DNA of 64,000 nucleotides, from assembly GCA_963677595.1 (NCBI GenBank), contig OY782041.1, positions 3,072,001 to 3,136,000 of the forward strand. The letters run 5' to 3'. The notes beneath the pieces are model-generated. The model made no database searches. It was not told where the DNA came from and saw only the letters and a program-made list of their open reading frames with translations. The translations under genes were made by a program, and so were the position numbers. Of this stretch, positions 1-64,000 are shown piece after piece (the stretch's first letter is position 1; each line of letters begins with the position of its first letter). The DNA is from Spirochaetia bacterium (lineage in GTDB: Bacteria; Spirochaetota; Spirochaetia; CAKZLE01).

Positions 1-1070
1 CGCTATGGTCCTGCGGTGTCGGTGCAGGAGATGAGGTCATCTGTCCAAGTATGACGTACTGGGCAAGTGCAGCTCCTGTTTTGACTCTTGGAGCCGCAGT
101 GAACTTCGCGGATATTCTCCCGGATACACTATGCATTGATCCTGACGATATTGAACACAGGATTGGACCAAGGACGAAAGTTATCATTGTTGTTCATTAT
201 GCGGGCTGCCCCTGTGATATGGATCGGATTATGCCCATCGCTAAGAAGCATGGTCTAAAAGTGATTGAGGATGCTTCACACGCCCAGGGTTCTTTATACC
301 ATGGTAGGCCATGCGGTACGCTGGCTGACGCAGCTGTCATGAGCCTCATGACAGCCAAGAGTTTTGCTATTGGGGAAGCAGGTATGCTGTTCACAGACAA
401 TCGTGAGATATTTGAACACGCTATTTCCTATGGCTTCTATGAGCGTACAGGAGCCTCCTCTGAATTCTTCAAAGCTGATAACCAGCTCAGCATACCTGAA
501 CTGAAAAAGTTTTCAGGGATCCCCCTTGGCGGCTTCAAGCACAGGATGCACCAGATGAGCAGTGCGGTAGGAAGAGTTCAGCTGAGATCCTATGATAGTA
601 GGATCAAGGAGATTGATGCCGCCATGAACTACTTCTGGGACGGTCTCTCTTCTATAGATTGTCTGAAGCCGCATAGAGCAGATAGCCGTGAGGGATCCAC
701 TACCGGAGGCTGGTATTATGCCATGGGAATCTTTGACCATAAAAAGTACCCGAAAGGAACCCTGAGAAAAATCTGTCATGCGCTGCAGAAAGAAGGGGTT
801 ACGGTAAGTGCCCCGTGCAAGAATACTGCGTTGCATCTCCATCCAGTCTTTCAGGAACTGGATCTATTCAGGCTGGGGACACCCACAATGGTGAGCTTCA
901 CGGAACGGGATGTACGCCAGGGTCCGGGATCTTTACCTAATGCAGAGCAGGTAGGTGAATATGCTTTCTCTGTACCCTGGTTCAAACATGCAGATACAGC
1001 AGAAATTGATAAGTATGTTCATGCTTTCAAAAAAGTATTCAGTCAGCTCGATCAAATCATCAAGGATTAA
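1..1070 (+). CDS. DegT/DnrJ/EryC1/StrS family PLP-dependent aminotransferase (5' end outside window)
   Basis: Frame is open upstream of the listed ATG (LWSCGVGAGDEVICPSMT); motifs IIVVHYAG.PCDMD, VIEDASHAQG, S...K....GEAGM. Confidence 0.9.
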   Translation, partial: LWSCGVGAGDEVICPSMTYWASAAPVLTLGAAVNFADILPDTLCIDPDDIEHRIGPRTKVIIVVHYAGCPCDMDRIMPIAKKHGLKVIEDASHAQGSLYHGRPCGTLADAAVMSLMTAKSFAIGEAGMLFTDNREIFEHAISYGFYERTGASSEFFKADNQLSIPELKKFSGIPLGGFKHRMHQMSSAVGRVQLRSYDSRIKEIDAAMNYFWDGLSSIDCLKPHRADSREGSTTGGWYYAMGIFDHKKYPKGTLRKICHALQKEGVTVSAPCKNTALHLHPVFQELDLFRLGTPTMVSFTERDVRQGPGSLPNAEQVGEYAFSVPWFKHADTAEIDKYVHAFKKVFSQLDQIIKD

Positions 1071-1072
1071 TC

Positions 1073-1837
1073 ATGGAAACAGCAGTATTCGGAAGATTGG
1101 AAGTAATTAAAGAAGAGACCAGGGGCACTATGGGGAAGAGGGCAGCTGCCCTTGCTGCGGAGCTTATTCAGGAAATTGCTGAAAAGCAACCGTTTGTCCA
1201 TATGGTGTTTGCGGCAGCCCCCTCCCAGGATGAGCTTCTCTTTGAATTATGCAAAAGAACTGATATCCCCTGGGATAGAGTTATAGCGATGCACATGGAT
1301 GAATATATAGGGCTTGCAAGTGATGCTCCGCAAAGGTTCGCTCGGTACCTGAAAGATCACATATTCTCGAAAGTGGAGATGTACAACGTAGAGTATATCA
1401 ATTCAACCGCTGAGGACATCGAAGCTGAGAGGCAGAGGTACAGCCGGCTTCTTTCAGAGTACCCGGTTGATATCGTATGCCTGGGGGTGGGGGAGAATGG
1501 TCACATCGCGTTTAACGATCCCTCCTTTGCTGATTTCAATGATCCTGAAATGGTAAGGGATATCTCCCTCGATATCGAATCACGGGTCCAGCAAGTCAAC
1601 GACGGCTGTTTCCCTGAATTATCCGCAGTCCCGGAGAGGGCTATCACTCTCACCATACCCGCGTTGATGGCGGCAAAGCACATGGTGTGTGTCGTTCCTG
1701 GCGAGAGGAAGGCCAATGCCGTACATGATATGCTCTATGGACCGATCTCTACAAGCTGTCCGGCGTCAATTCTGCGGGATCATCCGAGCGCTGTCCTGTT
1801 CCTTGATGAAGACAGCTCGGCGCAGGTGTCCTTCTAA
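1073..1837 (+). CDS. Glucosamine-6-phosphate deaminase/isomerase (NagB/6PGL) family protein
   Basis: Motifs FAAAPSQ, HMDEYIG, LGVGENGHIAFNDP, CPASILR.H. Confidence 0.88.
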   Translation: METAVFGRLEVIKEETRGTMGKRAAALAAELIQEIAEKQPFVHMVFAAAPSQDELLFELCKRTDIPWDRVIAMHMDEYIGLASDAPQRFARYLKDHIFSKVEMYNVEYINSTAEDIEAERQRYSRLLSEYPVDIVCLGVGENGHIAFNDPSFADFNDPEMVRDISLDIESRVQQVNDGCFPELSAVPERAITLTIPALMAAKHMVCVVPGERKANAVHDMLYGPISTSCPASILRDHPSAVLFLDEDSSAQVSF

Positions 1838-1872
1838 GAGTACCGATAGAACCCGCATAGTTTAGCCCTTTG

Positions 1873-1904
1873 CCCCCTGAAGTTCATGCTGAAGGGGGTT
1901 TTTT
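1873..1904 (+). terminator. Putative intrinsic terminator after the NagB-like gene
   Basis: CCCCCT...AGGGGG stem followed by TTTTTT. Confidence 0.5.
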
Positions 1905-1952
1905 ATATCCTTGAAAGATTAGCATCTCTATAGAATCACGATGAGAGGCAGC

Positions 1953-1992
1953 AAAAAAATGGGGCTGATGCAGCGTATCCTGCACCAGCCCC
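1953..1992 (-). terminator. Putative intrinsic terminator after gnd
   Basis: GGGGCTG.TGCAG...CTGCA.CAGCCCC stem with an A7 run on its + strand 5' side (U-tract on the minus strand). Confidence 0.7.
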
Positions 1993-2015
1993 GAATTGGA
2001 GGAAATGAGAAGAAG

Positions 2016-3479
2016 TTATATATCGTAGGTCCCGGAGGTTACATCCCCCCCGGTCCCTGTCCAGTTTGTATGGTAGAACTGGCCGCGGGGCTTATCTATC
2101 CGTTCATAGGTATGTGCGCCAAAATAGTCCCGTTGAGCCTGGAGGAGGTTGGCAGGAAGTCTCTCTGACCTGAACCCGTCATAGAACGCCAAGGCAGAAG
2201 AGGTTGAGGGCATGGGAATCCCCCACTCGATAGCCTTCATCACCACGCGGCGCCAGGAATCCTGGGCTCGCTCAATTGCATCATTGAAATAGGGGTTCAG
2301 TAGGATATTCGTCAATTCCGGTTCTTGATCGAATGCTTCCTTTATCTTCTGCAGGAAGGCACTTCGTATGATGCAGCCGCCCCGCCACATGAGAGCGATA
2401 GGGCCGTATTGCAGATTCCAGGAAGATTCGTTTGAGGCTTCCCGCAGGAGCATAAAACCTTGGGCATAGGAGATGATCTTGGAAGCAAACAGAGCCTGCT
2501 TTACATCATCGACCCACGCTTGAATTTCGGATTCCTGGGGTGCTTTTGGGGCTGGCCCTGAGAGTATGGTAGAGGCATGCACCCTTTCGTCTTTCAGGGC
2601 TGAGAGGCACCGGGCAAATACAGCCTCACCTATGAGGGTTACAGGTATCCCAAGCTGCAGGGAACTGATCCCGGTCCATTTCCCTGTGCCTTTCTGGCCT
2701 GCGGTATCAAGGATCTTGTCCAAGACTGGTGTCCCGTCCGTATCTTTCTTTCCCATGATGTGCTGTGTGATCTCTATCAGGTAACTGTCAAGTTCACTTC
2801 TATTCCATGCTGCGAAGATGGATTCCATCGCATCGGTTGATAACCCGAGTCCTTCCCGTAAGAACTGATATGCTTCGCAGATGATTTGCATATCCCCATA
2901 TTCGATACCGTTATGCACCATCTTCACATAATGTCCGGCCCCGTTTGTACCGACCCAGTCACAACAGACTTCCCCATTATCAGTCTTCGCAGCTATGGAT
3001 TGAAGGATTGGTTTTACGGAATCCCAGGCTCTGACATTTCCCCCAGGCATGATCGACGGGCCGATCCTTGCCCCTTCTTCGCCACCGGATATGCCGGTAC
3101 CGATATATAGGATGCCTTGTTGCGCAAGATCGATAGAACGTCTCTCAGTATCGGCAAAGTGTGAGTTCCCTCCATCGATGATGATATCCCCCTTATGGAG
3201 CAGAGGGAGCAAAGAGGAGATAAACTGGTCAACGACATCCCCTGCTTTGACCATAAGCATTATCTTCTTGGGGGATTCCAGCAGCCCCACGAACTCCTCA
3301 AGAGAATCGGCTCCCATTATCGTGTCACGCCCTTTGGCGGGTCCTGATATGAAATCATCCTTTTTCTTCTGTGTCCTGTTGTATACTGCAACAGAATACC
3401 CATGGTCGTTCATGTTCAACACAAGGTTCTGTCCCATGACTGCCAAACCAATCAAACCGATATCAGCTTTCTTTGTCAT
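2016..3479 (-). CDS. gnd: NADP-dependent 6-phosphogluconate dehydrogenase (decarboxylating)
   Basis: IGLIGLAVMGQNL, GAGHYVKMVHNGIEYGDMQ, GQKGTG.WT, QAQRDYFGAHTY; start set at MTKKAD (3479) behind an AAGGAG RBS. Confidence 0.97.
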   Translation of the reverse strand: MTKKADIGLIGLAVMGQNLVLNMNDHGYSVAVYNRTQKKKDDFISGPAKGRDTIMGADSLEEFVGLLESPKKIMLMVKAGDVVDQFISSLLPLLHKGDIIIDGGNSHFADTERRSIDLAQQGILYIGTGISGGEEGARIGPSIMPGGNVRAWDSVKPILQSIAAKTDNGEVCCDWVGTNGAGHYVKMVHNGIEYGDMQIICEAYQFLREGLGLSTDAMESIFAAWNRSELDSYLIEITQHIMGKKDTDGTPVLDKILDTAGQKGTGKWTGISSLQLGIPVTLIGEAVFARCLSALKDERVHASTILSGPAPKAPQESEIQAWVDDVKQALFASKIISYAQGFMLLREASNESSWNLQYGPIALMWRGGCIIRSAFLQKIKEAFDQEPELTNILLNPYFNDAIERAQDSWRRVVMKAIEWGIPMPSTSSALAFYDGFRSERLPANLLQAQRDYFGAHTYERIDKPRGQFYHTNWTGTGGDVTSGTYDI

Positions 3480-3492
3480 CTTGTTCTCCTTT

Positions 3493-4761
3493 TTAAAACT
3501 GGTCAGAATCAAGGGCCCATAACCCTAGTCCCGGATTTGAGATATAATAGATTTCTTCATCATCAACAGTGTTATACCCGTTGTGAAGGGTCTTGGGATC
3601 ATACTTCTTCAGGTATTCTTTCAGATCCCCGTATAAAAATCCTGCTTTCGTAATCTCTTCCTCAGTCAAATACCCCGGGCAGTACCTGATCTTGAAACGA
3701 CCCTCGCTTGACCCATGGATCAAGTGGGCTGCTGTCGCCAGATTGTTTCCCAGGTCCTCATGGTGTTTCATGTACTGCAGGATGGTATCTGTTCCCACAT
3801 AGCCATAGATCCTGATCAGTCCGTCTATCTCCGGGTCTTCCCCGAACTGGGAAATATTTGGGCCCAGTATGATTAGCTCGCCACCGGATGCGATTGCTTT
3901 TCTGGTGCGGTAGATGCTCTTATTTCCCAGCCAGGTACTCCTGTATTCATGCGGATCAAGGTATACCACGACTTTTCTCAGGGGTTTTTTGACTTTCGTA
4001 ATATTAAGCCTGGCTGACAGCTCTGCTGCTTGCTCGAAGCATGCTCGATCATCACCGGCAAAGACTCCGCGTATTCTGGGGGTTCCCTGACCATCAGGAG
4101 CTATCACGGTTTGTATGAATAGCATGGGTAAATCCTTAGCATAGGTCTTCCACCCGATGTCAAACAGAGCACGGACTGAAGTATCCACTCTCCCCATGAT
4201 ACTTTCTGTACCCGTGACAGCACCGAGAAAATGGGATTTGTGTATAGCTTCAGCCCCGCCGGTCCCGACGAAGATGTTCTTTGTGTGGTTTGCCATCCCC
4301 ACAACTTCATGAGGCACTACCTGGCCGATTGATAGTATCAGGTCAAATCCCCCATCCTGGATGATGTTGTTCATCTGGACGGGAAATCGATAGGACAGCT
4401 TCCCTCCAGAAAGTTCCTGAATGGTCCGAGAGCCTATATACCCCAGTGTCTTAACATCCCGTTTCCAGTTATGGGTGATGAACAACTCAGGAGGGACACC
4501 TGGGAACATCTCATCAAGTTCGCTTGGGGTCATGGGTATGTGGGTTCCTATGGCTGGAAGAATCCCTTTGATTGCCTCTTTGTAGTAGTCATAGGCAATC
4601 TTAGTGATTTTGCCGGCTTGTGAATGGATCCGGGTGATGTCTGGTGGAATGATCAGCACTCTGGATCGTGTGCTGAAGCGATTGAGCAGATCAATGATGA
4701 ATTCTGACACAATGCTTGAAGATAACCCTGAAGAATCTGCTGTAGTTCTGGAAATTGTCAT
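3493..4761 (-). CDS. LarA/DUF2088 (lactate racemase family) protein, possible sugar-acid 2-epimerase
   Basis: Motifs PPDITR, A.GTH.PMT, VVPHEVVG....K; start at 4761 gives an ATGA overlap with the upstream HAD gene and follows GGAGG. Confidence 0.8.
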   Translation of the reverse strand: MTISRTTADSSGLSSSIVSEFIIDLLNRFSTRSRVLIIPPDITRIHSQAGKITKIAYDYYKEAIKGILPAIGTHIPMTPSELDEMFPGVPPELFITHNWKRDVKTLGYIGSRTIQELSGGKLSYRFPVQMNNIIQDGGFDLILSIGQVVPHEVVGMANHTKNIFVGTGGAEAIHKSHFLGAVTGTESIMGRVDTSVRALFDIGWKTYAKDLPMLFIQTVIAPDGQGTPRIRGVFAGDDRACFEQAAELSARLNITKVKKPLRKVVVYLDPHEYRSTWLGNKSIYRTRKAIASGGELIILGPNISQFGEDPEIDGLIRIYGYVGTDTILQYMKHHEDLGNNLATAAHLIHGSSEGRFKIRYCPGYLTEEEITKAGFLYGDLKEYLKKYDPKTLHNGYNTVDDEEIYYISNPGLGLWALDSDQF

Positions 4762-5636
4762 AATACCATATCCTCCCATTGAGGTTGTTCAGGGAGTTCC
4801 TTGAGGAATTCTGCCGTCAGTTGTTCTTGGTACACGCCCCTGAACGTACCGTTTTTCAGCTTATCGATGCCTTCAGAGAACAATCTCTCCCAGGATTGTT
4901 CCTCGCTGCCTGGTGTGATGGGGAAGAATAAGGCCCCGTTTGCCTTTGCGGCATGTAAGTCACCCGGGGCATCACCGATCATGAGTATCTTGTCATCTGC
5001 ATATTTCCCGGATGCAGCAATCCTGATATGCTGCTCTTTGGTTCCCATCTCCTGTCCAGCGATTGCCTGAACTAAGGTATCGATACCGTGTTCCTCCCAT
5101 TCCCTTGCCAATGCTTCGTAGGGGGTTTGCGATACCACCAGGCAGTCGGCGAAAGATGCGAACGACTTTAGACTCTCATTGACCCAGGGGAATGGAGGGA
5201 TGTGGTGAACGACTCTCTTGATCACTGTGTTGCTGGTTGTTGAGTAGTCGTAGACCCGTTCGAGTTCTGATGAACTGTCAGATTCCAGTCTCTTTTTCAG
5301 GGCAGGATTCCCAAGCTGTGTTTCCTCGTTAACCCAGTTCTTTAGATGCTCCATCGCAGGCGGGTCGATACCCCGTTTTTTCACAGATTCCCTTTTCCTT
5401 AATAAATCCATGGTCCTGATGATTGCCTTGAACCGGTTACAGCCCCTGCTGCTTGAATAGAGATTGACGAATTCCCAAGTCTGCCGGGCATATCGCGATA
5501 TTGCCTGGAGCTCAAACTTCTCGATGAACGTTGGACAAAAGCACTCCTTCTGCTTTATCTCCATAGTGTCAAAAACACATCCGTCTGAGTCGATTCCTAT
5601 AAAAAACTCGTGCTCTTTTGTGAAATGGATCTTCAT
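4758..5636 (-). CDS. HAD-superfamily hydrolase
   Basis: Motif I (DSDGCVFD) and motif IV (MIGDAPGD). Confidence 0.85.
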   Translation of the reverse strand: MKIHFTKEHEFFIGIDSDGCVFDTMEIKQKECFCPTFIEKFELQAISRYARQTWEFVNLYSSSRGCNRFKAIIRTMDLLRKRESVKKRGIDPPAMEHLKNWVNEETQLGNPALKKRLESDSSSELERVYDYSTTSNTVIKRVVHHIPPFPWVNESLKSFASFADCLVVSQTPYEALAREWEEHGIDTLVQAIAGQEMGTKEQHIRIAASGKYADDKILMIGDAPGDLHAAKANGALFFPITPGSEEQSWERLFSEGIDKLKNGTFRGVYQEQLTAEFLKELPEQPQWEDMVL

Positions 5637-5655
5637 GCATTCCTCGTTGAAAGTA

Positions 5656-5674
5656 TTACGAAAAGTTACGAAAA
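5656..5674. promoter_or_regulatory. Direct repeat TTACGAAAA x2 (10-bp period), candidate DeoR-family operator
   Basis: ttacgaaaa-g-ttacgaaaa in the divergent intergenic region; related taacgaaa just upstream of the DeoR start. Confidence 0.4.
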
Positions 5675-5813
5675 ATAAAAGCTATACAAAATTATTAGCA
5701 TAGTTTCTTGGATGAGTCAATAAATATTGTTGTATGTTATTAAATAACAAAATTATATTAATTTGATATAAAATAAAGAGTAGAGATTGCTTATGTAAAA
5801 AGTAATGCTGCTG

Positions 5814-5842
5814 TTGACAATTATGAAAACGGAAGATATCCT
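5814..5842 (+). promoter_or_regulatory. Sigma70-type promoter for the DeoR-pfk-uxuB operon
   Basis: TTGACA-N17-TATCCT about 25 nt upstream of the ATG. Confidence 0.6.
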
Positions 5843-5866
5843 GTTCTGTAGAAAGGTAACGAAAGT

Positions 5867-6622
5867 ATGGGCTATATAGTTAGACATGAAGAGATTTTGA
5901 AAATTCTATCAGTAATGAGGTATATCACGGTACATAATCTGGCTCAGCGGCTGCAGGTATCAGAAGTCACTATACGGAAAGACCTGACAACCCTTGAGAG
6001 TATGGGGGCACTGATCAGGACCCGCGGAGGGGCCCGGAGTGCTGAGGACTATCGAATCATCAAGAATATCGATCAGCGGCAATCAGAGAACCTGAATGTG
6101 AAAAAGGCTATAGCGAGAAGAGCTGCTGAGATGGTGTCTGACGGGGCGACGATCTATATCGACGCCGGGACGACGTGCAGGCTTTTCGCCCAGGAAATCC
6201 TCGACAAGAATCTTCGTGTTGTGACATGTTCTATCGATGTGATGGTCATCCTGTCTCAATCAGATACGATTGCATTCTATGCGCTTGGAGGGTCCTACCG
6301 TAAAGAGTCAGGATCATTCATTGGGCCGTTGGCGAGTAATAACATCAGGAAGTTCCAGTTTGACACGTGTTTCATGGGAGCTACGGGATTCTCGGCAGAC
6401 GGGGTATTCTCCTCTCAGAACATCATAGAGTCCGAGCTGAAGGAGAAAGTCATTCAGGCCGCTTCCCGATGTATAGTGTTAGCTGATTCCCAGAAATTCG
6501 GTATTGAAGCATTCACGGTCTTCGCCCGTGCTGAACAGGTTGACCTCCTCATAACTGATGACCAATTTACCAGCTCTAAACAGTATGAGCAGATTGGCAT
6601 AGAAGTAATCAAGGTTTCTTAA
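5867..6622 (+). CDS. DeoR/GlpR family transcriptional regulator
   Basis: HTH VSEVTIRKDL..LE..G.LIRTRGGA; IDAGTT; C-terminal DeoR sensor domain. Confidence 0.95.
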   Translation: MGYIVRHEEILKILSVMRYITVHNLAQRLQVSEVTIRKDLTTLESMGALIRTRGGARSAEDYRIIKNIDQRQSENLNVKKAIARRAAEMVSDGATIYIDAGTTCRLFAQEILDKNLRVVTCSIDVMVILSQSDTIAFYALGGSYRKESGSFIGPLASNNIRKFQFDTCFMGATGFSADGVFSSQNIIESELKEKVIQAASRCIVLADSQKFGIEAFTVFARAEQVDLLITDDQFTSSKQYEQIGIEVIKVS

Positions 6623-6656
6623 AATAACGAATAACTTTAGTTTTAAGGAATGAAAC

Positions 6657-7886
6657 ATGAATAATTGTATTATCGCCCAGAGTGGAGGGCCAACGGCTGT
6701 AATTAATTCGAGCGCCTGCGGGGTGATCCAGGCAGCCCTTTCAAGCGTCATGATCGATCGTGTGTTTGGAGCTCATAATGGGATCCTAGGGGTGTTGAAC
6801 GAAGATCTGTTCGATCTCAGCAAGGAGGATCCTGCCGTGATTGAAGCCATGAGGACAACCCCTGCGGCAGCCTTGGGGTCCTGTAGGTATAAGATCAAGA
6901 ATGAGGAAGACTACCAGAGGATCGTTGATGTGTTCAGGAAATACGAAGTTGGGTATTTCTTCTACATCGGCGGCAATGATTCGATGGATACTGCTGATAA
7001 GGTGGAGAAACTTGCGAAGGCACAGGGATTTCCTCTTGTCTGTATCGGGGTCCCGAAGACCATCGATAATGACCTTGCGTGTACTGACCACTGTCCCGGT
7101 TATGGCTCCGTGATCAAATATCTGGCGACTGTAGTCATGGAAGCCGGACGTGACACAGAAGCCCTCTATACAACTGACACCGTAAATATCATTGAGACCA
7201 TGGGCAGGAATACCGGCTGGATAGCAGCGGGAACCGCTTTGGCAAAACGGACCGCAGAGGATGCCCCTCATATTATCCTGCTGCCGGAAGTCCCGTTTGA
7301 CGAGGAATCTTTCTGTACACGTGTGCGTTATTTCCTGGATAACCTTGGCCGATGTGTGATTGTTGTATCTGAAGGTACCCAGTATGCGGACGGGACGTAT
7401 ATCGCTGAGCAGAAGGGTGAGTTTGCAAGCGATTCTTTCGGACATGTCCAGCTGGGAGGGGCGGCAACGGTAATCAAGCATATTGTTGAGAATTCAGTCG
7501 GGGTGAAAGCCCGCTTTTCAATCCCATCTACTATACAGAGAGCAGGGGCGCATTGGGCTTCCTCAGTCGATGCGAATGAAGCCTATGCCGTCGGTAAGCA
7601 AGCTGTGAAACTGGCGGAAGCAGGGATTTCCGGGGTGATGGTCACGCTGGGAAGGACCGATACCGACCAGCCCCAGACCATATTGGGAACCGCAGCGTTG
7701 TCAGATGTGGCAAATGGGGAGAAGCTGTTTCCGAAAGAATGGATTTCTGAGGACGGCTTTTTCGTCACGAAACAATTCATAGAATATGCAAAACCGCTGA
7801 TACAGGGAGAATCCATCCCGAAGATGGAAGATGGGCTACCTGTATTCATGAGATTCAAACGTCATCCCCTGGGATTGGAGGCCTGA
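6657..7886 (+). CDS. 6-phosphofructokinase family protein (probably PPi-dependent)
   Basis: AQSGGPTAVIN, YIGGNDSMDT (GGNDS with Asp, PPi-type), PKTIDNDL, ETMGRNTGW. Confidence 0.9.
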   Translation: MNNCIIAQSGGPTAVINSSACGVIQAALSSVMIDRVFGAHNGILGVLNEDLFDLSKEDPAVIEAMRTTPAAALGSCRYKIKNEEDYQRIVDVFRKYEVGYFFYIGGNDSMDTADKVEKLAKAQGFPLVCIGVPKTIDNDLACTDHCPGYGSVIKYLATVVMEAGRDTEALYTTDTVNIIETMGRNTGWIAAGTALAKRTAEDAPHIILLPEVPFDEESFCTRVRYFLDNLGRCVIVVSEGTQYADGTYIAEQKGEFASDSFGHVQLGGAATVIKHIVENSVGVKARFSIPSTIQRAGAHWASSVDANEAYAVGKQAVKLAEAGISGVMVTLGRTDTDQPQTILGTAALSDVANGEKLFPKEWISEDGFFVTKQFIEYAKPLIQGESIPKMEDGLPVFMRFKRHPLGLEA

Positions 7887-9440
7887 ATGATCACTTCACA
7901 AAAGAAACAATTGTTTGAAAGGACCTATAATGAACCCATCTGGGTCCATTTTGGCGCGGGTAATATATTCAGGGGATTCCCGGCTGCTTTGCAGCAGGAT
8001 CTCATCGAGCAGGGAAAGTCGGATAAGGGTATCATTGTAGGTGAAGGGTTTGATTTTGAGATCATCGATGCTGTATATGCTCCGTACGATAATGAGACGA
8101 TCCTTGCAGTTCTGAACAGTGACGGTACGATAGAGATAAAGCAGATTCAGTCCGTTACAGAAGCCTATGCGTGTGACCCAGATTTCCAGGACCAGTGGTC
8201 CCGTTTCAGGCAGGTGTTTGCTTCAGAGTCGCTCCAGATGGTCTCCTTCACGATTACCGAGAAAGGGTATAGCATACAGGATAACGATGGGAATATGACT
8301 CAAAGTATCCTGGATGATATCGCAGCAGGTCCTGAAGGACCAAGATCCATGATGGCAAAGATTACGGCATTGCTCTATGCACGGTATAGGACCTGCGGGA
8401 CACCTGTTTCCCTGGTCAGTATGGATAACTGCTCTCATAATGGAGAGAAGCTGGAATTTGCAGTAACAGCTATAGCCGAACAGTGGGTAGCCTCTGGCAG
8501 AATGGAGCAGGGATTCCTCTCTTATCTGGAAGATTCTGTTTCGTTCCCCTGGTCGATGATCGATAAGATCACTCCCAGGCCCGATACATCCGTACGAGAC
8601 TATTTACGGTCCAAGGGTTATGACCAAACTGACATAACCGTGACCGCTAAGCATAGCTGGGTTGCCCCTTTCGTAAATACGGAAAAACCCCAGTACCTTG
8701 TAATCGAGGATGGCTTCCCCAATGGGAGACCTCCCCTGGAAGAGGTGGGGGTCCTCTTTACCGACCGTGAAACGGTCAATAAGGTGGAGAGGATGAAAGT
8801 ATGCACCTGCCTGAATCCATTGCATACTGCATTGGCCGTGTTTGGCTGTCTTCTGGGGTATACTCTTATCTCCGATGAGATGAAAGACCCGCTATTGCGT
8901 CGTATGGTGGAAATGATCGGATACGATGAGGGACTGCCGGTGGTTACTGACCCTGGGGTGATACATCCTGAGGCGTTCCTTGAGGAAGTCCTGAATGTCA
9001 GGTTTCCCAATCCGTTCATGCCTGATACCCCGCAAAGGATTGTATGTGACACCTCCCAGAAACTCTCAATCAGGTTTGGTGAGACCATTAAAGCCTATAT
9101 GGAAAGTGATAGCCTCTTTCCGGAAAGCCTGAGGGCCATCCCCTTGGTCTTGGCGGGGTGGCTTCGTTACCTCATGGGAGTGAATGATGCAGGCGAAGTC
9201 TTTGAGATCAGTCCGGATCCGGGAATGAACCGTATAAGACCATATCTTGAAGGTATTACCATAGGCGGGACAAACCAATTCGCTGAAATCAAACAAGTGC
9301 TGGGAGACTCCAGTCTCTTTGGGGTAGATCTGTATGAGGCCGGTTTGGGAGATAGGGTAGTAGCACACTTCTCTGAGATGGTTGAGAAGGCAGGGGCTGT
9401 CCGTTTGGTGCTGGAGAAATACATATATTCATTAGATTGA
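7887..9440 (+). CDS. Mannitol dehydrogenase family protein (D-mannonate oxidoreductase/fructuronate reductase-like)
   Basis: WVHFGAGNIFR, SFTITEKGY, SMDNCSHNG, SMIDKITP, K...LNPLH, DTSQKL. Confidence 0.88.
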   Translation: MITSQKKQLFERTYNEPIWVHFGAGNIFRGFPAALQQDLIEQGKSDKGIIVGEGFDFEIIDAVYAPYDNETILAVLNSDGTIEIKQIQSVTEAYACDPDFQDQWSRFRQVFASESLQMVSFTITEKGYSIQDNDGNMTQSILDDIAAGPEGPRSMMAKITALLYARYRTCGTPVSLVSMDNCSHNGEKLEFAVTAIAEQWVASGRMEQGFLSYLEDSVSFPWSMIDKITPRPDTSVRDYLRSKGYDQTDITVTAKHSWVAPFVNTEKPQYLVIEDGFPNGRPPLEEVGVLFTDRETVNKVERMKVCTCLNPLHTALAVFGCLLGYTLISDEMKDPLLRRMVEMIGYDEGLPVVTDPGVIHPEAFLEEVLNVRFPNPFMPDTPQRIVCDTSQKLSIRFGETIKAYMESDSLFPESLRAIPLVLAGWLRYLMGVNDAGEVFEISPDPGMNRIRPYLEGITIGGTNQFAEIKQVLGDSSLFGVDLYEAGLGDRVVAHFSEMVEKAGAVRLVLEKYIYSLD

Positions 9441-9660
9441 AAAATCTCATCTGTACTTACATCACAACTGTGCATGCGGATGGTTCTTATTTGTTGCAGG
9501 ATACACAAACGGTTTAAACAGTAGTCAGTTATACTGGTGTCATAGTAGTTTGCTTGGGCCTTGTTGAATGCTCATCCATCAGGATTTAGAAAGCTGCATC
9601 ACAAAAAGATGTAGGAAATATCCATCTTGCACAGCTGTGATACTGTGGTAGGGTTATAGG

Positions 9661-11079
9661 ATGAACAACCCAAACATAATCCTCATCCTAGCTGACCAGA
9701 TGCGGTATGACACGCTTGGCATCACCGGTAATCCGGTGATACAGACTCCACATATTGATTCTCTTGCTGATTCGGGCTGGGTCTTCACCAGACCCTATTC
9801 CTGCCTGCCCATCTGTATGCCGCAGCGGGTATCCCTGATGACTGGACAGTATCCGTCTGCACACGGGACGGTGTGCAACGGGATCCCGTATCAAGGTCGA
9901 TACCCAATGCTCCCCGAACTGCTCAGGGACCAGGGATACCAGACGTTCTCCTCGGGGAAGATGCACCTGAACCCTATCGCCGAGGGCTTCACGGAACCCC
10001 TGGAAGAACCTGGTGAAGTACAGGGACTCCCGTACATGGGGTTCGAGGGGCTGTATGATGTAGAGGGGTATACGTCTGCATATCTGAAGAGGATCAGCAA
10101 TGAGGCTCCTGAACTGCTGGAAGCAGCTAATCATCGTCCAGGGTTCACTGCAGAGGGACCATTTCAGGTGTGCCCGACCCCGATACCGCTTTCGCTGCAC
10201 AGGTCGACCGGTATTGCCGATCACGCGATCTCATTCATCCGGGGTCGGGACAGGTCACGGCCGTTCTTCCTGCATTGCTCATTCTGGGACCCGCATCACC
10301 CCTTCGATCCCCCAGATCCTTATGACAGGATGTATGAACCGGAGGACATGCCTCTGCCCATCCCGGGATGTGAGGAGGAGTTCTCTTCTCTTCCAAGCCA
10401 CTTTCAGGAGTGGTATACCCATTCATGGGGAGATGCCGGGAAGAATTTCAAGGAGCACAGCATGCAGGACTGGCAGAAGATATATTCCCAGTACTATGGG
10501 ATGATATCACTGATTGATGACAGTATCGGAAGACTGCTGCAGGTGCTGGAGGAGGAGGGTCTGCAGGAAGATACGATCATTATCTTCACTTCCGACCATG
10601 GGGAGCTCCTGGGTGACCACGGGCTGGCCTTGAAAGGCCCCTTCTTCTACGAGGGGCTGCTGAAAGTCCCGTTGATCATCCATGATCCCCGGACCCTGCA
10701 GGGATCGATGCAGACGATCGATGAGCCGGTCATGACCTATGATATCATGCCGACGATCATGGAGTGGTGTTCAGGTACCGTGCCTCCCATGACCGCGAGA
10801 TCCCTCGTCCCGTTCTTCATGGGAGATCCTCGTGAGCCGGATACGATCCTGATCGAGGGGGAGGATACCGGGATGGTCTGTCTGGTCGATGGGGACTGGA
10901 AAATCATCGTGTATCGTGACTTGGATCAGGGGCAGCTCTATAACCTCCAGGATGATCCCGAGGAGCGGGTCAACCTCTGGGACAGGGATTACCGGCAGCA
11001 AAGCAGGATGCTTCAACTAGTAGGTAGAGGGCTGCTCGAGCTACGTCCACCGGCAGGGCTGAGGAGCAGCAGATGGTAA
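9661..11079 (+). CDS. Sulfatase (S1 family)
   Basis: PNIILILADQ, CMPQR (CxPxR), GKMHL, DPHHP, TSDHGE. Confidence 0.92.
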   Translation: MNNPNIILILADQMRYDTLGITGNPVIQTPHIDSLADSGWVFTRPYSCLPICMPQRVSLMTGQYPSAHGTVCNGIPYQGRYPMLPELLRDQGYQTFSSGKMHLNPIAEGFTEPLEEPGEVQGLPYMGFEGLYDVEGYTSAYLKRISNEAPELLEAANHRPGFTAEGPFQVCPTPIPLSLHRSTGIADHAISFIRGRDRSRPFFLHCSFWDPHHPFDPPDPYDRMYEPEDMPLPIPGCEEEFSSLPSHFQEWYTHSWGDAGKNFKEHSMQDWQKIYSQYYGMISLIDDSIGRLLQVLEEEGLQEDTIIIFTSDHGELLGDHGLALKGPFFYEGLLKVPLIIHDPRTLQGSMQTIDEPVMTYDIMPTIMEWCSGTVPPMTARSLVPFFMGDPREPDTILIEGEDTGMVCLVDGDWKIIVYRDLDQGQLYNLQDDPEERVNLWDRDYRQQSRMLQLVGRGLLELRPPAGLRSSRW

Positions 11080-11119
11080 TTACCAAAGCGTATCGACCGA
11101 CACACAGGGAGAAAAAGGG

Positions 11120-12556
11120 ATGAAGAAGAATATCATCATGGTGGTTGCAGACGAGATGCGGGCAGACTGTGTAGGCTTTTGGGGTTCACCTGTCGCTAAG
11201 ACACCGGTTATTGACAGGCTGGCAGGGGCAGGCACGGTATTCATGAACCATTTCTCCAATCATGGGAAATGCGTGCCTGCCAGGGCCTGCATGTATACCG
11301 GGCAGTATGCGAACACAGGCGGTCATCGGTCGCTGGGGGTGATGATCCAGCCAGGGGAAGAAAACCTGGCTTCCCACCTCAAGGCAAACGGGTACGAGAC
11401 GGCTATGTTCATGAGGAACCATACGGTTGATGAATCCTATCATGGGGTTTGTTTCGACCATTGGGGACGGGCCCCTATCGACAATGACAGGAATCACTTC
11501 AGGAGGGCAGGGGGATGCACAGTACCTGAGGAGAAGGCTTTCTATTGGGGAAAGATCGAGGATGAGGATTATGTATCCTCTGACCGCATCCATGCCGAGC
11601 TTTTCTGTGAATGGCTCTCTGCGCGGGATTCTGGGAAGCCGTTCTTTGCAAACATCAACTTCATCAACCCGCATCCTCCCTATAATGCCCCTGAGGCTAT
11701 GGCGGAGCTCTTCCCCCTCGATGAGATAACACCATTCACTTCGCGGCATGCAAGTCCCGGTGAGCCGGATTTCATGAAGAGGATCAGGCAGGAGTATGGC
11801 GGGCTTGATGAAATCCTCACACAAGATCTTAAGAAGAAGATCCTGCAGTGCTACTATGCCCAGATCCTGGAGGTCGATACCTGCCTGGGGCTGATAGAAC
11901 AGCAGGTGAAGGACCTGGGTTTATGGGATGAGACCATCGTGCTGTTCATCAGCGACCATGGTGATTATGCGGGGCAGTATGATCTCGTGGAGAAATGGGA
12001 TACGGGGTTTCATGACTGCCTGCTCCATGTCCCGTTCTTCCTGAGCGGGGGAGCCCTGCCGTTCGGCTTCAGGACTGTTTCAGCACTGACCGAACATGTG
12101 GATCTCCTCCCGACCCTCTGTGAATTGGTCGGGGTGCAGCCGCCGTACGGAATCCATGGGACTTCGCTTGTTCCCCTCATCACCGTGGAGGCAGGGCAGG
12201 TCAAGGAATCAGTCTTTGCCGAGGGAGGACATGAGGATGCCCTGCTAGAGATCCCCATACCGCCTGATAAGCATAATGCCTACATCCCCTGTTACCAGGG
12301 GAAGGCCTCGGTCAGGTACGCATACCCGGAGACACTTCGCAAGGCAAAGATGATCAGGACGGAAGACTACAAGTATGTGCACCGGGTGACCGGGCAGCAT
12401 GAACTGTATGACCTGAAGGCAGACCCGATGGAACTGACGAATCTGGCAGAAGACAGCAGTTTTGCTGAAATATGTGATAGGATGAAGGACCGGCTGCTTG
12501 AGCATCTCATCCGTTATGAGAAGCACCAGCCGTTTGATCCGCATCCCATAGCTTAG
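11120..12556 (+). CDS. Sulfatase (S1 family)
   Basis: NIIMVVADE, CVPAR, PHPPY, SDHGD, ELYDL..DP.E..NL. Confidence 0.92.
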   Translation: MKKNIIMVVADEMRADCVGFWGSPVAKTPVIDRLAGAGTVFMNHFSNHGKCVPARACMYTGQYANTGGHRSLGVMIQPGEENLASHLKANGYETAMFMRNHTVDESYHGVCFDHWGRAPIDNDRNHFRRAGGCTVPEEKAFYWGKIEDEDYVSSDRIHAELFCEWLSARDSGKPFFANINFINPHPPYNAPEAMAELFPLDEITPFTSRHASPGEPDFMKRIRQEYGGLDEILTQDLKKKILQCYYAQILEVDTCLGLIEQQVKDLGLWDETIVLFISDHGDYAGQYDLVEKWDTGFHDCLLHVPFFLSGGALPFGFRTVSALTEHVDLLPTLCELVGVQPPYGIHGTSLVPLITVEAGQVKESVFAEGGHEDALLEIPIPPDKHNAYIPCYQGKASVRYAYPETLRKAKMIRTEDYKYVHRVTGQHELYDLKADPMELTNLAEDSSFAEICDRMKDRLLEHLIRYEKHQPFDPHPIA

Positions 12557-12566
12557 GAGTGTATAG

Positions 12567-14075
12567 TTGGGAGTCTCTTTCATACTGCTGACCCTGTTCA
12601 CCATCTTCCACCTGCTGAGGACATTGAGAAAGTCAGCCTTCTCGAAGCTGCTTCTGTTCAGGATCATCGGCCTCGACATCATCCTGTTCGTCCTCATCAT
12701 CCTTGCCGGTAAGGCAGAAACAGATTTCTACCTTGCCGGGCTGTCGCTGCTGAACAAGAAGATCTTCATGCTCTTCTCATCACTGACGATATCCAACTAC
12801 ATGCTCTTCAGGATGCTCAATACAGGTGTCTTCCTCTTCAGTGTTTCCATCCCGATGATCATCCGACCCTTCCTGGTCTCTGGACGCAGGATTGTCTCAT
12901 TCAACACCTACATGATCTGGCTGATCATCGGGATCTGTTTCGTCCTTTTCATCTACTGTAACGACCCGAGGGTGCTCTACCTCGTCTACCTGCGGTACAT
13001 ACAGCAGGATCCCCTGGTCACGGATCTTGCTGTCCGGGTGATGTTCCACCTGCAGAGGATCCTCTTCATGTTCGTGCTGTTCGTCTATCCACTCGTCACA
13101 CTTACCCTCTCAAGGAGAGGGGAGAAGCTGGTGATCAAGAAGAAGCAGATCCTTGTGGTCCTCTCCAACCTGTTGATCATGAACGCGTTCGTCTTCCTGT
13201 TCCTGGACAACAACGGGTTCAGTTACTTCCAGGTGGTGTTCAATCGGGCAACAACACTTGCCCCCCTGAGTATGGCGAAACTGCCGCCCTATTACCAGAA
13301 CACGATACCGCTCCTGTTGATCCTCTCTACTGAAGTATTCCTCATCTACCTGAATTTCAGCCAGATCATGACCCCTACAGACCTGCTTGAGAAGAAGATC
13401 ATCCTGAGGAATTCGGTCAACCTCCGCAAGAATCTTGGGGGGCTGTTCCATATCTTCAAGAACAACTACTTCAACCTGTACTGCCAGACGGTTAAGATCC
13501 GGGAGGAGCTCCCCGAACAGCATGAGGCGCTGGATAAAATGATCGATGAGATAGAGCAGATGCAGCAGGATCTCAACAAGCTCATCTCCTCGGTCGTTGA
13601 CATCAAGTTGTCCATCCAGCCCCAGCAGGTTTCAACCATCCTGAAGAAGGCTGTACAGGGAGGACCTCAACACGATGGGATCCGGTTGAGCCTTGCTATC
13701 GAAGGGGAGATCTGGATCCTGGGCGATGAGATCTATCTGGTCGAGGCTCTGCGGAACCTGATCAAGAACAGCATGGAGTCGATCATCCAGGATCGGGGGG
13801 CTGCCGGCGAGATCACGATACAGGCAGCCAGAGATAAGGCCTTCGCCGTGATCACGGTCTCTGATACCGGCGGGGGCATCCCCGCGAAGATCAGGAGGAA
13901 AGTCCTGCAGCCGCAGTTTTCAACGAAGGTCCAAAGGCAGAATTGGGGGCTTGGGCTCACATTCAGCTACCGGGTGATCAAGATGCACCTCGGGTACATG
14001 GATATTGTCTCGGAGGAGGGTGTCGGCACGAAGATCGAGATCCTGCTGCCGGTGTATGATGGAGGGAAAAGATGA
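12567..14075 (+). CDS. Membrane sensor histidine kinase
   Basis: Multiple N-terminal TM segments; H-box-like FHIFKNN, N-box NLIKNS, DTGGGI, GLGL; TTG start after AGGAG. Confidence 0.88.
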   Translation: MGVSFILLTLFTIFHLLRTLRKSAFSKLLLFRIIGLDIILFVLIILAGKAETDFYLAGLSLLNKKIFMLFSSLTISNYMLFRMLNTGVFLFSVSIPMIIRPFLVSGRRIVSFNTYMIWLIIGICFVLFIYCNDPRVLYLVYLRYIQQDPLVTDLAVRVMFHLQRILFMFVLFVYPLVTLTLSRRGEKLVIKKKQILVVLSNLLIMNAFVFLFLDNNGFSYFQVVFNRATTLAPLSMAKLPPYYQNTIPLLLILSTEVFLIYLNFSQIMTPTDLLEKKIILRNSVNLRKNLGGLFHIFKNNYFNLYCQTVKIREELPEQHEALDKMIDEIEQMQQDLNKLISSVVDIKLSIQPQQVSTILKKAVQGGPQHDGIRLSLAIEGEIWILGDEIYLVEALRNLIKNSMESIIQDRGAAGEITIQAARDKAFAVITVSDTGGGIPAKIRRKVLQPQFSTKVQRQNWGLGLTFSYRVIKMHLGYMDIVSEEGVGTKIEILLPVYDGGKR

Positions 14076-14746
14076 GTATACGGATCCTGATCGCAGATGA
14101 TATGCCTGATATCAGGGAGTACTTTCAGATGATCCTCTCGAGGGAGGCTGCCATCGATGTCGTTGCCGTGGCTGGCAGCGGTAAGGAAGCCTATGACATG
14201 GCAATCGAGCTGACACCTGATATCGTCCTCATGGATATCACCATGGAATCCCAGCTCTCCGGCATTGATGCTGCCTCAAGGATAAAGGCAGAGAATCCCC
14301 GGATAAAGATCATCATCCTCACGATGCATGACGATGATGATATCCTCTTCCAGGCATTCTCTGCCGGCGTGGATGACTACCTGATCAAGGACAGTTCTCT
14401 CTTGGAGGTGATCAAGTCGATTCAGGATGTCTATGATAACCAGCTGTCTCTGAGGCCTTCCATAAGCAAGAAGATCCAGCAGGAGTTCACCAGGCTCCGA
14501 GGGGAGAAGGAACGCCTGATCGAGACACTCAACATCATATCCAAGCTCACGAACTCTGAGTTCGAGATCATCAGGGCATGCTACATGGGCAAGAAGTACA
14601 AGCAGATCGCCAAGGACCGGTCCGTTGAGGAGGTGACTATCAGGACCCATGTGAACAACATCCTCAGGAAGTTCGAGAAGCGCAGGATGAAAGAGGTCGT
14701 GAAGCTCCTGGACGAGACCGATATCTTCAAGATCTATCTTCCCTGA
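14072..14746 (+). CDS. NarL/LuxR family response regulator
   Basis: Receiver ILIADD, DIVLMDI, LT, YLIK; C-terminal LuxR HTH; ATGA overlap with the kinase. Confidence 0.93.
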   Translation: MSIRILIADDMPDIREYFQMILSREAAIDVVAVAGSGKEAYDMAIELTPDIVLMDITMESQLSGIDAASRIKAENPRIKIIILTMHDDDDILFQAFSAGVDDYLIKDSSLLEVIKSIQDVYDNQLSLRPSISKKIQQEFTRLRGEKERLIETLNIISKLTNSEFEIIRACYMGKKYKQIAKDRSVEEVTIRTHVNNILRKFEKRRMKEVVKLLDETDIFKIYLP

Positions 14747-16434
14747 TACCCCACGATCACCTCCGTCGAACTGGCGTCTGGACTCTCCTTGTCTTTCAAG
14801 GGGTAGAGATAGAGGTCCCCATCCTGTTCCTCCACACCAAGGAAGACATCATATGGGCTCTTCTCGATATCTGCATGCATCGTGATACGGAAACCTTCCC
14901 CATATGATGTGGTGCCTTTGATCCAATCGATGACCGGTTCCCGTGAGAGGTCGACTGACGGCGGCCTGTGGAATCGGTGGGTGAGCAGGTATGGGCCGTA
15001 GAAGAGGTTTACTTCCCGGCCTTCCGTCGGTATCGCTTCCTCTGGTGCGGTGTCCGGGCAGGCACACCAGAGCCTGAAGGGAAGGTCGATCTTCATGGTT
15101 CCGGGGGTGAGGGGGAAGCAGGTAAAATCGGCTCCCTGGCCATTCTCGACCCAATGCGGCATGTACAGCCTGATCTCAGTGATCTCATGACCTGCAGTAT
15201 CTACGAGGAGCTGATGCTGTTCATGGTCGACTGTCATAGTGAGCGATGACCCGTCAGTGAACTGCCAGGTCCCGGTCACCGGGTGGTGGATCGTGACGGT
15301 ATGTGCCTGTCTCTCCACGAAACAGGACCCCAGTCGTGCCAGGGCCCAGCTGCCGTATAAAGAACAGCACCATGGGGCTTCCTTACCGTACTGGAGGTAT
15401 GATGAACCGAGTTCACAGGACCCGAATCCCCCGTTATATGCCTGGTTGTAGTAGATGTGGTTTTCCAGCACCAATATGGCTCGATCCATCCAGCGTGTCT
15501 CCCCGGTCAGCCTTGACAGTTTCAGGCAGATCATGATCCAATCGAACAGGGAGCATCCCTCATCGTAGACCCGCTCCCCTGGCTCGGGAATCCCGAACCG
15601 TTCCGGGACCCCGGCTGACTCGAGGATGCGGGTATCCCAGACAAGTTCCATCTCCTGTGCCAGTGACGTGAGCCCTTCCTCATTGCCAGTCTCTTCATAG
15701 TACTCAAGCAGGCCCCTTCGTATCGTGAGATACATATGGGAGTGGTCTGACTGCTCAAGGGGTGTCAGGTAGGGGATGAAGTTCCCCGCGAGTGTGAGGA
15801 GGTCGTTCCTGCCGGTGAGTCGGTAGAGGTCGACGATGGCGTCCAGGGCATGGAAGTAGCAGCTCCTCGTGATCGCATAAAAGCCGGTATCACGTTCAGG
15901 CAGGTCCATCCCTGCCCAAAGGGGGAATACCCGGAGGTAGTAATCTGCCAGGTGCAGGGCGGCAGTCAGGGCGTTTTTATCAGAGAAGACCCGTGCATAC
16001 TGGGTCAGTCCCCTGAGCATCCAGCCATTACCATACAGCTTGTGCATGTTCAGGGGGTTCTGCTCATGCGTGATGCAGCCGAAGCTCCCGTCCGTGTTCT
16101 GCATCCCGATCGCGGATGCCACGACCTGTCTCAGGAAAGCAGGTGGGACCTGTGAGGCTGACCAGGCGGTCGTCTCAGCGAGGATCCAGCGGCCGGCAAT
16201 ATCCCCGTGCACGCGGGGGAAGTTGGTCCAGGTCCCACGCTCCCCGGAGATCTGCGACAGGATGTATTCCCTCGAGTAGGGGAGCTGGTTGGTGATCCGG
16301 TGCAGTGACCAACCGAACCTGAAGCCGAGTTCTCCCCCCATGTGGTAGGATAGGATCTCTGAGCTGCCAGGTTGTGAAGCGGTGTGGAGGATCCGGGGGG
16401 ACTGTCCGGTGTTCTGCTCACGTATCGATTTCAT
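14734..16434 (-). CDS. GH127/GH146-like (beta-L-arabinofuranosidase family) glycoside hydrolase
   Basis: (alpha/alpha)6-type sequence with E-x-C (DEGCS) and CC (PWCCS) motifs typical of the Zn/Cys glycosidases; last gene of the ABC operon. Confidence 0.65.
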   Translation of the reverse strand: MKSIREQNTGQSPRILHTASQPGSSEILSYHMGGELGFRFGWSLHRITNQLPYSREYILSQISGERGTWTNFPRVHGDIAGRWILAETTAWSASQVPPAFLRQVVASAIGMQNTDGSFGCITHEQNPLNMHKLYGNGWMLRGLTQYARVFSDKNALTAALHLADYYLRVFPLWAGMDLPERDTGFYAITRSCYFHALDAIVDLYRLTGRNDLLTLAGNFIPYLTPLEQSDHSHMYLTIRRGLLEYYEETGNEEGLTSLAQEMELVWDTRILESAGVPERFGIPEPGERVYDEGCSLFDWIMICLKLSRLTGETRWMDRAILVLENHIYYNQAYNGGFGSCELGSSYLQYGKEAPWCCSLYGSWALARLGSCFVERQAHTVTIHHPVTGTWQFTDGSSLTMTVDHEQHQLLVDTAGHEITEIRLYMPHWVENGQGADFTCFPLTPGTMKIDLPFRLWCACPDTAPEEAIPTEGREVNLFYGPYLLTHRFHRPPSVDLSREPVIDWIKGTTSYGEGFRITMHADIEKSPYDVFLGVEEQDGDLYLYPLKDKESPDASSTEVIVGYQGR

Positions 16435-16440
16435 GTCATG

Positions 16441-17289
16441 TCATCCTTTGACTGACCCGCCAGTCAGTCCTGCTATGAAGTACTTGTTGAAGAAGAGATA
16501 GAGGATCACGATCGGAAGGATCGAGAGGATGGCCCCCGCGACCATGAGGTTCCAGGAGCTTGCCGCAGCCCCGGTATCACGGAGTGCCAGGATCCCCACG
16601 ATGAGGGGATAGGAGTCCCTGTTCCCGAGGGTGAAGACTCTTGGGAGCAGCCAATCGTTCCAGGATGCTCGTACCGCGAGCAAACCCACGGTTGCGACGA
16701 TCGGCTTGACGACCGGCATGATGATGTTCCAGTAGATCCTGAACGCGCTGCAGCCGTCGATCATGGCTGCCTGGTCAAGCTCCCTCGGTATGGTGTTCAT
16801 ATATCCCCGTACGAGGAACAGGGCCGACACGTTCAGCCCGAGCACCCTGATGATGATGACTCCCGTCAGCCCCTCGAGGTGGAAGAGCCCGGTGATCTTC
16901 ACTAAGGGAAAGAGGTTTATCGTTCCCAAGCTGATAAACATTGTCCCGGTGAACAGGGTGAACATGAACCGTTTCCCGAAGAACTCGCCTCGAGAGAAGG
17001 CATAGCCGCCCATGGTCGTCACCAGGATGGAACCGATGGTGATGAAGAAGGTCATATAGAGGCTGTTGAACAGGTACCGGGAGAAGTTGGCCTTGTGCCA
17101 TGCTTCCACATAGTTCTCAAACGAGAAGGATTGTGGAAAGAGGGTTGCCCCGGTGAGGAGCAGCTCCTGGTTGCTCTTGAAGGAGGCTGAGAGCGTATAC
17201 AGCAGGGGGAATAGGCTGAATGCCGTGATCAGCAGCAGGAAGATGTATATCCAGACCTGGGACATGAGTGGTTTCATGATATGCGTCAT
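16441..17289 (-). CDS. Carbohydrate ABC transporter permease (MalG-like)
   Basis: EAA loop IPRELDQAAMIDG; WND; ends GLTGGSVKG. Confidence 0.93.
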   Translation of the reverse strand: MTHIMKPLMSQVWIYIFLLLITAFSLFPLLYTLSASFKSNQELLLTGATLFPQSFSFENYVEAWHKANFSRYLFNSLYMTFFITIGSILVTTMGGYAFSRGEFFGKRFMFTLFTGTMFISLGTINLFPLVKITGLFHLEGLTGVIIIRVLGLNVSALFLVRGYMNTIPRELDQAAMIDGCSAFRIYWNIIMPVVKPIVATVGLLAVRASWNDWLLPRVFTLGNRDSYPLIVGILALRDTGAAASSWNLMVAGAILSILPIVILYLFFNKYFIAGLTGGSVKG

Positions 17290-17291
17290 AT

Positions 17292-18203
17292 TCAGTCCTC
17301 CAGCTTATCGGCATTTCGGGTGATCAGGAGATAGACCACGGTGAATGCTCCGATGACCACGGCGGTGACGAGTCCCATGGATGCTGCATAGCCGAATTGG
17401 GGTCGGAACCCGCCGGTCGAGAAGAACCGCTTGTAGATGTAGCTCATGACAACCTCCGTCTTGCCGCCGGGAGCCCCGTTGGTGAGCACCATGACGATAT
17501 CTGCCGCTTTCATGGTGGATATCATGGCAAGCATGAATACCACCTGGAGGATGGGAGCCAGTTTGGGGATCGTGATATACCAGAATTTCTGTATGGGACT
17601 CGCCCCGTCCATAGTAGCGCTCTCATACAGGTAGTCGGGGATACTCTGCAGCCCTGAGAGGAAGAAAATCATATTGATCCCGAATCCCTGCCAGATGGAT
17701 GCGATCGCGATGATGATGAGGCCTTTCGCCCGTGTGTCCCAGAAGTTGAGCTGTGATGATATCCATCCGAGGTCCAGCAGGAGCGAATTGATGATGCCCT
17801 TGTGGGATGCGAACATGAAGGAGAAGATGAGTCCAAGTATCGCAGGGCTGATGATCGTGGGCAGGAAGTATACGGTCCGGTAGAAGTTCCGCCCCTTCAG
17901 GAGTTTCCTGTTCAGCAGGATCGCGCACATCAGCGCCAGGGGAAGTTCGATCATGAGCTTCCCGAACGTGATGATCAGAGTGTTGCTCAGGGACATCCAG
18001 AACTCCGGGTTGCTGCCGTCGAACAACCTTGCGAAGTTCCCCAGGCCGATGAATACCGGTTCCCCGTAGCCCGGCCACCTGAACCAGGCGAGCCGGATGA
18101 TCCAGATAATCGGGTAGAGCCCGAAGAGCAGGAAACCTATGAATTGGGGCATGACCATCAGGAAGTACTGCACGGTATTGTGCCGTTCGAGTGAGTTTGT
18201 CAT
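17292..18203 (-). CDS. Carbohydrate ABC transporter permease (MalF-like)
   Basis: FIGLGNF, GLQSIPDYLYESATMDGA, FWYITIP. Confidence 0.93.
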   Translation of the reverse strand: MTNSLERHNTVQYFLMVMPQFIGFLLFGLYPIIWIIRLAWFRWPGYGEPVFIGLGNFARLFDGSNPEFWMSLSNTLIITFGKLMIELPLALMCAILLNRKLLKGRNFYRTVYFLPTIISPAILGLIFSFMFASHKGIINSLLLDLGWISSQLNFWDTRAKGLIIIAIASIWQGFGINMIFFLSGLQSIPDYLYESATMDGASPIQKFWYITIPKLAPILQVVFMLAMISTMKAADIVMVLTNGAPGGKTEVVMSYIYKRFFSTGGFRPQFGYAASMGLVTAVVIGAFTVVYLLITRNADKLED

Positions 18204-18220
18204 AGTAGGTCCTCGTATGG

Positions 18221-18260
18221 ACTCTATTCCCCGACAGGTAGAGCCGTCAGGGAATAGAGT
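18221..18260 (-). terminator. Stem-loop between SBP and permease genes (mRNA stabiliser/attenuator)
   Basis: ACTCTATTCCC...GGGAATAGAGT perfect 11-bp inverted repeat. Confidence 0.65.
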
Positions 18261-18281
18261 AGGGATGAAAAGGGTAGACTG

Positions 18282-19625
18282 TTACTGCTTATAGATGCTC
18301 ATGTCAACGAGACCGTCATCGACCGCTCGCTGCAGTGCCTTGTTGTACCTGGCATCGAGGTCAGCAAGCGCTGCCTTGATATTAACGGAATCATCGCTCC
18401 AGATGGTCATGAACACTTCCGCCCAGGTCTTCCCGTCAACGGCGATCTTGCTGTCAGGCCTTGGTGTCTCCGATGCATCGTTGCGGGTAGGGGCAAGCCC
18501 GATCCACTGCGGAGTGAGCGACCCTTCGGCTCCTTCGGTAACAGAGGGGAGTATCGGCAGGTAGAGGCCTTCCGCATATGCTTCCCGCAGGAGTTCATCG
18601 TCGTAGACGAAATCCGTCATGACGGTGATCAGCTTGTCCACAGGGACATCTGAGTCCTTGTTGATTGCATCGACAAGCCTGAATCCCGGGCTCATCGGCG
18701 TTGAGTATGCCATGCTGCCGGGGAATTCCATGACGGTCCACTCGAACCGGTCACCGATCGGGAACTGCTGAGTATAGACGCCATAGTCCCAGCTGGCTGC
18801 ATAGATGAAGGCGATATTACCGGAGGAGAACTCGGCTCGTGCCGTGTCGTTATCGAGGCCTTCAGCGCCCGGGAGGTATGATTTGTCCTGCTTGATATCA
18901 CGCATATAGGAGAGTACCGGTTCCAATGCACCGAAATCGTATGTACCTTCTTTCAGGTTGTACCATGCCTCAAATCCGTATTCGTTGGCCATACTGTAGA
19001 TCGCGTCGATCCTCCAGAAGTGCTCACCGTTCGATCCCCACTTCAAAGGCAGGGCGAAACCGAACTTCTTGCTGTTGTTGTCTTCTGTGACCTTCTTTGC
19101 CATCATCCGTACTTCATCCCAGTCCTTTGGGAGTTCATCGAAGCCGGAAGCTTTCAGGAGGTCCGTATTGACGATGAGCCGGAAGGTGTTCGCCACGACC
19201 GGGATATCATAGGTCTTGCCGTCGAAGACATGGATACCCTCGACGAGGTAGTCCTGGTATTTCTCCACAAGGGCCGCCCCGGCAGGGGTGCTGTCTATCG
19301 GCAGCACCTTGCCCGTCTCGACCCAGCTCGGCATCTGGTTACGGGTAGTGAACAGATCAGGGAGCTTCCCTGATTCCCTTGCGACAGCGATCACCTCATC
19401 GTAGTCACCGCCGAAGAACTCGGGCATAATCTTGACCCCGACTTCTTTCCCTCGTGTCTCATTCCACTCATCGATTTTCGCGATCTCGAAATCCCGTGAA
19501 TGTCCAACTCTTGCCCATAGCTTCACTTCAGTGATCTCATCCCCAGCCGGTTCCTGCTGCCCTGCAGCGAATACCATGGATGAGCATACGAGAAGCATCA
19601 TCAAGAGTGTCAGCAAACGTTTCAT
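18282..19625 (-). CDS. Carbohydrate ABC transporter substrate-binding protein
   Basis: Signal peptide ending VFAAGQQE; SBP family 1 features (PDLF, DGKTYDIP, P.DWDE). Confidence 0.9.
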   Translation of the reverse strand: MKRLLTLLMMLLVCSSMVFAAGQQEPAGDEITEVKLWARVGHSRDFEIAKIDEWNETRGKEVGVKIMPEFFGGDYDEVIAVARESGKLPDLFTTRNQMPSWVETGKVLPIDSTPAGAALVEKYQDYLVEGIHVFDGKTYDIPVVANTFRLIVNTDLLKASGFDELPKDWDEVRMMAKKVTEDNNSKKFGFALPLKWGSNGEHFWRIDAIYSMANEYGFEAWYNLKEGTYDFGALEPVLSYMRDIKQDKSYLPGAEGLDNDTARAEFSSGNIAFIYAASWDYGVYTQQFPIGDRFEWTVMEFPGSMAYSTPMSPGFRLVDAINKDSDVPVDKLITVMTDFVYDDELLREAYAEGLYLPILPSVTEGAEGSLTPQWIGLAPTRNDASETPRPDSKIAVDGKTWAEVFMTIWSDDSVNIKAALADLDARYNKALQRAVDDGLVDMSIYKQ

Positions 19626-19904
19626 TTGATTCTCCTTTTATTGGTGTTGCCCCAATGGTAGCACCTCAATGAGAATTGGGAAGGTCCAACTTTTCTCAAC
19701 ATTACGGGCCGGTTTCCTCCACAGGATAGCAGGTTTGAGGGAATATTTCTCCTACTATTTCGCAGGATTCCGCAAAGGGTGGAGAATATCCCAACGTATC
19801 GGGATGTACGTGCCACGGGCATGCGTCAAATGTGGATATTCTCTCTAATTGACGGCAGGGTGCAGCGGTTATAGGATTTTCACAGAAGTAAGAAAGGAGG
19901 TCCT

Positions 19905-21467
19905 ATGCGCCCGAATATCCTGCACCTGTTCACTGATATGCAGCGCTTTGATACGATTCATGCACTCGGAAATCCGGTGATCAGGACACCGAACCTTGAT
20001 CGTCTCTGCTCGGAGGGTGTCGCGTTCACCCAGGCTTTCTCTCCCTCGCCTGTCTGCATCTCTGCCAGGTGCAGCATGATCACGGGGCAGTATCCAATGC
20101 ACACGGGCTGTTATGAGAACACACTCATGCCGGTAGACGGCAGGACGACCTTCATGGGCGAACTGCATGACCATGGGTATGATACCCACGGGATCGGCAA
20201 GTGCCATTTCACCCCTGATAGGTTCGCCCTGCGGGGGTTTGATGCACGGGAGGTCCAGGAAGAAGGTGCGGAGAGCATCGAGAACCTGGACAGGCATCAT
20301 TACCTGCAGTACCTGCGAGACAGGTCCTATACCCATATATCCGAACCTCATGGGATCCGGGGGGAGATGTACTATATCCCGCAGCCCAGCCAGCTGCCCC
20401 AGGAGGACCACCCGACAACCTGGGTTGGGGACAGAACGATAGAGTTCCTTGGTCAGGAGCATGTGCAGCCCTGGTACCTCTTTTCCAGTTTCATTCATCC
20501 GCATCCCCCGTTCACACCCCCAGTCCCCTGGCACAAGCTGTACCGTTCGGCGCAGATGCCCGATCCTGATACCCCTGAAGACTCTGAAGAACTGCTGACC
20601 TTCGTCAACAGGATCCAGAACAGGTATAAGTATGGGGACCAGGGAGCCAACCGTTACCTGATCAGGTCCATGAAAGCGTATTACTATGCCTGCATCTCCT
20701 ATGTGGATTACCAGATCGGCAGGATACTTCAGACGCTCGAGTCTTCCGGTCAGCTCGACTCCACGCTCATCCTCTTCTCCTCCGACCATGGAGAACTCCT
20801 CGGTGACTATCATTCATTCGGGAAACGCAGTATGCATGATGCAAGCTCCCGGATCCCGATGATCCTTCAGTATCCCGGACGGTTCGAAGGAGGGAGAACC
20901 TGCGATACCCCGGTCTCCCTGGTTGATATCGCCCCTACCTTCCTCGCTGCAGCTGGGTGTGATGAAAGAAGCGTTTCAACACACCCGCTCGATGGGAAGG
21001 ATATGTACAAGATCCTTACAGGAGAAGAAACCCGTGAGACAGTGTTCTCCCAACTCTCCTATGAATGTGTCATGGCAGAACGGGGGATTAATCCAGCCCA
21101 GAGACATGTGCTGCAAGCCCCGGATGCCCATGCTCACCTCTCTACCTATATGGCAGTCACGAGGGAATGGAAATACATCTATAGTGCTGCAGATGACAAA
21201 GAGTTCCTGTTTGACAGGCGTAAGGACCCGAAGGAACATCGGAACCTCGCAGAGGTGGAGCTCTGTCAGGATGTGAAGCATACCATGAAGCGCAGACTGA
21301 CAGCACACCTGACAGAAGGCGGGGAGACATACGGGCTGACGGGCACAGGGGAGTGGAAGTCCTTCCCTAAACTGGAAATCAACAGCGATCCGTATGCTGG
21401 TCTCCTTATACAGGACGACTATACCCCATGGGCAGACATGAGCCTTCCCAAAGAGTATGGTGATTGA
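19905..21467 (+). CDS. Sulfatase (S1 family, CISAR variant signature)
   Basis: RPNILHLFTD, SPVCISARCSMITG, GKCH, HPHPP, SSDHGE; strong AAGGAGG RBS. Confidence 0.9.
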   Translation: MRPNILHLFTDMQRFDTIHALGNPVIRTPNLDRLCSEGVAFTQAFSPSPVCISARCSMITGQYPMHTGCYENTLMPVDGRTTFMGELHDHGYDTHGIGKCHFTPDRFALRGFDAREVQEEGAESIENLDRHHYLQYLRDRSYTHISEPHGIRGEMYYIPQPSQLPQEDHPTTWVGDRTIEFLGQEHVQPWYLFSSFIHPHPPFTPPVPWHKLYRSAQMPDPDTPEDSEELLTFVNRIQNRYKYGDQGANRYLIRSMKAYYYACISYVDYQIGRILQTLESSGQLDSTLILFSSDHGELLGDYHSFGKRSMHDASSRIPMILQYPGRFEGGRTCDTPVSLVDIAPTFLAAAGCDERSVSTHPLDGKDMYKILTGEETRETVFSQLSYECVMAERGINPAQRHVLQAPDAHAHLSTYMAVTREWKYIYSAADDKEFLFDRRKDPKEHRNLAEVELCQDVKHTMKRRLTAHLTEGGETYGLTGTGEWKSFPKLEINSDPYAGLLIQDDYTPWADMSLPKEYGD

Positions 21468-21599
21468 ATGAGAACGCACAAGCGATCAAGATGCCTCCTG
21501 ACCAGTACACACCCATAGCCCATTGATACGGGGAGCACGGCCTGTTCTGTTATATGTATCCAATAACTTATTGAATCCGTATAACAGGACAATATGCTT

Positions 21600-22220
21600 T
21601 CATCCGGATATCTCTGATTATCCATGAACCACACCAAGATCCCAATACCCAGAAGAACATAACCATCACTTTATCATACAAGACCCATACACACAGAAGA
21701 GGTTTGGGAAGAGGGGGATCCCCTCCTTCCCCGGGGAGACCACATCAGCAGCTGTCTAGGATGAGTCCAGGAGATGGATGGGGGGGCTTTCAATATAGCT
21801 GGAGGTGACGGGGTGGTTGGTGGTGCGACTCATAAATCAACTGGAGGTGATGGGTAAGCTGGAAGTAAACCAGGGTGGCTGGAAGTAACGGGTAGGCTGG
21901 AAGTGATGGAACGGCAGGAAGTGATGGAACAGCAGGAAGTGATGGAACAGCAGGTATTGACGGATCAGCTGGAAGTCTTCGGGTGGGAGTTCTTCCCAAT
22001 GAAGCAGTCTCGTCGTGTCGGGGAAAGGAGAGTCGGTGGTAATGATGCCCAATGGCGTGGGATATGGTGGTAATAGATGGGCCTGGGGTGGGAATTGATG
22101 GTAATTGATGCGAACGGGGTGGGGAAGATACCCAGGGAATCCTGGAAGGTGTGGGAATGTGTGCAGCAACCAGGATTCCCACACTCCCCGCATGAACATT
22201 CTTCGGTATACCGGAACCAG
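21600..22220. repeat. Non-coding degenerate repeat, copy 1, with an internal GC(T/A)GGAAGT tandem array
   Basis: Shares blocks with 24262-24600 (e.g. GACC.ATACACACAGAAGAG, CCACATC.GCAG.TGTC, GGGGTGGT..GGTGCG); about 9 GCTGGAAGT-like units at 21798-21976, mostly 18-20 nt apart. Confidence 0.7.
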
Positions 22221-22364
22221 CGATATGAACATGTTCCGGACGATTTTGATTGTGAAATTTAAATATATGCCCGTATAATTACACAGGATCTGATCCTTAG
22301 CTTCTTACCGTATATATCCGTACCCACCTGTTCTTGAAATACATAGGGTTCTCATGTAAAGGGA

Positions 22365-24125
22365 GTGACACAGATGCATAACAAAAAGTTAGTCGTAGTC
22401 CCGGTAGTGTTGATAGTCTTGATGATGCTGCTCTCCTGCAGCATGGGAGATCCGGTCGACCCGGTCGACCCAGTGCGGGCAGCATTGGAAGAAATGATAG
22501 CGAACGGAGAGGATGTCACCACATTCGACACATCAGCGATCACTGATATGTCGTACCTGTTTAACAACAAGAGCACCTTTAACCAGGACATCTCAGGCTG
22601 GGATGTCAGCAATGTCACCGACATGACTGGGATGTTCTTTGGGGCTTCCTCCTTCGATCAGGATATATCATCCTGGGATGTGGGCAATGTCACCGATATG
22701 ACCTATATGTTCTATAACGCAAGAGCCTTCAACCAGGACCTGACAGGCTGGGATGTAGGCAGTGTCACTACGATGAACAATATGTTCGGCTATGCGACCG
22801 CCTTCAATGGCGATATATCAGGATGGAATGTAAGCAGCGTGACCGATATGACTGCCATGTTCTATGGAGCTTCAGCCTTCAACGGGGATATATCATCCTG
22901 GGATGTGAGTAATGTCACTACGATGAGCAGTATGTTCGTCAATGCTGATAGCTTCAACCAGGACCTGCATACCTGGGATGTGAGCCATGTCACCGATATG
23001 AACGCCATGTTCTATTTGGCAGATACCTTCAACGGCGATATAACAGGCTGGGATGTCAGCAGTGTCGGGGACATGGGGTATATGTTCAGCAGTGCACCAG
23101 CCTTTGACCAGGATATATCATCCTGGGATGTAAGCAGTGTCACCAGCATGACTGCCATGTTTAAGCAGGCAACTGCCTTCAACCAGGGCTTACATACCTG
23201 GGATGTCGGCAGTGTCCAGACCATGGCAGGCATGTTCGAAGGGGCAGCTGCCTTCAATGGGAATATATCCACCTGGGATGTGGCACAGGTCACCGACATG
23301 AGCAGGATATTCTCTGGTGCTTCTGTGTTCAATGGCGATATCTCAGCCTGGGACGTCAGCCAGGTCACGAACATGACAACTATGTTCTGTAATGCAGCTG
23401 CCTTCAACCAGGACTTGAATGGCTGGAACGTAGGCAGTGTTACCAACATGAGTTCCATGTTCAGCGGTGCCGCTGTGTTCAACGGCAATATATCCAGCTG
23501 GAATACAGGCAGTGTAACTGCCATGAATACCATGTTCGATTCTGCTGTTGTATTCGACCAGGATATCTCAGGCTGGGATGTCAGTACGGTCACGAACATG
23601 AGTAGTATGTTCAAGGAAGCCAGAGCCTTCAACCAGGATATCTCAGATTGGAATGTCAGTAACGTCACGAACATAAGCGGCATGTTCAATGCGGCCACGT
23701 CCTTCAGCCAGGACCTGAATACCTGGGATGTGAGCCATGTCACCGACATGTCTTCCATGTTTGCAGGAGCATATGCCTTCAACGGGAACATCACCACCTG
23801 GGATATCAGCTGGGTCGGGAATATGAGCAAGATGTTCTCAGGAGCTACCACCTTCAACCAGGACATCTCAGTCTGGACTATTACCCGTGTCACGAATATG
23901 AGCGAGATGTTCCGGAATGCTACATCCTTCAACCAGGATGTATCAGTATGGCAGATCGGCAGTGTCAACGATGTGACCAGAATGTTCTCAGGTGCTACAT
24001 CCTTCAGCCAGGACCTCACCCCCTGGGCCGACTGTGTATTTGAGTATATCAGTCATTACGCCTTCGGTGAGAACAGTGGATTATCCACCGACCAATTCCC
24101 GTACTCAAGCTGGGCACAAACCTGA
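22365..24125 (+). CDS. BspA-family / DUF285 repeat surface lipoprotein
   Basis: Lipobox LLSC; about 20 tandem 25-aa repeats FNQDISxWDVSxVTxMxxMF; true start may be the ATG at 22374. Confidence 0.92.
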   Translation: MTQMHNKKLVVVPVVLIVLMMLLSCSMGDPVDPVDPVRAALEEMIANGEDVTTFDTSAITDMSYLFNNKSTFNQDISGWDVSNVTDMTGMFFGASSFDQDISSWDVGNVTDMTYMFYNARAFNQDLTGWDVGSVTTMNNMFGYATAFNGDISGWNVSSVTDMTAMFYGASAFNGDISSWDVSNVTTMSSMFVNADSFNQDLHTWDVSHVTDMNAMFYLADTFNGDITGWDVSSVGDMGYMFSSAPAFDQDISSWDVSSVTSMTAMFKQATAFNQGLHTWDVGSVQTMAGMFEGAAAFNGNISTWDVAQVTDMSRIFSGASVFNGDISAWDVSQVTNMTTMFCNAAAFNQDLNGWNVGSVTNMSSMFSGAAVFNGNISSWNTGSVTAMNTMFDSAVVFDQDISGWDVSTVTNMSSMFKEARAFNQDISDWNVSNVTNISGMFNAATSFSQDLNTWDVSHVTDMSSMFAGAYAFNGNITTWDISWVGNMSKMFSGATTFNQDISVWTITRVTNMSEMFRNATSFNQDVSVWQIGSVNDVTRMFSGATSFSQDLTPWADCVFEYISHYAFGENSGLSTDQFPYSSWAQT

Positions 24126-24261
24126 CCCATAAGTGACAGGATCCCAAGACAGTCCAGAGAGGCAGAAAGATACCCGCCCACCACACAAACCGAGAAGATG
24201 CATGCACCGCATCTCCTCGGCAGTAAAACCCTCACATAAGGGATAAGGGGATAACAGACGA

Positions 24262-24600
24262 TCCTCACCGGGTATCTCCTTAGATCCATGAAACTGCCCA
24301 AGCTCCCCATAACTATGAACATCATAACCGTCACGTTACAAAATAAGACCAATACACACAGAAGAGAGGTTGGGGAAGGGGGGAGAGCATAGTCTGCCGA
24401 CCCGGGAAGGCCACATCTGCAGATGTCGGGGGTTGACCACGGGGTGGTGGTGCGTCCAGAGCATAGCAGCTGGAAGTGAGGGGAAAGCTGGAAGGAAACC
24501 GGACCGCTGGAAGTGATGGGCCAGTAGTTCATTCAGGAAAGATTCAGACTTCATGCAGTGGCTTTCCCCCACTCCCTGGAACCGCATACCCGGAACGTGA
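24262..24600. repeat. Non-coding degenerate repeat, copy 2
   Basis: Colinear similarity to 21600-22220; three GCTGGAAG units at 24469, 24487 and 24506. Confidence 0.65.
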
Positions 24601-25034
24601 TAACCCACAGAAGGGTAAAAAGCTTTTCTAAAACCGTTGAAGCAATACGAATTAATGCTAGTGAGGTTGTGGAAAGGTGCTTATCCCAGGGCACCGAGCT
24701 TGGTTGAAATCGACATGCTTCATTTGGTATTAGGATTGGTATACCCACATTATATATGTCCCACTACCCGATGATGGTATGTTTGGAGTAAAGATTTACC
24801 TTATCACGCAGTTAATTTTTACAAAACAGTAAGATCTGTCAAAATCGAGGAAATTTTTTTATGATTTTTGAGATTATGCTTGTAATGTGGGAGATGATGC
24901 GTTATGGTTGATTATAGTACTTGTACAACTTCAGGATGAACTAGAAAAGAGATCAACTGCATATCACCTGCTGGATCAACAGTAGGGATTAAAGGCTGAT
25001 TTTCTAACATGAATGCACCAAAAAGGAGTTGCGT

Positions 25035-25753
25035 ATGAGTGCTATAGGTCTTATCGGTGGTCTGAACATGGACCACGACATTTGGTTCTACCAAAACCTG
25101 ATCCACACAATCGAAGAAATAAGTGAGAACAGCCCTGCTATCTACCTGTTCGGGGGTGAGAACGGTATCTTCAGCAGTGCCAGGCACAGGACAACTATGC
25201 AAGTCTCGAAGATCATTATTCGAAGACTGTGATAACGGCTTTTCATACAGGTGTCGATCGCCTGATCATCATCAATGATCTCATGCACAGTAAGCTCCAT
25301 AAGATTACCGTAGGTGTTGGCGTCCCTGTAATATCCTTGACAGATGCCATCCAGGCATTCGCCCGTAAGGAGCAGATAGAGAGGATGGCAGTACTCTGCC
25401 ATTACTCTCCTGATCTGTATTCCCATTACCAGGGTGTCAAGGGCTGCCATATGGAGCTTTGCAACAGGGAAGAGGCTGCAGAGCTGAACACCCAGTTCTC
25501 AGGTTCCCCGAACCTCTTTGACGAATCACATACCAGCGTACAAATCATGCATGATATTCTCAGTCGCTGCAGGCAGGATGGGGTGAAGCATGTCCTGCTC
25601 ACCAGCCCTGAACTCGTCTACCTGCTACCCGAAGATACTGATGATCTGGCTATATACTGCAGTGACGAGATTCATATGCAGTACGCTGCAGAAGCCTGCC
25701 TGGCCTGCATGCAGCAGGACGTAAACACCAGTCACAACGTAAGGGCGCAGTAA
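25035..25753 (+). pseudogene. Aspartate/glutamate racemase-like gene, frameshifted near 25157-25190 and lacking both catalytic Cys
   Basis: N-terminus MSAIGLIGGL (AAGGAG RBS) resembles the racemase IGLIGG motif; the other frame continues ...QDNYASLEDHYSKTVITAFHTGVDRLIIINDLMH...VPVISL...GVKHVLLTSPEL, matching the family layout. Confidence 0.6.
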
Positions 25754-25857
25754 ATAGAGGTTTGGGATAACATAGGATGGAAAAGAACAACAGGAACATG
25801 ATGCAACAAGTCCTCAATACCCAGACAGTGGTGGTGTGTAGCCTAAACGTAGTAACC

Positions 25858-27520
25858 AACCTCGTAGAGGTTGAGGTGGGGAAAATCCACCGCGAATAGA
25901 TTTCTTTTTTTGTCCCTCCGGGCCCGCCCGGCGTATGACTACAACAAAAATAACATAAGTTCTGCTTGTTGGGCGGGTCCGTTATTTACCAGAGGGATGA
26001 GAGAGAAGAAGAGAAGGATATCAGCGATATCAATAACGAACGATACCGCTGATAATAGACCAGGAGATACAGCCTTGTTAAGGTTGTCGTGGCTTAGTAA
26101 TAGGTCACATATAGTATCCTCCATGTGTTTTCAAGGGCCTGCCCTGGCTTAACATAATCCTGATAAGAGTACTTACAGGGCGGGTCCGGTTCTTTCCGGA
26201 GAATGAAAACAGGAGGTCGAAGGTATGCTGCCGGAGGTCAGGGTACTGAGTTCTTAAGGCAGCAGGGATCGTAGCGGAAACGCTATGCCTCTGTTGTGGG
26301 AGTTAGCGTGAATCAGCCTTTTCAAGGCTGTTGTGATTCTTTGTAGATCACACATAGTTTACTCCATTTTTTCCGGACCCGCCCTGATTTTACACATTCT
26401 GAAGTTAGGGTACGTACGGGGTGGGTCCGGTTTCTTTCTCTCGAATATGTGATGCTGAGGAGGTATGAGAACAGGCTCTCTGGCAGACAGGGCGATGAAT
26501 AAATGAGGGCATTGGCCTTTTGTCAGGTGAAGAAGAGCTGTTGATATACAGGTGGTTCTTGTCTACAGGGGACCATCGGAATGGATGCTACAGATGAATT
26601 GCAGTATCCATTCTTGAGTCCGTCCCACTTCCATTGAGACGAGCGCATGTTTTACCAATGGGACGGGCTCTTCTTTCTTCATGTAATTCGTGATGTAAGC
26701 ATGATGCAGCTGTAGGGCTGGGATGTGTCATGTGTAAGATGATCAGCCTGAAAACAGGAGAGTTCCCGTTACGATCTTATATGATCACATACGGGATAAG
26801 GAGTGTAAGGTACATATGCATGCATACAGCAGGGGAGGACGATATCCCCGGAATATGTGTCTGAAGAGGATGCCGGAGAAATTCAGTTACCACTGATGAG
26901 TATCCTGAATATTGGAGTCGACCTCGTTGAGGCCGAGGTGGGAGATACCCACCACGTATAGATTTCTTTTTTGTCCCTCCGGGTCCGCCCGGCGTATATC
27001 AGAAACCAAAAACAAACGTTCTGCTAGTTGGGTGGACCCGTTATTTACTGGAGGGAAGAGAAAGAAAAGAAGGGAAGGGATATCAGCAGTACCTGTTGAG
27101 GATACTGCTGATGCATGAACAGGAGCTTACAGCTTTGGTAAGGCTGTAGTGACTTGTAGGTCACACATAGTTACTCTCCATTTTTCGAGCCCGCCCGATA
27201 TTGATCAACCTGCATTCGTGATACTTGCAGGGCGGGCTCGTTTTCTTACCGGAGCATACACTATGAAGGCAGGAGAACAGGCTCTTTGGCAATCAGGGCG
27301 ATGAATAGAATGAGGGCATTGGCCTTTTTGCCAGGTGAGGGAAGAGTCATATGAATATATAAGGTGGTCCGGCGATACCATATCGTGGGACCATCGGGGG
27401 TAGATCCAGGCGGGTATCCTCCTATGATGAAGCCTGCGAAATATCCTTTTGGGCCCGTCCCGTCCCCCTATTGAGACTAGCATATGCTTAACCCTCGGGA
27501 CGGGCCCATCTTCTTTTTCT
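25858..27520 (+). repeat. Diverged internal duplication within the hairpin array
   Basis: 25858-26130 resembles 26921-27185, and 26467-26680 resembles 27274-27520 (e.g. ACCTCGT.GAGG..GAGGTGGG, TAGATTTCTTTTTT(T)GTCCCTCCGGG, GAGAACAGGCTCT.TGGCA, ATGAGGGCATTGGCCTTTT). Confidence 0.85.
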
Positions 27521-27620
27521 ACTGCATGCATACCATAGCTGCAGGGGTAGGGAGCAGATGGTAAAAACCTGCAGCATGGAAATGAGGAGTGATGAGGAAA
27601 GGCATAGATGGAGATAACAA

Positions 27621-27956
27621 ATGGTGAAGATAACCAGTGAACTTATGACATCTCTGTCAGGGTGCTCACGGGAAGAACTGAGCACCCTGGTAGAACAGGA
27701 CGGATATGATTACCTGAACTGCATGAAGGACTATATTCCCTCCTTCGAGCATATGAAGGAGAAGTTCTCCATCCTCGCATACCTGATCCTAGAAGACCGG
27801 ATGTATGCCTATAACCCGGATGTGCAGGAGCTGTACAGAAGACTGCTTGCGATCCAGGATGCGGCACAGGAGATCACCGATGCCCTGAAGGGCATTATCA
27901 CCCATGCCGACGTACTCACTGAAGCCCGGCTTCAGGAGCTGTCGGTGCATGAATAG
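27621..27956 (+). CDS. Hypothetical small acidic helical protein (paralog A)
   Basis: 111-aa ORF, GGAG RBS, followed by a 17-nt palindrome and an array hairpin. Confidence 0.7.
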   Translation: MVKITSELMTSLSGCSREELSTLVEQDGYDYLNCMKDYIPSFEHMKEKFSILAYLILEDRMYAYNPDVQELYRRLLAIQDAAQEITDALKGIITHADVLTEARLQELSVHE

Positions 27957-28198
27957 TTGAATACAGCCCTGTTAGGGCTGGGTAATACAATGTTTCCAAC
28001 CTTTGTTTCGGGCCTGCCCGAGAAAGCAAGTACCTGGAGTTATTGATCATCCGGGCAGGCTCGTTTCTTTAACAAGAGAGGAACGTGGAAACAATGAATG
28101 TAGAGTTGGTTAGATCGCAGGTGTCTGCGATCTAGAGGAACAGAGATGCCGTTGATACTCACACGATGCGTATCAGCGGATAGGGAAGAGTTGTGTGT

Positions 28199-28531
28199 AT
28201 GAAATTGGAATTGAGGACTGACTTTCAGTTACTGCAGGTAATGCAGTTGGAGGAACCCGAAAAGAATCTACAGGAAGAATTGGATCATGCAATGGAAGAT
28301 CTTAAAGATATGAGTGAGATCTATGACATGATGGTAGAGATGGTCACGAGTCTTGCGGTCCCGCAGAACGAAGAACAATCTTACGAATTCGATGAGGATA
28401 TGGATTATATATTCGAAAGCCTTGATGCCGTCTCACAGTTGACTTTGAAAGTCCGGTATGAGCTTGTAGACATCATACATGCAGCTTATAGGTTCAGTGC
28501 GTCTATGGCTAATAGAAATAGGTGCCAATAA
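28199..28531 (+). CDS. Hypothetical small acidic helical protein (paralog B)
   Basis: 110-aa ORF from MKLELR, very acidic, followed directly by an array hairpin. Confidence 0.65.
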   Translation: MKLELRTDFQLLQVMQLEEPEKNLQEELDHAMEDLKDMSEIYDMMVEMVTSLAVPQNEEQSYEFDEDMDYIFESLDAVSQLTLKVRYELVDIIHAAYRFSASMANRNRCQ

Positions 28532-28929
28532 ATATATGTGTAGTAACGGGTTCACCCGATCGTATGCCCGATTCTAAGAAAGTACAAGTATGTTGTTCAT
28601 ATCGGGTGAACCCGTTCTTCTTCTTGTGAAGGAATGGAAGGTAAAGGCTGAAGATATTATTTTTATGAATGAATGGAGGTGTATGTATAGAAGAACTGAA
28701 TCCTGTCGATGGATGGACCTGGGAACATATAGTCGGTCTGTCATTATGGAGAGGAATCACTTAGGGCCCGTTTCCGTCTAAACCTATTAAAAGTTGTACA
28801 AGGACACATAATGGGGACGGGCCTGTTTTTTAAGATTGCCTGGTCCTCTGTACCCTTGCTGCCGATACGGATCAACAGCGGTACATGGAGAGAGCAAATA
28901 GAGAAGAATATTAGTAGGAGTTAGGAAAT

Positions 28930-29250
28930 ATGAAGATCGATGCATTGATGTTGGCAAAATTACGTATTGAGCAAGCGAACGCTGTCGGTGGGAAGGTTAG
29001 TATCAAGGCAGGAAATACCCTTCAAAGTATGATATTTCTCCTGCCGCGCTGCGGCCGGGTAAATCAGTACGTAGGAGTACTCTCGGATTTGGTGTTCTCG
29101 AACCCTGAATTCGAGTGTGATACAGAAGCCCTGCAGCAGGAGCTGAATAAGAGCTTTGATGTTCTGCAGGTCGCAACCGATATGATGGATAATGCGCTGA
29201 CGAAGATTGAGACCCTGGCTGAACGTTATTTCGATCCTGAGCTGTTATAA
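28930..29250 (+). CDS. Hypothetical small helical protein (paralog C)
   Basis: 106-aa ORF, AGGAG RBS, followed by an array hairpin. Confidence 0.7.
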   Translation: MKIDALMLAKLRIEQANAVGGKVSIKAGNTLQSMIFLLPRCGRVNQYVGVLSDLVFSNPEFECDTEALQQELNKSFDVLQVATDMMDNALTKIETLAERYFDPELL

Positions 29251-30806
29251 ACGATACCTCTATGAGGTTATCGTGTCCCTTCGGGTTTATCCGGTGAGAA
29301 CACCGTAGGACAGTCCGGTATGGAATCCGGATGAACCCGTTCTTTAGCGAACTACCAGCTTTGTTAAAGCTGAAGGAAACAAAAGAAGGAGAAAGGAGGT
29401 TCGAGCTGCTTTTAACCCTTCCCGGCAGATAGATCGAAGCTGTATATGAATCAGTCATCCTGCCGGGAGAGCGGATCCGATATATTCTATATAAGATGGC
29501 CCCTAACACCAAAATCGGGCCATCGGGAACAGATCAGGGATCGGGTATCTCCTTCCTCGACTCCTGGTCACTTTCTCCGGGCTCGTCCCACCCACCTTTA
29601 GTAAGTCTACCTTGCACACACCATATCCGGGACGAGCCCGTTCTTATTTTTTCATATTCCAGCCTTGTCAAGGCTGTTGATCATAACGTCTATGTGTAAG
29701 AAGGAGGGCATTGACTCACCCGGTAGGAAATATAAAACACAACATAAATGCAAAAATAAAATCCAAAGCATGACAATCGAAACGGGTGAGTTCCTACTGT
29801 TCCTGATGATCACCATATGCTGTATCAACACTGCTGATATCATCAGGAGCGCTACCTTTGTTCAAGAGGTTGAGAGACCTCTTGGAACAACATGATTGTT
29901 CTATGCTTGGGCCCGCCCCTGTTACCCCCCCCCATTCAAGGTAACGAATTTCCTTTCACGCTGGGGCGGGCCCTTCTTCTTCCCTGTGAACAATGATCTT
30001 TGTCCGAAACCAGATTGCACACTGATTGCCTGCATTGGTGTTCCTGATTGTTGCGGTATGATGCCCATGATTGCTGCCCTATACCGGCAGATCCTTATCT
30101 CGGTGTACTATAACAATACAGGGTGTAAGGTTTTTCTCAAAAATAAATAAATGATAAATTAAAACACAGTGAATGCTTATATGAAAGATAGCATACTACA
30201 TAATTCGTGAGTAATGGGTTGATAAGTGACCAAAATTCCTGTACTATGCTTGCAAGATATTCAAGAAAGTGGTGTGGGACTAAAAGTATTGAATGCTCGC
30301 TCATATCGTGTATCTTGGTATCGCGTTTAAGGGCTGCTGTGATAGTTGGTGTATGTTGCAGCGATTAGACTGATATAAGGGTGGGGGTGTGCAGTCGGGC
30401 GTTTCTTCGAAGTGTAACTTTAAGCTCGTTCATGAGTTTAACTTTATAAGGCTAGGGGAGAATCCATGCTTGGTGTGATGCATAACATAGTCAGGTATAA
30501 TACTGGTGGCTTGTATATAGTAGGGAACGTGTTACAAAACTCAAGTAGAGAAGTGCCAGGTACTTCTGTTCTTGTGTAGCCACGTCATAGCCGCAGATAT
30601 CATACCCGATCCTTATCCGGCAACAGTTTAACTAGAACCCCCTTGAATGAAACACGAGATGTGTGTCGAGTAAGTTTCGGCGACCGGCATGCATAGTAGT
30701 GCCTCAACAAGTGGAGCAGTTGCCTGGTTTTTCATCAAAAATGGGGTTCTGCACTAGCGAAGCTTTGCGGTAATATGGGGTCTGCTGCTCTCGCTTAAGT
30801 AGTATG

Positions 30807-30815
30807 TGCTATAAT
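30807..30815 (+). promoter_or_regulatory. Extended -10 promoter element for the polysaccharide locus
   Basis: TGcTATAAT about 60 nt upstream of the first gene. Confidence 0.5.
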
Positions 30816-30875
30816 GTAGCAACACGGCTGCGAAGCGAGAATGAGTAATGCAACAAAAAGTGTAAAGGGTTAAGT

Positions 30876-32723
30876 ATGAAATTCAAGCTGAGAAGATTGC
30901 GTAAGTACCTGCTTCTTGTCCTTGCTGATATCATCCTGCTGCTTGCATCCTGGGAGCTGGCCTACTATATTCGCGACCAGCATCTCTGGAACATACACTC
31001 CGGAGCCCCGGCTCTCTGGGCAGTCCTTGTCTGTGTTGCCGTACAGATCGCGGCTTTCTCCTTCACTAAGTTATATAGAATATCCTTACGGCAGGTTTCC
31101 CTGGAACTCATCTACCAGGCGGGTATCCCACTGGTTATCGGGGCATTCTGCTCGTTAGTACTTATGACCACCAAGTCCGGTGACGGGTTCAATGCCCTCC
31201 AGCTGCTTATCCCGTACTGGGCCTTCAGTATCCTTACCATTATCGCCTACCGGGTCATCTTCCGGATCACCGGCGGTTATACCTTCCTTGATACCAACCA
31301 CATACATTGTCCAAGAACTCTTCTCTACGGCGCAGGCGAGGTTGCTGACCAGCTCATGCGTCTCTACCGCAAGGACATGCTCGAGTACAAGATCATGGGC
31401 CTCATCGATGATGACCGTAACAAGCATCACATGATGTTCCACGGCAAGGAAGTCTTCGGTGGTATCGAGGAACTCGCTGAGGCCATCATCAGGCATGACA
31501 TCAAGATGATCATCATCGCCTCGATCAAGATCGGCAAGGACAAGATCAACGAGATCGTCGACATCGCGCACCAGCACGATGTCGAGGTGAAGATCGTCCC
31601 TTCGCTCTTCGAGATCACTGAGGACAAGCGTTCGGTAGCTGACATTCGGGACGTCAATATCGACGATCTTCTCGGACGTGACCAGGTAGAGGTCGACAAG
31701 GCCCCGATCATCGAGATGATCGAGGGTAAGACGGTGATGATCACAGGTGCCGGCGGCTCGATCGGCTCGGAGCTTGCCAAGCAGGCTACCGGGTTCAACC
31801 CCGAAAAGCTCATCATCCTTGATATCGACGAGACCGAGATCCATAACCTGTCATTGTCCTTGAACAACTATTCCACGGGCTTCAGCAATGATATCATTCC
31901 GGTCGTTTGTGATGTCCGGGACAAAGATAAACTCGATTCCATTATAGAGAAGTATAAACCGCAGATCATCTACCATGCTGCAGCCTACAAGCATGTTCCC
32001 CTCATGGAGTACTTCCCCGAGGAAGCCATGAGGACCAACATCGTTGGTTCTTACAACCTCTTCACCTCAGCAGTGAAGTACGGGGTGGAGAAGTGTATCC
32101 TCATTTCCACGGACAAGGCAGTCAACCCGACCAATGTCATGGGAGCCACCAAGAGGATGGCAGAGCTCTTAGCCTCTGCACTCTCCACCAAGAAGACGGA
32201 GATGGTAGCCGTACGGTTCGGTAATGTCCTCGGTTCCCGTGGTTCCATGCTCCCGCTCTTCCAGGAGCAGATCAGACGTGGCTTGCCGATCACCGTAACC
32301 CATAAGGATATCATCAGGTATTTCATGACGATCCCCGAGGCAGTCTCTCTGGTATTCTTAGCCGGTGCAGTAGCACGGGGAAGGGAAGTCATGGTCCTTG
32401 ATATGGGCAAACCAGTCAGGATCTACGACTTCGCACAGAAGCTGGTGAAACGGTACGGCAACAACAAGTCCACGGTTATCGTGACGGGCCTCCGCCCCGG
32501 AGAGAAGCTCTATGAAGAACTGCTCACCAGCGAGGACACCTCGATGCCTACTGAATACCCGAAGGTCTTCAAGGCGAAAGTCTCCAACGGACATGACATC
32601 AAGTTCCTTGAGAAGTTCATCACGAACATTCAGGAGAACAAGAGTAATGCGGAACTGATACAGACCCTCTGCACTTATGTTCCCTGTTATGATGCGAAGA
32701 CCAAGAAGAGAAAAGAAGCATAA
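30876..32723 (+). CDS. Membrane-bound nucleoside-diphosphate sugar 4,6-dehydratase (PglF/CapD/WbpM family)
   Basis: N-terminal TMs, YGAGE, DLLGR, ITGAGGSIGSEL, HAAAYKHVP, STDKAVNPTNVMGATKR, RFGNVLGSRGS, GLRPGEKLYEEL. Confidence 0.95.
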   Translation: MKFKLRRLRKYLLLVLADIILLLASWELAYYIRDQHLWNIHSGAPALWAVLVCVAVQIAAFSFTKLYRISLRQVSLELIYQAGIPLVIGAFCSLVLMTTKSGDGFNALQLLIPYWAFSILTIIAYRVIFRITGGYTFLDTNHIHCPRTLLYGAGEVADQLMRLYRKDMLEYKIMGLIDDDRNKHHMMFHGKEVFGGIEELAEAIIRHDIKMIIIASIKIGKDKINEIVDIAHQHDVEVKIVPSLFEITEDKRSVADIRDVNIDDLLGRDQVEVDKAPIIEMIEGKTVMITGAGGSIGSELAKQATGFNPEKLIILDIDETEIHNLSLSLNNYSTGFSNDIIPVVCDVRDKDKLDSIIEKYKPQIIYHAAAYKHVPLMEYFPEEAMRTNIVGSYNLFTSAVKYGVEKCILISTDKAVNPTNVMGATKRMAELLASALSTKKTEMVAVRFGNVLGSRGSMLPLFQEQIRRGLPITVTHKDIIRYFMTIPEAVSLVFLAGAVARGREVMVLDMGKPVRIYDFAQKLVKRYGNNKSTVIVTGLRPGEKLYEELLTSEDTSMPTEYPKVFKAKVSNGHDIKFLEKFITNIQENKSNAELIQTLCTYVPCYDAKTKKRKEA

Positions 32724-32757
32724 GTAGCCAATTGCATAGGCAATAGATGGGAGAACT

Positions 32758-34584
32758 ATGAGATTTCGTAGACAGAAGATAGCATTACTGATCGTGATGC
32801 TATCTTTTTTTATACCGGCCTGTATCTATGCAACAGAACATCTATCAGTACCTCTTACAGATCCGATATATCAGGTTCTTGAATCTGCCCAGATCAGGAG
32901 TCTCATAGACCGACTCCCGACAGCTAAACCCTACAGTAATCATATCGTAGAACAATCACTGAAACAGCTATTAACAAAACGAGATAGGTTATCTGAGACA
33001 GAGATCCAGATAGTCAAGAACTATCTGGAAGCCCACAGCAGGGATTATAAGAAGCAACAAGATATACTCCAGTCAGGAGCTATATATACTGACAGTCAGA
33101 ATCTCAATACTGAGATGGGAGCATGGCTCAGCTCTAACAACGGTATCAGCTTCAATGCCTATGAGTTCCATTTCGGGACAGAAGACTTCCTCAACCTCTA
33201 CCTTAGGGGTGATATGGGAAATAACCTTGAAGAAGAGCTGCCATTACTATCCTATGGCTTTGATATGGGATTCGGGGAAGTAAGCATAGCAGGCCAGGAA
33301 TACTCTGGAGCTAAACTCACAACACTAAATCAGATTGCATTTGCCCCCTATACGTTTACCTCTGAATGGGAAGGGTACTCCTACAGCCTTCTTGATCCCT
33401 TCAATAATGTCATAGGTGATGAAGGAGTCTATATAGCCTTCACCATGGATCCTGAGATATCCACCAGCTTGTTCGATGATCACCTGCAGCTGAGCTTCTC
33501 TAGGATTCCGAGGAACTGGGGTCTAGGAGAAGACAGTCTCTTGCTCTCAGGACAGGCACCGCCATTCGTCTCATTTGCCCTTCAGGCAAAGATATTCCCC
33601 TGGATGGATTATTCATTCCTGGTAGGGGAGCTTGAGAACTATGGTGACAGCTCAGCAGCCAGTACCCTGCAGAATATGGTGACAATAAAGACAGTGGATG
33701 TGCGACCAACGGATTGGTTCTATCTTGGCGTTCATGAAGCAGTCGTATGGCCCAAGAGGATGGAACTTGGGTACCTGAACCCGCTTATCTTCTCATCTCT
33801 CTATCAGGGTCAGATAGGGGACTTCGATAACATCATTGGAGGCATCTCGGCAGGAATCTCGATACCGAAGTATGCTGACTTCTATGGGACATTCATGATC
33901 GATGAGTTCAGTCCAACTAGTCTTGCTGATATGTTCGAGAGAGTAAGAAATCTCTTTTCTTTCCAGGCCGGGGTAAAAGCCCTGATTCCGGGTACAAACT
34001 TTGGAACATTGACAGCCCAGTATACAAAGATCGAACCCTTTACTTATACACATCCCCCTACACAAGTCCCTTGGATTACTTCTGATGATACAACTATAAA
34101 TAATATGGTTTATGAATCGTTTGTAACAAATGGCTATGGAATCTCATCAAAGCTCGATCCAAATAGTGATGAGTTGTTAATCAAAGCTGAGACATATCTT
34201 ACTCCTGAAATCACACTTTTAGGGTCTTATCAAATGATTCGTCATGGAGATTGGGGGGGAGGGTATAATAGCCCTTTAACAAGTTATCATGAGAATAATC
34301 TAACTCCAGATGGAATGGTATATCCCTCATGGCTAGGCGGAAATGATGAAGACATTGAGGATATGAGGAAAAGTTTTTTATATGATGGTCTATATAAGTG
34401 GTATCATATGTTTTCGGTAGGGGCAGAGGTGGATGGAAACAGGATGATTGATTTGCCTGTTAAACTATCAATCAAAGATACCCTAGTAAATTACTATAAA
34501 ACAGACAATGATGTTGATTTGATTGATGGAACTCAGAAATTGTTGAATTATGTGACTATTTCGATGCAGATATGGGGAGAATAG
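32758..34584 (+). CDS. Exported protein, probable capsule assembly Wzi-like outer membrane protein
   Basis: Signal peptide; N-terminal DPIY..LE.....LI..LP..KPY; WG.G..SLLLS..APP; YLNPL. Confidence 0.6.
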   Translation: MRFRRQKIALLIVMLSFFIPACIYATEHLSVPLTDPIYQVLESAQIRSLIDRLPTAKPYSNHIVEQSLKQLLTKRDRLSETEIQIVKNYLEAHSRDYKKQQDILQSGAIYTDSQNLNTEMGAWLSSNNGISFNAYEFHFGTEDFLNLYLRGDMGNNLEEELPLLSYGFDMGFGEVSIAGQEYSGAKLTTLNQIAFAPYTFTSEWEGYSYSLLDPFNNVIGDEGVYIAFTMDPEISTSLFDDHLQLSFSRIPRNWGLGEDSLLLSGQAPPFVSFALQAKIFPWMDYSFLVGELENYGDSSAASTLQNMVTIKTVDVRPTDWFYLGVHEAVVWPKRMELGYLNPLIFSSLYQGQIGDFDNIIGGISAGISIPKYADFYGTFMIDEFSPTSLADMFERVRNLFSFQAGVKALIPGTNFGTLTAQYTKIEPFTYTHPPTQVPWITSDDTTINNMVYESFVTNGYGISSKLDPNSDELLIKAETYLTPEITLLGSYQMIRHGDWGGGYNSPLTSYHENNLTPDGMVYPSWLGGNDEDIEDMRKSFLYDGLYKWYHMFSVGAEVDGNRMIDLPVKLSIKDTLVNYYKTDNDVDLIDGTQKLLNYVTISMQIWGE

Positions 34585-34588
34585 TAAT

Positions 34589-35173
34589 ATGTATATTCAT
34601 ATAAAGCGTATTGCGGATTTCATCCTCTCCTTTATTGGATTGATTGTTTTATCTCCAGTATTCCTGATACTTATAATAGCAATAAAACTAGACTCTAAAG
34701 GGCCAGTACTGTTCAAACAAAAAAGAGTAGGTATTCATAAGACATATTTCAATATCCTTAAATTCAGAACAATGAGGATTGATACACCAAAAGACACTCC
34801 AACGCATATGCTGGAAAATCCTGATCAATGGATAACAAAGGTTGGAAGCTTTTTAAGAAAGACTTCTCTCGATGAATTGCCTCAAATCATAAATATTCTC
34901 CGAGGTCAGATGAGTATTATCGGTCCTCGACCAGCTCTATGGAATCAAGATGATCTTGTTGCTGAAAGAGATAAATATAGGGTTAATGAGATACTTCCTG
35001 GTTTAACAGGATGGGCACAAGTGAATGGAAGAGATGAACTTCCCATAACGCTTAAAGCTGAACTAGATGGCTACTATACAGAGCATATATCATTTATCTT
35101 AGATCTGAAGTGTTTCTTCTTAACAATTTTAAGCGTTATAAAATCTGAGGGTTTTGTAGAGGGTAGTCGATAA
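34589..35173 (+). CDS. Priming sugar (phospho)transferase (Bac_transf family)
   Basis: KRIADF, KFRTM, LRKTSLDELPQ, GPRP, PGLTGWAQVNGR. Confidence 0.95.
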   Translation: MYIHIKRIADFILSFIGLIVLSPVFLILIIAIKLDSKGPVLFKQKRVGIHKTYFNILKFRTMRIDTPKDTPTHMLENPDQWITKVGSFLRKTSLDELPQIINILRGQMSIIGPRPALWNQDDLVAERDKYRVNEILPGLTGWAQVNGRDELPITLKAELDGYYTEHISFILDLKCFFLTILSVIKSEGFVEGSR

Positions 35174-35203
35174 TTTTGATAAATTATATTAAAGGTAAAT
35201 GGT

Positions 35204-36124
35204 ATGGGAAAAGAATATTTTAAAGTTAGCGTAATTATTCCGACATTTAAACGGGATGTAAAATACTTATTTAGGGCAATTTCCTCCATATTAAATCAAA
35301 CATATGACAATTGTGAAATAGTTGTGGTTGATGACAATGACCCCACATCACCCTATAGAATAGCAAATAATCAAATTATGAAACAATTTTGTAATAATTC
35401 AAATATTATATATATAAAGAATAGTGCTAATATAGGCGGATCAGAGGCCAGGAATATTGGTATTTTACATGCTTCAGGAGATTATATTACATTCCTTGAT
35501 GATGATGATGAATATCTATCTAATAAAGTGAAAAATCAATTATTTTTTATGATTAAACACAATTGCGATATGTCATTTACTAATTTGAAATTATTTAATG
35601 AAATAGGGAATCTTATTGATTATCGAGAATATACTTCTATAAAAAGTTACGAAAAAACATATTTATTAAAGTATCATATTATGCACCATATAACTGGGAC
35701 TCCAACCTTTATGTTCAGAGCAGAGGCATTAAGACGAATAAATGGTTTTGAAAATGTTAGCATGGGTCAAGAATTTTATTTAATGCTTAAAGCAGTTGAA
35801 TCAAATTTAAAAATTTGCTATTTGAATGATTGCAATGTAATAGCTTATAGGCATAAATTAGGAGGTATATCACAAGGACTTAATAAAATACATGGTGAGA
35901 ATTCATTATTCAAATTTAAAGAAAAGTATTTCCATTTATTTAATAAGAAAGAAATAAAGTATATAAAATTTCGACATCAAGCAGTAATGCTTATCGCTTA
36001 TAAAAGAAATAAACAATATAAAAACTTTGCATATAGCTTTTTCCGAATGATTTTCTTATCTCCAATCAATGTTATTACTGAGGGATTAAAATACTTTAAA
36101 CACATTATTCTTTATAAACAATAA
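35204..36124 (+). CDS. Glycosyltransferase family 2
   Basis: VSVIIPTF, EIVVVDD, ARNIGI..ASGDYITFLDDDD. Confidence 0.92.
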   Translation: MGKEYFKVSVIIPTFKRDVKYLFRAISSILNQTYDNCEIVVVDDNDPTSPYRIANNQIMKQFCNNSNIIYIKNSANIGGSEARNIGILHASGDYITFLDDDDEYLSNKVKNQLFFMIKHNCDMSFTNLKLFNEIGNLIDYREYTSIKSYEKTYLLKYHIMHHITGTPTFMFRAEALRRINGFENVSMGQEFYLMLKAVESNLKICYLNDCNVIAYRHKLGGISQGLNKIHGENSLFKFKEKYFHLFNKKEIKYIKFRHQAVMLIAYKRNKQYKNFAYSFFRMIFLSPINVITEGLKYFKHIILYKQ

Positions 36125-36139
36125 ACAAGTTTATTGAGC

Positions 36140-36700
36140 CTTGGAAAACCACCGCCTATGGCGGTGGTCATGGAATGAAGGCTACGCCGTAAGAAAAGTG
36201 TGATATGATAAGGCATGTCCAAGTGGAAGAAACAGTCGCATGTAGTATATCAGTGTAGTTACCATATCGTATGGTGTCCAAAGTACCGGTTTCGGGTACT
36301 GAAAGATGCTATAGGGAGTTATGTAGAACACCGGATACGAGAACTATGTGAATGGAAACAGATAGAGATATTGGAACTGAACGTGATGGAAGATCACGTA
36401 CATATGGTGGTAATCGTACCACCAAAACTATCGTTATCAGAAATGATGGGCATGCTGAAAGGGAAAACAGCAATCAGCTTGTTTAAGAGTTTTCCAAAGT
36501 TTAAAGAGAAGCCGTATTGGGGAAACCACTTCTGGAGTCGCGGGTATTGCGTTACGACGCTCGGGTTAGATGAAGATAAGATACGGCGATATGTAAAGTA
36601 TCAAGAAGAGAATGAGCGACTCGAAGAAGCTCAGCAGGAAGAATTCGGCCTCTTTTAGAGGCCTAATACAAGCCACCTCCTCTGGGGGTGGTTGTTGACT
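36140..36700 (+). mobile_element. IS200/IS605 family element (tnpA only); ends approximate
   Basis: Subterminal hairpins ACCACCGCC-TAT-GGCGGTGGT (36148-36168) and AGCCACCTCC-TCT-GGGGGTGGTT (36671-36693) flank tnpA. Confidence 0.85.
36215..36658 (+). CDS. tnpA: IS200/IS605 Y1 HUH transposase
   Basis: YHIVWCPKYR, DHVH, FWSRGY, catalytic Y in RRYVKYQ. Confidence 0.95.
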   Translation: MSKWKKQSHVVYQCSYHIVWCPKYRFRVLKDAIGSYVEHRIRELCEWKQIEILELNVMEDHVHMVVIVPPKLSLSEMMGMLKGKTAISLFKSFPKFKEKPYWGNHFWSRGYCVTTLGLDEDKIRRYVKYQEENERLEEAQQEEFGLF

Positions 36701-37030
36701 CATTTAATTTCGGTCATGCTTGACCGACATATTTTAGTAGCGATACTTTCTAAGGGAAATGATTTGTGCTGCATAATATTCTTAAATATTTATTGAATTT
36801 TTTCTTAGAATGCAATGGATCTAGAAAATATATCAAGCATTATAATTAAGGTTATCTTTTTGTACTTGGATTTTGCAATATTGGGTCTGGAGAGTAAATC
36901 TGGCTGCTTGCAGGCATTAGCAATTACGTGCGGTTTATCATATATTTTTTTTCATGTAGATGAGCGGATTAGAAAAGTTATTGGTTGCTAAAATGCGAGG
37001 TTTAATAGATATTCGAAATATTATAAATAA

Positions 37031-38334
37031 CACTGCTGTCCGGTTAAGAATTCAGATAGATCTTGCAACTAGTTTTAATATAAAGAAATAGGAGGTGTTT
37101 TTACTTTTTTCGATATATAGCGATTTATAATGCATGTATTCAATCCTATGGGTTACCATCTGGAGGCGTGCATGGATATTTTCCCAGATAATGGACTTTG
37201 TACCGACCTATGAATTCAAGAAATGTGTAAAACGCTACAAAGGAGATTATCGGATACGGAACTTTACTTACTGGAACCAATTTCTTTGTTTGGCATTTGC
37301 TCAGCTGATCTATCGGGAAAGTCTTCGGGATATCGAATCCTGTTTGAATTCAATTCCTCAGAAACTCTATCATATGGGATTTCGGGGAAACATCACCCGC
37401 AGCACCCTGGCAGATGCGAATGAAAAAGAGACTGGCGAATCTATGCCGATTTTGCTCAGATCCTTATCAGCAAGGCCAGATCTCTTTACCGGAATGATGA
37501 ATTTGGCCTTGAGCTGGATAATACGGTATATGCCCTTGATTCAACGACAATAGATTTATGCTTATCGTTGTTTCTCTGGGCTAAGAACCCATAAAGGGGC
37601 AGTTAAGATGCATACGTTATTGGATTTGAGAGGAAACATACCGACATATATCGCTATTACTCCGGGAAATGTACATGATGTAAACATTCTGGATCAATTG
37701 ATTTCTGAACCAGGAGCCTTCTATATTATGGATCGAGGGTATGTGGATTTTAGTCGTTTATATCAACTGACCCTAGATCAGGTGTATTTTGTTGCTCGGG
37801 GCAAAAGCAATCTGAAATTCAGAAGGTTGTATTCGAACCCGGTAGATAAAGCAACTGGGTTACGAAGTGACCAAACCATAAAGCTTGAAGGATCCTACGC
37901 CCGACAGGAGTACCCCGACAAGCTGCGAAGGGTACGTTATTTTGATCAGGAAACAGGGAAATACTATACGTTCCTGACCAACAATTTTACCGTGAGTTCA
38001 ATCATGGTAACCGAACTGTATCGATCGAGATGGCAAATTGAGCTGTTTTTCAAATGGATAAAGTAGCATTTACGAATCAAGGCATTTTACGGCACGTCGT
38101 TCAATGTCGTGAAGACACAGATATGGATTGATATTTCGGTGTATGTAATGGTAGCAATAATTAATAAGGAGCTGAATTTAGGGATGAGTCTCTACAGTAT
38201 TTTACAGATTTTGAGCATCACGCCATTTGAACAATTATCTATAAAAGAAGTACTTAGCGATTCAGATTACAAGAATTTAGGCCCCGGTGATAATAAACAG
38301 TTACTGTTAATAGATTTATAACCGGACACTAGTG
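37031..38334 (+). mobile_element. IS4 family element with degraded transposase
   Basis: Terminal IRs CACTGCTGTCCGGTTA and TAACCGGACACTAGTG; near-identical flanks TATAAATAA and AATAAATAA. Confidence 0.85.
37134..38321 (+). pseudogene. IS4 family transposase pseudogene (DUF4372 + DDE)
   Basis: Fragments FAQL..RESLRDIE, RSTLADANE, K.HTLLDL, MDRGY, Y..RWQIELFFKWIK*HLRIK; a frameshift and in-frame stops. Confidence 0.9.
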
Positions 38335-38393
38335 AATAAATAAATTTACTTAATGGGGGCTTTTACCCTATAGAGTTTGTATTGGGAGACAAC

Positions 38394-39713
38394 ATGGAAA
38401 TTGCTAATAAAATTGTGAAAAAAAAAGGCAAAATTGCGATTATTGGATTAGGGTATGTTGGAATGCCTTTGGCCATAGCTTTTGCAAAAAAAATCAATGT
38501 AATTGGTTTTGATTTAAATAAAAAAAAAATAGCACAATATCAACATGGTATAGATCCTACAAATGAAGTAGGTGATGACGCCATAAAAAAATCTACAATC
38601 GAATTTACATCTGATGAAAAAAAATTAAGAGAAGCCAGCTTTATTATTGTCGCTGTACCTACACCTATTAATTTGGATAAAACACCTGATCTGTTTCCTG
38701 TTGAAAGTGCCAGTAGAATTGTTGGAAGAAATTTACGGAAAGATTCAATAGTTGTTTATGAATCTACTGTATATCCTGGAGTTACAGAAGATATTTGTAT
38801 TCCTATATTAGAAAAAGAATCGGATATGAAATGTGGTAAAGAATTTCATGTGGGTTATTCACCTGAACGAATTAATCCTGGCGATGAGGTACACACTCTG
38901 AAAAATATTGTTAAGATTATTTCAAGTGTGGGAACTGAAAGCTTAAATGATATTGAGAAAATTTATAAACTAGTTATTGAAGCAGGGGTGCACAAAGTAA
39001 GTTGTATTAAAGTAGCAGAAGCTGCAAAAGTTGTTGAGAATAGTCAGAGGGATATAAATATTGCATTTATGAACGAGATAGCAATAGTTTTTGATAAAAT
39101 GCAAATAGATACACATGAAGTACTTACGGCTATGAATACTAAATGGAACTCTCTTGGATTTTTTCCAGGATTGGTAGGTGGTCATTGTATTGGGGTTGAT
39201 CCATACTACTTCATTTATCAAGCTGAAAGATTGGGCTATCATAGTCAGATTGTTTTATCTGGTCGTAAAATTAATGATGGGATGAGTGATTATATTGTTA
39301 ATAAAATAATTAAGATGATGATATTAGCAAATAAAAAAATAAAGGAATCTAAGATTGCAATTCTTGGACTAACTTTTAAAGAAGATACACCTGATATAAG
39401 AAATTCTAAAATTATAGAAATAATTGAGAAGTTAGAAGTTTATGGGGTAAGAATCCAAATAGCCGATCCAGTAATAAATATTAATGAATTGAACGAATCA
39501 TTAAAATCTAAAATTGTTGATTTTTCGGCAATAAATAATATCGATTGTCTTATCGTGGCAGTCAGTCACAAGGATTTTAAAACTTTGAACTTTGATAAAA
39601 TAGAATCAATGTTTTTGAAATGTGATAATAAAGAAAAGGTTATAATTGATATAAGAAGTATTTTAGACAAAACTGTATTTAGAAATAAGGGATATTCTTA
39701 TTGGAATTTGTAA
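38394..39713 (+). CDS. UDP-N-acetylhexosamine 6-dehydrogenase (TviB/WbpO-like nucleotide sugar dehydrogenase)
   Basis: IIGLGYVGMPLA, VYESTVYPG, YSPERINPG, KVVENSQRDINIA, GGHCIGVDP. Confidence 0.93.
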   Translation: MEIANKIVKKKGKIAIIGLGYVGMPLAIAFAKKINVIGFDLNKKKIAQYQHGIDPTNEVGDDAIKKSTIEFTSDEKKLREASFIIVAVPTPINLDKTPDLFPVESASRIVGRNLRKDSIVVYESTVYPGVTEDICIPILEKESDMKCGKEFHVGYSPERINPGDEVHTLKNIVKIISSVGTESLNDIEKIYKLVIEAGVHKVSCIKVAEAAKVVENSQRDINIAFMNEIAIVFDKMQIDTHEVLTAMNTKWNSLGFFPGLVGGHCIGVDPYYFIYQAERLGYHSQIVLSGRKINDGMSDYIVNKIIKMMILANKKIKESKIAILGLTFKEDTPDIRNSKIIEIIEKLEVYGVRIQIADPVININELNESLKSKIVDFSAINNIDCLIVAVSHKDFKTLNFDKIESMFLKCDNKEKVIIDIRSILDKTVFRNKGYSYWNL

Positions 39714-39730
39714 TTTAGAGAAGAGAAATA

Positions 39731-40249
39731 ATGGTTAAGATTTTAAAAACACTGCTAAATCCGGCACGTTTAATAGTTATTGTATATAAAATAAATAATT
39801 TTATTGCTTGTAGGTTTAGATTCCTAAAGCCCATTTGTCAGATAAATATGATCATAATGAAAATTTTATCTGGAATAGAAATTGAATTAGGTGCAAAAAT
39901 AGGGAAAAATCTACAGTTTATTCATGGCAATGGAGTAGTAATAGGGAACATGGTCGAAATTGGGGACAATGTGAAAATTTATCAAAATGTTACAATCGGA
40001 GGTAATTTTCAGAAAACAGAAATAATAAATGGGAAAGTGTGGCATCAACCACAAATAGGTAATAATGTGATCCTTTGTCCTGGGGCCAAAATTCTGGGGC
40101 CTATTAGTATTGACCCATATACTATAATAGGTGCAAACACCGTTATTACTGAGAATGTTGATTCTTATAAACTTGTTCTTCGGTCAGGAACTGTTATATA
40201 TAAAGATATAAAAAATACAAGATTTCATAAAATACTAGATGAAATTTAG
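39731..40249 (+). CDS. Serine acetyltransferase-like hexapeptide O-acetyltransferase
   Basis: Hexapeptide repeats, HGNGVVIG, QNVTIG, P.IGNNV. Confidence 0.85.
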   Translation: MVKILKTLLNPARLIVIVYKINNFIACRFRFLKPICQINMIIMKILSGIEIELGAKIGKNLQFIHGNGVVIGNMVEIGDNVKIYQNVTIGGNFQKTEIINGKVWHQPQIGNNVILCPGAKILGPISIDPYTIIGANTVITENVDSYKLVLRSGTVIYKDIKNTRFHKILDEI

Positions 40250-40279
40250 ATTTGAAAAGAAGGTTTTTATAAAAAAAAT

Positions 40280-41290
40280 ATGAATATATTACATGTTGCT
40301 AAGCTTAATCATTCCAGACCAAATGGATATACTATTGCAATCAATGGTCATTACAGAGCACAAAATGAGTTTTCTAAGGATACAATTCAGCTATATGATA
40401 TTTCAAACAAAACTTCGATTAGCTTTAATCAAATTGATTTGATTGTTTTCCATGGGATATACAAATATGAATTTATTCCATTGCAAGTCAGATGTGTTTT
40501 AGCAAAAAAGCCTTTTATTATTGTTCCTCATGGTAGTTTAACAAAAACAGCCAGGAAAACGAAAAGAGTAAAAAAGAGTATTTATGAGATTTTCATAATG
40601 AATTATATTTTAAAAAAATCAAAAGCAATACAGTTCTTATGTGAACAAGAGCAGAATGAATCATCACCTTATAATATGTTGAACAATATAATTGTTCCAA
40701 ATGGTATAAAAATTCCAAAAGAAAAAACATACAAAAAAAAATTTTCAAAGAAAATTGGTTTTCTTGGGCGGTACGATATTTATCATAAAGGGTTAGATAT
40801 ACTGATTAATGCAATATATTCTGAGCGCGACTTTATTAGAGCAAATAATTTAACATTTGATTTTTATGGTTCAGATTTTGCTGGTGGAGAAAAAATATTA
40901 TCTGAATTTATTAACCAAAGAGAGCTATATGATATTGTCACAGTTCATGGACCAGTAATCCAACAAGAGAAATGGGAAGTATTAGAAAAATTTGACTTTT
41001 TTATTCATACATCTCGTTTTGAAGGACTTCCACTTGCTGTTTTAGAGGCTTTATCCAAATCAATACCATGTATTCTTTCTGTCGGTACCAATTTTTCACA
41101 ATTGGTTTTTGATAATAATGCTGGGTTCATTTTCGAAAATGATAACTTTCATTATATTTTAAATGAAATTGCAGAGATGAATATTGATAAATATAATGAA
41201 TTAGCAAAACAATCTTACTTATTGGCACAAGAATATAGTTGGGAAAAAATTGTTAAAAGAACAATTATAGAATATAGGAAGTTTGTATAA
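40280..41290 (+). CDS. Glycosyltransferase family 4
   Basis: PHGSL, VPNGI, FLGR...HKGLDIL, SRFEGLPLAVLEAL. Confidence 0.92.
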   Translation: MNILHVAKLNHSRPNGYTIAINGHYRAQNEFSKDTIQLYDISNKTSISFNQIDLIVFHGIYKYEFIPLQVRCVLAKKPFIIVPHGSLTKTARKTKRVKKSIYEIFIMNYILKKSKAIQFLCEQEQNESSPYNMLNNIIVPNGIKIPKEKTYKKKFSKKIGFLGRYDIYHKGLDILINAIYSERDFIRANNLTFDFYGSDFAGGEKILSEFINQRELYDIVTVHGPVIQQEKWEVLEKFDFFIHTSRFEGLPLAVLEALSKSIPCILSVGTNFSQLVFDNNAGFIFENDNFHYILNEIAEMNIDKYNELAKQSYLLAQEYSWEKIVKRTIIEYRKFV

Positions 41291-41307
41291 AAACATTTGG
41301 GAATTTG

Positions 41308-42591
41308 ATGAATACAGAAAGCAGAATTAAAAAGATATCAGCAATATTAGTTTTTTTGGCTATTGTATTTTTCATGGTATTTTTGAACCAGAAAAAAAGT
41401 GATTTAATACTATTTGTTTCCTTTGGGCTTTTAGTTTGTGTTGTTTTATATGAAACCAATACAAATAATATATATATAATTGTTTTCCTATTACCATTTT
41501 TAGTCAAATATAGGCTGTCTTTTTTTGATGTTTCATTAATTTCTATATTATCAATAGTAATTGCTATAAAATATTTCTTTTTATTTTTTAAAACAAATCT
41601 TACATTTCCCTTTCCCATTTTCATGTTTTTTATCAGTTTATTATCTGTTGAATTGGGTACCCTATTACTTGGGGATTGGTATGGACTTGGAACTCTGATC
41701 AAGAATTTCAGTTGGATATTGTTGTTGATATATTTTATTTCTTTATTGTTCAATGATTTAATTGATGCTTCATATCGAAAACTTGTGTTTTCACATGCTT
41801 CTGGTTTAGCTCTTAGTGTATTAATTACACTTCCAGAAGCTATTTCCTATTTTGGTATAAGTTATAGAGATAGATACACAGCCTGTTACAATGACCCAAA
41901 TGCTTTTTCTTTAGCGGTTTGTTTTAGTATAGCAAATTTGTTAACCTTGCATCTTACTACTCGTAAATCAATATATTTTGCTTCTTCTTTAATCTTTTCG
42001 TTAATCGGATTTTTAAGTCTTTCAAAAACATACTTGTTGGTATTACTTTTCTTATTTTTAATTTATTTCTTATTTGTTATTTTTTATAGAAGGATTGGCT
42101 TTGCAAAGATTTTTAGTATAGTTGGTATAATAATAATATTTTTTTTTATTTTTCAAGCAACAATAATTAATTACTATCAGCTTTATATTAATAGATTTGA
42201 GTATTCTTCAAATTTTTCATCAGGGCGTTTTGACCTCTGGATAAGTTACTGGTCTGTTATAACATCAAATGTTAAAATCTTTTTGTTTGGGTTAGGGAAA
42301 GGGGCGTATCAGGAAAATTATAATCTAAATGTTGCGCATAATTCCTACTTGCAATTATTAATTTCTTGGGGGATTTTTGGTGTATTATTGATATTACTAA
42401 TCATTAGTTGGTCCTACACCTCACTTAATAATTCAAAAAATTGCAAGAAAAAATTATTTAGTTATTTCCCCATAATAACATTTATCATATATATTAGTTC
42501 CTTAGATCTTTTTCAGAGTATAATTTTTTCAATATATTTTTATATATCAATAAATGCTATTTTTAATAATCAAGAGGCAAAAAACATATGA
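41308..42591 (+). CDS. Wzy-like polysaccharide polymerase / O-antigen ligase family membrane protein
   Basis: Multi-TM; DPN, SSGR..LW, FGLG.G, AHNSYL motifs. Confidence 0.8.
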   Translation: MNTESRIKKISAILVFLAIVFFMVFLNQKKSDLILFVSFGLLVCVVLYETNTNNIYIIVFLLPFLVKYRLSFFDVSLISILSIVIAIKYFFLFFKTNLTFPFPIFMFFISLLSVELGTLLLGDWYGLGTLIKNFSWILLLIYFISLLFNDLIDASYRKLVFSHASGLALSVLITLPEAISYFGISYRDRYTACYNDPNAFSLAVCFSIANLLTLHLTTRKSIYFASSLIFSLIGFLSLSKTYLLVLLFLFLIYFLFVIFYRRIGFAKIFSIVGIIIIFFFIFQATIINYYQLYINRFEYSSNFSSGRFDLWISYWSVITSNVKIFLFGLGKGAYQENYNLNVAHNSYLQLLISWGIFGVLLILLIISWSYTSLNNSKNCKKKLFSYFPIITFIIYISSLDLFQSIIFSIYFYISINAIFNNQEAKNI

Positions 42592-43502
42592 TATACATAT
42601 TATTGTCAACCTATAATGGTCAAACATATTTAAGACCATTACTTGATTCAATTTTAGCACAATCGGTACTTGCTTGGCGGCTTTTTATTCGAGATGATAA
42701 TTCTTCAGATCAAACATTAGCAATTATAAAAAAATATAAAAACAAATTAGGAGAAAAACTTCAAGTCTTGGAAGATGATCTTGGGAATATTGGTGCAACA
42801 AAAAGTTTTCTTGAATTAATAAAAAGCGTCCCAAAGGATGCTGAATATATAGCATTATGTGATCAGGATGATTTCTGGTTAGAGACTAAGCTTGAAAACG
42901 CTATTAATAAATTTGTTGATTCTCAGCCCACTCTGTATTGTAGTAGTACATATATTACCGATGAAAAACTAGAAGTCTTATATAAAAAGAATATAAATAT
43001 TGGGGGGAAAATAAATTACAAAACCGCTATTTTTCAAAATTATACATCAGGGTGTACATATGTTTTCAATAAACAATTATTAAAAATATTAAAATTGAAT
43101 GAATATGATTTTTGTAATATCATCATGCATGATTACTGGATTTACTTGATTGCATGTAATTTAGGTAAAATTTATTATGATACTAATGCATATATTTATT
43201 ATAGACAGCATTCTAATAATTATTGCGGGGTAGGATCTAGGGTGAATTTCCTAAATTATATTAATAATTTAAGCAATTTTAAGAAGCGTTGTAATGTTTT
43301 TATTGGTAATTATAAAATGGTCGATAAATTTCAAAAAATCTTTAAAAATTCGCTATCTGAGGAAAAAGACATTTATATAGAGCAATTCCTCGCTTCAAGA
43401 GAGACTATGCTAAAAAGAGTACAGTTCATATTAAAACATATATTATATAAACAAGTTGGGAGGAAGTTATTCACTTACTTAATGTGTAAGGATGAAGAGT
43501 GA
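42588..43502 (+). CDS. Glycosyltransferase family 2 (rhamnosyltransferase-like)
   Basis: ILLSTYNG, IRDD.SSD, LCDQDDFW...KL, HDYW, YRQH. Confidence 0.88.
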   Translation: MIYILLSTYNGQTYLRPLLDSILAQSVLAWRLFIRDDNSSDQTLAIIKKYKNKLGEKLQVLEDDLGNIGATKSFLELIKSVPKDAEYIALCDQDDFWLETKLENAINKFVDSQPTLYCSSTYITDEKLEVLYKKNINIGGKINYKTAIFQNYTSGCTYVFNKQLLKILKLNEYDFCNIIMHDYWIYLIACNLGKIYYDTNAYIYYRQHSNNYCGVGSRVNFLNYINNLSNFKKRCNVFIGNYKMVDKFQKIFKNSLSEEKDIYIEQFLASRETMLKRVQFILKHILYKQVGRKLFTYLMCKDEE

Positions 43503-43736
43503 ATTAATCAATTGAGAGATCCTAGACTGCAATATACTAATATAAGCTATAGTTATGATTCTTTTTTGTTGTATAAGCATATACGTGTTCGTTCTCATAT
43601 CTGAGAAAATTATATGGTGAATTCCATATTGTCTAATATTAAATATTACTATTAGAAGTCAAATATAAGAAAATACTATTTAGATATCAAATTGAGGAGT
43701 CTATTTTCCATCACTCAAATACCTGGGAGTTTATGT

Positions 43737-44894
43737 ATGCAAAATCTGATAAATAAGATTAACCTAGACAAAGTTCTGGGAATTGATTATTACTATAGTA
43801 AAGATATAAAAAATAATAAACTATTTGCTCTGTGTTTATTATGTTTTATTAAAAGCCTATTTTTGAAAGATAATATTAAAAATGGATCTAATTTCAATAA
43901 TAATTATTTATTTCTCAAAACGCAAAATAGACGTGATTATGATAATCTATTCAATATTATCTATAACTCATGTAATCAAAACAAAGGAGAAATAAATCTC
44001 AAATATAAATATTCAATGAATTTTTTGTATATTTACTATTTTGTAAAACTTAGTTATGTAAGAAAAACCTTACAAAGTACAAAAAGATTGCTAGTTGGAT
44101 TGTATTTGTATCTTAAATTTGTAAGATATTTTCAAGTTATTGTTAAGCTAGATAAGATTCAGTTTTGTAAATTAGTGGTCTTTTCGGATGTTCAACCTAT
44201 AGAGAACTTATTTGTACAAATATGTAATCTTAGGGAGAGGGATACAATAACACTTCAGCATGGTTTATTTATTGACTACAAAAATTTACCAAATATAAAC
44301 ATGTTAAATTATACTAATGTATCTTCTCAAACAATTTTAGTTTGGGGAGAAAACAGTAAGAATCTATTTTTAAAATATAATCCAAAAATTAATGTTGTAA
44401 TATGTGGGAATCCGGCAATACTTCCTATTCAACGATCTAATACATTAACGCAATATTTTGGAGTAGTTTTTGATCAGCCCTTATTTTTGTCATACAATAA
44501 ATTACTATTAGATATAGCACAAGAATTTGCAAAGAAGAAAGATCTAAAAATTAAACTTAGAATACACCCCCAAGATGACATAAATAACTATGATATTCAA
44601 AATGAAATTGTAAGTGTAAATAGAGATGTTTATGATGTAGACTTTGTTTTAGCCCATACAACAACAATGATATTTGAATTGTTAACGCAAGGGATACCAG
44701 TGTATAAGCTTGATACAGATATACCTTCTCATAAAATGAACCAGCAAATTACTTTTAGAACATATCAAGAATTAGAGAATAAATTTAATAGCAACTTTTC
44801 TTTTAAAAAAGAAGCTGATGAATATATAAAATTTATAAATAAAGAATCATATAATAGGTATACTGACTTTTTTAATAAATTGATGAAATTATAA
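43737..44894 (+). CDS. Hypothetical polysaccharide biosynthesis protein (possible GT-B ulosonic acid transferase)
   Basis: TLQHG, ILVWGE, GNP and RIHP motifs, as in GT-B proteins of capsule loci; start uncertain (TTG at 43692 possible). Confidence 0.55.
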   Translation: MQNLINKINLDKVLGIDYYYSKDIKNNKLFALCLLCFIKSLFLKDNIKNGSNFNNNYLFLKTQNRRDYDNLFNIIYNSCNQNKGEINLKYKYSMNFLYIYYFVKLSYVRKTLQSTKRLLVGLYLYLKFVRYFQVIVKLDKIQFCKLVVFSDVQPIENLFVQICNLRERDTITLQHGLFIDYKNLPNINMLNYTNVSSQTILVWGENSKNLFLKYNPKINVVICGNPAILPIQRSNTLTQYFGVVFDQPLFLSYNKLLLDIAQEFAKKKDLKIKLRIHPQDDINNYDIQNEIVSVNRDVYDVDFVLAHTTTMIFELLTQGIPVYKLDTDIPSHKMNQQITFRTYQELENKFNSNFSFKKEADEYIKFINKESYNRYTDFFNKLMKL

Positions 44895-44904
44895 GGGCAT
44901 TATT

Positions 44905-46296
44905 TTGCAAAAAAAACTAATTAATGCAGGATCCTTTTATTTAGTTAGCAATCTATTTAATAAAGGAATAGTTTTCTTAACAATTCCCATTTACACAAGA
45001 GTTCTATCTTCCTACGATTATGGTATTATAAATACATTTACTGCTTGGGTGGGGATAATAACAATTCTAATAGGTTTTGCATTCCATATGGGAGTCCGAG
45101 CTGCTTTCAAAGACTATATTAGTAAAATAAATAATTTTTTTAAATCGATAATCATATTAAATACAATAATTTTTATTTCTATATTTTTAATATTTACATT
45201 AGTTTACAATTTTTGCTCATTTAATAAGTACTATATATTAATTTCTCTTTGCTTATTTCAAGGATTTTCTCTAGGAATAATTCAGGATTATAGTATGTAT
45301 TTAATGATGAAATTAAGATATAAGGAAAGATCATTATTAATGGTTTTCCCTAATATTATAATCACTTTATTATCCATATTTTTCATTATTTTTATTTTAA
45401 ACTCTAATAAATATCTTGGTAAAATAGTTACAGGGACAATAATTAATTTTATAGTTGCAATAGTAATAATTATCAAAGTACTGAAATTTGATGGCCCAAT
45501 TATTAATAAGGAGTATTGGAAGTATGTATTGAGGGTTTCCACCCCATTAATATTTCATGGATTATCTTTAACTATTCTTAGTCAATCAGATAGGATAATG
45601 CTTACATATTTTAGAGGTCCATCCGAAACCGGTATTTATAGCTTATCTTATAATTTTGGTATGATTGCTAATTTGCTAATCACCTCTATTGATGGAGTAT
45701 GGGTCCCATGGTTCTATAAAAATATGGAATCAGAATCTATTGAATTACTTAATGAGAAGGTTAGATTATATATAGAAATAATTGTAATTCCTATCATCTG
45801 TATTTTGTTGGTTTCACCAGATTTATTAAAACTTCTGGCTCCTCGAGATTATTGGGATGGGATCAGTTTATTACCTTTAATTATAAGCGCAAGTATAATA
45901 ATTTTTTATTATACTTTATATGTTAATATTGAACATTATCATAAAAAAACAAAAGTAATTGCTTTAAATACACTTATATCTGCTTTGTTAAATATTGTAT
46001 TAAATATAGTTTTTATACCGAAATATGGAATGTTAGCAGCGGCTGGCACTACAACCGTTTCATATGCTATTTCATTCTTACTTCATTACAAATATTCAAA
46101 AACGATAGAACCGGAACTTTTCCCAGTACAAAAATATTTAATTATGCCTTTTTGGGTTTTGATAGCTATAGTTTTGTTCTATTTGTTTGAAGGAAACATG
46201 TTTGTTCGTTGGATTTTGGCAAGTATGTATTTACTTAGTTATGTTTTGTTTAGAAGGCGTCTTTTAATAAGTATAGTAGGAAAAAGAATTAATTGA
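44905..46296 (+). CDS. Wzx flippase
   Basis: PIYTRVLS..DYG, SDRIML, GIYS, FIPKYGM..AA; many TM segments. Confidence 0.9.
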   Translation: MQKKLINAGSFYLVSNLFNKGIVFLTIPIYTRVLSSYDYGIINTFTAWVGIITILIGFAFHMGVRAAFKDYISKINNFFKSIIILNTIIFISIFLIFTLVYNFCSFNKYYILISLCLFQGFSLGIIQDYSMYLMMKLRYKERSLLMVFPNIIITLLSIFFIIFILNSNKYLGKIVTGTIINFIVAIVIIIKVLKFDGPIINKEYWKYVLRVSTPLIFHGLSLTILSQSDRIMLTYFRGPSETGIYSLSYNFGMIANLLITSIDGVWVPWFYKNMESESIELLNEKVRLYIEIIVIPIICILLVSPDLLKLLAPRDYWDGISLLPLIISASIIIFYYTLYVNIEHYHKKTKVIALNTLISALLNIVLNIVFIPKYGMLAAAGTTTVSYAISFLLHYKYSKTIEPELFPVQKYLIMPFWVLIAIVLFYLFEGNMFVRWILASMYLLSYVLFRRRLLISIVGKRIN

Positions 46297-46335
46297 TAGT
46301 CAGTATGAATATACTAAATCAAGACCCTATATTAT

Positions 46336-48262
46336 CATGAATTTTAATTAATTTTGTACTAGAAATAGCACAAATCGTTCCTGGTTAACAACATAAACCT
46401 TTACAAGCCTCCTTTTAAATAGTACAATTAGCTATTAATAGGAGGGATGCAAACATGGCCAGACCGCCCAGGAACGATGACAAGATCTACCTTAACCTCC
46501 ATATCAATCAAGGGTACCGATACGCTCGTGCTCAGGTTCCGTACAAAACTGAATCAGGGGTGAAGCGGTACAAATCTGTCCATTTTGGTACAGTCACCGA
46601 TGAGCTTGTATTCAACCCGAATCACAAGTTTCTCTATGCATCTGAAGAGGTACGGAAGGCCCTCGTGTTTCCTCCTGAGTGGAATGTGAGTGCCGCCTTC
46701 AAGGAGATTCACCCTCCGCCGGGGAGACCGGAATCATCAGATGAGGATACGAACCGTCTGTATGGCCATATCTGGCTTCTCGAGAAGATTGCAGAATCTA
46801 CCGGAATCCGCAAGGACCTCCTGCAGGTCTTCCATGGCAACAAGGCCCTGGTGAACGATATCCTTACCCTTGCCATGTTTCCCTATGTTACCGGGTACAC
46901 CTATAACCGAGTTGAACGCTGGCAGCGGATTGTAAAAGCTCCGTCAGACAGACCGCTGAACCCGCCAGCCATTACGCATCTGACGCAGAGCATCACCGAG
47001 CAGCATCGCATGGATCTGTTGCGACTACGGTTGAACCGGCTCGAAAAGGGGGAAGTCTGCGCTGTTGATTCCACGTCCCGGACTGCGTATGGCAGCGCTC
47101 TTGCAGACATCCGCTGGGGCAAGAACAAGGAAGGGCTGAAACTTCCCCAGACCAATGAAGTAGTAGTCTACTCGCTCAGCAGCCATGTACCGGTATACTA
47201 CCGGACATTCCCGGGGAACATGATTGACAGCAGATCCCTGCGGACCATCTTCAAGGATCTTGATGATGCGGGATTCCCGGACACCATCTTGGTGACCGAC
47301 CGTGGATATGAAAAGATAGAGACGCTTGAGGCCTATATCCTGAAAGGGAAGGCCATGATCATGTGCACCAAGGTTCAGCAAACCTTGGTGAAGAACGTGA
47401 TCAAGTCGCTTGCTCCATTTACTGATAGACCCGAAGAGATGTCATATGACCGGGAATCCGGCATCTATTATCTGCAGCAGCGAGTTGACTATGCGGTACA
47501 GAGTGTCCAGAAGGACAAGATAACGCATGCGAAGAACCTCTGTGTAAACCTCTATTTTGATCCCATGCGGAGAACGCTGGAACTGAAGAAGCTTGCCGAT
47601 GATCTTTATGATATGCAGGAGGAGTTGGATGAACTCATCGGGAAAGATGCTCCCTACACTGCTGCTGAGATAAAGAAACAGTTCAAATACTATAGCGTGA
47701 GCTATGATTCAGAGGCGAACCGTATTACTGGATACACGCGAGATGCCAAGAAGATCAGTAAAGCCAAAGAGTTGTCAGGCTTCTTCTCCATTACCAGTCA
47801 CAATCTGACTATGGGCGGCATGGAAGTGCTTGAGACCTACAATCTTCGTGATGAGCAGGAGAAGTACTTCCAGCAGATGAAGAGTCAGATGGTCAGTGAC
47901 CGACAGCGAAACTGGTCGGAAGAAGGAAAGACAGGAAGGCTCTTCATCCTGTATGTCTCGCTGGTGTTGGCCTCTCAGGTACGGTATACGTGGAAACAAT
48001 CGTTGACAAAGCAATTCTCTACATCACTTGAAATGCTTGATGAGATGAAGCCGATTCGGTGTATTGAGCATGCAGGAACAGCGAAACATATAACAGCCTT
48101 TGTAGGCAAACAGCGTGAGATCTGCAATGCGTTTGGCTTTGAGATCCCGCCGGGTTGTGATGTCGGGTATGAGATCAGGAAAGTTGAGCCAAAGAAGAAG
48201 AGAGGTCGACCACGGAAGCCGCGTGTCGAGAATTAATAGTACAAAATATATCAAAATTCATG
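46336..48262 (+). mobile_element. IS1634-like insertion sequence, apparently intact
   Basis: 26-bp imperfect IRs CATGAATTTTAATTAATTTTGTACTA and TAGTACAAAATATATCAAAATTCATG; 7-bp direct repeat ATATTAT on both flanks. Confidence 0.85.
46455..48236 (+). CDS. IS1634-like DDE transposase
   Basis: AVDSTS, WGKNK, PGNM.D, TDRGY, Y..RDEQEK.F..MKS; GC content higher than the surrounding locus. Confidence 0.88.
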   Translation: MARPPRNDDKIYLNLHINQGYRYARAQVPYKTESGVKRYKSVHFGTVTDELVFNPNHKFLYASEEVRKALVFPPEWNVSAAFKEIHPPPGRPESSDEDTNRLYGHIWLLEKIAESTGIRKDLLQVFHGNKALVNDILTLAMFPYVTGYTYNRVERWQRIVKAPSDRPLNPPAITHLTQSITEQHRMDLLRLRLNRLEKGEVCAVDSTSRTAYGSALADIRWGKNKEGLKLPQTNEVVVYSLSSHVPVYYRTFPGNMIDSRSLRTIFKDLDDAGFPDTILVTDRGYEKIETLEAYILKGKAMIMCTKVQQTLVKNVIKSLAPFTDRPEEMSYDRESGIYYLQQRVDYAVQSVQKDKITHAKNLCVNLYFDPMRRTLELKKLADDLYDMQEELDELIGKDAPYTAAEIKKQFKYYSVSYDSEANRITGYTRDAKKISKAKELSGFFSITSHNLTMGGMEVLETYNLRDEQEKYFQQMKSQMVSDRQRNWSEEGKTGRLFILYVSLVLASQVRYTWKQSLTKQFSTSLEMLDEMKPIRCIEHAGTAKHITAFVGKQREICNAFGFEIPPGCDVGYEIRKVEPKKKRGRPRKPRVEN

Positions 48263-48456
48263 ATATTATAGAAAGAATGAAATATACAAAAACTGGAAAT
48301 GAATAATTCAATATAATAATATAATTGAAAAAAAGATATTAAAGAGACAGAAAAGAACGTAAAAAAAATAAATTCAACATGTTTGCTTTTAAAGTTATTA
48401 GCAATGCAACTATATATGAGATAGAAGTATTAATATTACATATTAAATATATTAGA

Positions 48457-50035
48457 GAGCCAATTTCAAAATAGGGCTCAACGCCATACAAATGTATAAA
48501 TATGCATAAGAAGTACTTCGAGAGGTTCGTATATGTGCTTGATATAAGGAGAGAGACGCTTGCACTCTGCTTGATGACCCAGTGATGAGTATATGAAAAA
48601 GGATTCCTTTCTGTTATAGTTTAATTACGACAAAAAAACAAAAACAAAAAAAGGAATCCTGTATGGCTTATACTATCCCAAGTACGTTCGGACTTCAATC
48701 CCTTCTCTTCACATCTGAGGACCTATCATCCTGTTTGTTCCGAAAACCCACAGCACGGGAGCGGGAATTCCTGCAGTTCCTGCAGGCAGTTCAGGGATTG
48801 TTAACACCAGAAGAGCAGCAGGCTCTCAGCAGAAATCACACACGAGGCAGGCTCGGATATGAACTGAAGAGTATCCTTGGCATACAGCTGCTGAAACTCG
48901 TTTATCGACAACCGACGATGAAAGAGACTCTCCTGCTGCTGCAGGAGAATGGTAATCTCAAAGACATGCTTGCTCTTGATGCCATTCCCAGTCAAGCTAC
49001 GGTCAGTCGGCTCTCGAGTCAGGTGATGGCGATCGTCTCACCTACAGCACTCCATGAGCGTGTGATCTCTGAGTATGTGCAAGCGACCGATAGAGTCATC
49101 GGACATCTATGCATAGACAGCACGACGATCGAGGCACGTGAGAAGCCGATACACCGGACCAGAAAGACAGAAGAGAGAAAGAAACCAGCTAAGAAGCCGG
49201 GGAGAAAGAAGAACGGATCTCCTGAACAGCAGGAATATCTTAAACGGAAGGCTCAGGAAGAACAGGAGCGGATTGCCTATCTGCACGAATCCTGGGAGCA
49301 TACCGTCTCAAAGCTGGAGATGCGCTGTTCTCTGACAGCGAAGCAGAACTCAAAAGGGAAGAGACAATGGTTCATCGGGTACAAGGCTCATCTTGCCACT
49401 GATGACTTCGGAGTCCCGATGAGCTATGTAGTGACCGGGGCATCGGTCCATGATAGCAAGGTTGCAGTCCCCTTGATGAAGATGACCCGGGAACGCTCTG
49501 ACTTCTTCTATATTCTGCTCGACAAGGGCTACATCAGTCCCCTCATCAATGACTATGCGGATCATATCGAACGGAAGGTGATCATCGACAGGAAGGCCTA
49601 TCAGGGAGTAGCCCCGATCCCGCTGGAACCAGCGGCTGCTGCACGGTATACGGCCCGGACTACGGTCGAGCGGACCAACAGCGAACTCAAGGACGGGTTC
49701 TTGCCGGACAAGATCTACAAGCAGGCTGCCAGGGCACGGTATGAAATAGCATTGGCCATTCTTCTCACCACCATGAAGAAAGTGAGGAATGTGCTGAAGC
49801 TCTACGACGAGAAGAGCTTCGATTCAGCTGCGTAAAGCCAAAGCTGCAGCATTCTACACAAGCCCACCAGCATAGGATGGGCGCTTCAGTGTGCATAAAC
49901 TACCATGAACGGATGTCTCATCTCCAGATTTCAGCACAGACTCTGGCCGAATGCTGGGTCTCCAGCAGGTTCTGTATGTTTATGCAGCTCTTTGTGCATA
50001 TTTATACGGGGAGATCTGCTTTTTGAAATCGGCTC
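48457..50035 (+). mobile_element. IS5/IS1182-like insertion sequence
   Basis: IRs GAGCCAATTTCAAAA and TTTTGAAATCGGCTC; 4-bp TAGA duplication on both flanks; subterminal inverted GTATAAATATGCA. Confidence 0.85.
48663..49835 (+). CDS. DDE transposase (IS5/IS1182-like)
   Basis: PSQATVSR, IDSTTI, GYKAHL, ASVHDS, LDKGY, Y..RTTVERTN..LK. Confidence 0.88.
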   Translation: MAYTIPSTFGLQSLLFTSEDLSSCLFRKPTAREREFLQFLQAVQGLLTPEEQQALSRNHTRGRLGYELKSILGIQLLKLVYRQPTMKETLLLLQENGNLKDMLALDAIPSQATVSRLSSQVMAIVSPTALHERVISEYVQATDRVIGHLCIDSTTIEAREKPIHRTRKTEERKKPAKKPGRKKNGSPEQQEYLKRKAQEEQERIAYLHESWEHTVSKLEMRCSLTAKQNSKGKRQWFIGYKAHLATDDFGVPMSYVVTGASVHDSKVAVPLMKMTRERSDFFYILLDKGYISPLINDYADHIERKVIIDRKAYQGVAPIPLEPAAAARYTARTTVERTNSELKDGFLPDKIYKQAARARYEIALAILLTTMKKVRNVLKLYDEKSFDSAA

Positions 50036-50081
50036 TAGAATTGTTTTTTACATATATATAATAATTGATTTACTGTAAGGA

Positions 50082-50951
50082 GTGAATATGAAAGCAGTTA
50101 TTTTATCTGGAGGTACAGGATCTCGGCTTTATCCTGCCACAATTGTTATTAGCAAACAATTATTACCAATTTATGATAAACCAATGATTTATTATCCACT
50201 AGCAGTACATATGCTTGCGGGGATTCGTGATATCCTTCTTATTTCTTCACCAGAAGCATTACCAATATATCAAGTGTTATTTGGTGATGGAAGCCAATTG
50301 GGAATCAATATTTCTTACTGTGAGCAGAAAGCTCCAAATGGACTTGCAGAAGCTTTTATTCTTGGAGAAGACTTTATTGGTGGTGATTCGGTATCATTAA
50401 TTCTTGGTGATAATATTTTTTATGGTGCAAATTTAGCTTCTCTTGTTCAAGAAGCTGCTCAGATAAAGAGTGGAGCAAGAGTTTTTGGATATCATGTTAG
50501 CGATCCAAAAAGATACGGTGTAGTTGAGTTTGATGATCATAATAATGCAATCTCAATAGAAGAGAAACCAACAAATCCAAAATCAAATTATGCTGTTGTA
50601 GGATTATATTTCTATGATAATTCAGTAGTAGATATTGCCAAGAATCTAAAACCTTCATGGAGGGGAGAGCTAGAAGTTACGGATGTGAACCGTGTGTATC
50701 TTGAACGAGGAGATTTAAAGGTCAGTCTAATGGGTAGGGGCTATACCTGGTTAGATACAGGTACCCATAATTCTTTAGCAGATGCCACGAATTTTGTCAG
50801 AACAATTGAAGAACGTCAAGGTTATAAAATTGCATGTCTTGAAGAGATTGCATTTAGAATGGGATTTATTGATGCCGAACAGCTTGAAAAATTAGCTCAA
50901 CCACTCATGGCGTCAGGTTATGGTGAGTATATAATGGATTTGATTAAATAA
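50082..50951 (+). CDS. rmlA: Glucose-1-phosphate thymidylyltransferase
   Basis: [42 protein letters not shown]. Confidence 0.96.
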
Positions 50952-50967
50952 GGAAGATAGCAGAAAA

Positions 50968-51525
50968 ATGCCTTTTACCGTAAAAGAGACTCCAATCAAA
51001 GATCTGATAATTATCGAACCGAAGGTGTTCAGTGATGAGAGAGGTTGGTTCATGGAGAGTTATAAGTATAGTGATTTCAAATCAATCGGGATAAATGTTG
51101 ATTTTATGCAAGATAATCACTCATACTCAAAGAAACATGTTTTACGCGGTTTACATTATCAGTTAGCACCTTATGCACAAGGAAAGCTTGTCAGGGTTGT
51201 CAGCGGAGTTGTCTGGGATGTTGCTGTAGATTTGAGAAAAGATTCTCCTACGTATAAAAAATGGGTAGGAGTAGTTTTATCAGACAATAACAATTATATG
51301 TTTTGGATACCTGAAGGTTTTGCGCACGGATTTGTTGCCTTAACTGATAAAGTACAATTCCTATATAAAACAACAAATGAATATATTAAAGAAGTAGAAC
51401 GTGCAATACGATGGGATGATCCCGATATTGCAGTTGAGTGGCCAGTAAAGAAACCTATTGTATCAGATAAAGATAAGGGTAATCCTTTGTTTTCAGAAAT
51501 ACCAGAGATTGACAGATTGTTATAG
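50968..51525 (+). CDS. rmlC: dTDP-4-dehydrorhamnose 3,5-epimerase
   Basis: DERGWF, QDNHSYS, LRGLHYQ, DVAVDLR, GFAHGF. Confidence 0.96.
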   Translation: MPFTVKETPIKDLIIIEPKVFSDERGWFMESYKYSDFKSIGINVDFMQDNHSYSKKHVLRGLHYQLAPYAQGKLVRVVSGVVWDVAVDLRKDSPTYKKWVGVVLSDNNNYMFWIPEGFAHGFVALTDKVQFLYKTTNEYIKEVERAIRWDDPDIAVEWPVKKPIVSDKDKGNPLFSEIPEIDRLL

Positions 51526-51534
51526 GAGAGTGAA

Positions 51535-52605
51535 ATGAAAAGGAAATTACATAACATTCTTGTTACTGGTGGTGCCGGATTCATTGGTGTGAATTTTATT
51601 AAGTATCTTTTCAAGCAAGAAGATTTTATAGGCAGAGTAATTAACCTTGATGCTTTAACTTATGCAGGTAATGCATTCAGTTTGGATGATATCCAAATAT
51701 CATATCCTAATAGATATATGTTTGTGCATGGGAGTGTCTGCGATGAAGAGCTTGTGCGGACAACACTTACTGCCTATGAAATTGATACTATTGTTCATTT
51801 TGCTGCTGAATCACATGTAGATAGATCAATACTTGGTCCTAGAACGTTCATTGAAACAAATATTTGGGGAACCTTCACATTACTCGAAGAATCCAGGAAA
51901 TATTGGAATGGACGAGAGGATGTGCTGTTTCATCATATCAGTACAGATGAGGTTTTTGGGTCATTAGGTGAGGGAGGATTCTTTAGGGAAGATACATCCT
52001 ATGATCCGAGAAGCCCCTATTCTGCTTCAAAAGCATCGAGTGATCATCTGGTACGAGCATATTTCCATACCTATGGATTACCGGTGACTCTTTCAAACTG
52101 TACAAATAATTATGGTCCTTACCAATTCCCTGAGAAATTGCTTCCTGTGATGATTGAGAATATGCTTAACAAGAAAGCTCTTCCTGTGTATGGTGACGGG
52201 AAGAATATCAGGGACTGGCTATATGTAGAGGATCATGCTTCTGCGATCTGGTTGATTCTCAATCAAGGGGGGGGGGGTGAGTCATATAATGTCGGGGGGG
52301 AGAATGAGTGGCAGAATATCACTCTGTTAAAAGAGCTCTGTTCTATTGTGGCAGATAAGATTAATGAACCAGTTGAGGAGTATCTATCTCTTATTACTTA
52401 TGTAAAAGACCGCCCTGGGCATGATAGACGATATGCTATTGATTGTAAAAAGATTAAAAAAGAACTCAACTGGAGCCAATCAGTAACATTCAAAGAAGGT
52501 TTAGAAATGACAGTAGATTGGTATTTAGGAAATAGGGAATGGATTGAACAGATAAAGAGTGGCGAGTATTCGTCTTGGATAGTGAAGAATTATGAGAACA
52601 GATAA
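51535..52605 (+). CDS. rmlB: dTDP-glucose 4,6-dehydratase
   Basis: VTGGAGFIG, HFAAESHVDRSI, HISTDEV, YSASK, DRPGHDRRYAID. Confidence 0.96.
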   Translation: MKRKLHNILVTGGAGFIGVNFIKYLFKQEDFIGRVINLDALTYAGNAFSLDDIQISYPNRYMFVHGSVCDEELVRTTLTAYEIDTIVHFAAESHVDRSILGPRTFIETNIWGTFTLLEESRKYWNGREDVLFHHISTDEVFGSLGEGGFFREDTSYDPRSPYSASKASSDHLVRAYFHTYGLPVTLSNCTNNYGPYQFPEKLLPVMIENMLNKKALPVYGDGKNIRDWLYVEDHASAIWLILNQGGGGESYNVGGENEWQNITLLKELCSIVADKINEPVEEYLSLITYVKDRPGHDRRYAIDCKKIKKELNWSQSVTFKEGLEMTVDWYLGNREWIEQIKSGEYSSWIVKNYENR

Positions 52606-53446
52606 TCCAAACATATGGGTCGTTGGTGCCAAAGGTATGCTTGGCCATGAAGTGACTGACATCCTTGATGAAAAACGGATTCAATATCTTGCTACAGACA
52701 TTGATTGTGATATAACAGATTTATCAGTATTAGAATCATATATAAGTGGTAAAGAATTCACCCATATTATTAACTGTGCGGCTTATACTGCAGTTGATCA
52801 AGCCGAAGATGATGAAGATCAAGCATTTTTATTAAATGCAGTAGGACCGAAAAATCTTGCCTTAGCAGCAAAAAAAAATAATATAATTCTTATTCATGTA
52901 TCAACTGATTATGTTTTTGATGGAAAAAACCCCAAGGGTTATAACCCAAATGACCCAGTCAACCCTATATCGGCATATGGTCGGACAAAGGCTTCTGGGG
53001 AGAAATTCATTCAAGAGATTTTGGATAAATTCTATATTGTTAGAACATCATGGTTGTATGGGAAATATGGTAAGAATTTTGTTGTTACAATGTTAAATTT
53101 GATGAATGAAAGAGACACCATCTCTGTAGTTAATGATCAACATGGTGCGCCAACCTATGCTGTAGATCTTGCTAAATACCTTATTTCCTTAGTTTTTTTA
53201 GATATTAATTTTGGGATATATCATTTTACTAATATTGGGGAAATAACATGGTATGACTTTGCATGTAGTATTTATGATTTAGGAGAAGCAATTGGATTAA
53301 TTCATAATAAATGTTCAATTATACCTATTAGTTCAAGTGACTTTAACAGTAAAGCGAGTAGGCCAATCTATTCATATTTGTTAAACGAAAAGAATAATGG
53401 AAAGAAATGGAGCTATAGTTTAAAAAAAATGTTACAATCTTTATAA
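52592..53446 (+). CDS. rmlD: dTDP-4-dehydrorhamnose reductase
   Basis: GAKGMLG, NCAAYTAVD.AE, STDYVFDG, YGRTK. Confidence 0.94.
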   Translation: MRTDNPNIWVVGAKGMLGHEVTDILDEKRIQYLATDIDCDITDLSVLESYISGKEFTHIINCAAYTAVDQAEDDEDQAFLLNAVGPKNLALAAKKNNIILIHVSTDYVFDGKNPKGYNPNDPVNPISAYGRTKASGEKFIQEILDKFYIVRTSWLYGKYGKNFVVTMLNLMNERDTISVVNDQHGAPTYAVDLAKYLISLVFLDINFGIYHFTNIGEITWYDFACSIYDLGEAIGLIHNKCSIIPISSSDFNSKASRPIYSYLLNEKNNGKKWSYSLKKMLQSL

Positions 53447-53467
53447 AATTAGGAAAGGAGTTAAAGC

Positions 53468-54193
53468 ATGAAGATAATTGGAGTTATACCTGCACGATAT
53501 CAATCGTCAAGATTTGAAGGGAAACCTTTAGCGGATATTTGTGGCAAACCAATGATTTGGTGGGTTTATAACCAAGCTAAAAAAGTTGATGATTTTAGTG
53601 AAGTTTATATTGCTACTGATGATGATCGGATAAAAAACACTTGTGAGCAATATAAAATGAATGTCATAATGACTTCTAGTGAACATCCAACGGGGACGGA
53701 TAGAGTTGGTGAAGTTGCTAGAAAAATTCCTGCTGATTTATATGTAAACATTCAAGGGGATGAACCATTAATTGAGCCAGAGACTATAAAGAAGGCAATA
53801 GAACCTTTCTATACAAATTCAGATCTTAAAATATCAAATCTTATGACTGAAATAAAAGACCCTGTTGATGTTATAAATTTTACTGTTCCAAAGGTGATAA
53901 CAAATAGAGATGGGATTGGTATCTTCTTAACTCGAAGTGCAGCTCCATATCCTAAGGGTAAAATAGATTATCGGTTTTTTAAACAGGTATGTATTTATGG
54001 ATTTACACCTGACACTTTAGAATTTTATTGTAAATCTCCAAGAGGTGCTGTAGAAAGTATAGAGGACATAGAAATTTTACGGTTTATTGAAAATGGTTAT
54101 AAGGTACAATTTATTGAAGTACTTTCTGATACCGTGGCAGTAGATACAAAAAAGGATTTAGAAAAAGTAATCAATATAATAAGAAGTCGATAA
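53468..54193 (+). CDS. CMP-ulosonate synthetase (KdsB/KpsU-like cytidylyltransferase)
   Basis: IPARYQSSRFEGKPL, TGTDR, NIQGDEP, E.IE.LR, VDT..DL. Confidence 0.9.
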   Translation: MKIIGVIPARYQSSRFEGKPLADICGKPMIWWVYNQAKKVDDFSEVYIATDDDRIKNTCEQYKMNVIMTSSEHPTGTDRVGEVARKIPADLYVNIQGDEPLIEPETIKKAIEPFYTNSDLKISNLMTEIKDPVDVINFTVPKVITNRDGIGIFLTRSAAPYPKGKIDYRFFKQVCIYGFTPDTLEFYCKSPRGAVESIEDIEILRFIENGYKVQFIEVLSDTVAVDTKKDLEKVINIIRSR

Positions 54194-54224
54194 TAAATAA
54201 TTTTGTTATTTTTGGAGATATTTC

Positions 54225-55820
54225 GTGAATAAAATCAAGATATTAGATTGTACACTTCGAGATGGCGGTTATATTAACAATTGGGAATTCGGGGAACTGA
54301 ATATTCAAAAATTAATTACAAATTTAATCAAATCAGATATAGATATCATCGAGTGTGGATTTATCACAAATAAAGATACGAATAAGCATCAATCTCTATA
54401 TAATCATATTGAAGACGTTAAAGAGTACTATAAGCAAAACCATATCAGAAAATCATTATTGGTTTGTATGATTAATTATGGGGATTATGATATAGAAAAT
54501 TTACCCGAATATAATAAATCTTTGATAGATGGGATTAGAGTGGCTTTTCATAAAAGAGATAAAGCTGATGCTTTGCAATTATGTAAAGCAATTAAAAAGA
54601 AAGGCTATAAACTTTTCATGCAGCCAATGGTTTCTGTGTCATATACGGATGAAGAATTTGTTTCTTTAATTAAGGAAGCTAATGATATTAATCCTTATGC
54701 TTTTTATATTGTTGATAGTTTTGGTGTTATGAAAAGAAATGATTTGCTTAGATTTTTCTATTTGGTAGATCATAATTTATTAAAAAATATTCTTATTGGT
54801 TATCATTCACACAATAATATTCAAATGGCATATGCAAACGCTCAAACTTTAGTAGATATTAAGACCAAACGCAAAATAATAATTGATTCAAGTATTTTTG
54901 GAATGGGTAGGGGTGCTGGTAATTTAAATACAGAACTTTTTCTTGAATATTTAAACGAAAATAATGTAGCAAATTATGATATAATACCGATTTTAAAAGT
55001 AATTGACGATATAATAAACCCAATATATTTTTCAAATTATTGGGGGTATTCATTACCACATTATATCTCAGCAAAATATAATTGTCATCCCAATTATGCA
55101 ACCTATCTTAACGGAAAAAACACGTTAACGATTGAAAATATTAATGATATTTTAAGTAATATTAATGAAAATATGAGGAATACTTTTAATCAAGTATATA
55201 TAGAGGAACTATATGAACAGTTTCAGATTTCCTCAAATGATATGTTATTTACAACTAAGAAAATTGAAAACATTTTTAAAAGTAAATCAGTATTGATAAT
55301 TGCTCCAGGTAGTAGTATTAACTCTGAAAGACAAACTATTAAAGATTTCCAAGAGAGGAATAATAATAACTTAATAACAATTGCAATTAATTTCCACCCA
55401 GAATTGATATCCTGTGATTATATTTTTTATAGTAATAATAAGAGATTCGAGAATAGAAATATTACAGATGATTCTGAAATAAAATTGATTGTAGCATCAA
55501 ATATTAAGAATGTATTTGGTGAAGAATTTATTGTAGATTATTCCAAACTTACAAATGAAATTGCTTGTGTAGAAGATAATGCAGGTTTAATGCTAATAAA
55601 ATTACTTATGGATTTAAAAGTAAAAAGTATTTACTTAGCAGGTTTGGATGGTTATAGCGATGATATTTTTAAAGATTATGCAAACCCAAATTTGGCATTT
55701 GTTAAGATGAAAGCTGATGCGTTAGCCATGAATGAAGGACTACAGAAAAAATTAAAGGAATATTCAAACACAATCACTATAAAAATGGTAACTAAACCCA
55801 GAAAAATAGAAATTTCATAA
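54225..55820 (+). CDS. HMGL-like (DRE-TIM) aldolase-domain protein with C-terminal extension
   Basis: LDCTLRDGGY, VDSFG, GYHSHNN, GMGRGAGNLNTE; C-terminal IIAPGSS...LAGLDGY domain. Confidence 0.85.
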   Translation: MNKIKILDCTLRDGGYINNWEFGELNIQKLITNLIKSDIDIIECGFITNKDTNKHQSLYNHIEDVKEYYKQNHIRKSLLVCMINYGDYDIENLPEYNKSLIDGIRVAFHKRDKADALQLCKAIKKKGYKLFMQPMVSVSYTDEEFVSLIKEANDINPYAFYIVDSFGVMKRNDLLRFFYLVDHNLLKNILIGYHSHNNIQMAYANAQTLVDIKTKRKIIIDSSIFGMGRGAGNLNTELFLEYLNENNVANYDIIPILKVIDDIINPIYFSNYWGYSLPHYISAKYNCHPNYATYLNGKNTLTIENINDILSNINENMRNTFNQVYIEELYEQFQISSNDMLFTTKKIENIFKSKSVLIIAPGSSINSERQTIKDFQERNNNNLITIAINFHPELISCDYIFYSNNKRFENRNITDDSEIKLIVASNIKNVFGEEFIVDYSKLTNEIACVEDNAGLMLIKLLMDLKVKSIYLAGLDGYSDDIFKDYANPNLAFVKMKADALAMNEGLQKKLKEYSNTITIKMVTKPRKIEIS

Positions 55821-55832
55821 TAAAGTAAAATT

Positions 55833-56870
55833 ATGAGGAGTCTGCAATTGATAAAAACTTTATGTTTTGGTGAGATAATGGGAAGATTTTCCCCCATTGG
55901 CTACAAAAAAATAATTCAATCTAATAGTTTTGAGTTATCTTTTGCCGGTAGTGAAGCTAATGTTGCTGTTTCATTAGCAAACTATGGTGTTGACTCTGGA
56001 TTTGTTACAAAAATCCCTGACAATGATCTTGGTTTGATGATCAAAAGAAGCCTAAGAAGTTATAATGTTAATATTGAGCATATTGTAACTGGTGGTTCTC
56101 GGTTAGGTATGTATTATGTCGAAAAAGGAGTATCCCAAAGACCGTCAAAAGTAATTTATGATAGGGGGGATAGTGCAATATCTTTGGCAAATACATCGGA
56201 CTTCAATTGGGAAAAAATATTAGATAATATTAATTTATTCCATACAACAGGAATTACATTAGCTCTTTCTGATAATTGTGCAGAAATTGTAGAGTCCGCA
56301 TTTAGAGTTTGTAAAAATAAGGGGATAAGAATTTCTTGTGACCTAAATTATCGTTATAAATTATGGACACCCGAAAAGGCTTATAAGATTATGTCTAAAC
56401 TGATGAAATATGTAGATATATGCATTTGTAATGAAGAGGATGCAGAGAAGGTGCTAGACATCAAAGCAGAATCGTCAGAGATTTCTAAGGGGAAGATTAA
56501 TAGAGATGACTATATACAAGTAGCAAAAACAATTCAACAAAAGTATGGATGTGAAACAGTTGCAATCACATTAAGAGAAAGTTTTTCTGCAAGTATTAAT
56601 GGGTGGTCTGCATTACTTTATAAAGATGGGAAAAGTTTTTTTTCAAAGGAATATAGGATTCATATAGTTGATCGTGTTGGAGGTGGGGATAGTTTTGTTG
56701 GGGGCTTGTTATATGCCTTAGAAATGATCCCAGATTCTCAGCAACAAATTGAGTTTGCAACGGCTGCAAGTTGTCTCAAGCAAACAATAGAAGGAGACTT
56801 TAATCAAGTAAATATTGTAGACGTGCAGCACTTAATGAATGGTGATGGGTCAGGTAGAGTTAATAGATAA
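55833..56870 (+). CDS. PfkB family sugar kinase (2-keto-3-deoxygluconate kinase-like)
   Basis: FGEIMGR, GSEANVA, DLNYR.KLW, DRVGGGDSF. Confidence 0.9.
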   Translation: MRSLQLIKTLCFGEIMGRFSPIGYKKIIQSNSFELSFAGSEANVAVSLANYGVDSGFVTKIPDNDLGLMIKRSLRSYNVNIEHIVTGGSRLGMYYVEKGVSQRPSKVIYDRGDSAISLANTSDFNWEKILDNINLFHTTGITLALSDNCAEIVESAFRVCKNKGIRISCDLNYRYKLWTPEKAYKIMSKLMKYVDICICNEEDAEKVLDIKAESSEISKGKINRDDYIQVAKTIQQKYGCETVAITLRESFSASINGWSALLYKDGKSFFSKEYRIHIVDRVGGGDSFVGGLLYALEMIPDSQQQIEFATAASCLKQTIEGDFNQVNIVDVQHLMNGDGSGRVNR

Positions 56871-56904
56871 CAGTATTTAAATAATCTGTATTCTGTGCAG
56901 ATGT

Positions 56905-56936
56905 GAGGGGGGGCGGATTCGCCCTCCTTTTCTTTT
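56905..56936 (+). terminator. Intrinsic terminator ending the polysaccharide locus
   Basis: GGGGGGCG-GATT-CGCCCTCC stem followed by TTTTCTTTT. Confidence 0.7.
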
Positions 56937-57701
56937 GGAGTTAAATAGTAATATTGTTAACAATAACAATAAGAAGAAAGAGAAAGTCCCATTTTCTTTC
57001 AAGTTTCTTGGTATGACGAGTCATGTGTGGTGACTAACCACACATGTTTGATGAGTGGGACCCTTCACACACCTGCCCGGGATGTGGATAGCCTAACTTG
57101 ATATTTTTTTGATAGTACCGCATTAAGAAGAGTACTCGTGATATGATAGTCAGGAAAGAACCTTCCATAGCTGATGCGAACATCTTATTGGAAACTGCCG
57201 TCGGTAAACCCGTAAGCTTTTCATAAGGGGAGTGTTGCCTGGTGAAAGACCCGTTGGGAAGTCCTTGTATTATCGACTTCCTGAAAAGGTGACAGGTTCA
57301 TAATCGGGTTCATAACCTTCGTTTTGTCGGGAAGTATGAGTGCAAGGAATCGGTGCCCCCGTAACAATCACTGATGAAGCTGCTCATACCATTTACCTGC
57401 TTCCTGTATCAACCAATGGGACAGCCTTTCGAATGCCCCTAACCGACTCAAACGTTCTCAAATCTGTAATTCTCCTATCGTGCGTTCGTTCTGAAAAGTG
57501 AGTTATGTTGATGAAGGCTATTTCATAATATGTTATAATTTGGGGTAGAATTCGAATTATACATAACCTGATAGAGATTCTAAAAGAAATCCGTTACTAT
57601 AGATTAGATAAAAGGGAAGCTTTACCGTGAGTAACCCAGTTGGTTTCAAAGTGAATGGATGAATCAGACCTGTAAGAGATAGAATAGGAGGGAGTGCCAT
57701 A

Positions 57702-60497
57702 GTGGATCAATGGAATATCTTGGGGAGTCGATGGTGGAAGTTCGATTTTCATACGCATACTCCTAAGTCCGATGATTATGGAAGAGGCAATGGGTCCTTG
57801 AAGGGAATCTCTCCTGAGACATGGCTCCAAAATGCTATGGAATCAGGACTAGACTGTGTTGTTATCAGTGACCATAACTCGGGAGACTGGATTGATGAAT
57901 TGAAAAGCGCGAATAGTACATTGCATGATTCTGATAAGAAACCCGAATGGTACAGGGATCTCACAATTTTCCCGGGTGTCGAGATCACTATAGCCGATAG
58001 CAGTCGTCGAGTTCATCTTCTGGCTGTCTTCGATCCTGCCTGCGATAGGAATAAGGTGTCAGGGGTTCTGGGGGCCTGTGGAATCACATCGAGGTTTGGT
58101 GATGATAAGAGTATAGCCACAACCACAAGTTTTGGCGATACTATCAAGATAATAATTCAAGAAGGAGGTTTGCCCATCCCTGCTCATATCGATGGGAAAA
58201 AGGGACTGCTTGAAGGAATATCTACACTCTCACCTGAAACGAAGAATAGCATTGATGCTGTTTCGGCAGCGGAATTCTGCAATCTCAATGCATACGATAA
58301 AGCTGATGCCTCTTTGCGAAAGAAAGTAGACAAACTCGCAAAATTGGCAGGTTCCGATGCCCATACTCCCGATGAGATAGGGCGCTACTTCAGTTGGGTT
58401 AAGATGAGTTCTCCTACCCTTGAGGGGTTGAGACTGGCGCTTCAGGATTACGAGTTCTGCGTTTACAATGGGTCAGAATCTCCTGAGCAACTCCCCGGTA
58501 CATACCTGATGAGTCTCATGATCAGGAATATGAAATATTGTGGACGAGTTTCTGGTAAACCCTTCCATATCTCATTTCATCCTCATTTCAATGCTCTTAT
58601 TGGCGGCCGAGGCACTGGGAAATCCACCATAATTGAATCTATACGGATAGCTTCACGGCAAGACCGTAACCTTGCTGTAGAATCCCCTAGGATCAAAGAT
58701 GAACTGGATAAGTTCATGAAGACATCACATAAAGAAGGGGTCATGCTGAATGACACTGAAATAATCTTGGAAATCCATCGTCGTGGAAAGAAGTATCGAC
58801 TCTTCTGGAGATTCACCGGACAAGGTAATGTGCTTGAAGAGGAGATCTCGGGCTTGTGGAAGACAGTAGACCCCGGCGATATTGTTGAACGATTCCCGCT
58901 CAGTATCTTTAGTCAGAAACAGATCAATGAGCTGGCGTCGAATTCGCGTGGACTCTTGGAGATAATCGACCGTTCTCAGAGGGTTAATCGATCCGAATGG
59001 GATGCCAAGTGGGAACAGGAGAAAAGCCGGTTCCTTCAACTGAGTGAGAGAAAGAGGGAATTGTCACGACAGCTGGCTGGAGAGAAAAATCTACGTATAA
59101 GACTTAAGGACGTCGAACATGATCTGAAGCAATATGAGGTTCATGGGCATGGTGAGATACTCAAGAAGTATCAGAAGTATAGTCAGCAGAAGAACTCATT
59201 GCCCGACGATCACATATTCAATTATCTTTCGTCAGGTATCCGGGACCTCGCTTCTGCTGCAGAATTCTCAGATTTCCCAACCCATCTTTTTGATGAGAAC
59301 GATGAGGCAACCGAGGAAATCCGATTGATTCACGAACAAGCATCCAAGGCACTGCAGAGCATCAGTACTGCACTGGGTAACCTTGCGGAAGATGTTGATG
59401 TTCTTAAAGCGAAAAGAGCCGAGAATATGTCTTCAAGTAGATGGTATCATGCAGGGCAGGATAGTATCAGTGCGTATGAAAGCCTTGTGAGGGAATATGA
59501 AGAGAAAAACAGTCGCATAAGTCTTTCTCTGTATGGGGAATGGGTCCAACAGCGTAATCAACTGCAGCAGCAGTTGAACCGGCTGGACTCTGTCCGTGAG
59601 GATGATACATCAACAGGGATTCAGATTGAGGAATCTTTGACAAGACTACAGAGCCTTCGTGGTGAACTGCTCGAAAGGAGGAGAAACTTTCTTAACGAGG
59701 TTATAGGAAGTAATCCATACGTGCGCATGGAACTGATTCAGTATGGAGATTTGAGCTCTTTAGAAGAGGAATACCGAGACCTCCTCTATCTTGAATCCGG
59801 GAAATTTGAGAGTTCGGTGTTTGACAGAGATAACCAACAGGGATTACTCTGGCCATTGAAGAACTGGGAGGACCTTGGGAAACCCGATACATCTCTCCCC
59901 CAGCTTATTTCCGAAATCAAGATCACTACCCTTAATATCGCCAACAGGGTCAGTACTGCAAACCATGGAGCCTTTGCCAATCGCCTGGAAAAGGTGCTTG
60001 AGACACAACCAGCAGTTTTTGATCAGCTTAAAGCTTGGTGGCCTGAGGATCTTCTCAGGGTCAGGTATTCAAAGGATACCTCTTCGGGAAAGTTCGAAGA
60101 TTTGGAGAAAGGTTCTGCCGGGCAGAAAGCAGCGGCAATTCTGGCATTTCTTCTCAGTTATGGTGATGAGCCGTTGATTATAGATCAACCAGAAGATGAC
60201 CTTGATAACGCATTGATCTATGACCTGATAGTTTCGCAGATTAAAGAAAACAAGAAAAGGCGGCAGCTAGTCATCGTAACCCATAACCCGAACATCGTTG
60301 TGAACGGAGATTCTGAACTGGTACATGTCTTGAAATATGATAGAGGCCAGGTGCAGATTGACTTGCAGGGTGGGCTGGAAGAAACTGGTGTCAGAGAGTC
60401 CATATGCAACATTATGGAGGGCGGACAAGAAGCCTTCGATAAGCGTTATGCACGAATAAGAACTGAGAGGTACAATGATGTTCGAAACAACAGCTGA
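57702..60497 (+). CDS. PHP phosphoesterase + ABC/SMC-like ATPase fusion (Ppl/TrlF-like, probable anti-phage protein)
   Basis: PHP motifs DFHTHT, SDHN, GVEI, PAHID, GSDAH; Walker A GGRGTGKST; coiled coil; SAGQK, IIDQPEDDLD, VTHN. Confidence 0.88.
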   Translation: MDQWNILGSRWWKFDFHTHTPKSDDYGRGNGSLKGISPETWLQNAMESGLDCVVISDHNSGDWIDELKSANSTLHDSDKKPEWYRDLTIFPGVEITIADSSRRVHLLAVFDPACDRNKVSGVLGACGITSRFGDDKSIATTTSFGDTIKIIIQEGGLPIPAHIDGKKGLLEGISTLSPETKNSIDAVSAAEFCNLNAYDKADASLRKKVDKLAKLAGSDAHTPDEIGRYFSWVKMSSPTLEGLRLALQDYEFCVYNGSESPEQLPGTYLMSLMIRNMKYCGRVSGKPFHISFHPHFNALIGGRGTGKSTIIESIRIASRQDRNLAVESPRIKDELDKFMKTSHKEGVMLNDTEIILEIHRRGKKYRLFWRFTGQGNVLEEEISGLWKTVDPGDIVERFPLSIFSQKQINELASNSRGLLEIIDRSQRVNRSEWDAKWEQEKSRFLQLSERKRELSRQLAGEKNLRIRLKDVEHDLKQYEVHGHGEILKKYQKYSQQKNSLPDDHIFNYLSSGIRDLASAAEFSDFPTHLFDENDEATEEIRLIHEQASKALQSISTALGNLAEDVDVLKAKRAENMSSSRWYHAGQDSISAYESLVREYEEKNSRISLSLYGEWVQQRNQLQQQLNRLDSVREDDTSTGIQIEESLTRLQSLRGELLERRRNFLNEVIGSNPYVRMELIQYGDLSSLEEEYRDLLYLESGKFESSVFDRDNQQGLLWPLKNWEDLGKPDTSLPQLISEIKITTLNIANRVSTANHGAFANRLEKVLETQPAVFDQLKAWWPEDLLRVRYSKDTSSGKFEDLEKGSAGQKAAAILAFLLSYGDEPLIIDQPEDDLDNALIYDLIVSQIKENKKRRQLVIVTHNPNIVVNGDSELVHVLKYDRGQVQIDLQGGLEETGVRESICNIMEGGQEAFDKRYARIRTERYNDVRNNS

Positions 60498-61740
60498 GCT
60501 GCTGAGACAGATACGATTCGGTGAAGACTCCTCACTGGAGTTGAAGGATTTGAGATATAAAGGGCAGCAAGTCAATGAACCCCACCGAAACAGTATGGCA
60601 GATGAATTAGCCGCAATGGCAAATACTGCCAATGGGGTATTCGTGCTCGGGGTAGATGACAAGTCAAAAACGGTTGTTGGAATCCCCGTGGACAAATTAG
60701 ATATCGTGGAAACCTGGGTACGAGGCATATGCAACGATCTAATCACACCACAGCTGTTTTGCAGGATTCAGAAGATACCTGTTATAACTGAAGATAGTGT
60801 AGAGCGTGTTATTATCAGGATCGACGTACCCAGAAGTTTGTTTGTGCACCAGAGTCCTAGTGGGTATTTTCACCGAATAGGAAGCTCAAAACGGCAGATG
60901 ACCCCTGAGATCCTGGCCAGGCTCTTTCAGCAGCGTAGCCAGGCGAGGATCATTCGCTTTGATGAACAGTCGGTTACTACAGCTCCTCGGGAATCTCTTG
61001 ATAGCATACTATGGGAGAAATTCAGAACTCCGCTCTCTCCCAAGGAGGATGAAGAATTCCTCCTCAAGCTGAAGCTCCTTACTCATGATGAAGACAGCAA
61101 GATCTGTCCCAGTGTTGGAGGACTGCTGATGACCTGCCAGCACCCTGAAGAATATATAACCAATGCATTCATTCAGGTGGTTGCCTATAGGGGAAGAGAG
61201 AGGAATGCCTCGTATCAATTGGATGCGAAGAACGTGACAGGACCGCTGGATAAGCAGATTGCAGATGCCTATGCATTCGTTGAACGAAATATGAGGGTGT
61301 ATGCGGTGAAAGAACCCGCAAGAAGGGACATCCCGCAGTACGCGATGCAGGCCGTTTTCGAGGCATTAGTAAATGCCGTAGCACATAGGGATTATTCTAT
61401 TCAAGGATCAAAGATCCGGCTCCATATGTTTTCTGATCGCCTTGAAATCTTCTCCCCGGGGACTATTCCTAATACGATGACAATCGAAAGTCTTTCCCTG
61501 CGTCAAGCAAATCGGAACGAACTTCTTACTAGTCTGCTAGCCCGTTGTCCTTTACCCTCGGTAAGCATGTCTAGTGATCGTAGATTCCTCATGGACCGAA
61601 GGGGAGAAGGTGTTCCCATCATTCTGTCTGAGAGCGAGAAACTTTCGGGAAGTCTTCCGGAATATCGCCTGATCGATGATAGTGAACTTATGCTGACTAT
61701 ATATGCCGCGAATTCCCCAGCACTCGAAGAGATATCTTGA
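60475..61740 (+). CDS. AlbA_2 (Schlafen-like) domain + HATPase_c_4 domain protein
   Basis: GEDSSLELK, AAMAN..NGVFVLGVDD, EALVNAVAHRDY, RLEIFSPG, RN..L, G.GV; overlaps the end of the upstream gene. Confidence 0.85.
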   Translation: MMFETTAELLRQIRFGEDSSLELKDLRYKGQQVNEPHRNSMADELAAMANTANGVFVLGVDDKSKTVVGIPVDKLDIVETWVRGICNDLITPQLFCRIQKIPVITEDSVERVIIRIDVPRSLFVHQSPSGYFHRIGSSKRQMTPEILARLFQQRSQARIIRFDEQSVTTAPRESLDSILWEKFRTPLSPKEDEEFLLKLKLLTHDEDSKICPSVGGLLMTCQHPEEYITNAFIQVVAYRGRERNASYQLDAKNVTGPLDKQIADAYAFVERNMRVYAVKEPARRDIPQYAMQAVFEALVNAVAHRDYSIQGSKIRLHMFSDRLEIFSPGTIPNTMTIESLSLRQANRNELLTSLLARCPLPSVSMSSDRRFLMDRRGEGVPIILSESEKLSGSLPEYRLIDDSELMLTIYAANSPALEEIS

Positions 61741-62010
61741 CACAGAGGGGGCTACGTCCCTCGTTCGTTCTGAAGGTATAATATCAATATGGTTGCCCAT
61801 AAAAAACCAGCTGGATACCGAATATAGTGGGAGTGAACGTCTTCTTGGGAACTGCCGTCAATAAGACGGGGGACCTGCAGGAAGGTGAGGGATGCCTGGT
61901 GAACGAATTGTTTAGGGATCCCGGTGGAATCGGCCTCCTGACAGGAGACCGGCTTCACAGGGAATACTTCATGCTGAACTACATCAGACCTCTCCTCATT
62001 CCTTTCGAAT

Positions 62011-63526
62011 CTAGGTCATATTCTTCGGATTCACATTCCTTCCCGTCCAGCCCTGACCTCGTGCCCAATCCTTCATAAAAGCTGCTTCGTCTCTATCATC
62101 TCCATGGATCGTTTGGAGCATTCTCATATAGCCAGACATGCCCCCACAGTCATCAAGCACATTCAGGCCATCTTTTGCGATACAGATCGGTTTGCGATCG
62201 GCAATCACTCGAGCTGCAGTCTCATCTTCCACGGCCTGGGTATCGTTCCCAAACTCCCTAATGAGTGAGATCTCAACCTCCCATCCATCACCATAGTCAT
62301 AACTATAGGTAAGTTCAGTTGAGATCGGCATGATTCTCTTCGGTTCAGCCTGTTTCTGAAGACGCTCCATCTGCACCAAAGCACGATTGCATGCAGCCCT
62401 ATCATAATTCGCTGCCGTGAGTGCTTGGTCGCGATACTGCCGGTATTGTTGGATCAAGCCCGTATCAACAGCCAGGGCGTCAGCCTTTGCCGACTCGATA
62501 GCCTTGGGCTGCAATGAGAGGATCTCATGCATGCGAAGGCTCTCTTTGAGCACATCAGGCATCCCCTCATCGAACGTGACGGCATCCAGTAACTCCTGCA
62601 GCGTTGCCTCCTCGAATCGGACATCCCGGGGTTCTACTTCAGTCACCGGCCATAACGGCTGCACATGCAGGATCGGAAAACGCTCTGCAAATTGATGAAT
62701 CTCGACCTGGTTCTCTATCCAATACTCACTATACCCACCATATGCGTACGGTCTCAGATACTTCGATCGCATCCAGGTCCTTGGACTCTTTGATTCGTCA
62801 TAGTCGTCATCCCAGAAAGCATCAGCGAATGTAATGTTCGGGAACTGCAGGTAATACCCGAATACCGGTGCGATATCGAGAAGCTTTCCCTCCGTCAGTA
62901 CCTGATACAAAGGAAGCGGCAGTTGGAAGCTGTGCAGGTGGCTGTTCGTCCAACCGAAGACCATGTTGATCAGGTAATGAAGCTGATGCAGGACTAATGA
63001 AGAGGGGACCATGATGTCCCGGGAGATGGACTTCTTGACACCCCCGTATGTAGTAAGGACCTTTGCTTCCTCAGCCGACATGGAGTTAAGTTGGCTCCCA
63101 CGCAGTTCCAGATGGAGGTGCATCGCATACGGGGAGCTCTTCTCTTTCTGGGTTGGTATCCCTTCCGAAATACCGGAAGCATCTCGTACCGGCTGCTCCC
63201 GATTACGACTTCGCTTCGCATGCCTGCGATTTCGCTCGCGATACTTCTCGCTTCTTACTGCCGTGTCTGTCTTCCCCGGTTCATCATACAACCCCCTCTC
63301 ATACGGCCGATAGTTCTGAACCATCGTTGTGCTGATCTGCAGGGCCTCCGCGATCTCTGATGTCGTCATTCCCTGAACAGCCAGTTCCTGGATTTGCAGG
63401 GATCGCGGACTTGACCACAATCCTATGGTGATGAGTATCTTTCTCACCTTCGTCGTAGATATCTCCGTCTGCAGTGAAGTCTCACTGATAGACTCGGTTC
63501 TTGTATACACACTCACTACCTTCTCA
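62011..63526 (-). pseudogene. HTH + pRiA4b ORF3-like (IS1096 TnpR-like) protein, 5'-truncated by IS insertion
   Basis: KVRKILIT and EIAEALQIS..MVQNY.PY HTH-like segments; LHQLH..I...FGW.NSHLH.F, Y.YDYGDGW, DDCGG..GY; the first ~27 codons of the listed ORF lie inside the IS end. Confidence 0.75.
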
Positions 63527-64000
63527 CCTGAGTTTTGCAACCAATTTTGGTACAAACCCTGAATCAGGATTTTCTCTTCTTCTTTGGACGTGATACCGGT
63601 CGGCAATGGGGAGGTATTTCGAAACCGAAGGCGTCGAATATATCAACCTGCATGCCAACGAATTCGGTAATGATCTTCGCTCTCTTTGGGTGTCGGATAA
63701 GACGAATACCCCGCATCTCCTCAACCATATGCTTCCTTGTCGGGAAGCGTTTATTCAGTTGCGGGTTGTTGACATAAACGCGATGTATGGCTGCATTGAT
63801 CGTGAGGGTAATGAACTGGATCAGCATTCTCCCATCTGTACTTGGTTCGGTGCTGGTACGTAATCGCCTTCCATTCTGTTCGCTTTTCACAAACATGAAG
63901 GACTTCTCCTGTTCATCCCTCATTCTGTAGCGATCAAGGACATAGGTAAGAGGATACTCCTTCTTCTTCACGCGTGAACACAGAATGGCAAAGTATCCGG
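63527..64000 (-). mobile_element. IS1634-like element, 3' end (extends beyond the window)
   Basis: End sequence CCTGAGTTTTGCAACCAATTTTGGTAC resembles the IR of the 46336 element. Confidence 0.75.
63564..64000 (-). CDS. IS1634-like transposase C-terminus (partial)
   Basis: GYFAI...Y.MRDEQEK.F..VKS, IT.FVG.Q..I..AFGFEIPP, homologous to 46455-48236. Confidence 0.88.
   Translation of the reverse strand, partial: GYFAILCSRVKKKEYPLTYVLDRYRMRDEQEKSFMFVKSEQNGRRLRTSTEPSTDGRMLIQFITLTINAAIHRVYVNNPQLNKRFPTRKHMVEEMRGIRLIRHPKRAKIITEFVGMQVDIFDAFGFEIPPHCRPVSRPKKKRKS

Follow-up and report, generated by a model that had tools for sequence, protein, structure and literature searches.

Results

Within the window, the 64,000-nucleotide stretch of Spirochaetia DNA analysed here, lies an array of 13 long-loop hairpins, each closing one module; ten modules are non-coding and three carry an ORF of about 110 aa. 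The array sits between a variable surface-protein gene and a polysaccharide locus. Its features are as follows, with positions counted along the window.

25919..25981, +, H1, long-loop hairpin with U tail; 15 bp, loop 33; ends gamma module 25849-25988
26070..26086, +, P hairpin, copy 1 of 6; 7 bp, 3-nt loop; other copies start at 26314, 27130, 27964, 29356 and 29660
26089..26108, +, R hairpin, 3' of P in alpha modules; covaries among the H2, H3 and H6 modules
26135..26187, +, H2; 12 bp, loop 29; ends alpha module 26062-26196
26373..26430, +, H3; 14 bp, loop 30; ends alpha module 26306-26437
26616..26670, +, H4; 12 bp, loop 31; ends beta module 26455-26678
26980..27040, +, H5, duplicate of H1; 14 bp, loop 33; ends gamma module 26911-27047
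27186..27240, +, H6; 11 bp, loop 33; ends alpha module 27122-27248
27450..27508, +, H7, duplicate of H4; 13 bp, loop 33; ends beta module 27262-27516
27621..27956, +, ORF A; acidic orphan protein of 111 aa, predicted to fold as a helical hairpin
28009..28063, +, H8; 12 bp, loop 31; 52 nt past ORF A; alpha-type 3' module 27956-28071
28199..28531, +, ORF B; highly acidic orphan protein of 110 aa; one strain carries a replacement of this segment
28545..28616, +, H9; 16 bp, loop 40; 13 nt past ORF B
28764..28824, +, H10; 14 bp, loop 33
28930..29250, +, ORF C; orphan protein of 106 aa; in another sample this segment has diverged or been replaced
29282..29339, +, H11; 13 bp, loop 32; 31 nt past ORF C
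29419..29469, +, looser hairpin, also long-looped but lacking a U tail; lies inside the third beta module (29390-29648)
29578..29640, +, H12; 12 bp, loop 39; ends the third beta module
29713..29792, +, looser hairpin; 10 bp, loop 60, A-rich
29909..29973, +, H13; 11 bp, loop 43

All 13 hairpins were found at exactly the starts given in the preliminary description, co-oriented on the + strand, with the stems of 11-16 bp claimed there, loops of 29-43 nt, U-rich tails (5-7 U in the 9 nt 3' of each core) and a spacing of 206-559 nt; the two looser hairpins that it mentioned were recovered as well, at 29419-29469 and 29713-29792. The filter that returns the 13 within 25858-29990 returned none in each of 200 dinucleotide shuffles, and over the 4.33-Mb genome it returned 28, 13 of them inside these 4.1 kb. 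Stem-loop energies range from -20 to -28 kcal/mol, with stem probabilities of 0.97-1.00 in context. The compensatory stem changes noted earlier are borne out by hairpin alignment A1, in which 94.7% of cells are paired and 10/13 pairs are altered on both sides, and which exceeds all 500 shuffles in both percent paired and covariation score. Among the 130 pairs of the 10-bp cores, read on the + strand, 119 are Watson-Crick, 11 are G-U and none is mismatched, and extrahelical bases are absent. As had been claimed, every non-Watson-Crick core pair is thus G-U, and because 11 G-U pairs stand against no A-C pair, selection on a single-stranded structure of the + strand is supported. No Rfam family was matched across 24000-31000 (4227 families; lone match E=4.1), and covariance model R1, built from the hairpins, found solely its 13 training sites in the genome (150/326 candidates scored).

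The GC-rich stem followed by a U-rich tract is that of an intrinsic terminator, but the loops exceed the 3-13 nt of standard definitions; TransTermHP limits the loop to 13. The 189 post-gene hairpins of this genome are of the same style, with long GC stems and C-interrupted U tails, and 15 of them have loops of at least 25 nt. None of the 189 shares the conserved arm, which could mean specific recognition, and the motif is therefore not the generic terminator sequence of the genome, one of the outcomes that would have undone the preliminary description. One solitary look-alike hairpin lies 72 nt 3' of an ordinary gene. For typical terminators, an excerpt of PMC12207403 gives a median loop of 4.

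The modules form duplicated families (alpha, beta and gamma) with additional covarying hairpins, frequently laid out as two hairpins, a pyrimidine linker, the long-loop hairpin and its U tail. The spacers between the hairpins align in families (z 5-29), and 9 of the 15 non-coding segments fold better than chance (z -2.9 to -5.1), the other six not. P, R and other helices stay paired in module copies that are about 73% identical, and a model of the alpha module detects the H1 and H5 modules, on which it was not trained, at 42 and 37 bits. The locus therefore holds paralogous non-coding units with conserved structure, one hallmark of a sibling sRNA array. The earlier reader had overlooked both the paralogy and the folding of the spacers. 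In short perfect hairpins the array is no denser than average genome windows (21 vs 22.6), and it holds no near-identical short repeats. Promoter-like sites show no excess (8 vs 11.5 in shuffles), no conserved promoter per module was found, and matches of the pyrimidine linkers to translation-start regions gave p=0.04-0.96. Remnants of ORFs A, B or C are absent from the ten ORF-less modules, and the small ORFs of both strands fail to stay in frame from one paralogous module to the next. The end of ORF A can be aligned to one of the non-coding spacers (z 5.4).

The loops had been described as mostly unrelated save for the duplicated pairs 1/5 and 4/7; both duplications stand, but loops 2/3 also align (z ~4), as do, weakly, 1/9 and 8/9 (z ~3). 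Loops are inherited together with their modules and their divergence runs with that of the flanks, so they are not acquired spacers. They lack structure of their own (mean z 0.0), measure at least 29 nt and share no motif, the core-to-core distance being 33-34 nt in all four alpha modules, and they change faster than the flanks (0.64-0.66 vs 0.71-0.75). No loop-flank pseudoknot was found, and 1/13 loops pairs with the array at p=0.05. The search of the loops against the genome, phages and plasmids, for which the preliminary description had called, and that against the array gave no significant match or target; a 42-nt match over H11 to a cyanobacterial plasmid (E=0.03) was taken as chance. Against 3557 crudely defined translation-start regions, 12/13 loops had best matches at chance level. 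Loop 11 can form a contiguous 16-bp duplex (-32.6 kcal/mol; 7/1000 shuffles) with the leader of the gene at G000:3715939-3716506, a borderline match: corrected for 13 tests, p is ~0.09, and the score is equalled at two other sites in the genome.

Just three hairpins directly follow credible genes, as stated earlier: H8, H9 and H11, 52, 13 and 31 nt past the ORF stops. The interleaved small ORFs of the preliminary description are present, but their paralogy is weak: default BLASTP among the small ORFs detects none, and shuffle tests give p=0.004 for A-B, 0.01 for A-C and 0.08 for B-C. Of the 16 strain changes listed for ORF A, 11 are synonymous (p=0.006). Its single homolog found is an 85% strain variant, and none was found for ORFs B and C. 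A profile of the three proteins had no match in 400 genomes of the class and 400 of the phylum, two samples that overlap, or in metagenome and viral contigs, and none of the three scored above cut-off in Pfam, NCBIfam, PHROGs or PADLOC. The structure predicted for A is a plain helical hairpin without significant structural match; an Atlas search gave nothing for A and scores all below 0.9 for C, whose predicted model (pLDDT 55) is too poor for a structure search.

The comparison of strains proposed earlier revealed differences at the level of whole segments. Logan contigs of other strains have joints skipping 28092-28592 and 28623-29088, with unlike sequence in between, and the replaced segments adjoin hairpins. 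These joints were called from flanks of 34-51 letters at 80% likeness, and conserved hairpins are natural alignment anchors, so recombination at the hairpins is putative. In H8, a G-U pair becomes G-C at 28061, and the loop changes faster than the stem between strains.

Among the relatives searched, no similar cluster or protein homolog turned up beyond the species itself. A DNA search of 40 relatives gave a single 110-nt match, to the polysaccharide leader outside the array, and the syntenic stretches of relatives G001 and G005 hold no long-loop hairpin; the downstream polysaccharide leader has a conserved UUCG-type hairpin, present in two array-less relatives. Model R1 found nothing in five genomes of the order and one weak site each, with no cluster, in 4/150 genomes of the class, and model R2 one weak site in 4/150 genomes. 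A pattern scan, which recovers 4/13 hairpins of the array itself, returned 3 viral, at least 119 genome and at least 119 metagenome stretches. Of these 241 loci, none has more than two hairpins among the matches listed, and in the 163 to which R1 was applied the maximum is two distinct sites (best 30 bits). Many bacteria have similar arms as single occurrences. No description of this hairpin element turned up in full-text searches of the literature.

Discussion

We propose, with a probability of about 0.5, that structured sibling RNAs and mini-genes stand here in a tandem array, in which terminator or processing hairpins serve as punctuation and which recombination has reshuffled. One or a few upstream promoters would drive a long array transcript, each hairpin would form an RNA 3' end through leaky intrinsic termination or through processing and protection, and partial read-through or cleavage at the hairpins would leave three small mRNAs along with a set of stable sibling RNAs, each about 200-370 nt long. 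Duplication may have enlarged the array, segments being exchanged by homologous recombination between related modules. Given that there is no excess of promoters, 13 efficient terminators in series would silence the distal ORFs. Of the three functions suggested in the preliminary description (variable guide or antisense loops, processing or attenuation sites, and single-stranded DNA recombination sites), processing or termination fits best; the long-loop hairpin is more likely the mark of an RNA 3' end than a display for a guide. Hfq was not found in the genome, and no RNA sequencing run with the locus is listed.

It is also conceivable, though rather unlikely, that the hairpins are only punctuation, serving as terminators and recombination anchors of small-gene cassettes, as excerpts of PMC2839356 report for phage PeSLs, with the ORF-less modules being leaders or relics devoid of RNA function. 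Three weakly paralogous orphan ORFs, each followed by a hairpin, the strain segments replaced near hairpins and the alignment of the end of ORF A with a non-coding spacer would agree with this, but 10/13 modules have neither an ORF nor a remnant of one, the module helices stay paired between diverged copies, and the shared sigma-70 promoter that defines PeSLs is absent. The hairpin might instead be the product, a 55-75-nt RNA excised between U-rich flanks, its ends protected by a GC clamp and its loop of about 30-40 nt acting as antisense guide or decoy. The unstructured loops, their minimum length, their regular core-to-core distance in the alpha modules and their fast change, in H8 also relative to the stem, are consistent with such guides, as is the duplex of loop 11. 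We nevertheless regard this as unlikely, because the loops diverge with their flanks and 12/13 find targets at chance level; they are also inherited rather than acquired and share no motif, and no candidate effector has a known RNA-binding fold. An extended form, in which cleavage of the long island transcript would yield clamp RNAs, with their open 30-40-nt loops or the CU-rich linkers before them as fast-evolving recognition surfaces, serving as antisense guides or decoys alongside a family of strain-swapped small helical partner proteins, and in which loop 11 would silence the gene at G000:3715939-3716506, seems to us equally doubtful.

Less probable still is a conflict or antitermination system, in which excess RNAs would bind or neutralise A, B and C by the logic of type III toxin-antitoxin loci, or read-through would need an antiterminator, for instance LoaP. 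Each ORF is indeed preceded by RNA modules and a terminator-like hairpin, the type III order described in the relevant part of PMC8167048, and LoaP is encoded in the genome, above the NCBIfam cut-off. However, A, B and C are acidic proteins without family assignment, A being a plain helical hairpin, the near-identical short repeats are absent, an antiterminator helix does not exceed chance (mean z -0.2), and the UUCG-type hairpin of the polysaccharide leader is kept in two relatives without the array. The remaining function, that of attC-like or REPIN-like recombination or transposition sites in single-stranded DNA, is largely refuted and hardly credible: folded DNA tolerates G-T pairs, and the arms are loosely self-palindromic with single counterparts in many bacteria, but the nearest of the six tyrosine recombinases of the genome is ~680 kb off and attC end motifs are missing, AAC/GTT ends occurring in H9 alone. 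Moreover, the cores lack extrahelical bases, the arms are not an abundant dispersed repeat and the U tail is one-sided.

If the sibling-RNA reading is right, the array would be a tandem family of structured RNAs that, with ten units, is unusually large and that originated and diversified inside a single species. Its terminator-like element, with a 30-40-nt loop, would fall outside standard terminator definitions, offering a clean case for asking if hairpins of this kind cause termination and how duplication gives rise to new sRNA families. Were the loops recognition surfaces, an undescribed RNA-based conflict system would be at hand; a role in host-phage or cell-surface conflict is a guess, prompted by the position between the surface-protein gene and the polysaccharide locus. 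Testing and reach are both limited, as the organism is apparently uncultured and no second occurrence of the array was found.

Comparison with known systems

The earlier judgement that the locus does not fit CRISPR, attC or REP architecture agrees with our comparison. A CRISPR array does not have irregular spacing of 206-559 nt and inherited loops, and the real one of this genome, with a 61-nt period, lies elsewhere, its spacers having no match to the hairpin array. Integron attC sites have AAC/GTT end boxes and extrahelical bases; here both are missing (end motifs of H9 excepted), as is a nearby integrase. REP and REPIN elements are abundant dispersed palindromes, and the top 16-mers of this genome are the CRISPR repeat, the arms reaching at most ~2x Markov expectation. 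CsrB/RsmZ sponges carry many GGA motifs and act with CsrA; the array has 83 GGA vs 81 expected, and CsrA was not found in the genome. C4 antisense RNA had no covariance-model match in the Rfam search of 24000-31000. Type I toxin-antitoxin loci pair a conserved short hydrophobic ORF with an antisense RNA, and the small ORFs here lose frame between paralogous modules.

The systems closest to the array are compared as they appear in the cited parts of their sources. Type III toxin-antitoxin loci (PMC8167048) likewise place an RNA upstream, a terminator and then a small protein gene, but the array has neither their near-identical 36-nt repeats nor a ToxN-like nuclease or other endonuclease toxin match. 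Like T4-type phage PeSL cassettes (PMC2839356), it has GC stem-loops that recur among the ORFans of a hypervariable region, with segments apparently replaced between strains, and unlike them it is chromosomal, most of its modules are ORF-less and its element has no sigma-70 promoter (best 9/12, in one loop, on the - strand). The selective RNA processing and stabilisation stem-loops of the cip-cel operon (PMC10311766) are also GC-rich, internal and possibly cleavage signals that stabilise both ends, although those described lie between genes for large enzymes and do not form a single repeat family. Inter-terminator sRNAs, such as E. coli RrA/B/F (PMC8144298), and hairpin-cluster terminators (PMC8355165) share the GC stem, the U tail, the clustering and the possibility of RNAs made by read-through, whereas the array has 13 hairpins in series, loops of 29-43 nt, a family-specific arm and modules of 200-560 nt. 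Finally, while the tandem sibling sRNAs csRNA, PrrF, OmrA/B and AbcR (PMC4211561) differ from the array, which has ten units, at least three diverged families, interleaved ORFs, no per-unit promoter and no conserved seed or target found, they have in common with it paralogous structured units, a terminator-like hairpin at the 3' end and a pyrimidine-rich linker.

Results

The array is a real, undescribed and species-restricted set of structured RNAs and mini-genes: 13 long-loop hairpins (H1-H13, + strand), each closing one module, with three small orphan genes (ORFs A, B and C) inside. The host genome, G000, is a single contig (C1) of 4.33 Mb, of which the window covers 3072001-3136000. Two genes flank the array on its left side, one for a DUF285 repeat protein and the other racemase-like and split, and a polysaccharide synthesis locus lies on its right.

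22365-24125: DUF285 repeat protein gene
25035-25753: aspartate/glutamate racemase-like gene in two ORFs, overlapping stop/start at about 25229-25232
27621-27956, 28199-28531, 28930-29250: ORFs A, B and C
30665-30690: hairpin with a UUCG loop, within the leader of the polysaccharide operon (also L003:16240-16265 and L271:10372-10397)
30876 onward: polysaccharide synthesis locus

At the racemase split, a contig from the sequencing sample X1 matches the window. In other contigs the DUF285 gene shows numerous joints and loose ends, which suggests that its repeats are shuffled or that paralogs are present. Features within 36215-38066, 46455-49835 and 57702-63609 comprise IS200 and DDE transposases in the low-GC polysaccharide locus and, past it, SMC-like, Schlafen/AlbA_2 and pRiA4b ORF-3-like genes, a possible defence cluster.

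An independent stem scan recovered each of the 13 hairpins of the preliminary description, as well as its two looser ones; the count of 13 stands against 0 in 200 dinucleotide shuffles. Applied to the whole of G000, the same filter returned 28 sites, 13 of them in the array and 15 outside it, seven of the latter intragenic. The compensatory stem changes claimed earlier held as well: 94.7% of cells were paired and two-sided changes occurred in 10/13 pairs, equalled by 0/500 shuffles and with slid partners pairing at 25-54%, although these counts overstate independence because the copies are related by descent. Non-Watson-Crick pairs in the cores were, as had been stated, all G-U on the + strand (11/11), with no mismatch in 130 core pairs. 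In three other-strain runs one G-U pair of H8 is replaced by G-C, and its 31-nt loop shows four substitutions and two indels among the 40 of 311 strain-difference rows listed. Since all core changes are transitions via G-U, slow compensatory evolution can account for the conserved arms without sequence-specific binding. Single hairpins with GGGCYYGYCC-type arms, a long loop and a U tail are seen in many unrelated bacteria (loci L017-L257), some as inverted doublets.

The hairpins and small ORFs first described stand, but the spacers between hairpins are, beyond that description, also paralogous and folded, and fall into three families.

Alpha: preceding H2, H3 and H6; also between ORF A and H8
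Beta: before H4, H7 and H12
Gamma: before H1 and H5

Blocks H1-H2 and H5-H6, like H3-H4 and H6-H7, share about 73% identity. Nine of the 15 non-coding segments folded better than their shuffles (z -2.9 to -5.1) and six did not. A smaller hairpin, P (7 bp), occurs in six copies, three of them followed by another, R, and pairing in both is preserved across copies. A model built from the four alpha modules was also matched, over its whole length, by the modules of H1 and H5, which were not part of its training set (42 and 37 bits), so that hairpin, hairpin, pyrimidine linker, H and U tail form a common plan. Speaking against this, short perfect hairpins are not in excess (21 in the array vs a mean of 22.6 in the GC-richer genome).

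ORFs A, B and C encode acidic proteins of 111, 110 and 106 aa, each with a purine run resembling a ribosome site. Their description as paralogs was upheld in part: over their full lengths they align at about 20%, and shuffle tests favour A-B (p=0.004) and A-C (p=0.01), but not B-C (p=0.08), and hhalign probabilities were below 5%; weak paralogy is probable. On the strain differences listed, ORF A is under purifying selection (11/16 synonymous, p=0.006). Its predicted fold is a helical hairpin (pLDDT 65) without structural matches at E 0.001, and the searches made found no homologs of the three beyond the species. In the relative G001, a lone 93-aa acidic orphan ORF (L003:15200-15481) occupies the syntenic place ahead of the polysaccharide locus; no similarity between it and any of A, B and C was detected.

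The array was seen in other strains in four runs at about 90-97% identity; these represent at most three samples from two studies, X1 possibly being the source sample. In an X1 contig (depth 30), position 28091 is connected to 28593 through some 507 letters of unlike sequence (length inferred), which replaces ORF B and most of H9, and in a contig from another sample, X3, candidate joints at 28622-29089 and 29136-29276 replace H10 and most of ORF C; all joints are provisional, being called at 80% likeness with short sides. As the replacing segments are similar in length to those skipped, they look like divergent alleles. Searches beyond the array gave no second cluster in what they covered: the order's five other genomes, 150 class genomes (two models), two relatives at their syntenic loci, and the matches listed in pattern scans of three collections; the pattern catches just 4/13 array copies, and two of the scans comprise listed matches only.

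Discussion

The H stem with its C-interrupted U tail is in the same style as the post-gene hairpins of G000, three copies lie directly past stop codons, and a solitary look-alike is found elsewhere in the genome.

G000:926768-926820 (L285), - strand: H-like hairpin, 29-nt loop, U tail, 72 nt past an ordinary gene

For these reasons we read H as a likely 3'-end element of an RNA, although the look-alike scores 20 bits, on par with unrelated matches. No promoter conserved per module was found, so that either termination at each H would have to be leaky or H would serve as a site of RNA processing and protection in the manner of the cip-cel operon (PMC10311766); for RNAs arising between successive terminators PMC8144298 offers a precedent. 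Typical terminator loops are of 3-5 nt (PMC10325885, PMC12207403), and those of H are never below 29 nt. A stand-alone LoaP, above the NCBIfam cut-off, is encoded 540 kb away from the array (L284:6293-6811). This antiterminator requires a UNCG-type hairpin (PMC12691694), and the best candidate is the UUCG-loop hairpin of the polysaccharide leader, a candidate LoaP loading site in trans; as it is conserved in G000, G001 and G005, including relatives without the array, it does not connect LoaP with the array.

The alternative that the loops serve as guides or antisense sequences was not supported by genome and phage searches, which gave no significant target (best genomic E 0.18 among the matches listed), and the array itself held no significant match either. 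The loops are AT-rich and, with a mean z of 0.0, unstructured, with no pseudoknot found between them and their flanks. The exceptions to their unrelatedness, 1/5 and 4/7, were reproduced, but 2/3 also aligns (identity 0.64-0.66 for the three pairs vs 0.70-0.75 in the flanks), while 3/6 has decayed to chance level (0.48; flank 0.77); judged by these alignments, the loops are inherited with their modules. Against 3557 crudely called translation-start regions, 12/13 loops scored at chance. Loop 11 (29295-29326) has 16 contiguous bases complementary to a gene leader (G000:3716515-3716540), the product of which we take, by its motif, to be RNase HII-like; this pairing is a lead and not evidence, being reached in 7/1000 shuffles (p=0.007 alone, about 0.09 corrected for 13 tests), and two further genomic sites score equally high. 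The H9 loop holds a sigma-70-like site (9 of 12; 28571-28599, - strand), antisense into ORF B, with no counterpart in the other 12 loops.

As first proposed, the array belongs to none of CRISPR, attC or REP, and no Rfam family matches it. The genome's own CRISPR array (G000:430890-432560; 28 repeats, 27 spacers of 32 nt, one duplicated spacer pair) is presumably type I-E-like; 6-9 letters of its repeat recur in the 5' arms of H9 and H11, probably by chance. CsrB and toxin-antitoxin systems of type I or type III (PMC8167048) were also rejected. The array works most like a terminator-punctuated cluster of sibling sRNAs (PMC4211561) and also shows cassette turnover of the PeSL type (PMC2839356), membership of which was rejected because the promoter is absent. 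It is most likely a variation on known 3'-end punctuation and not a new guide system.
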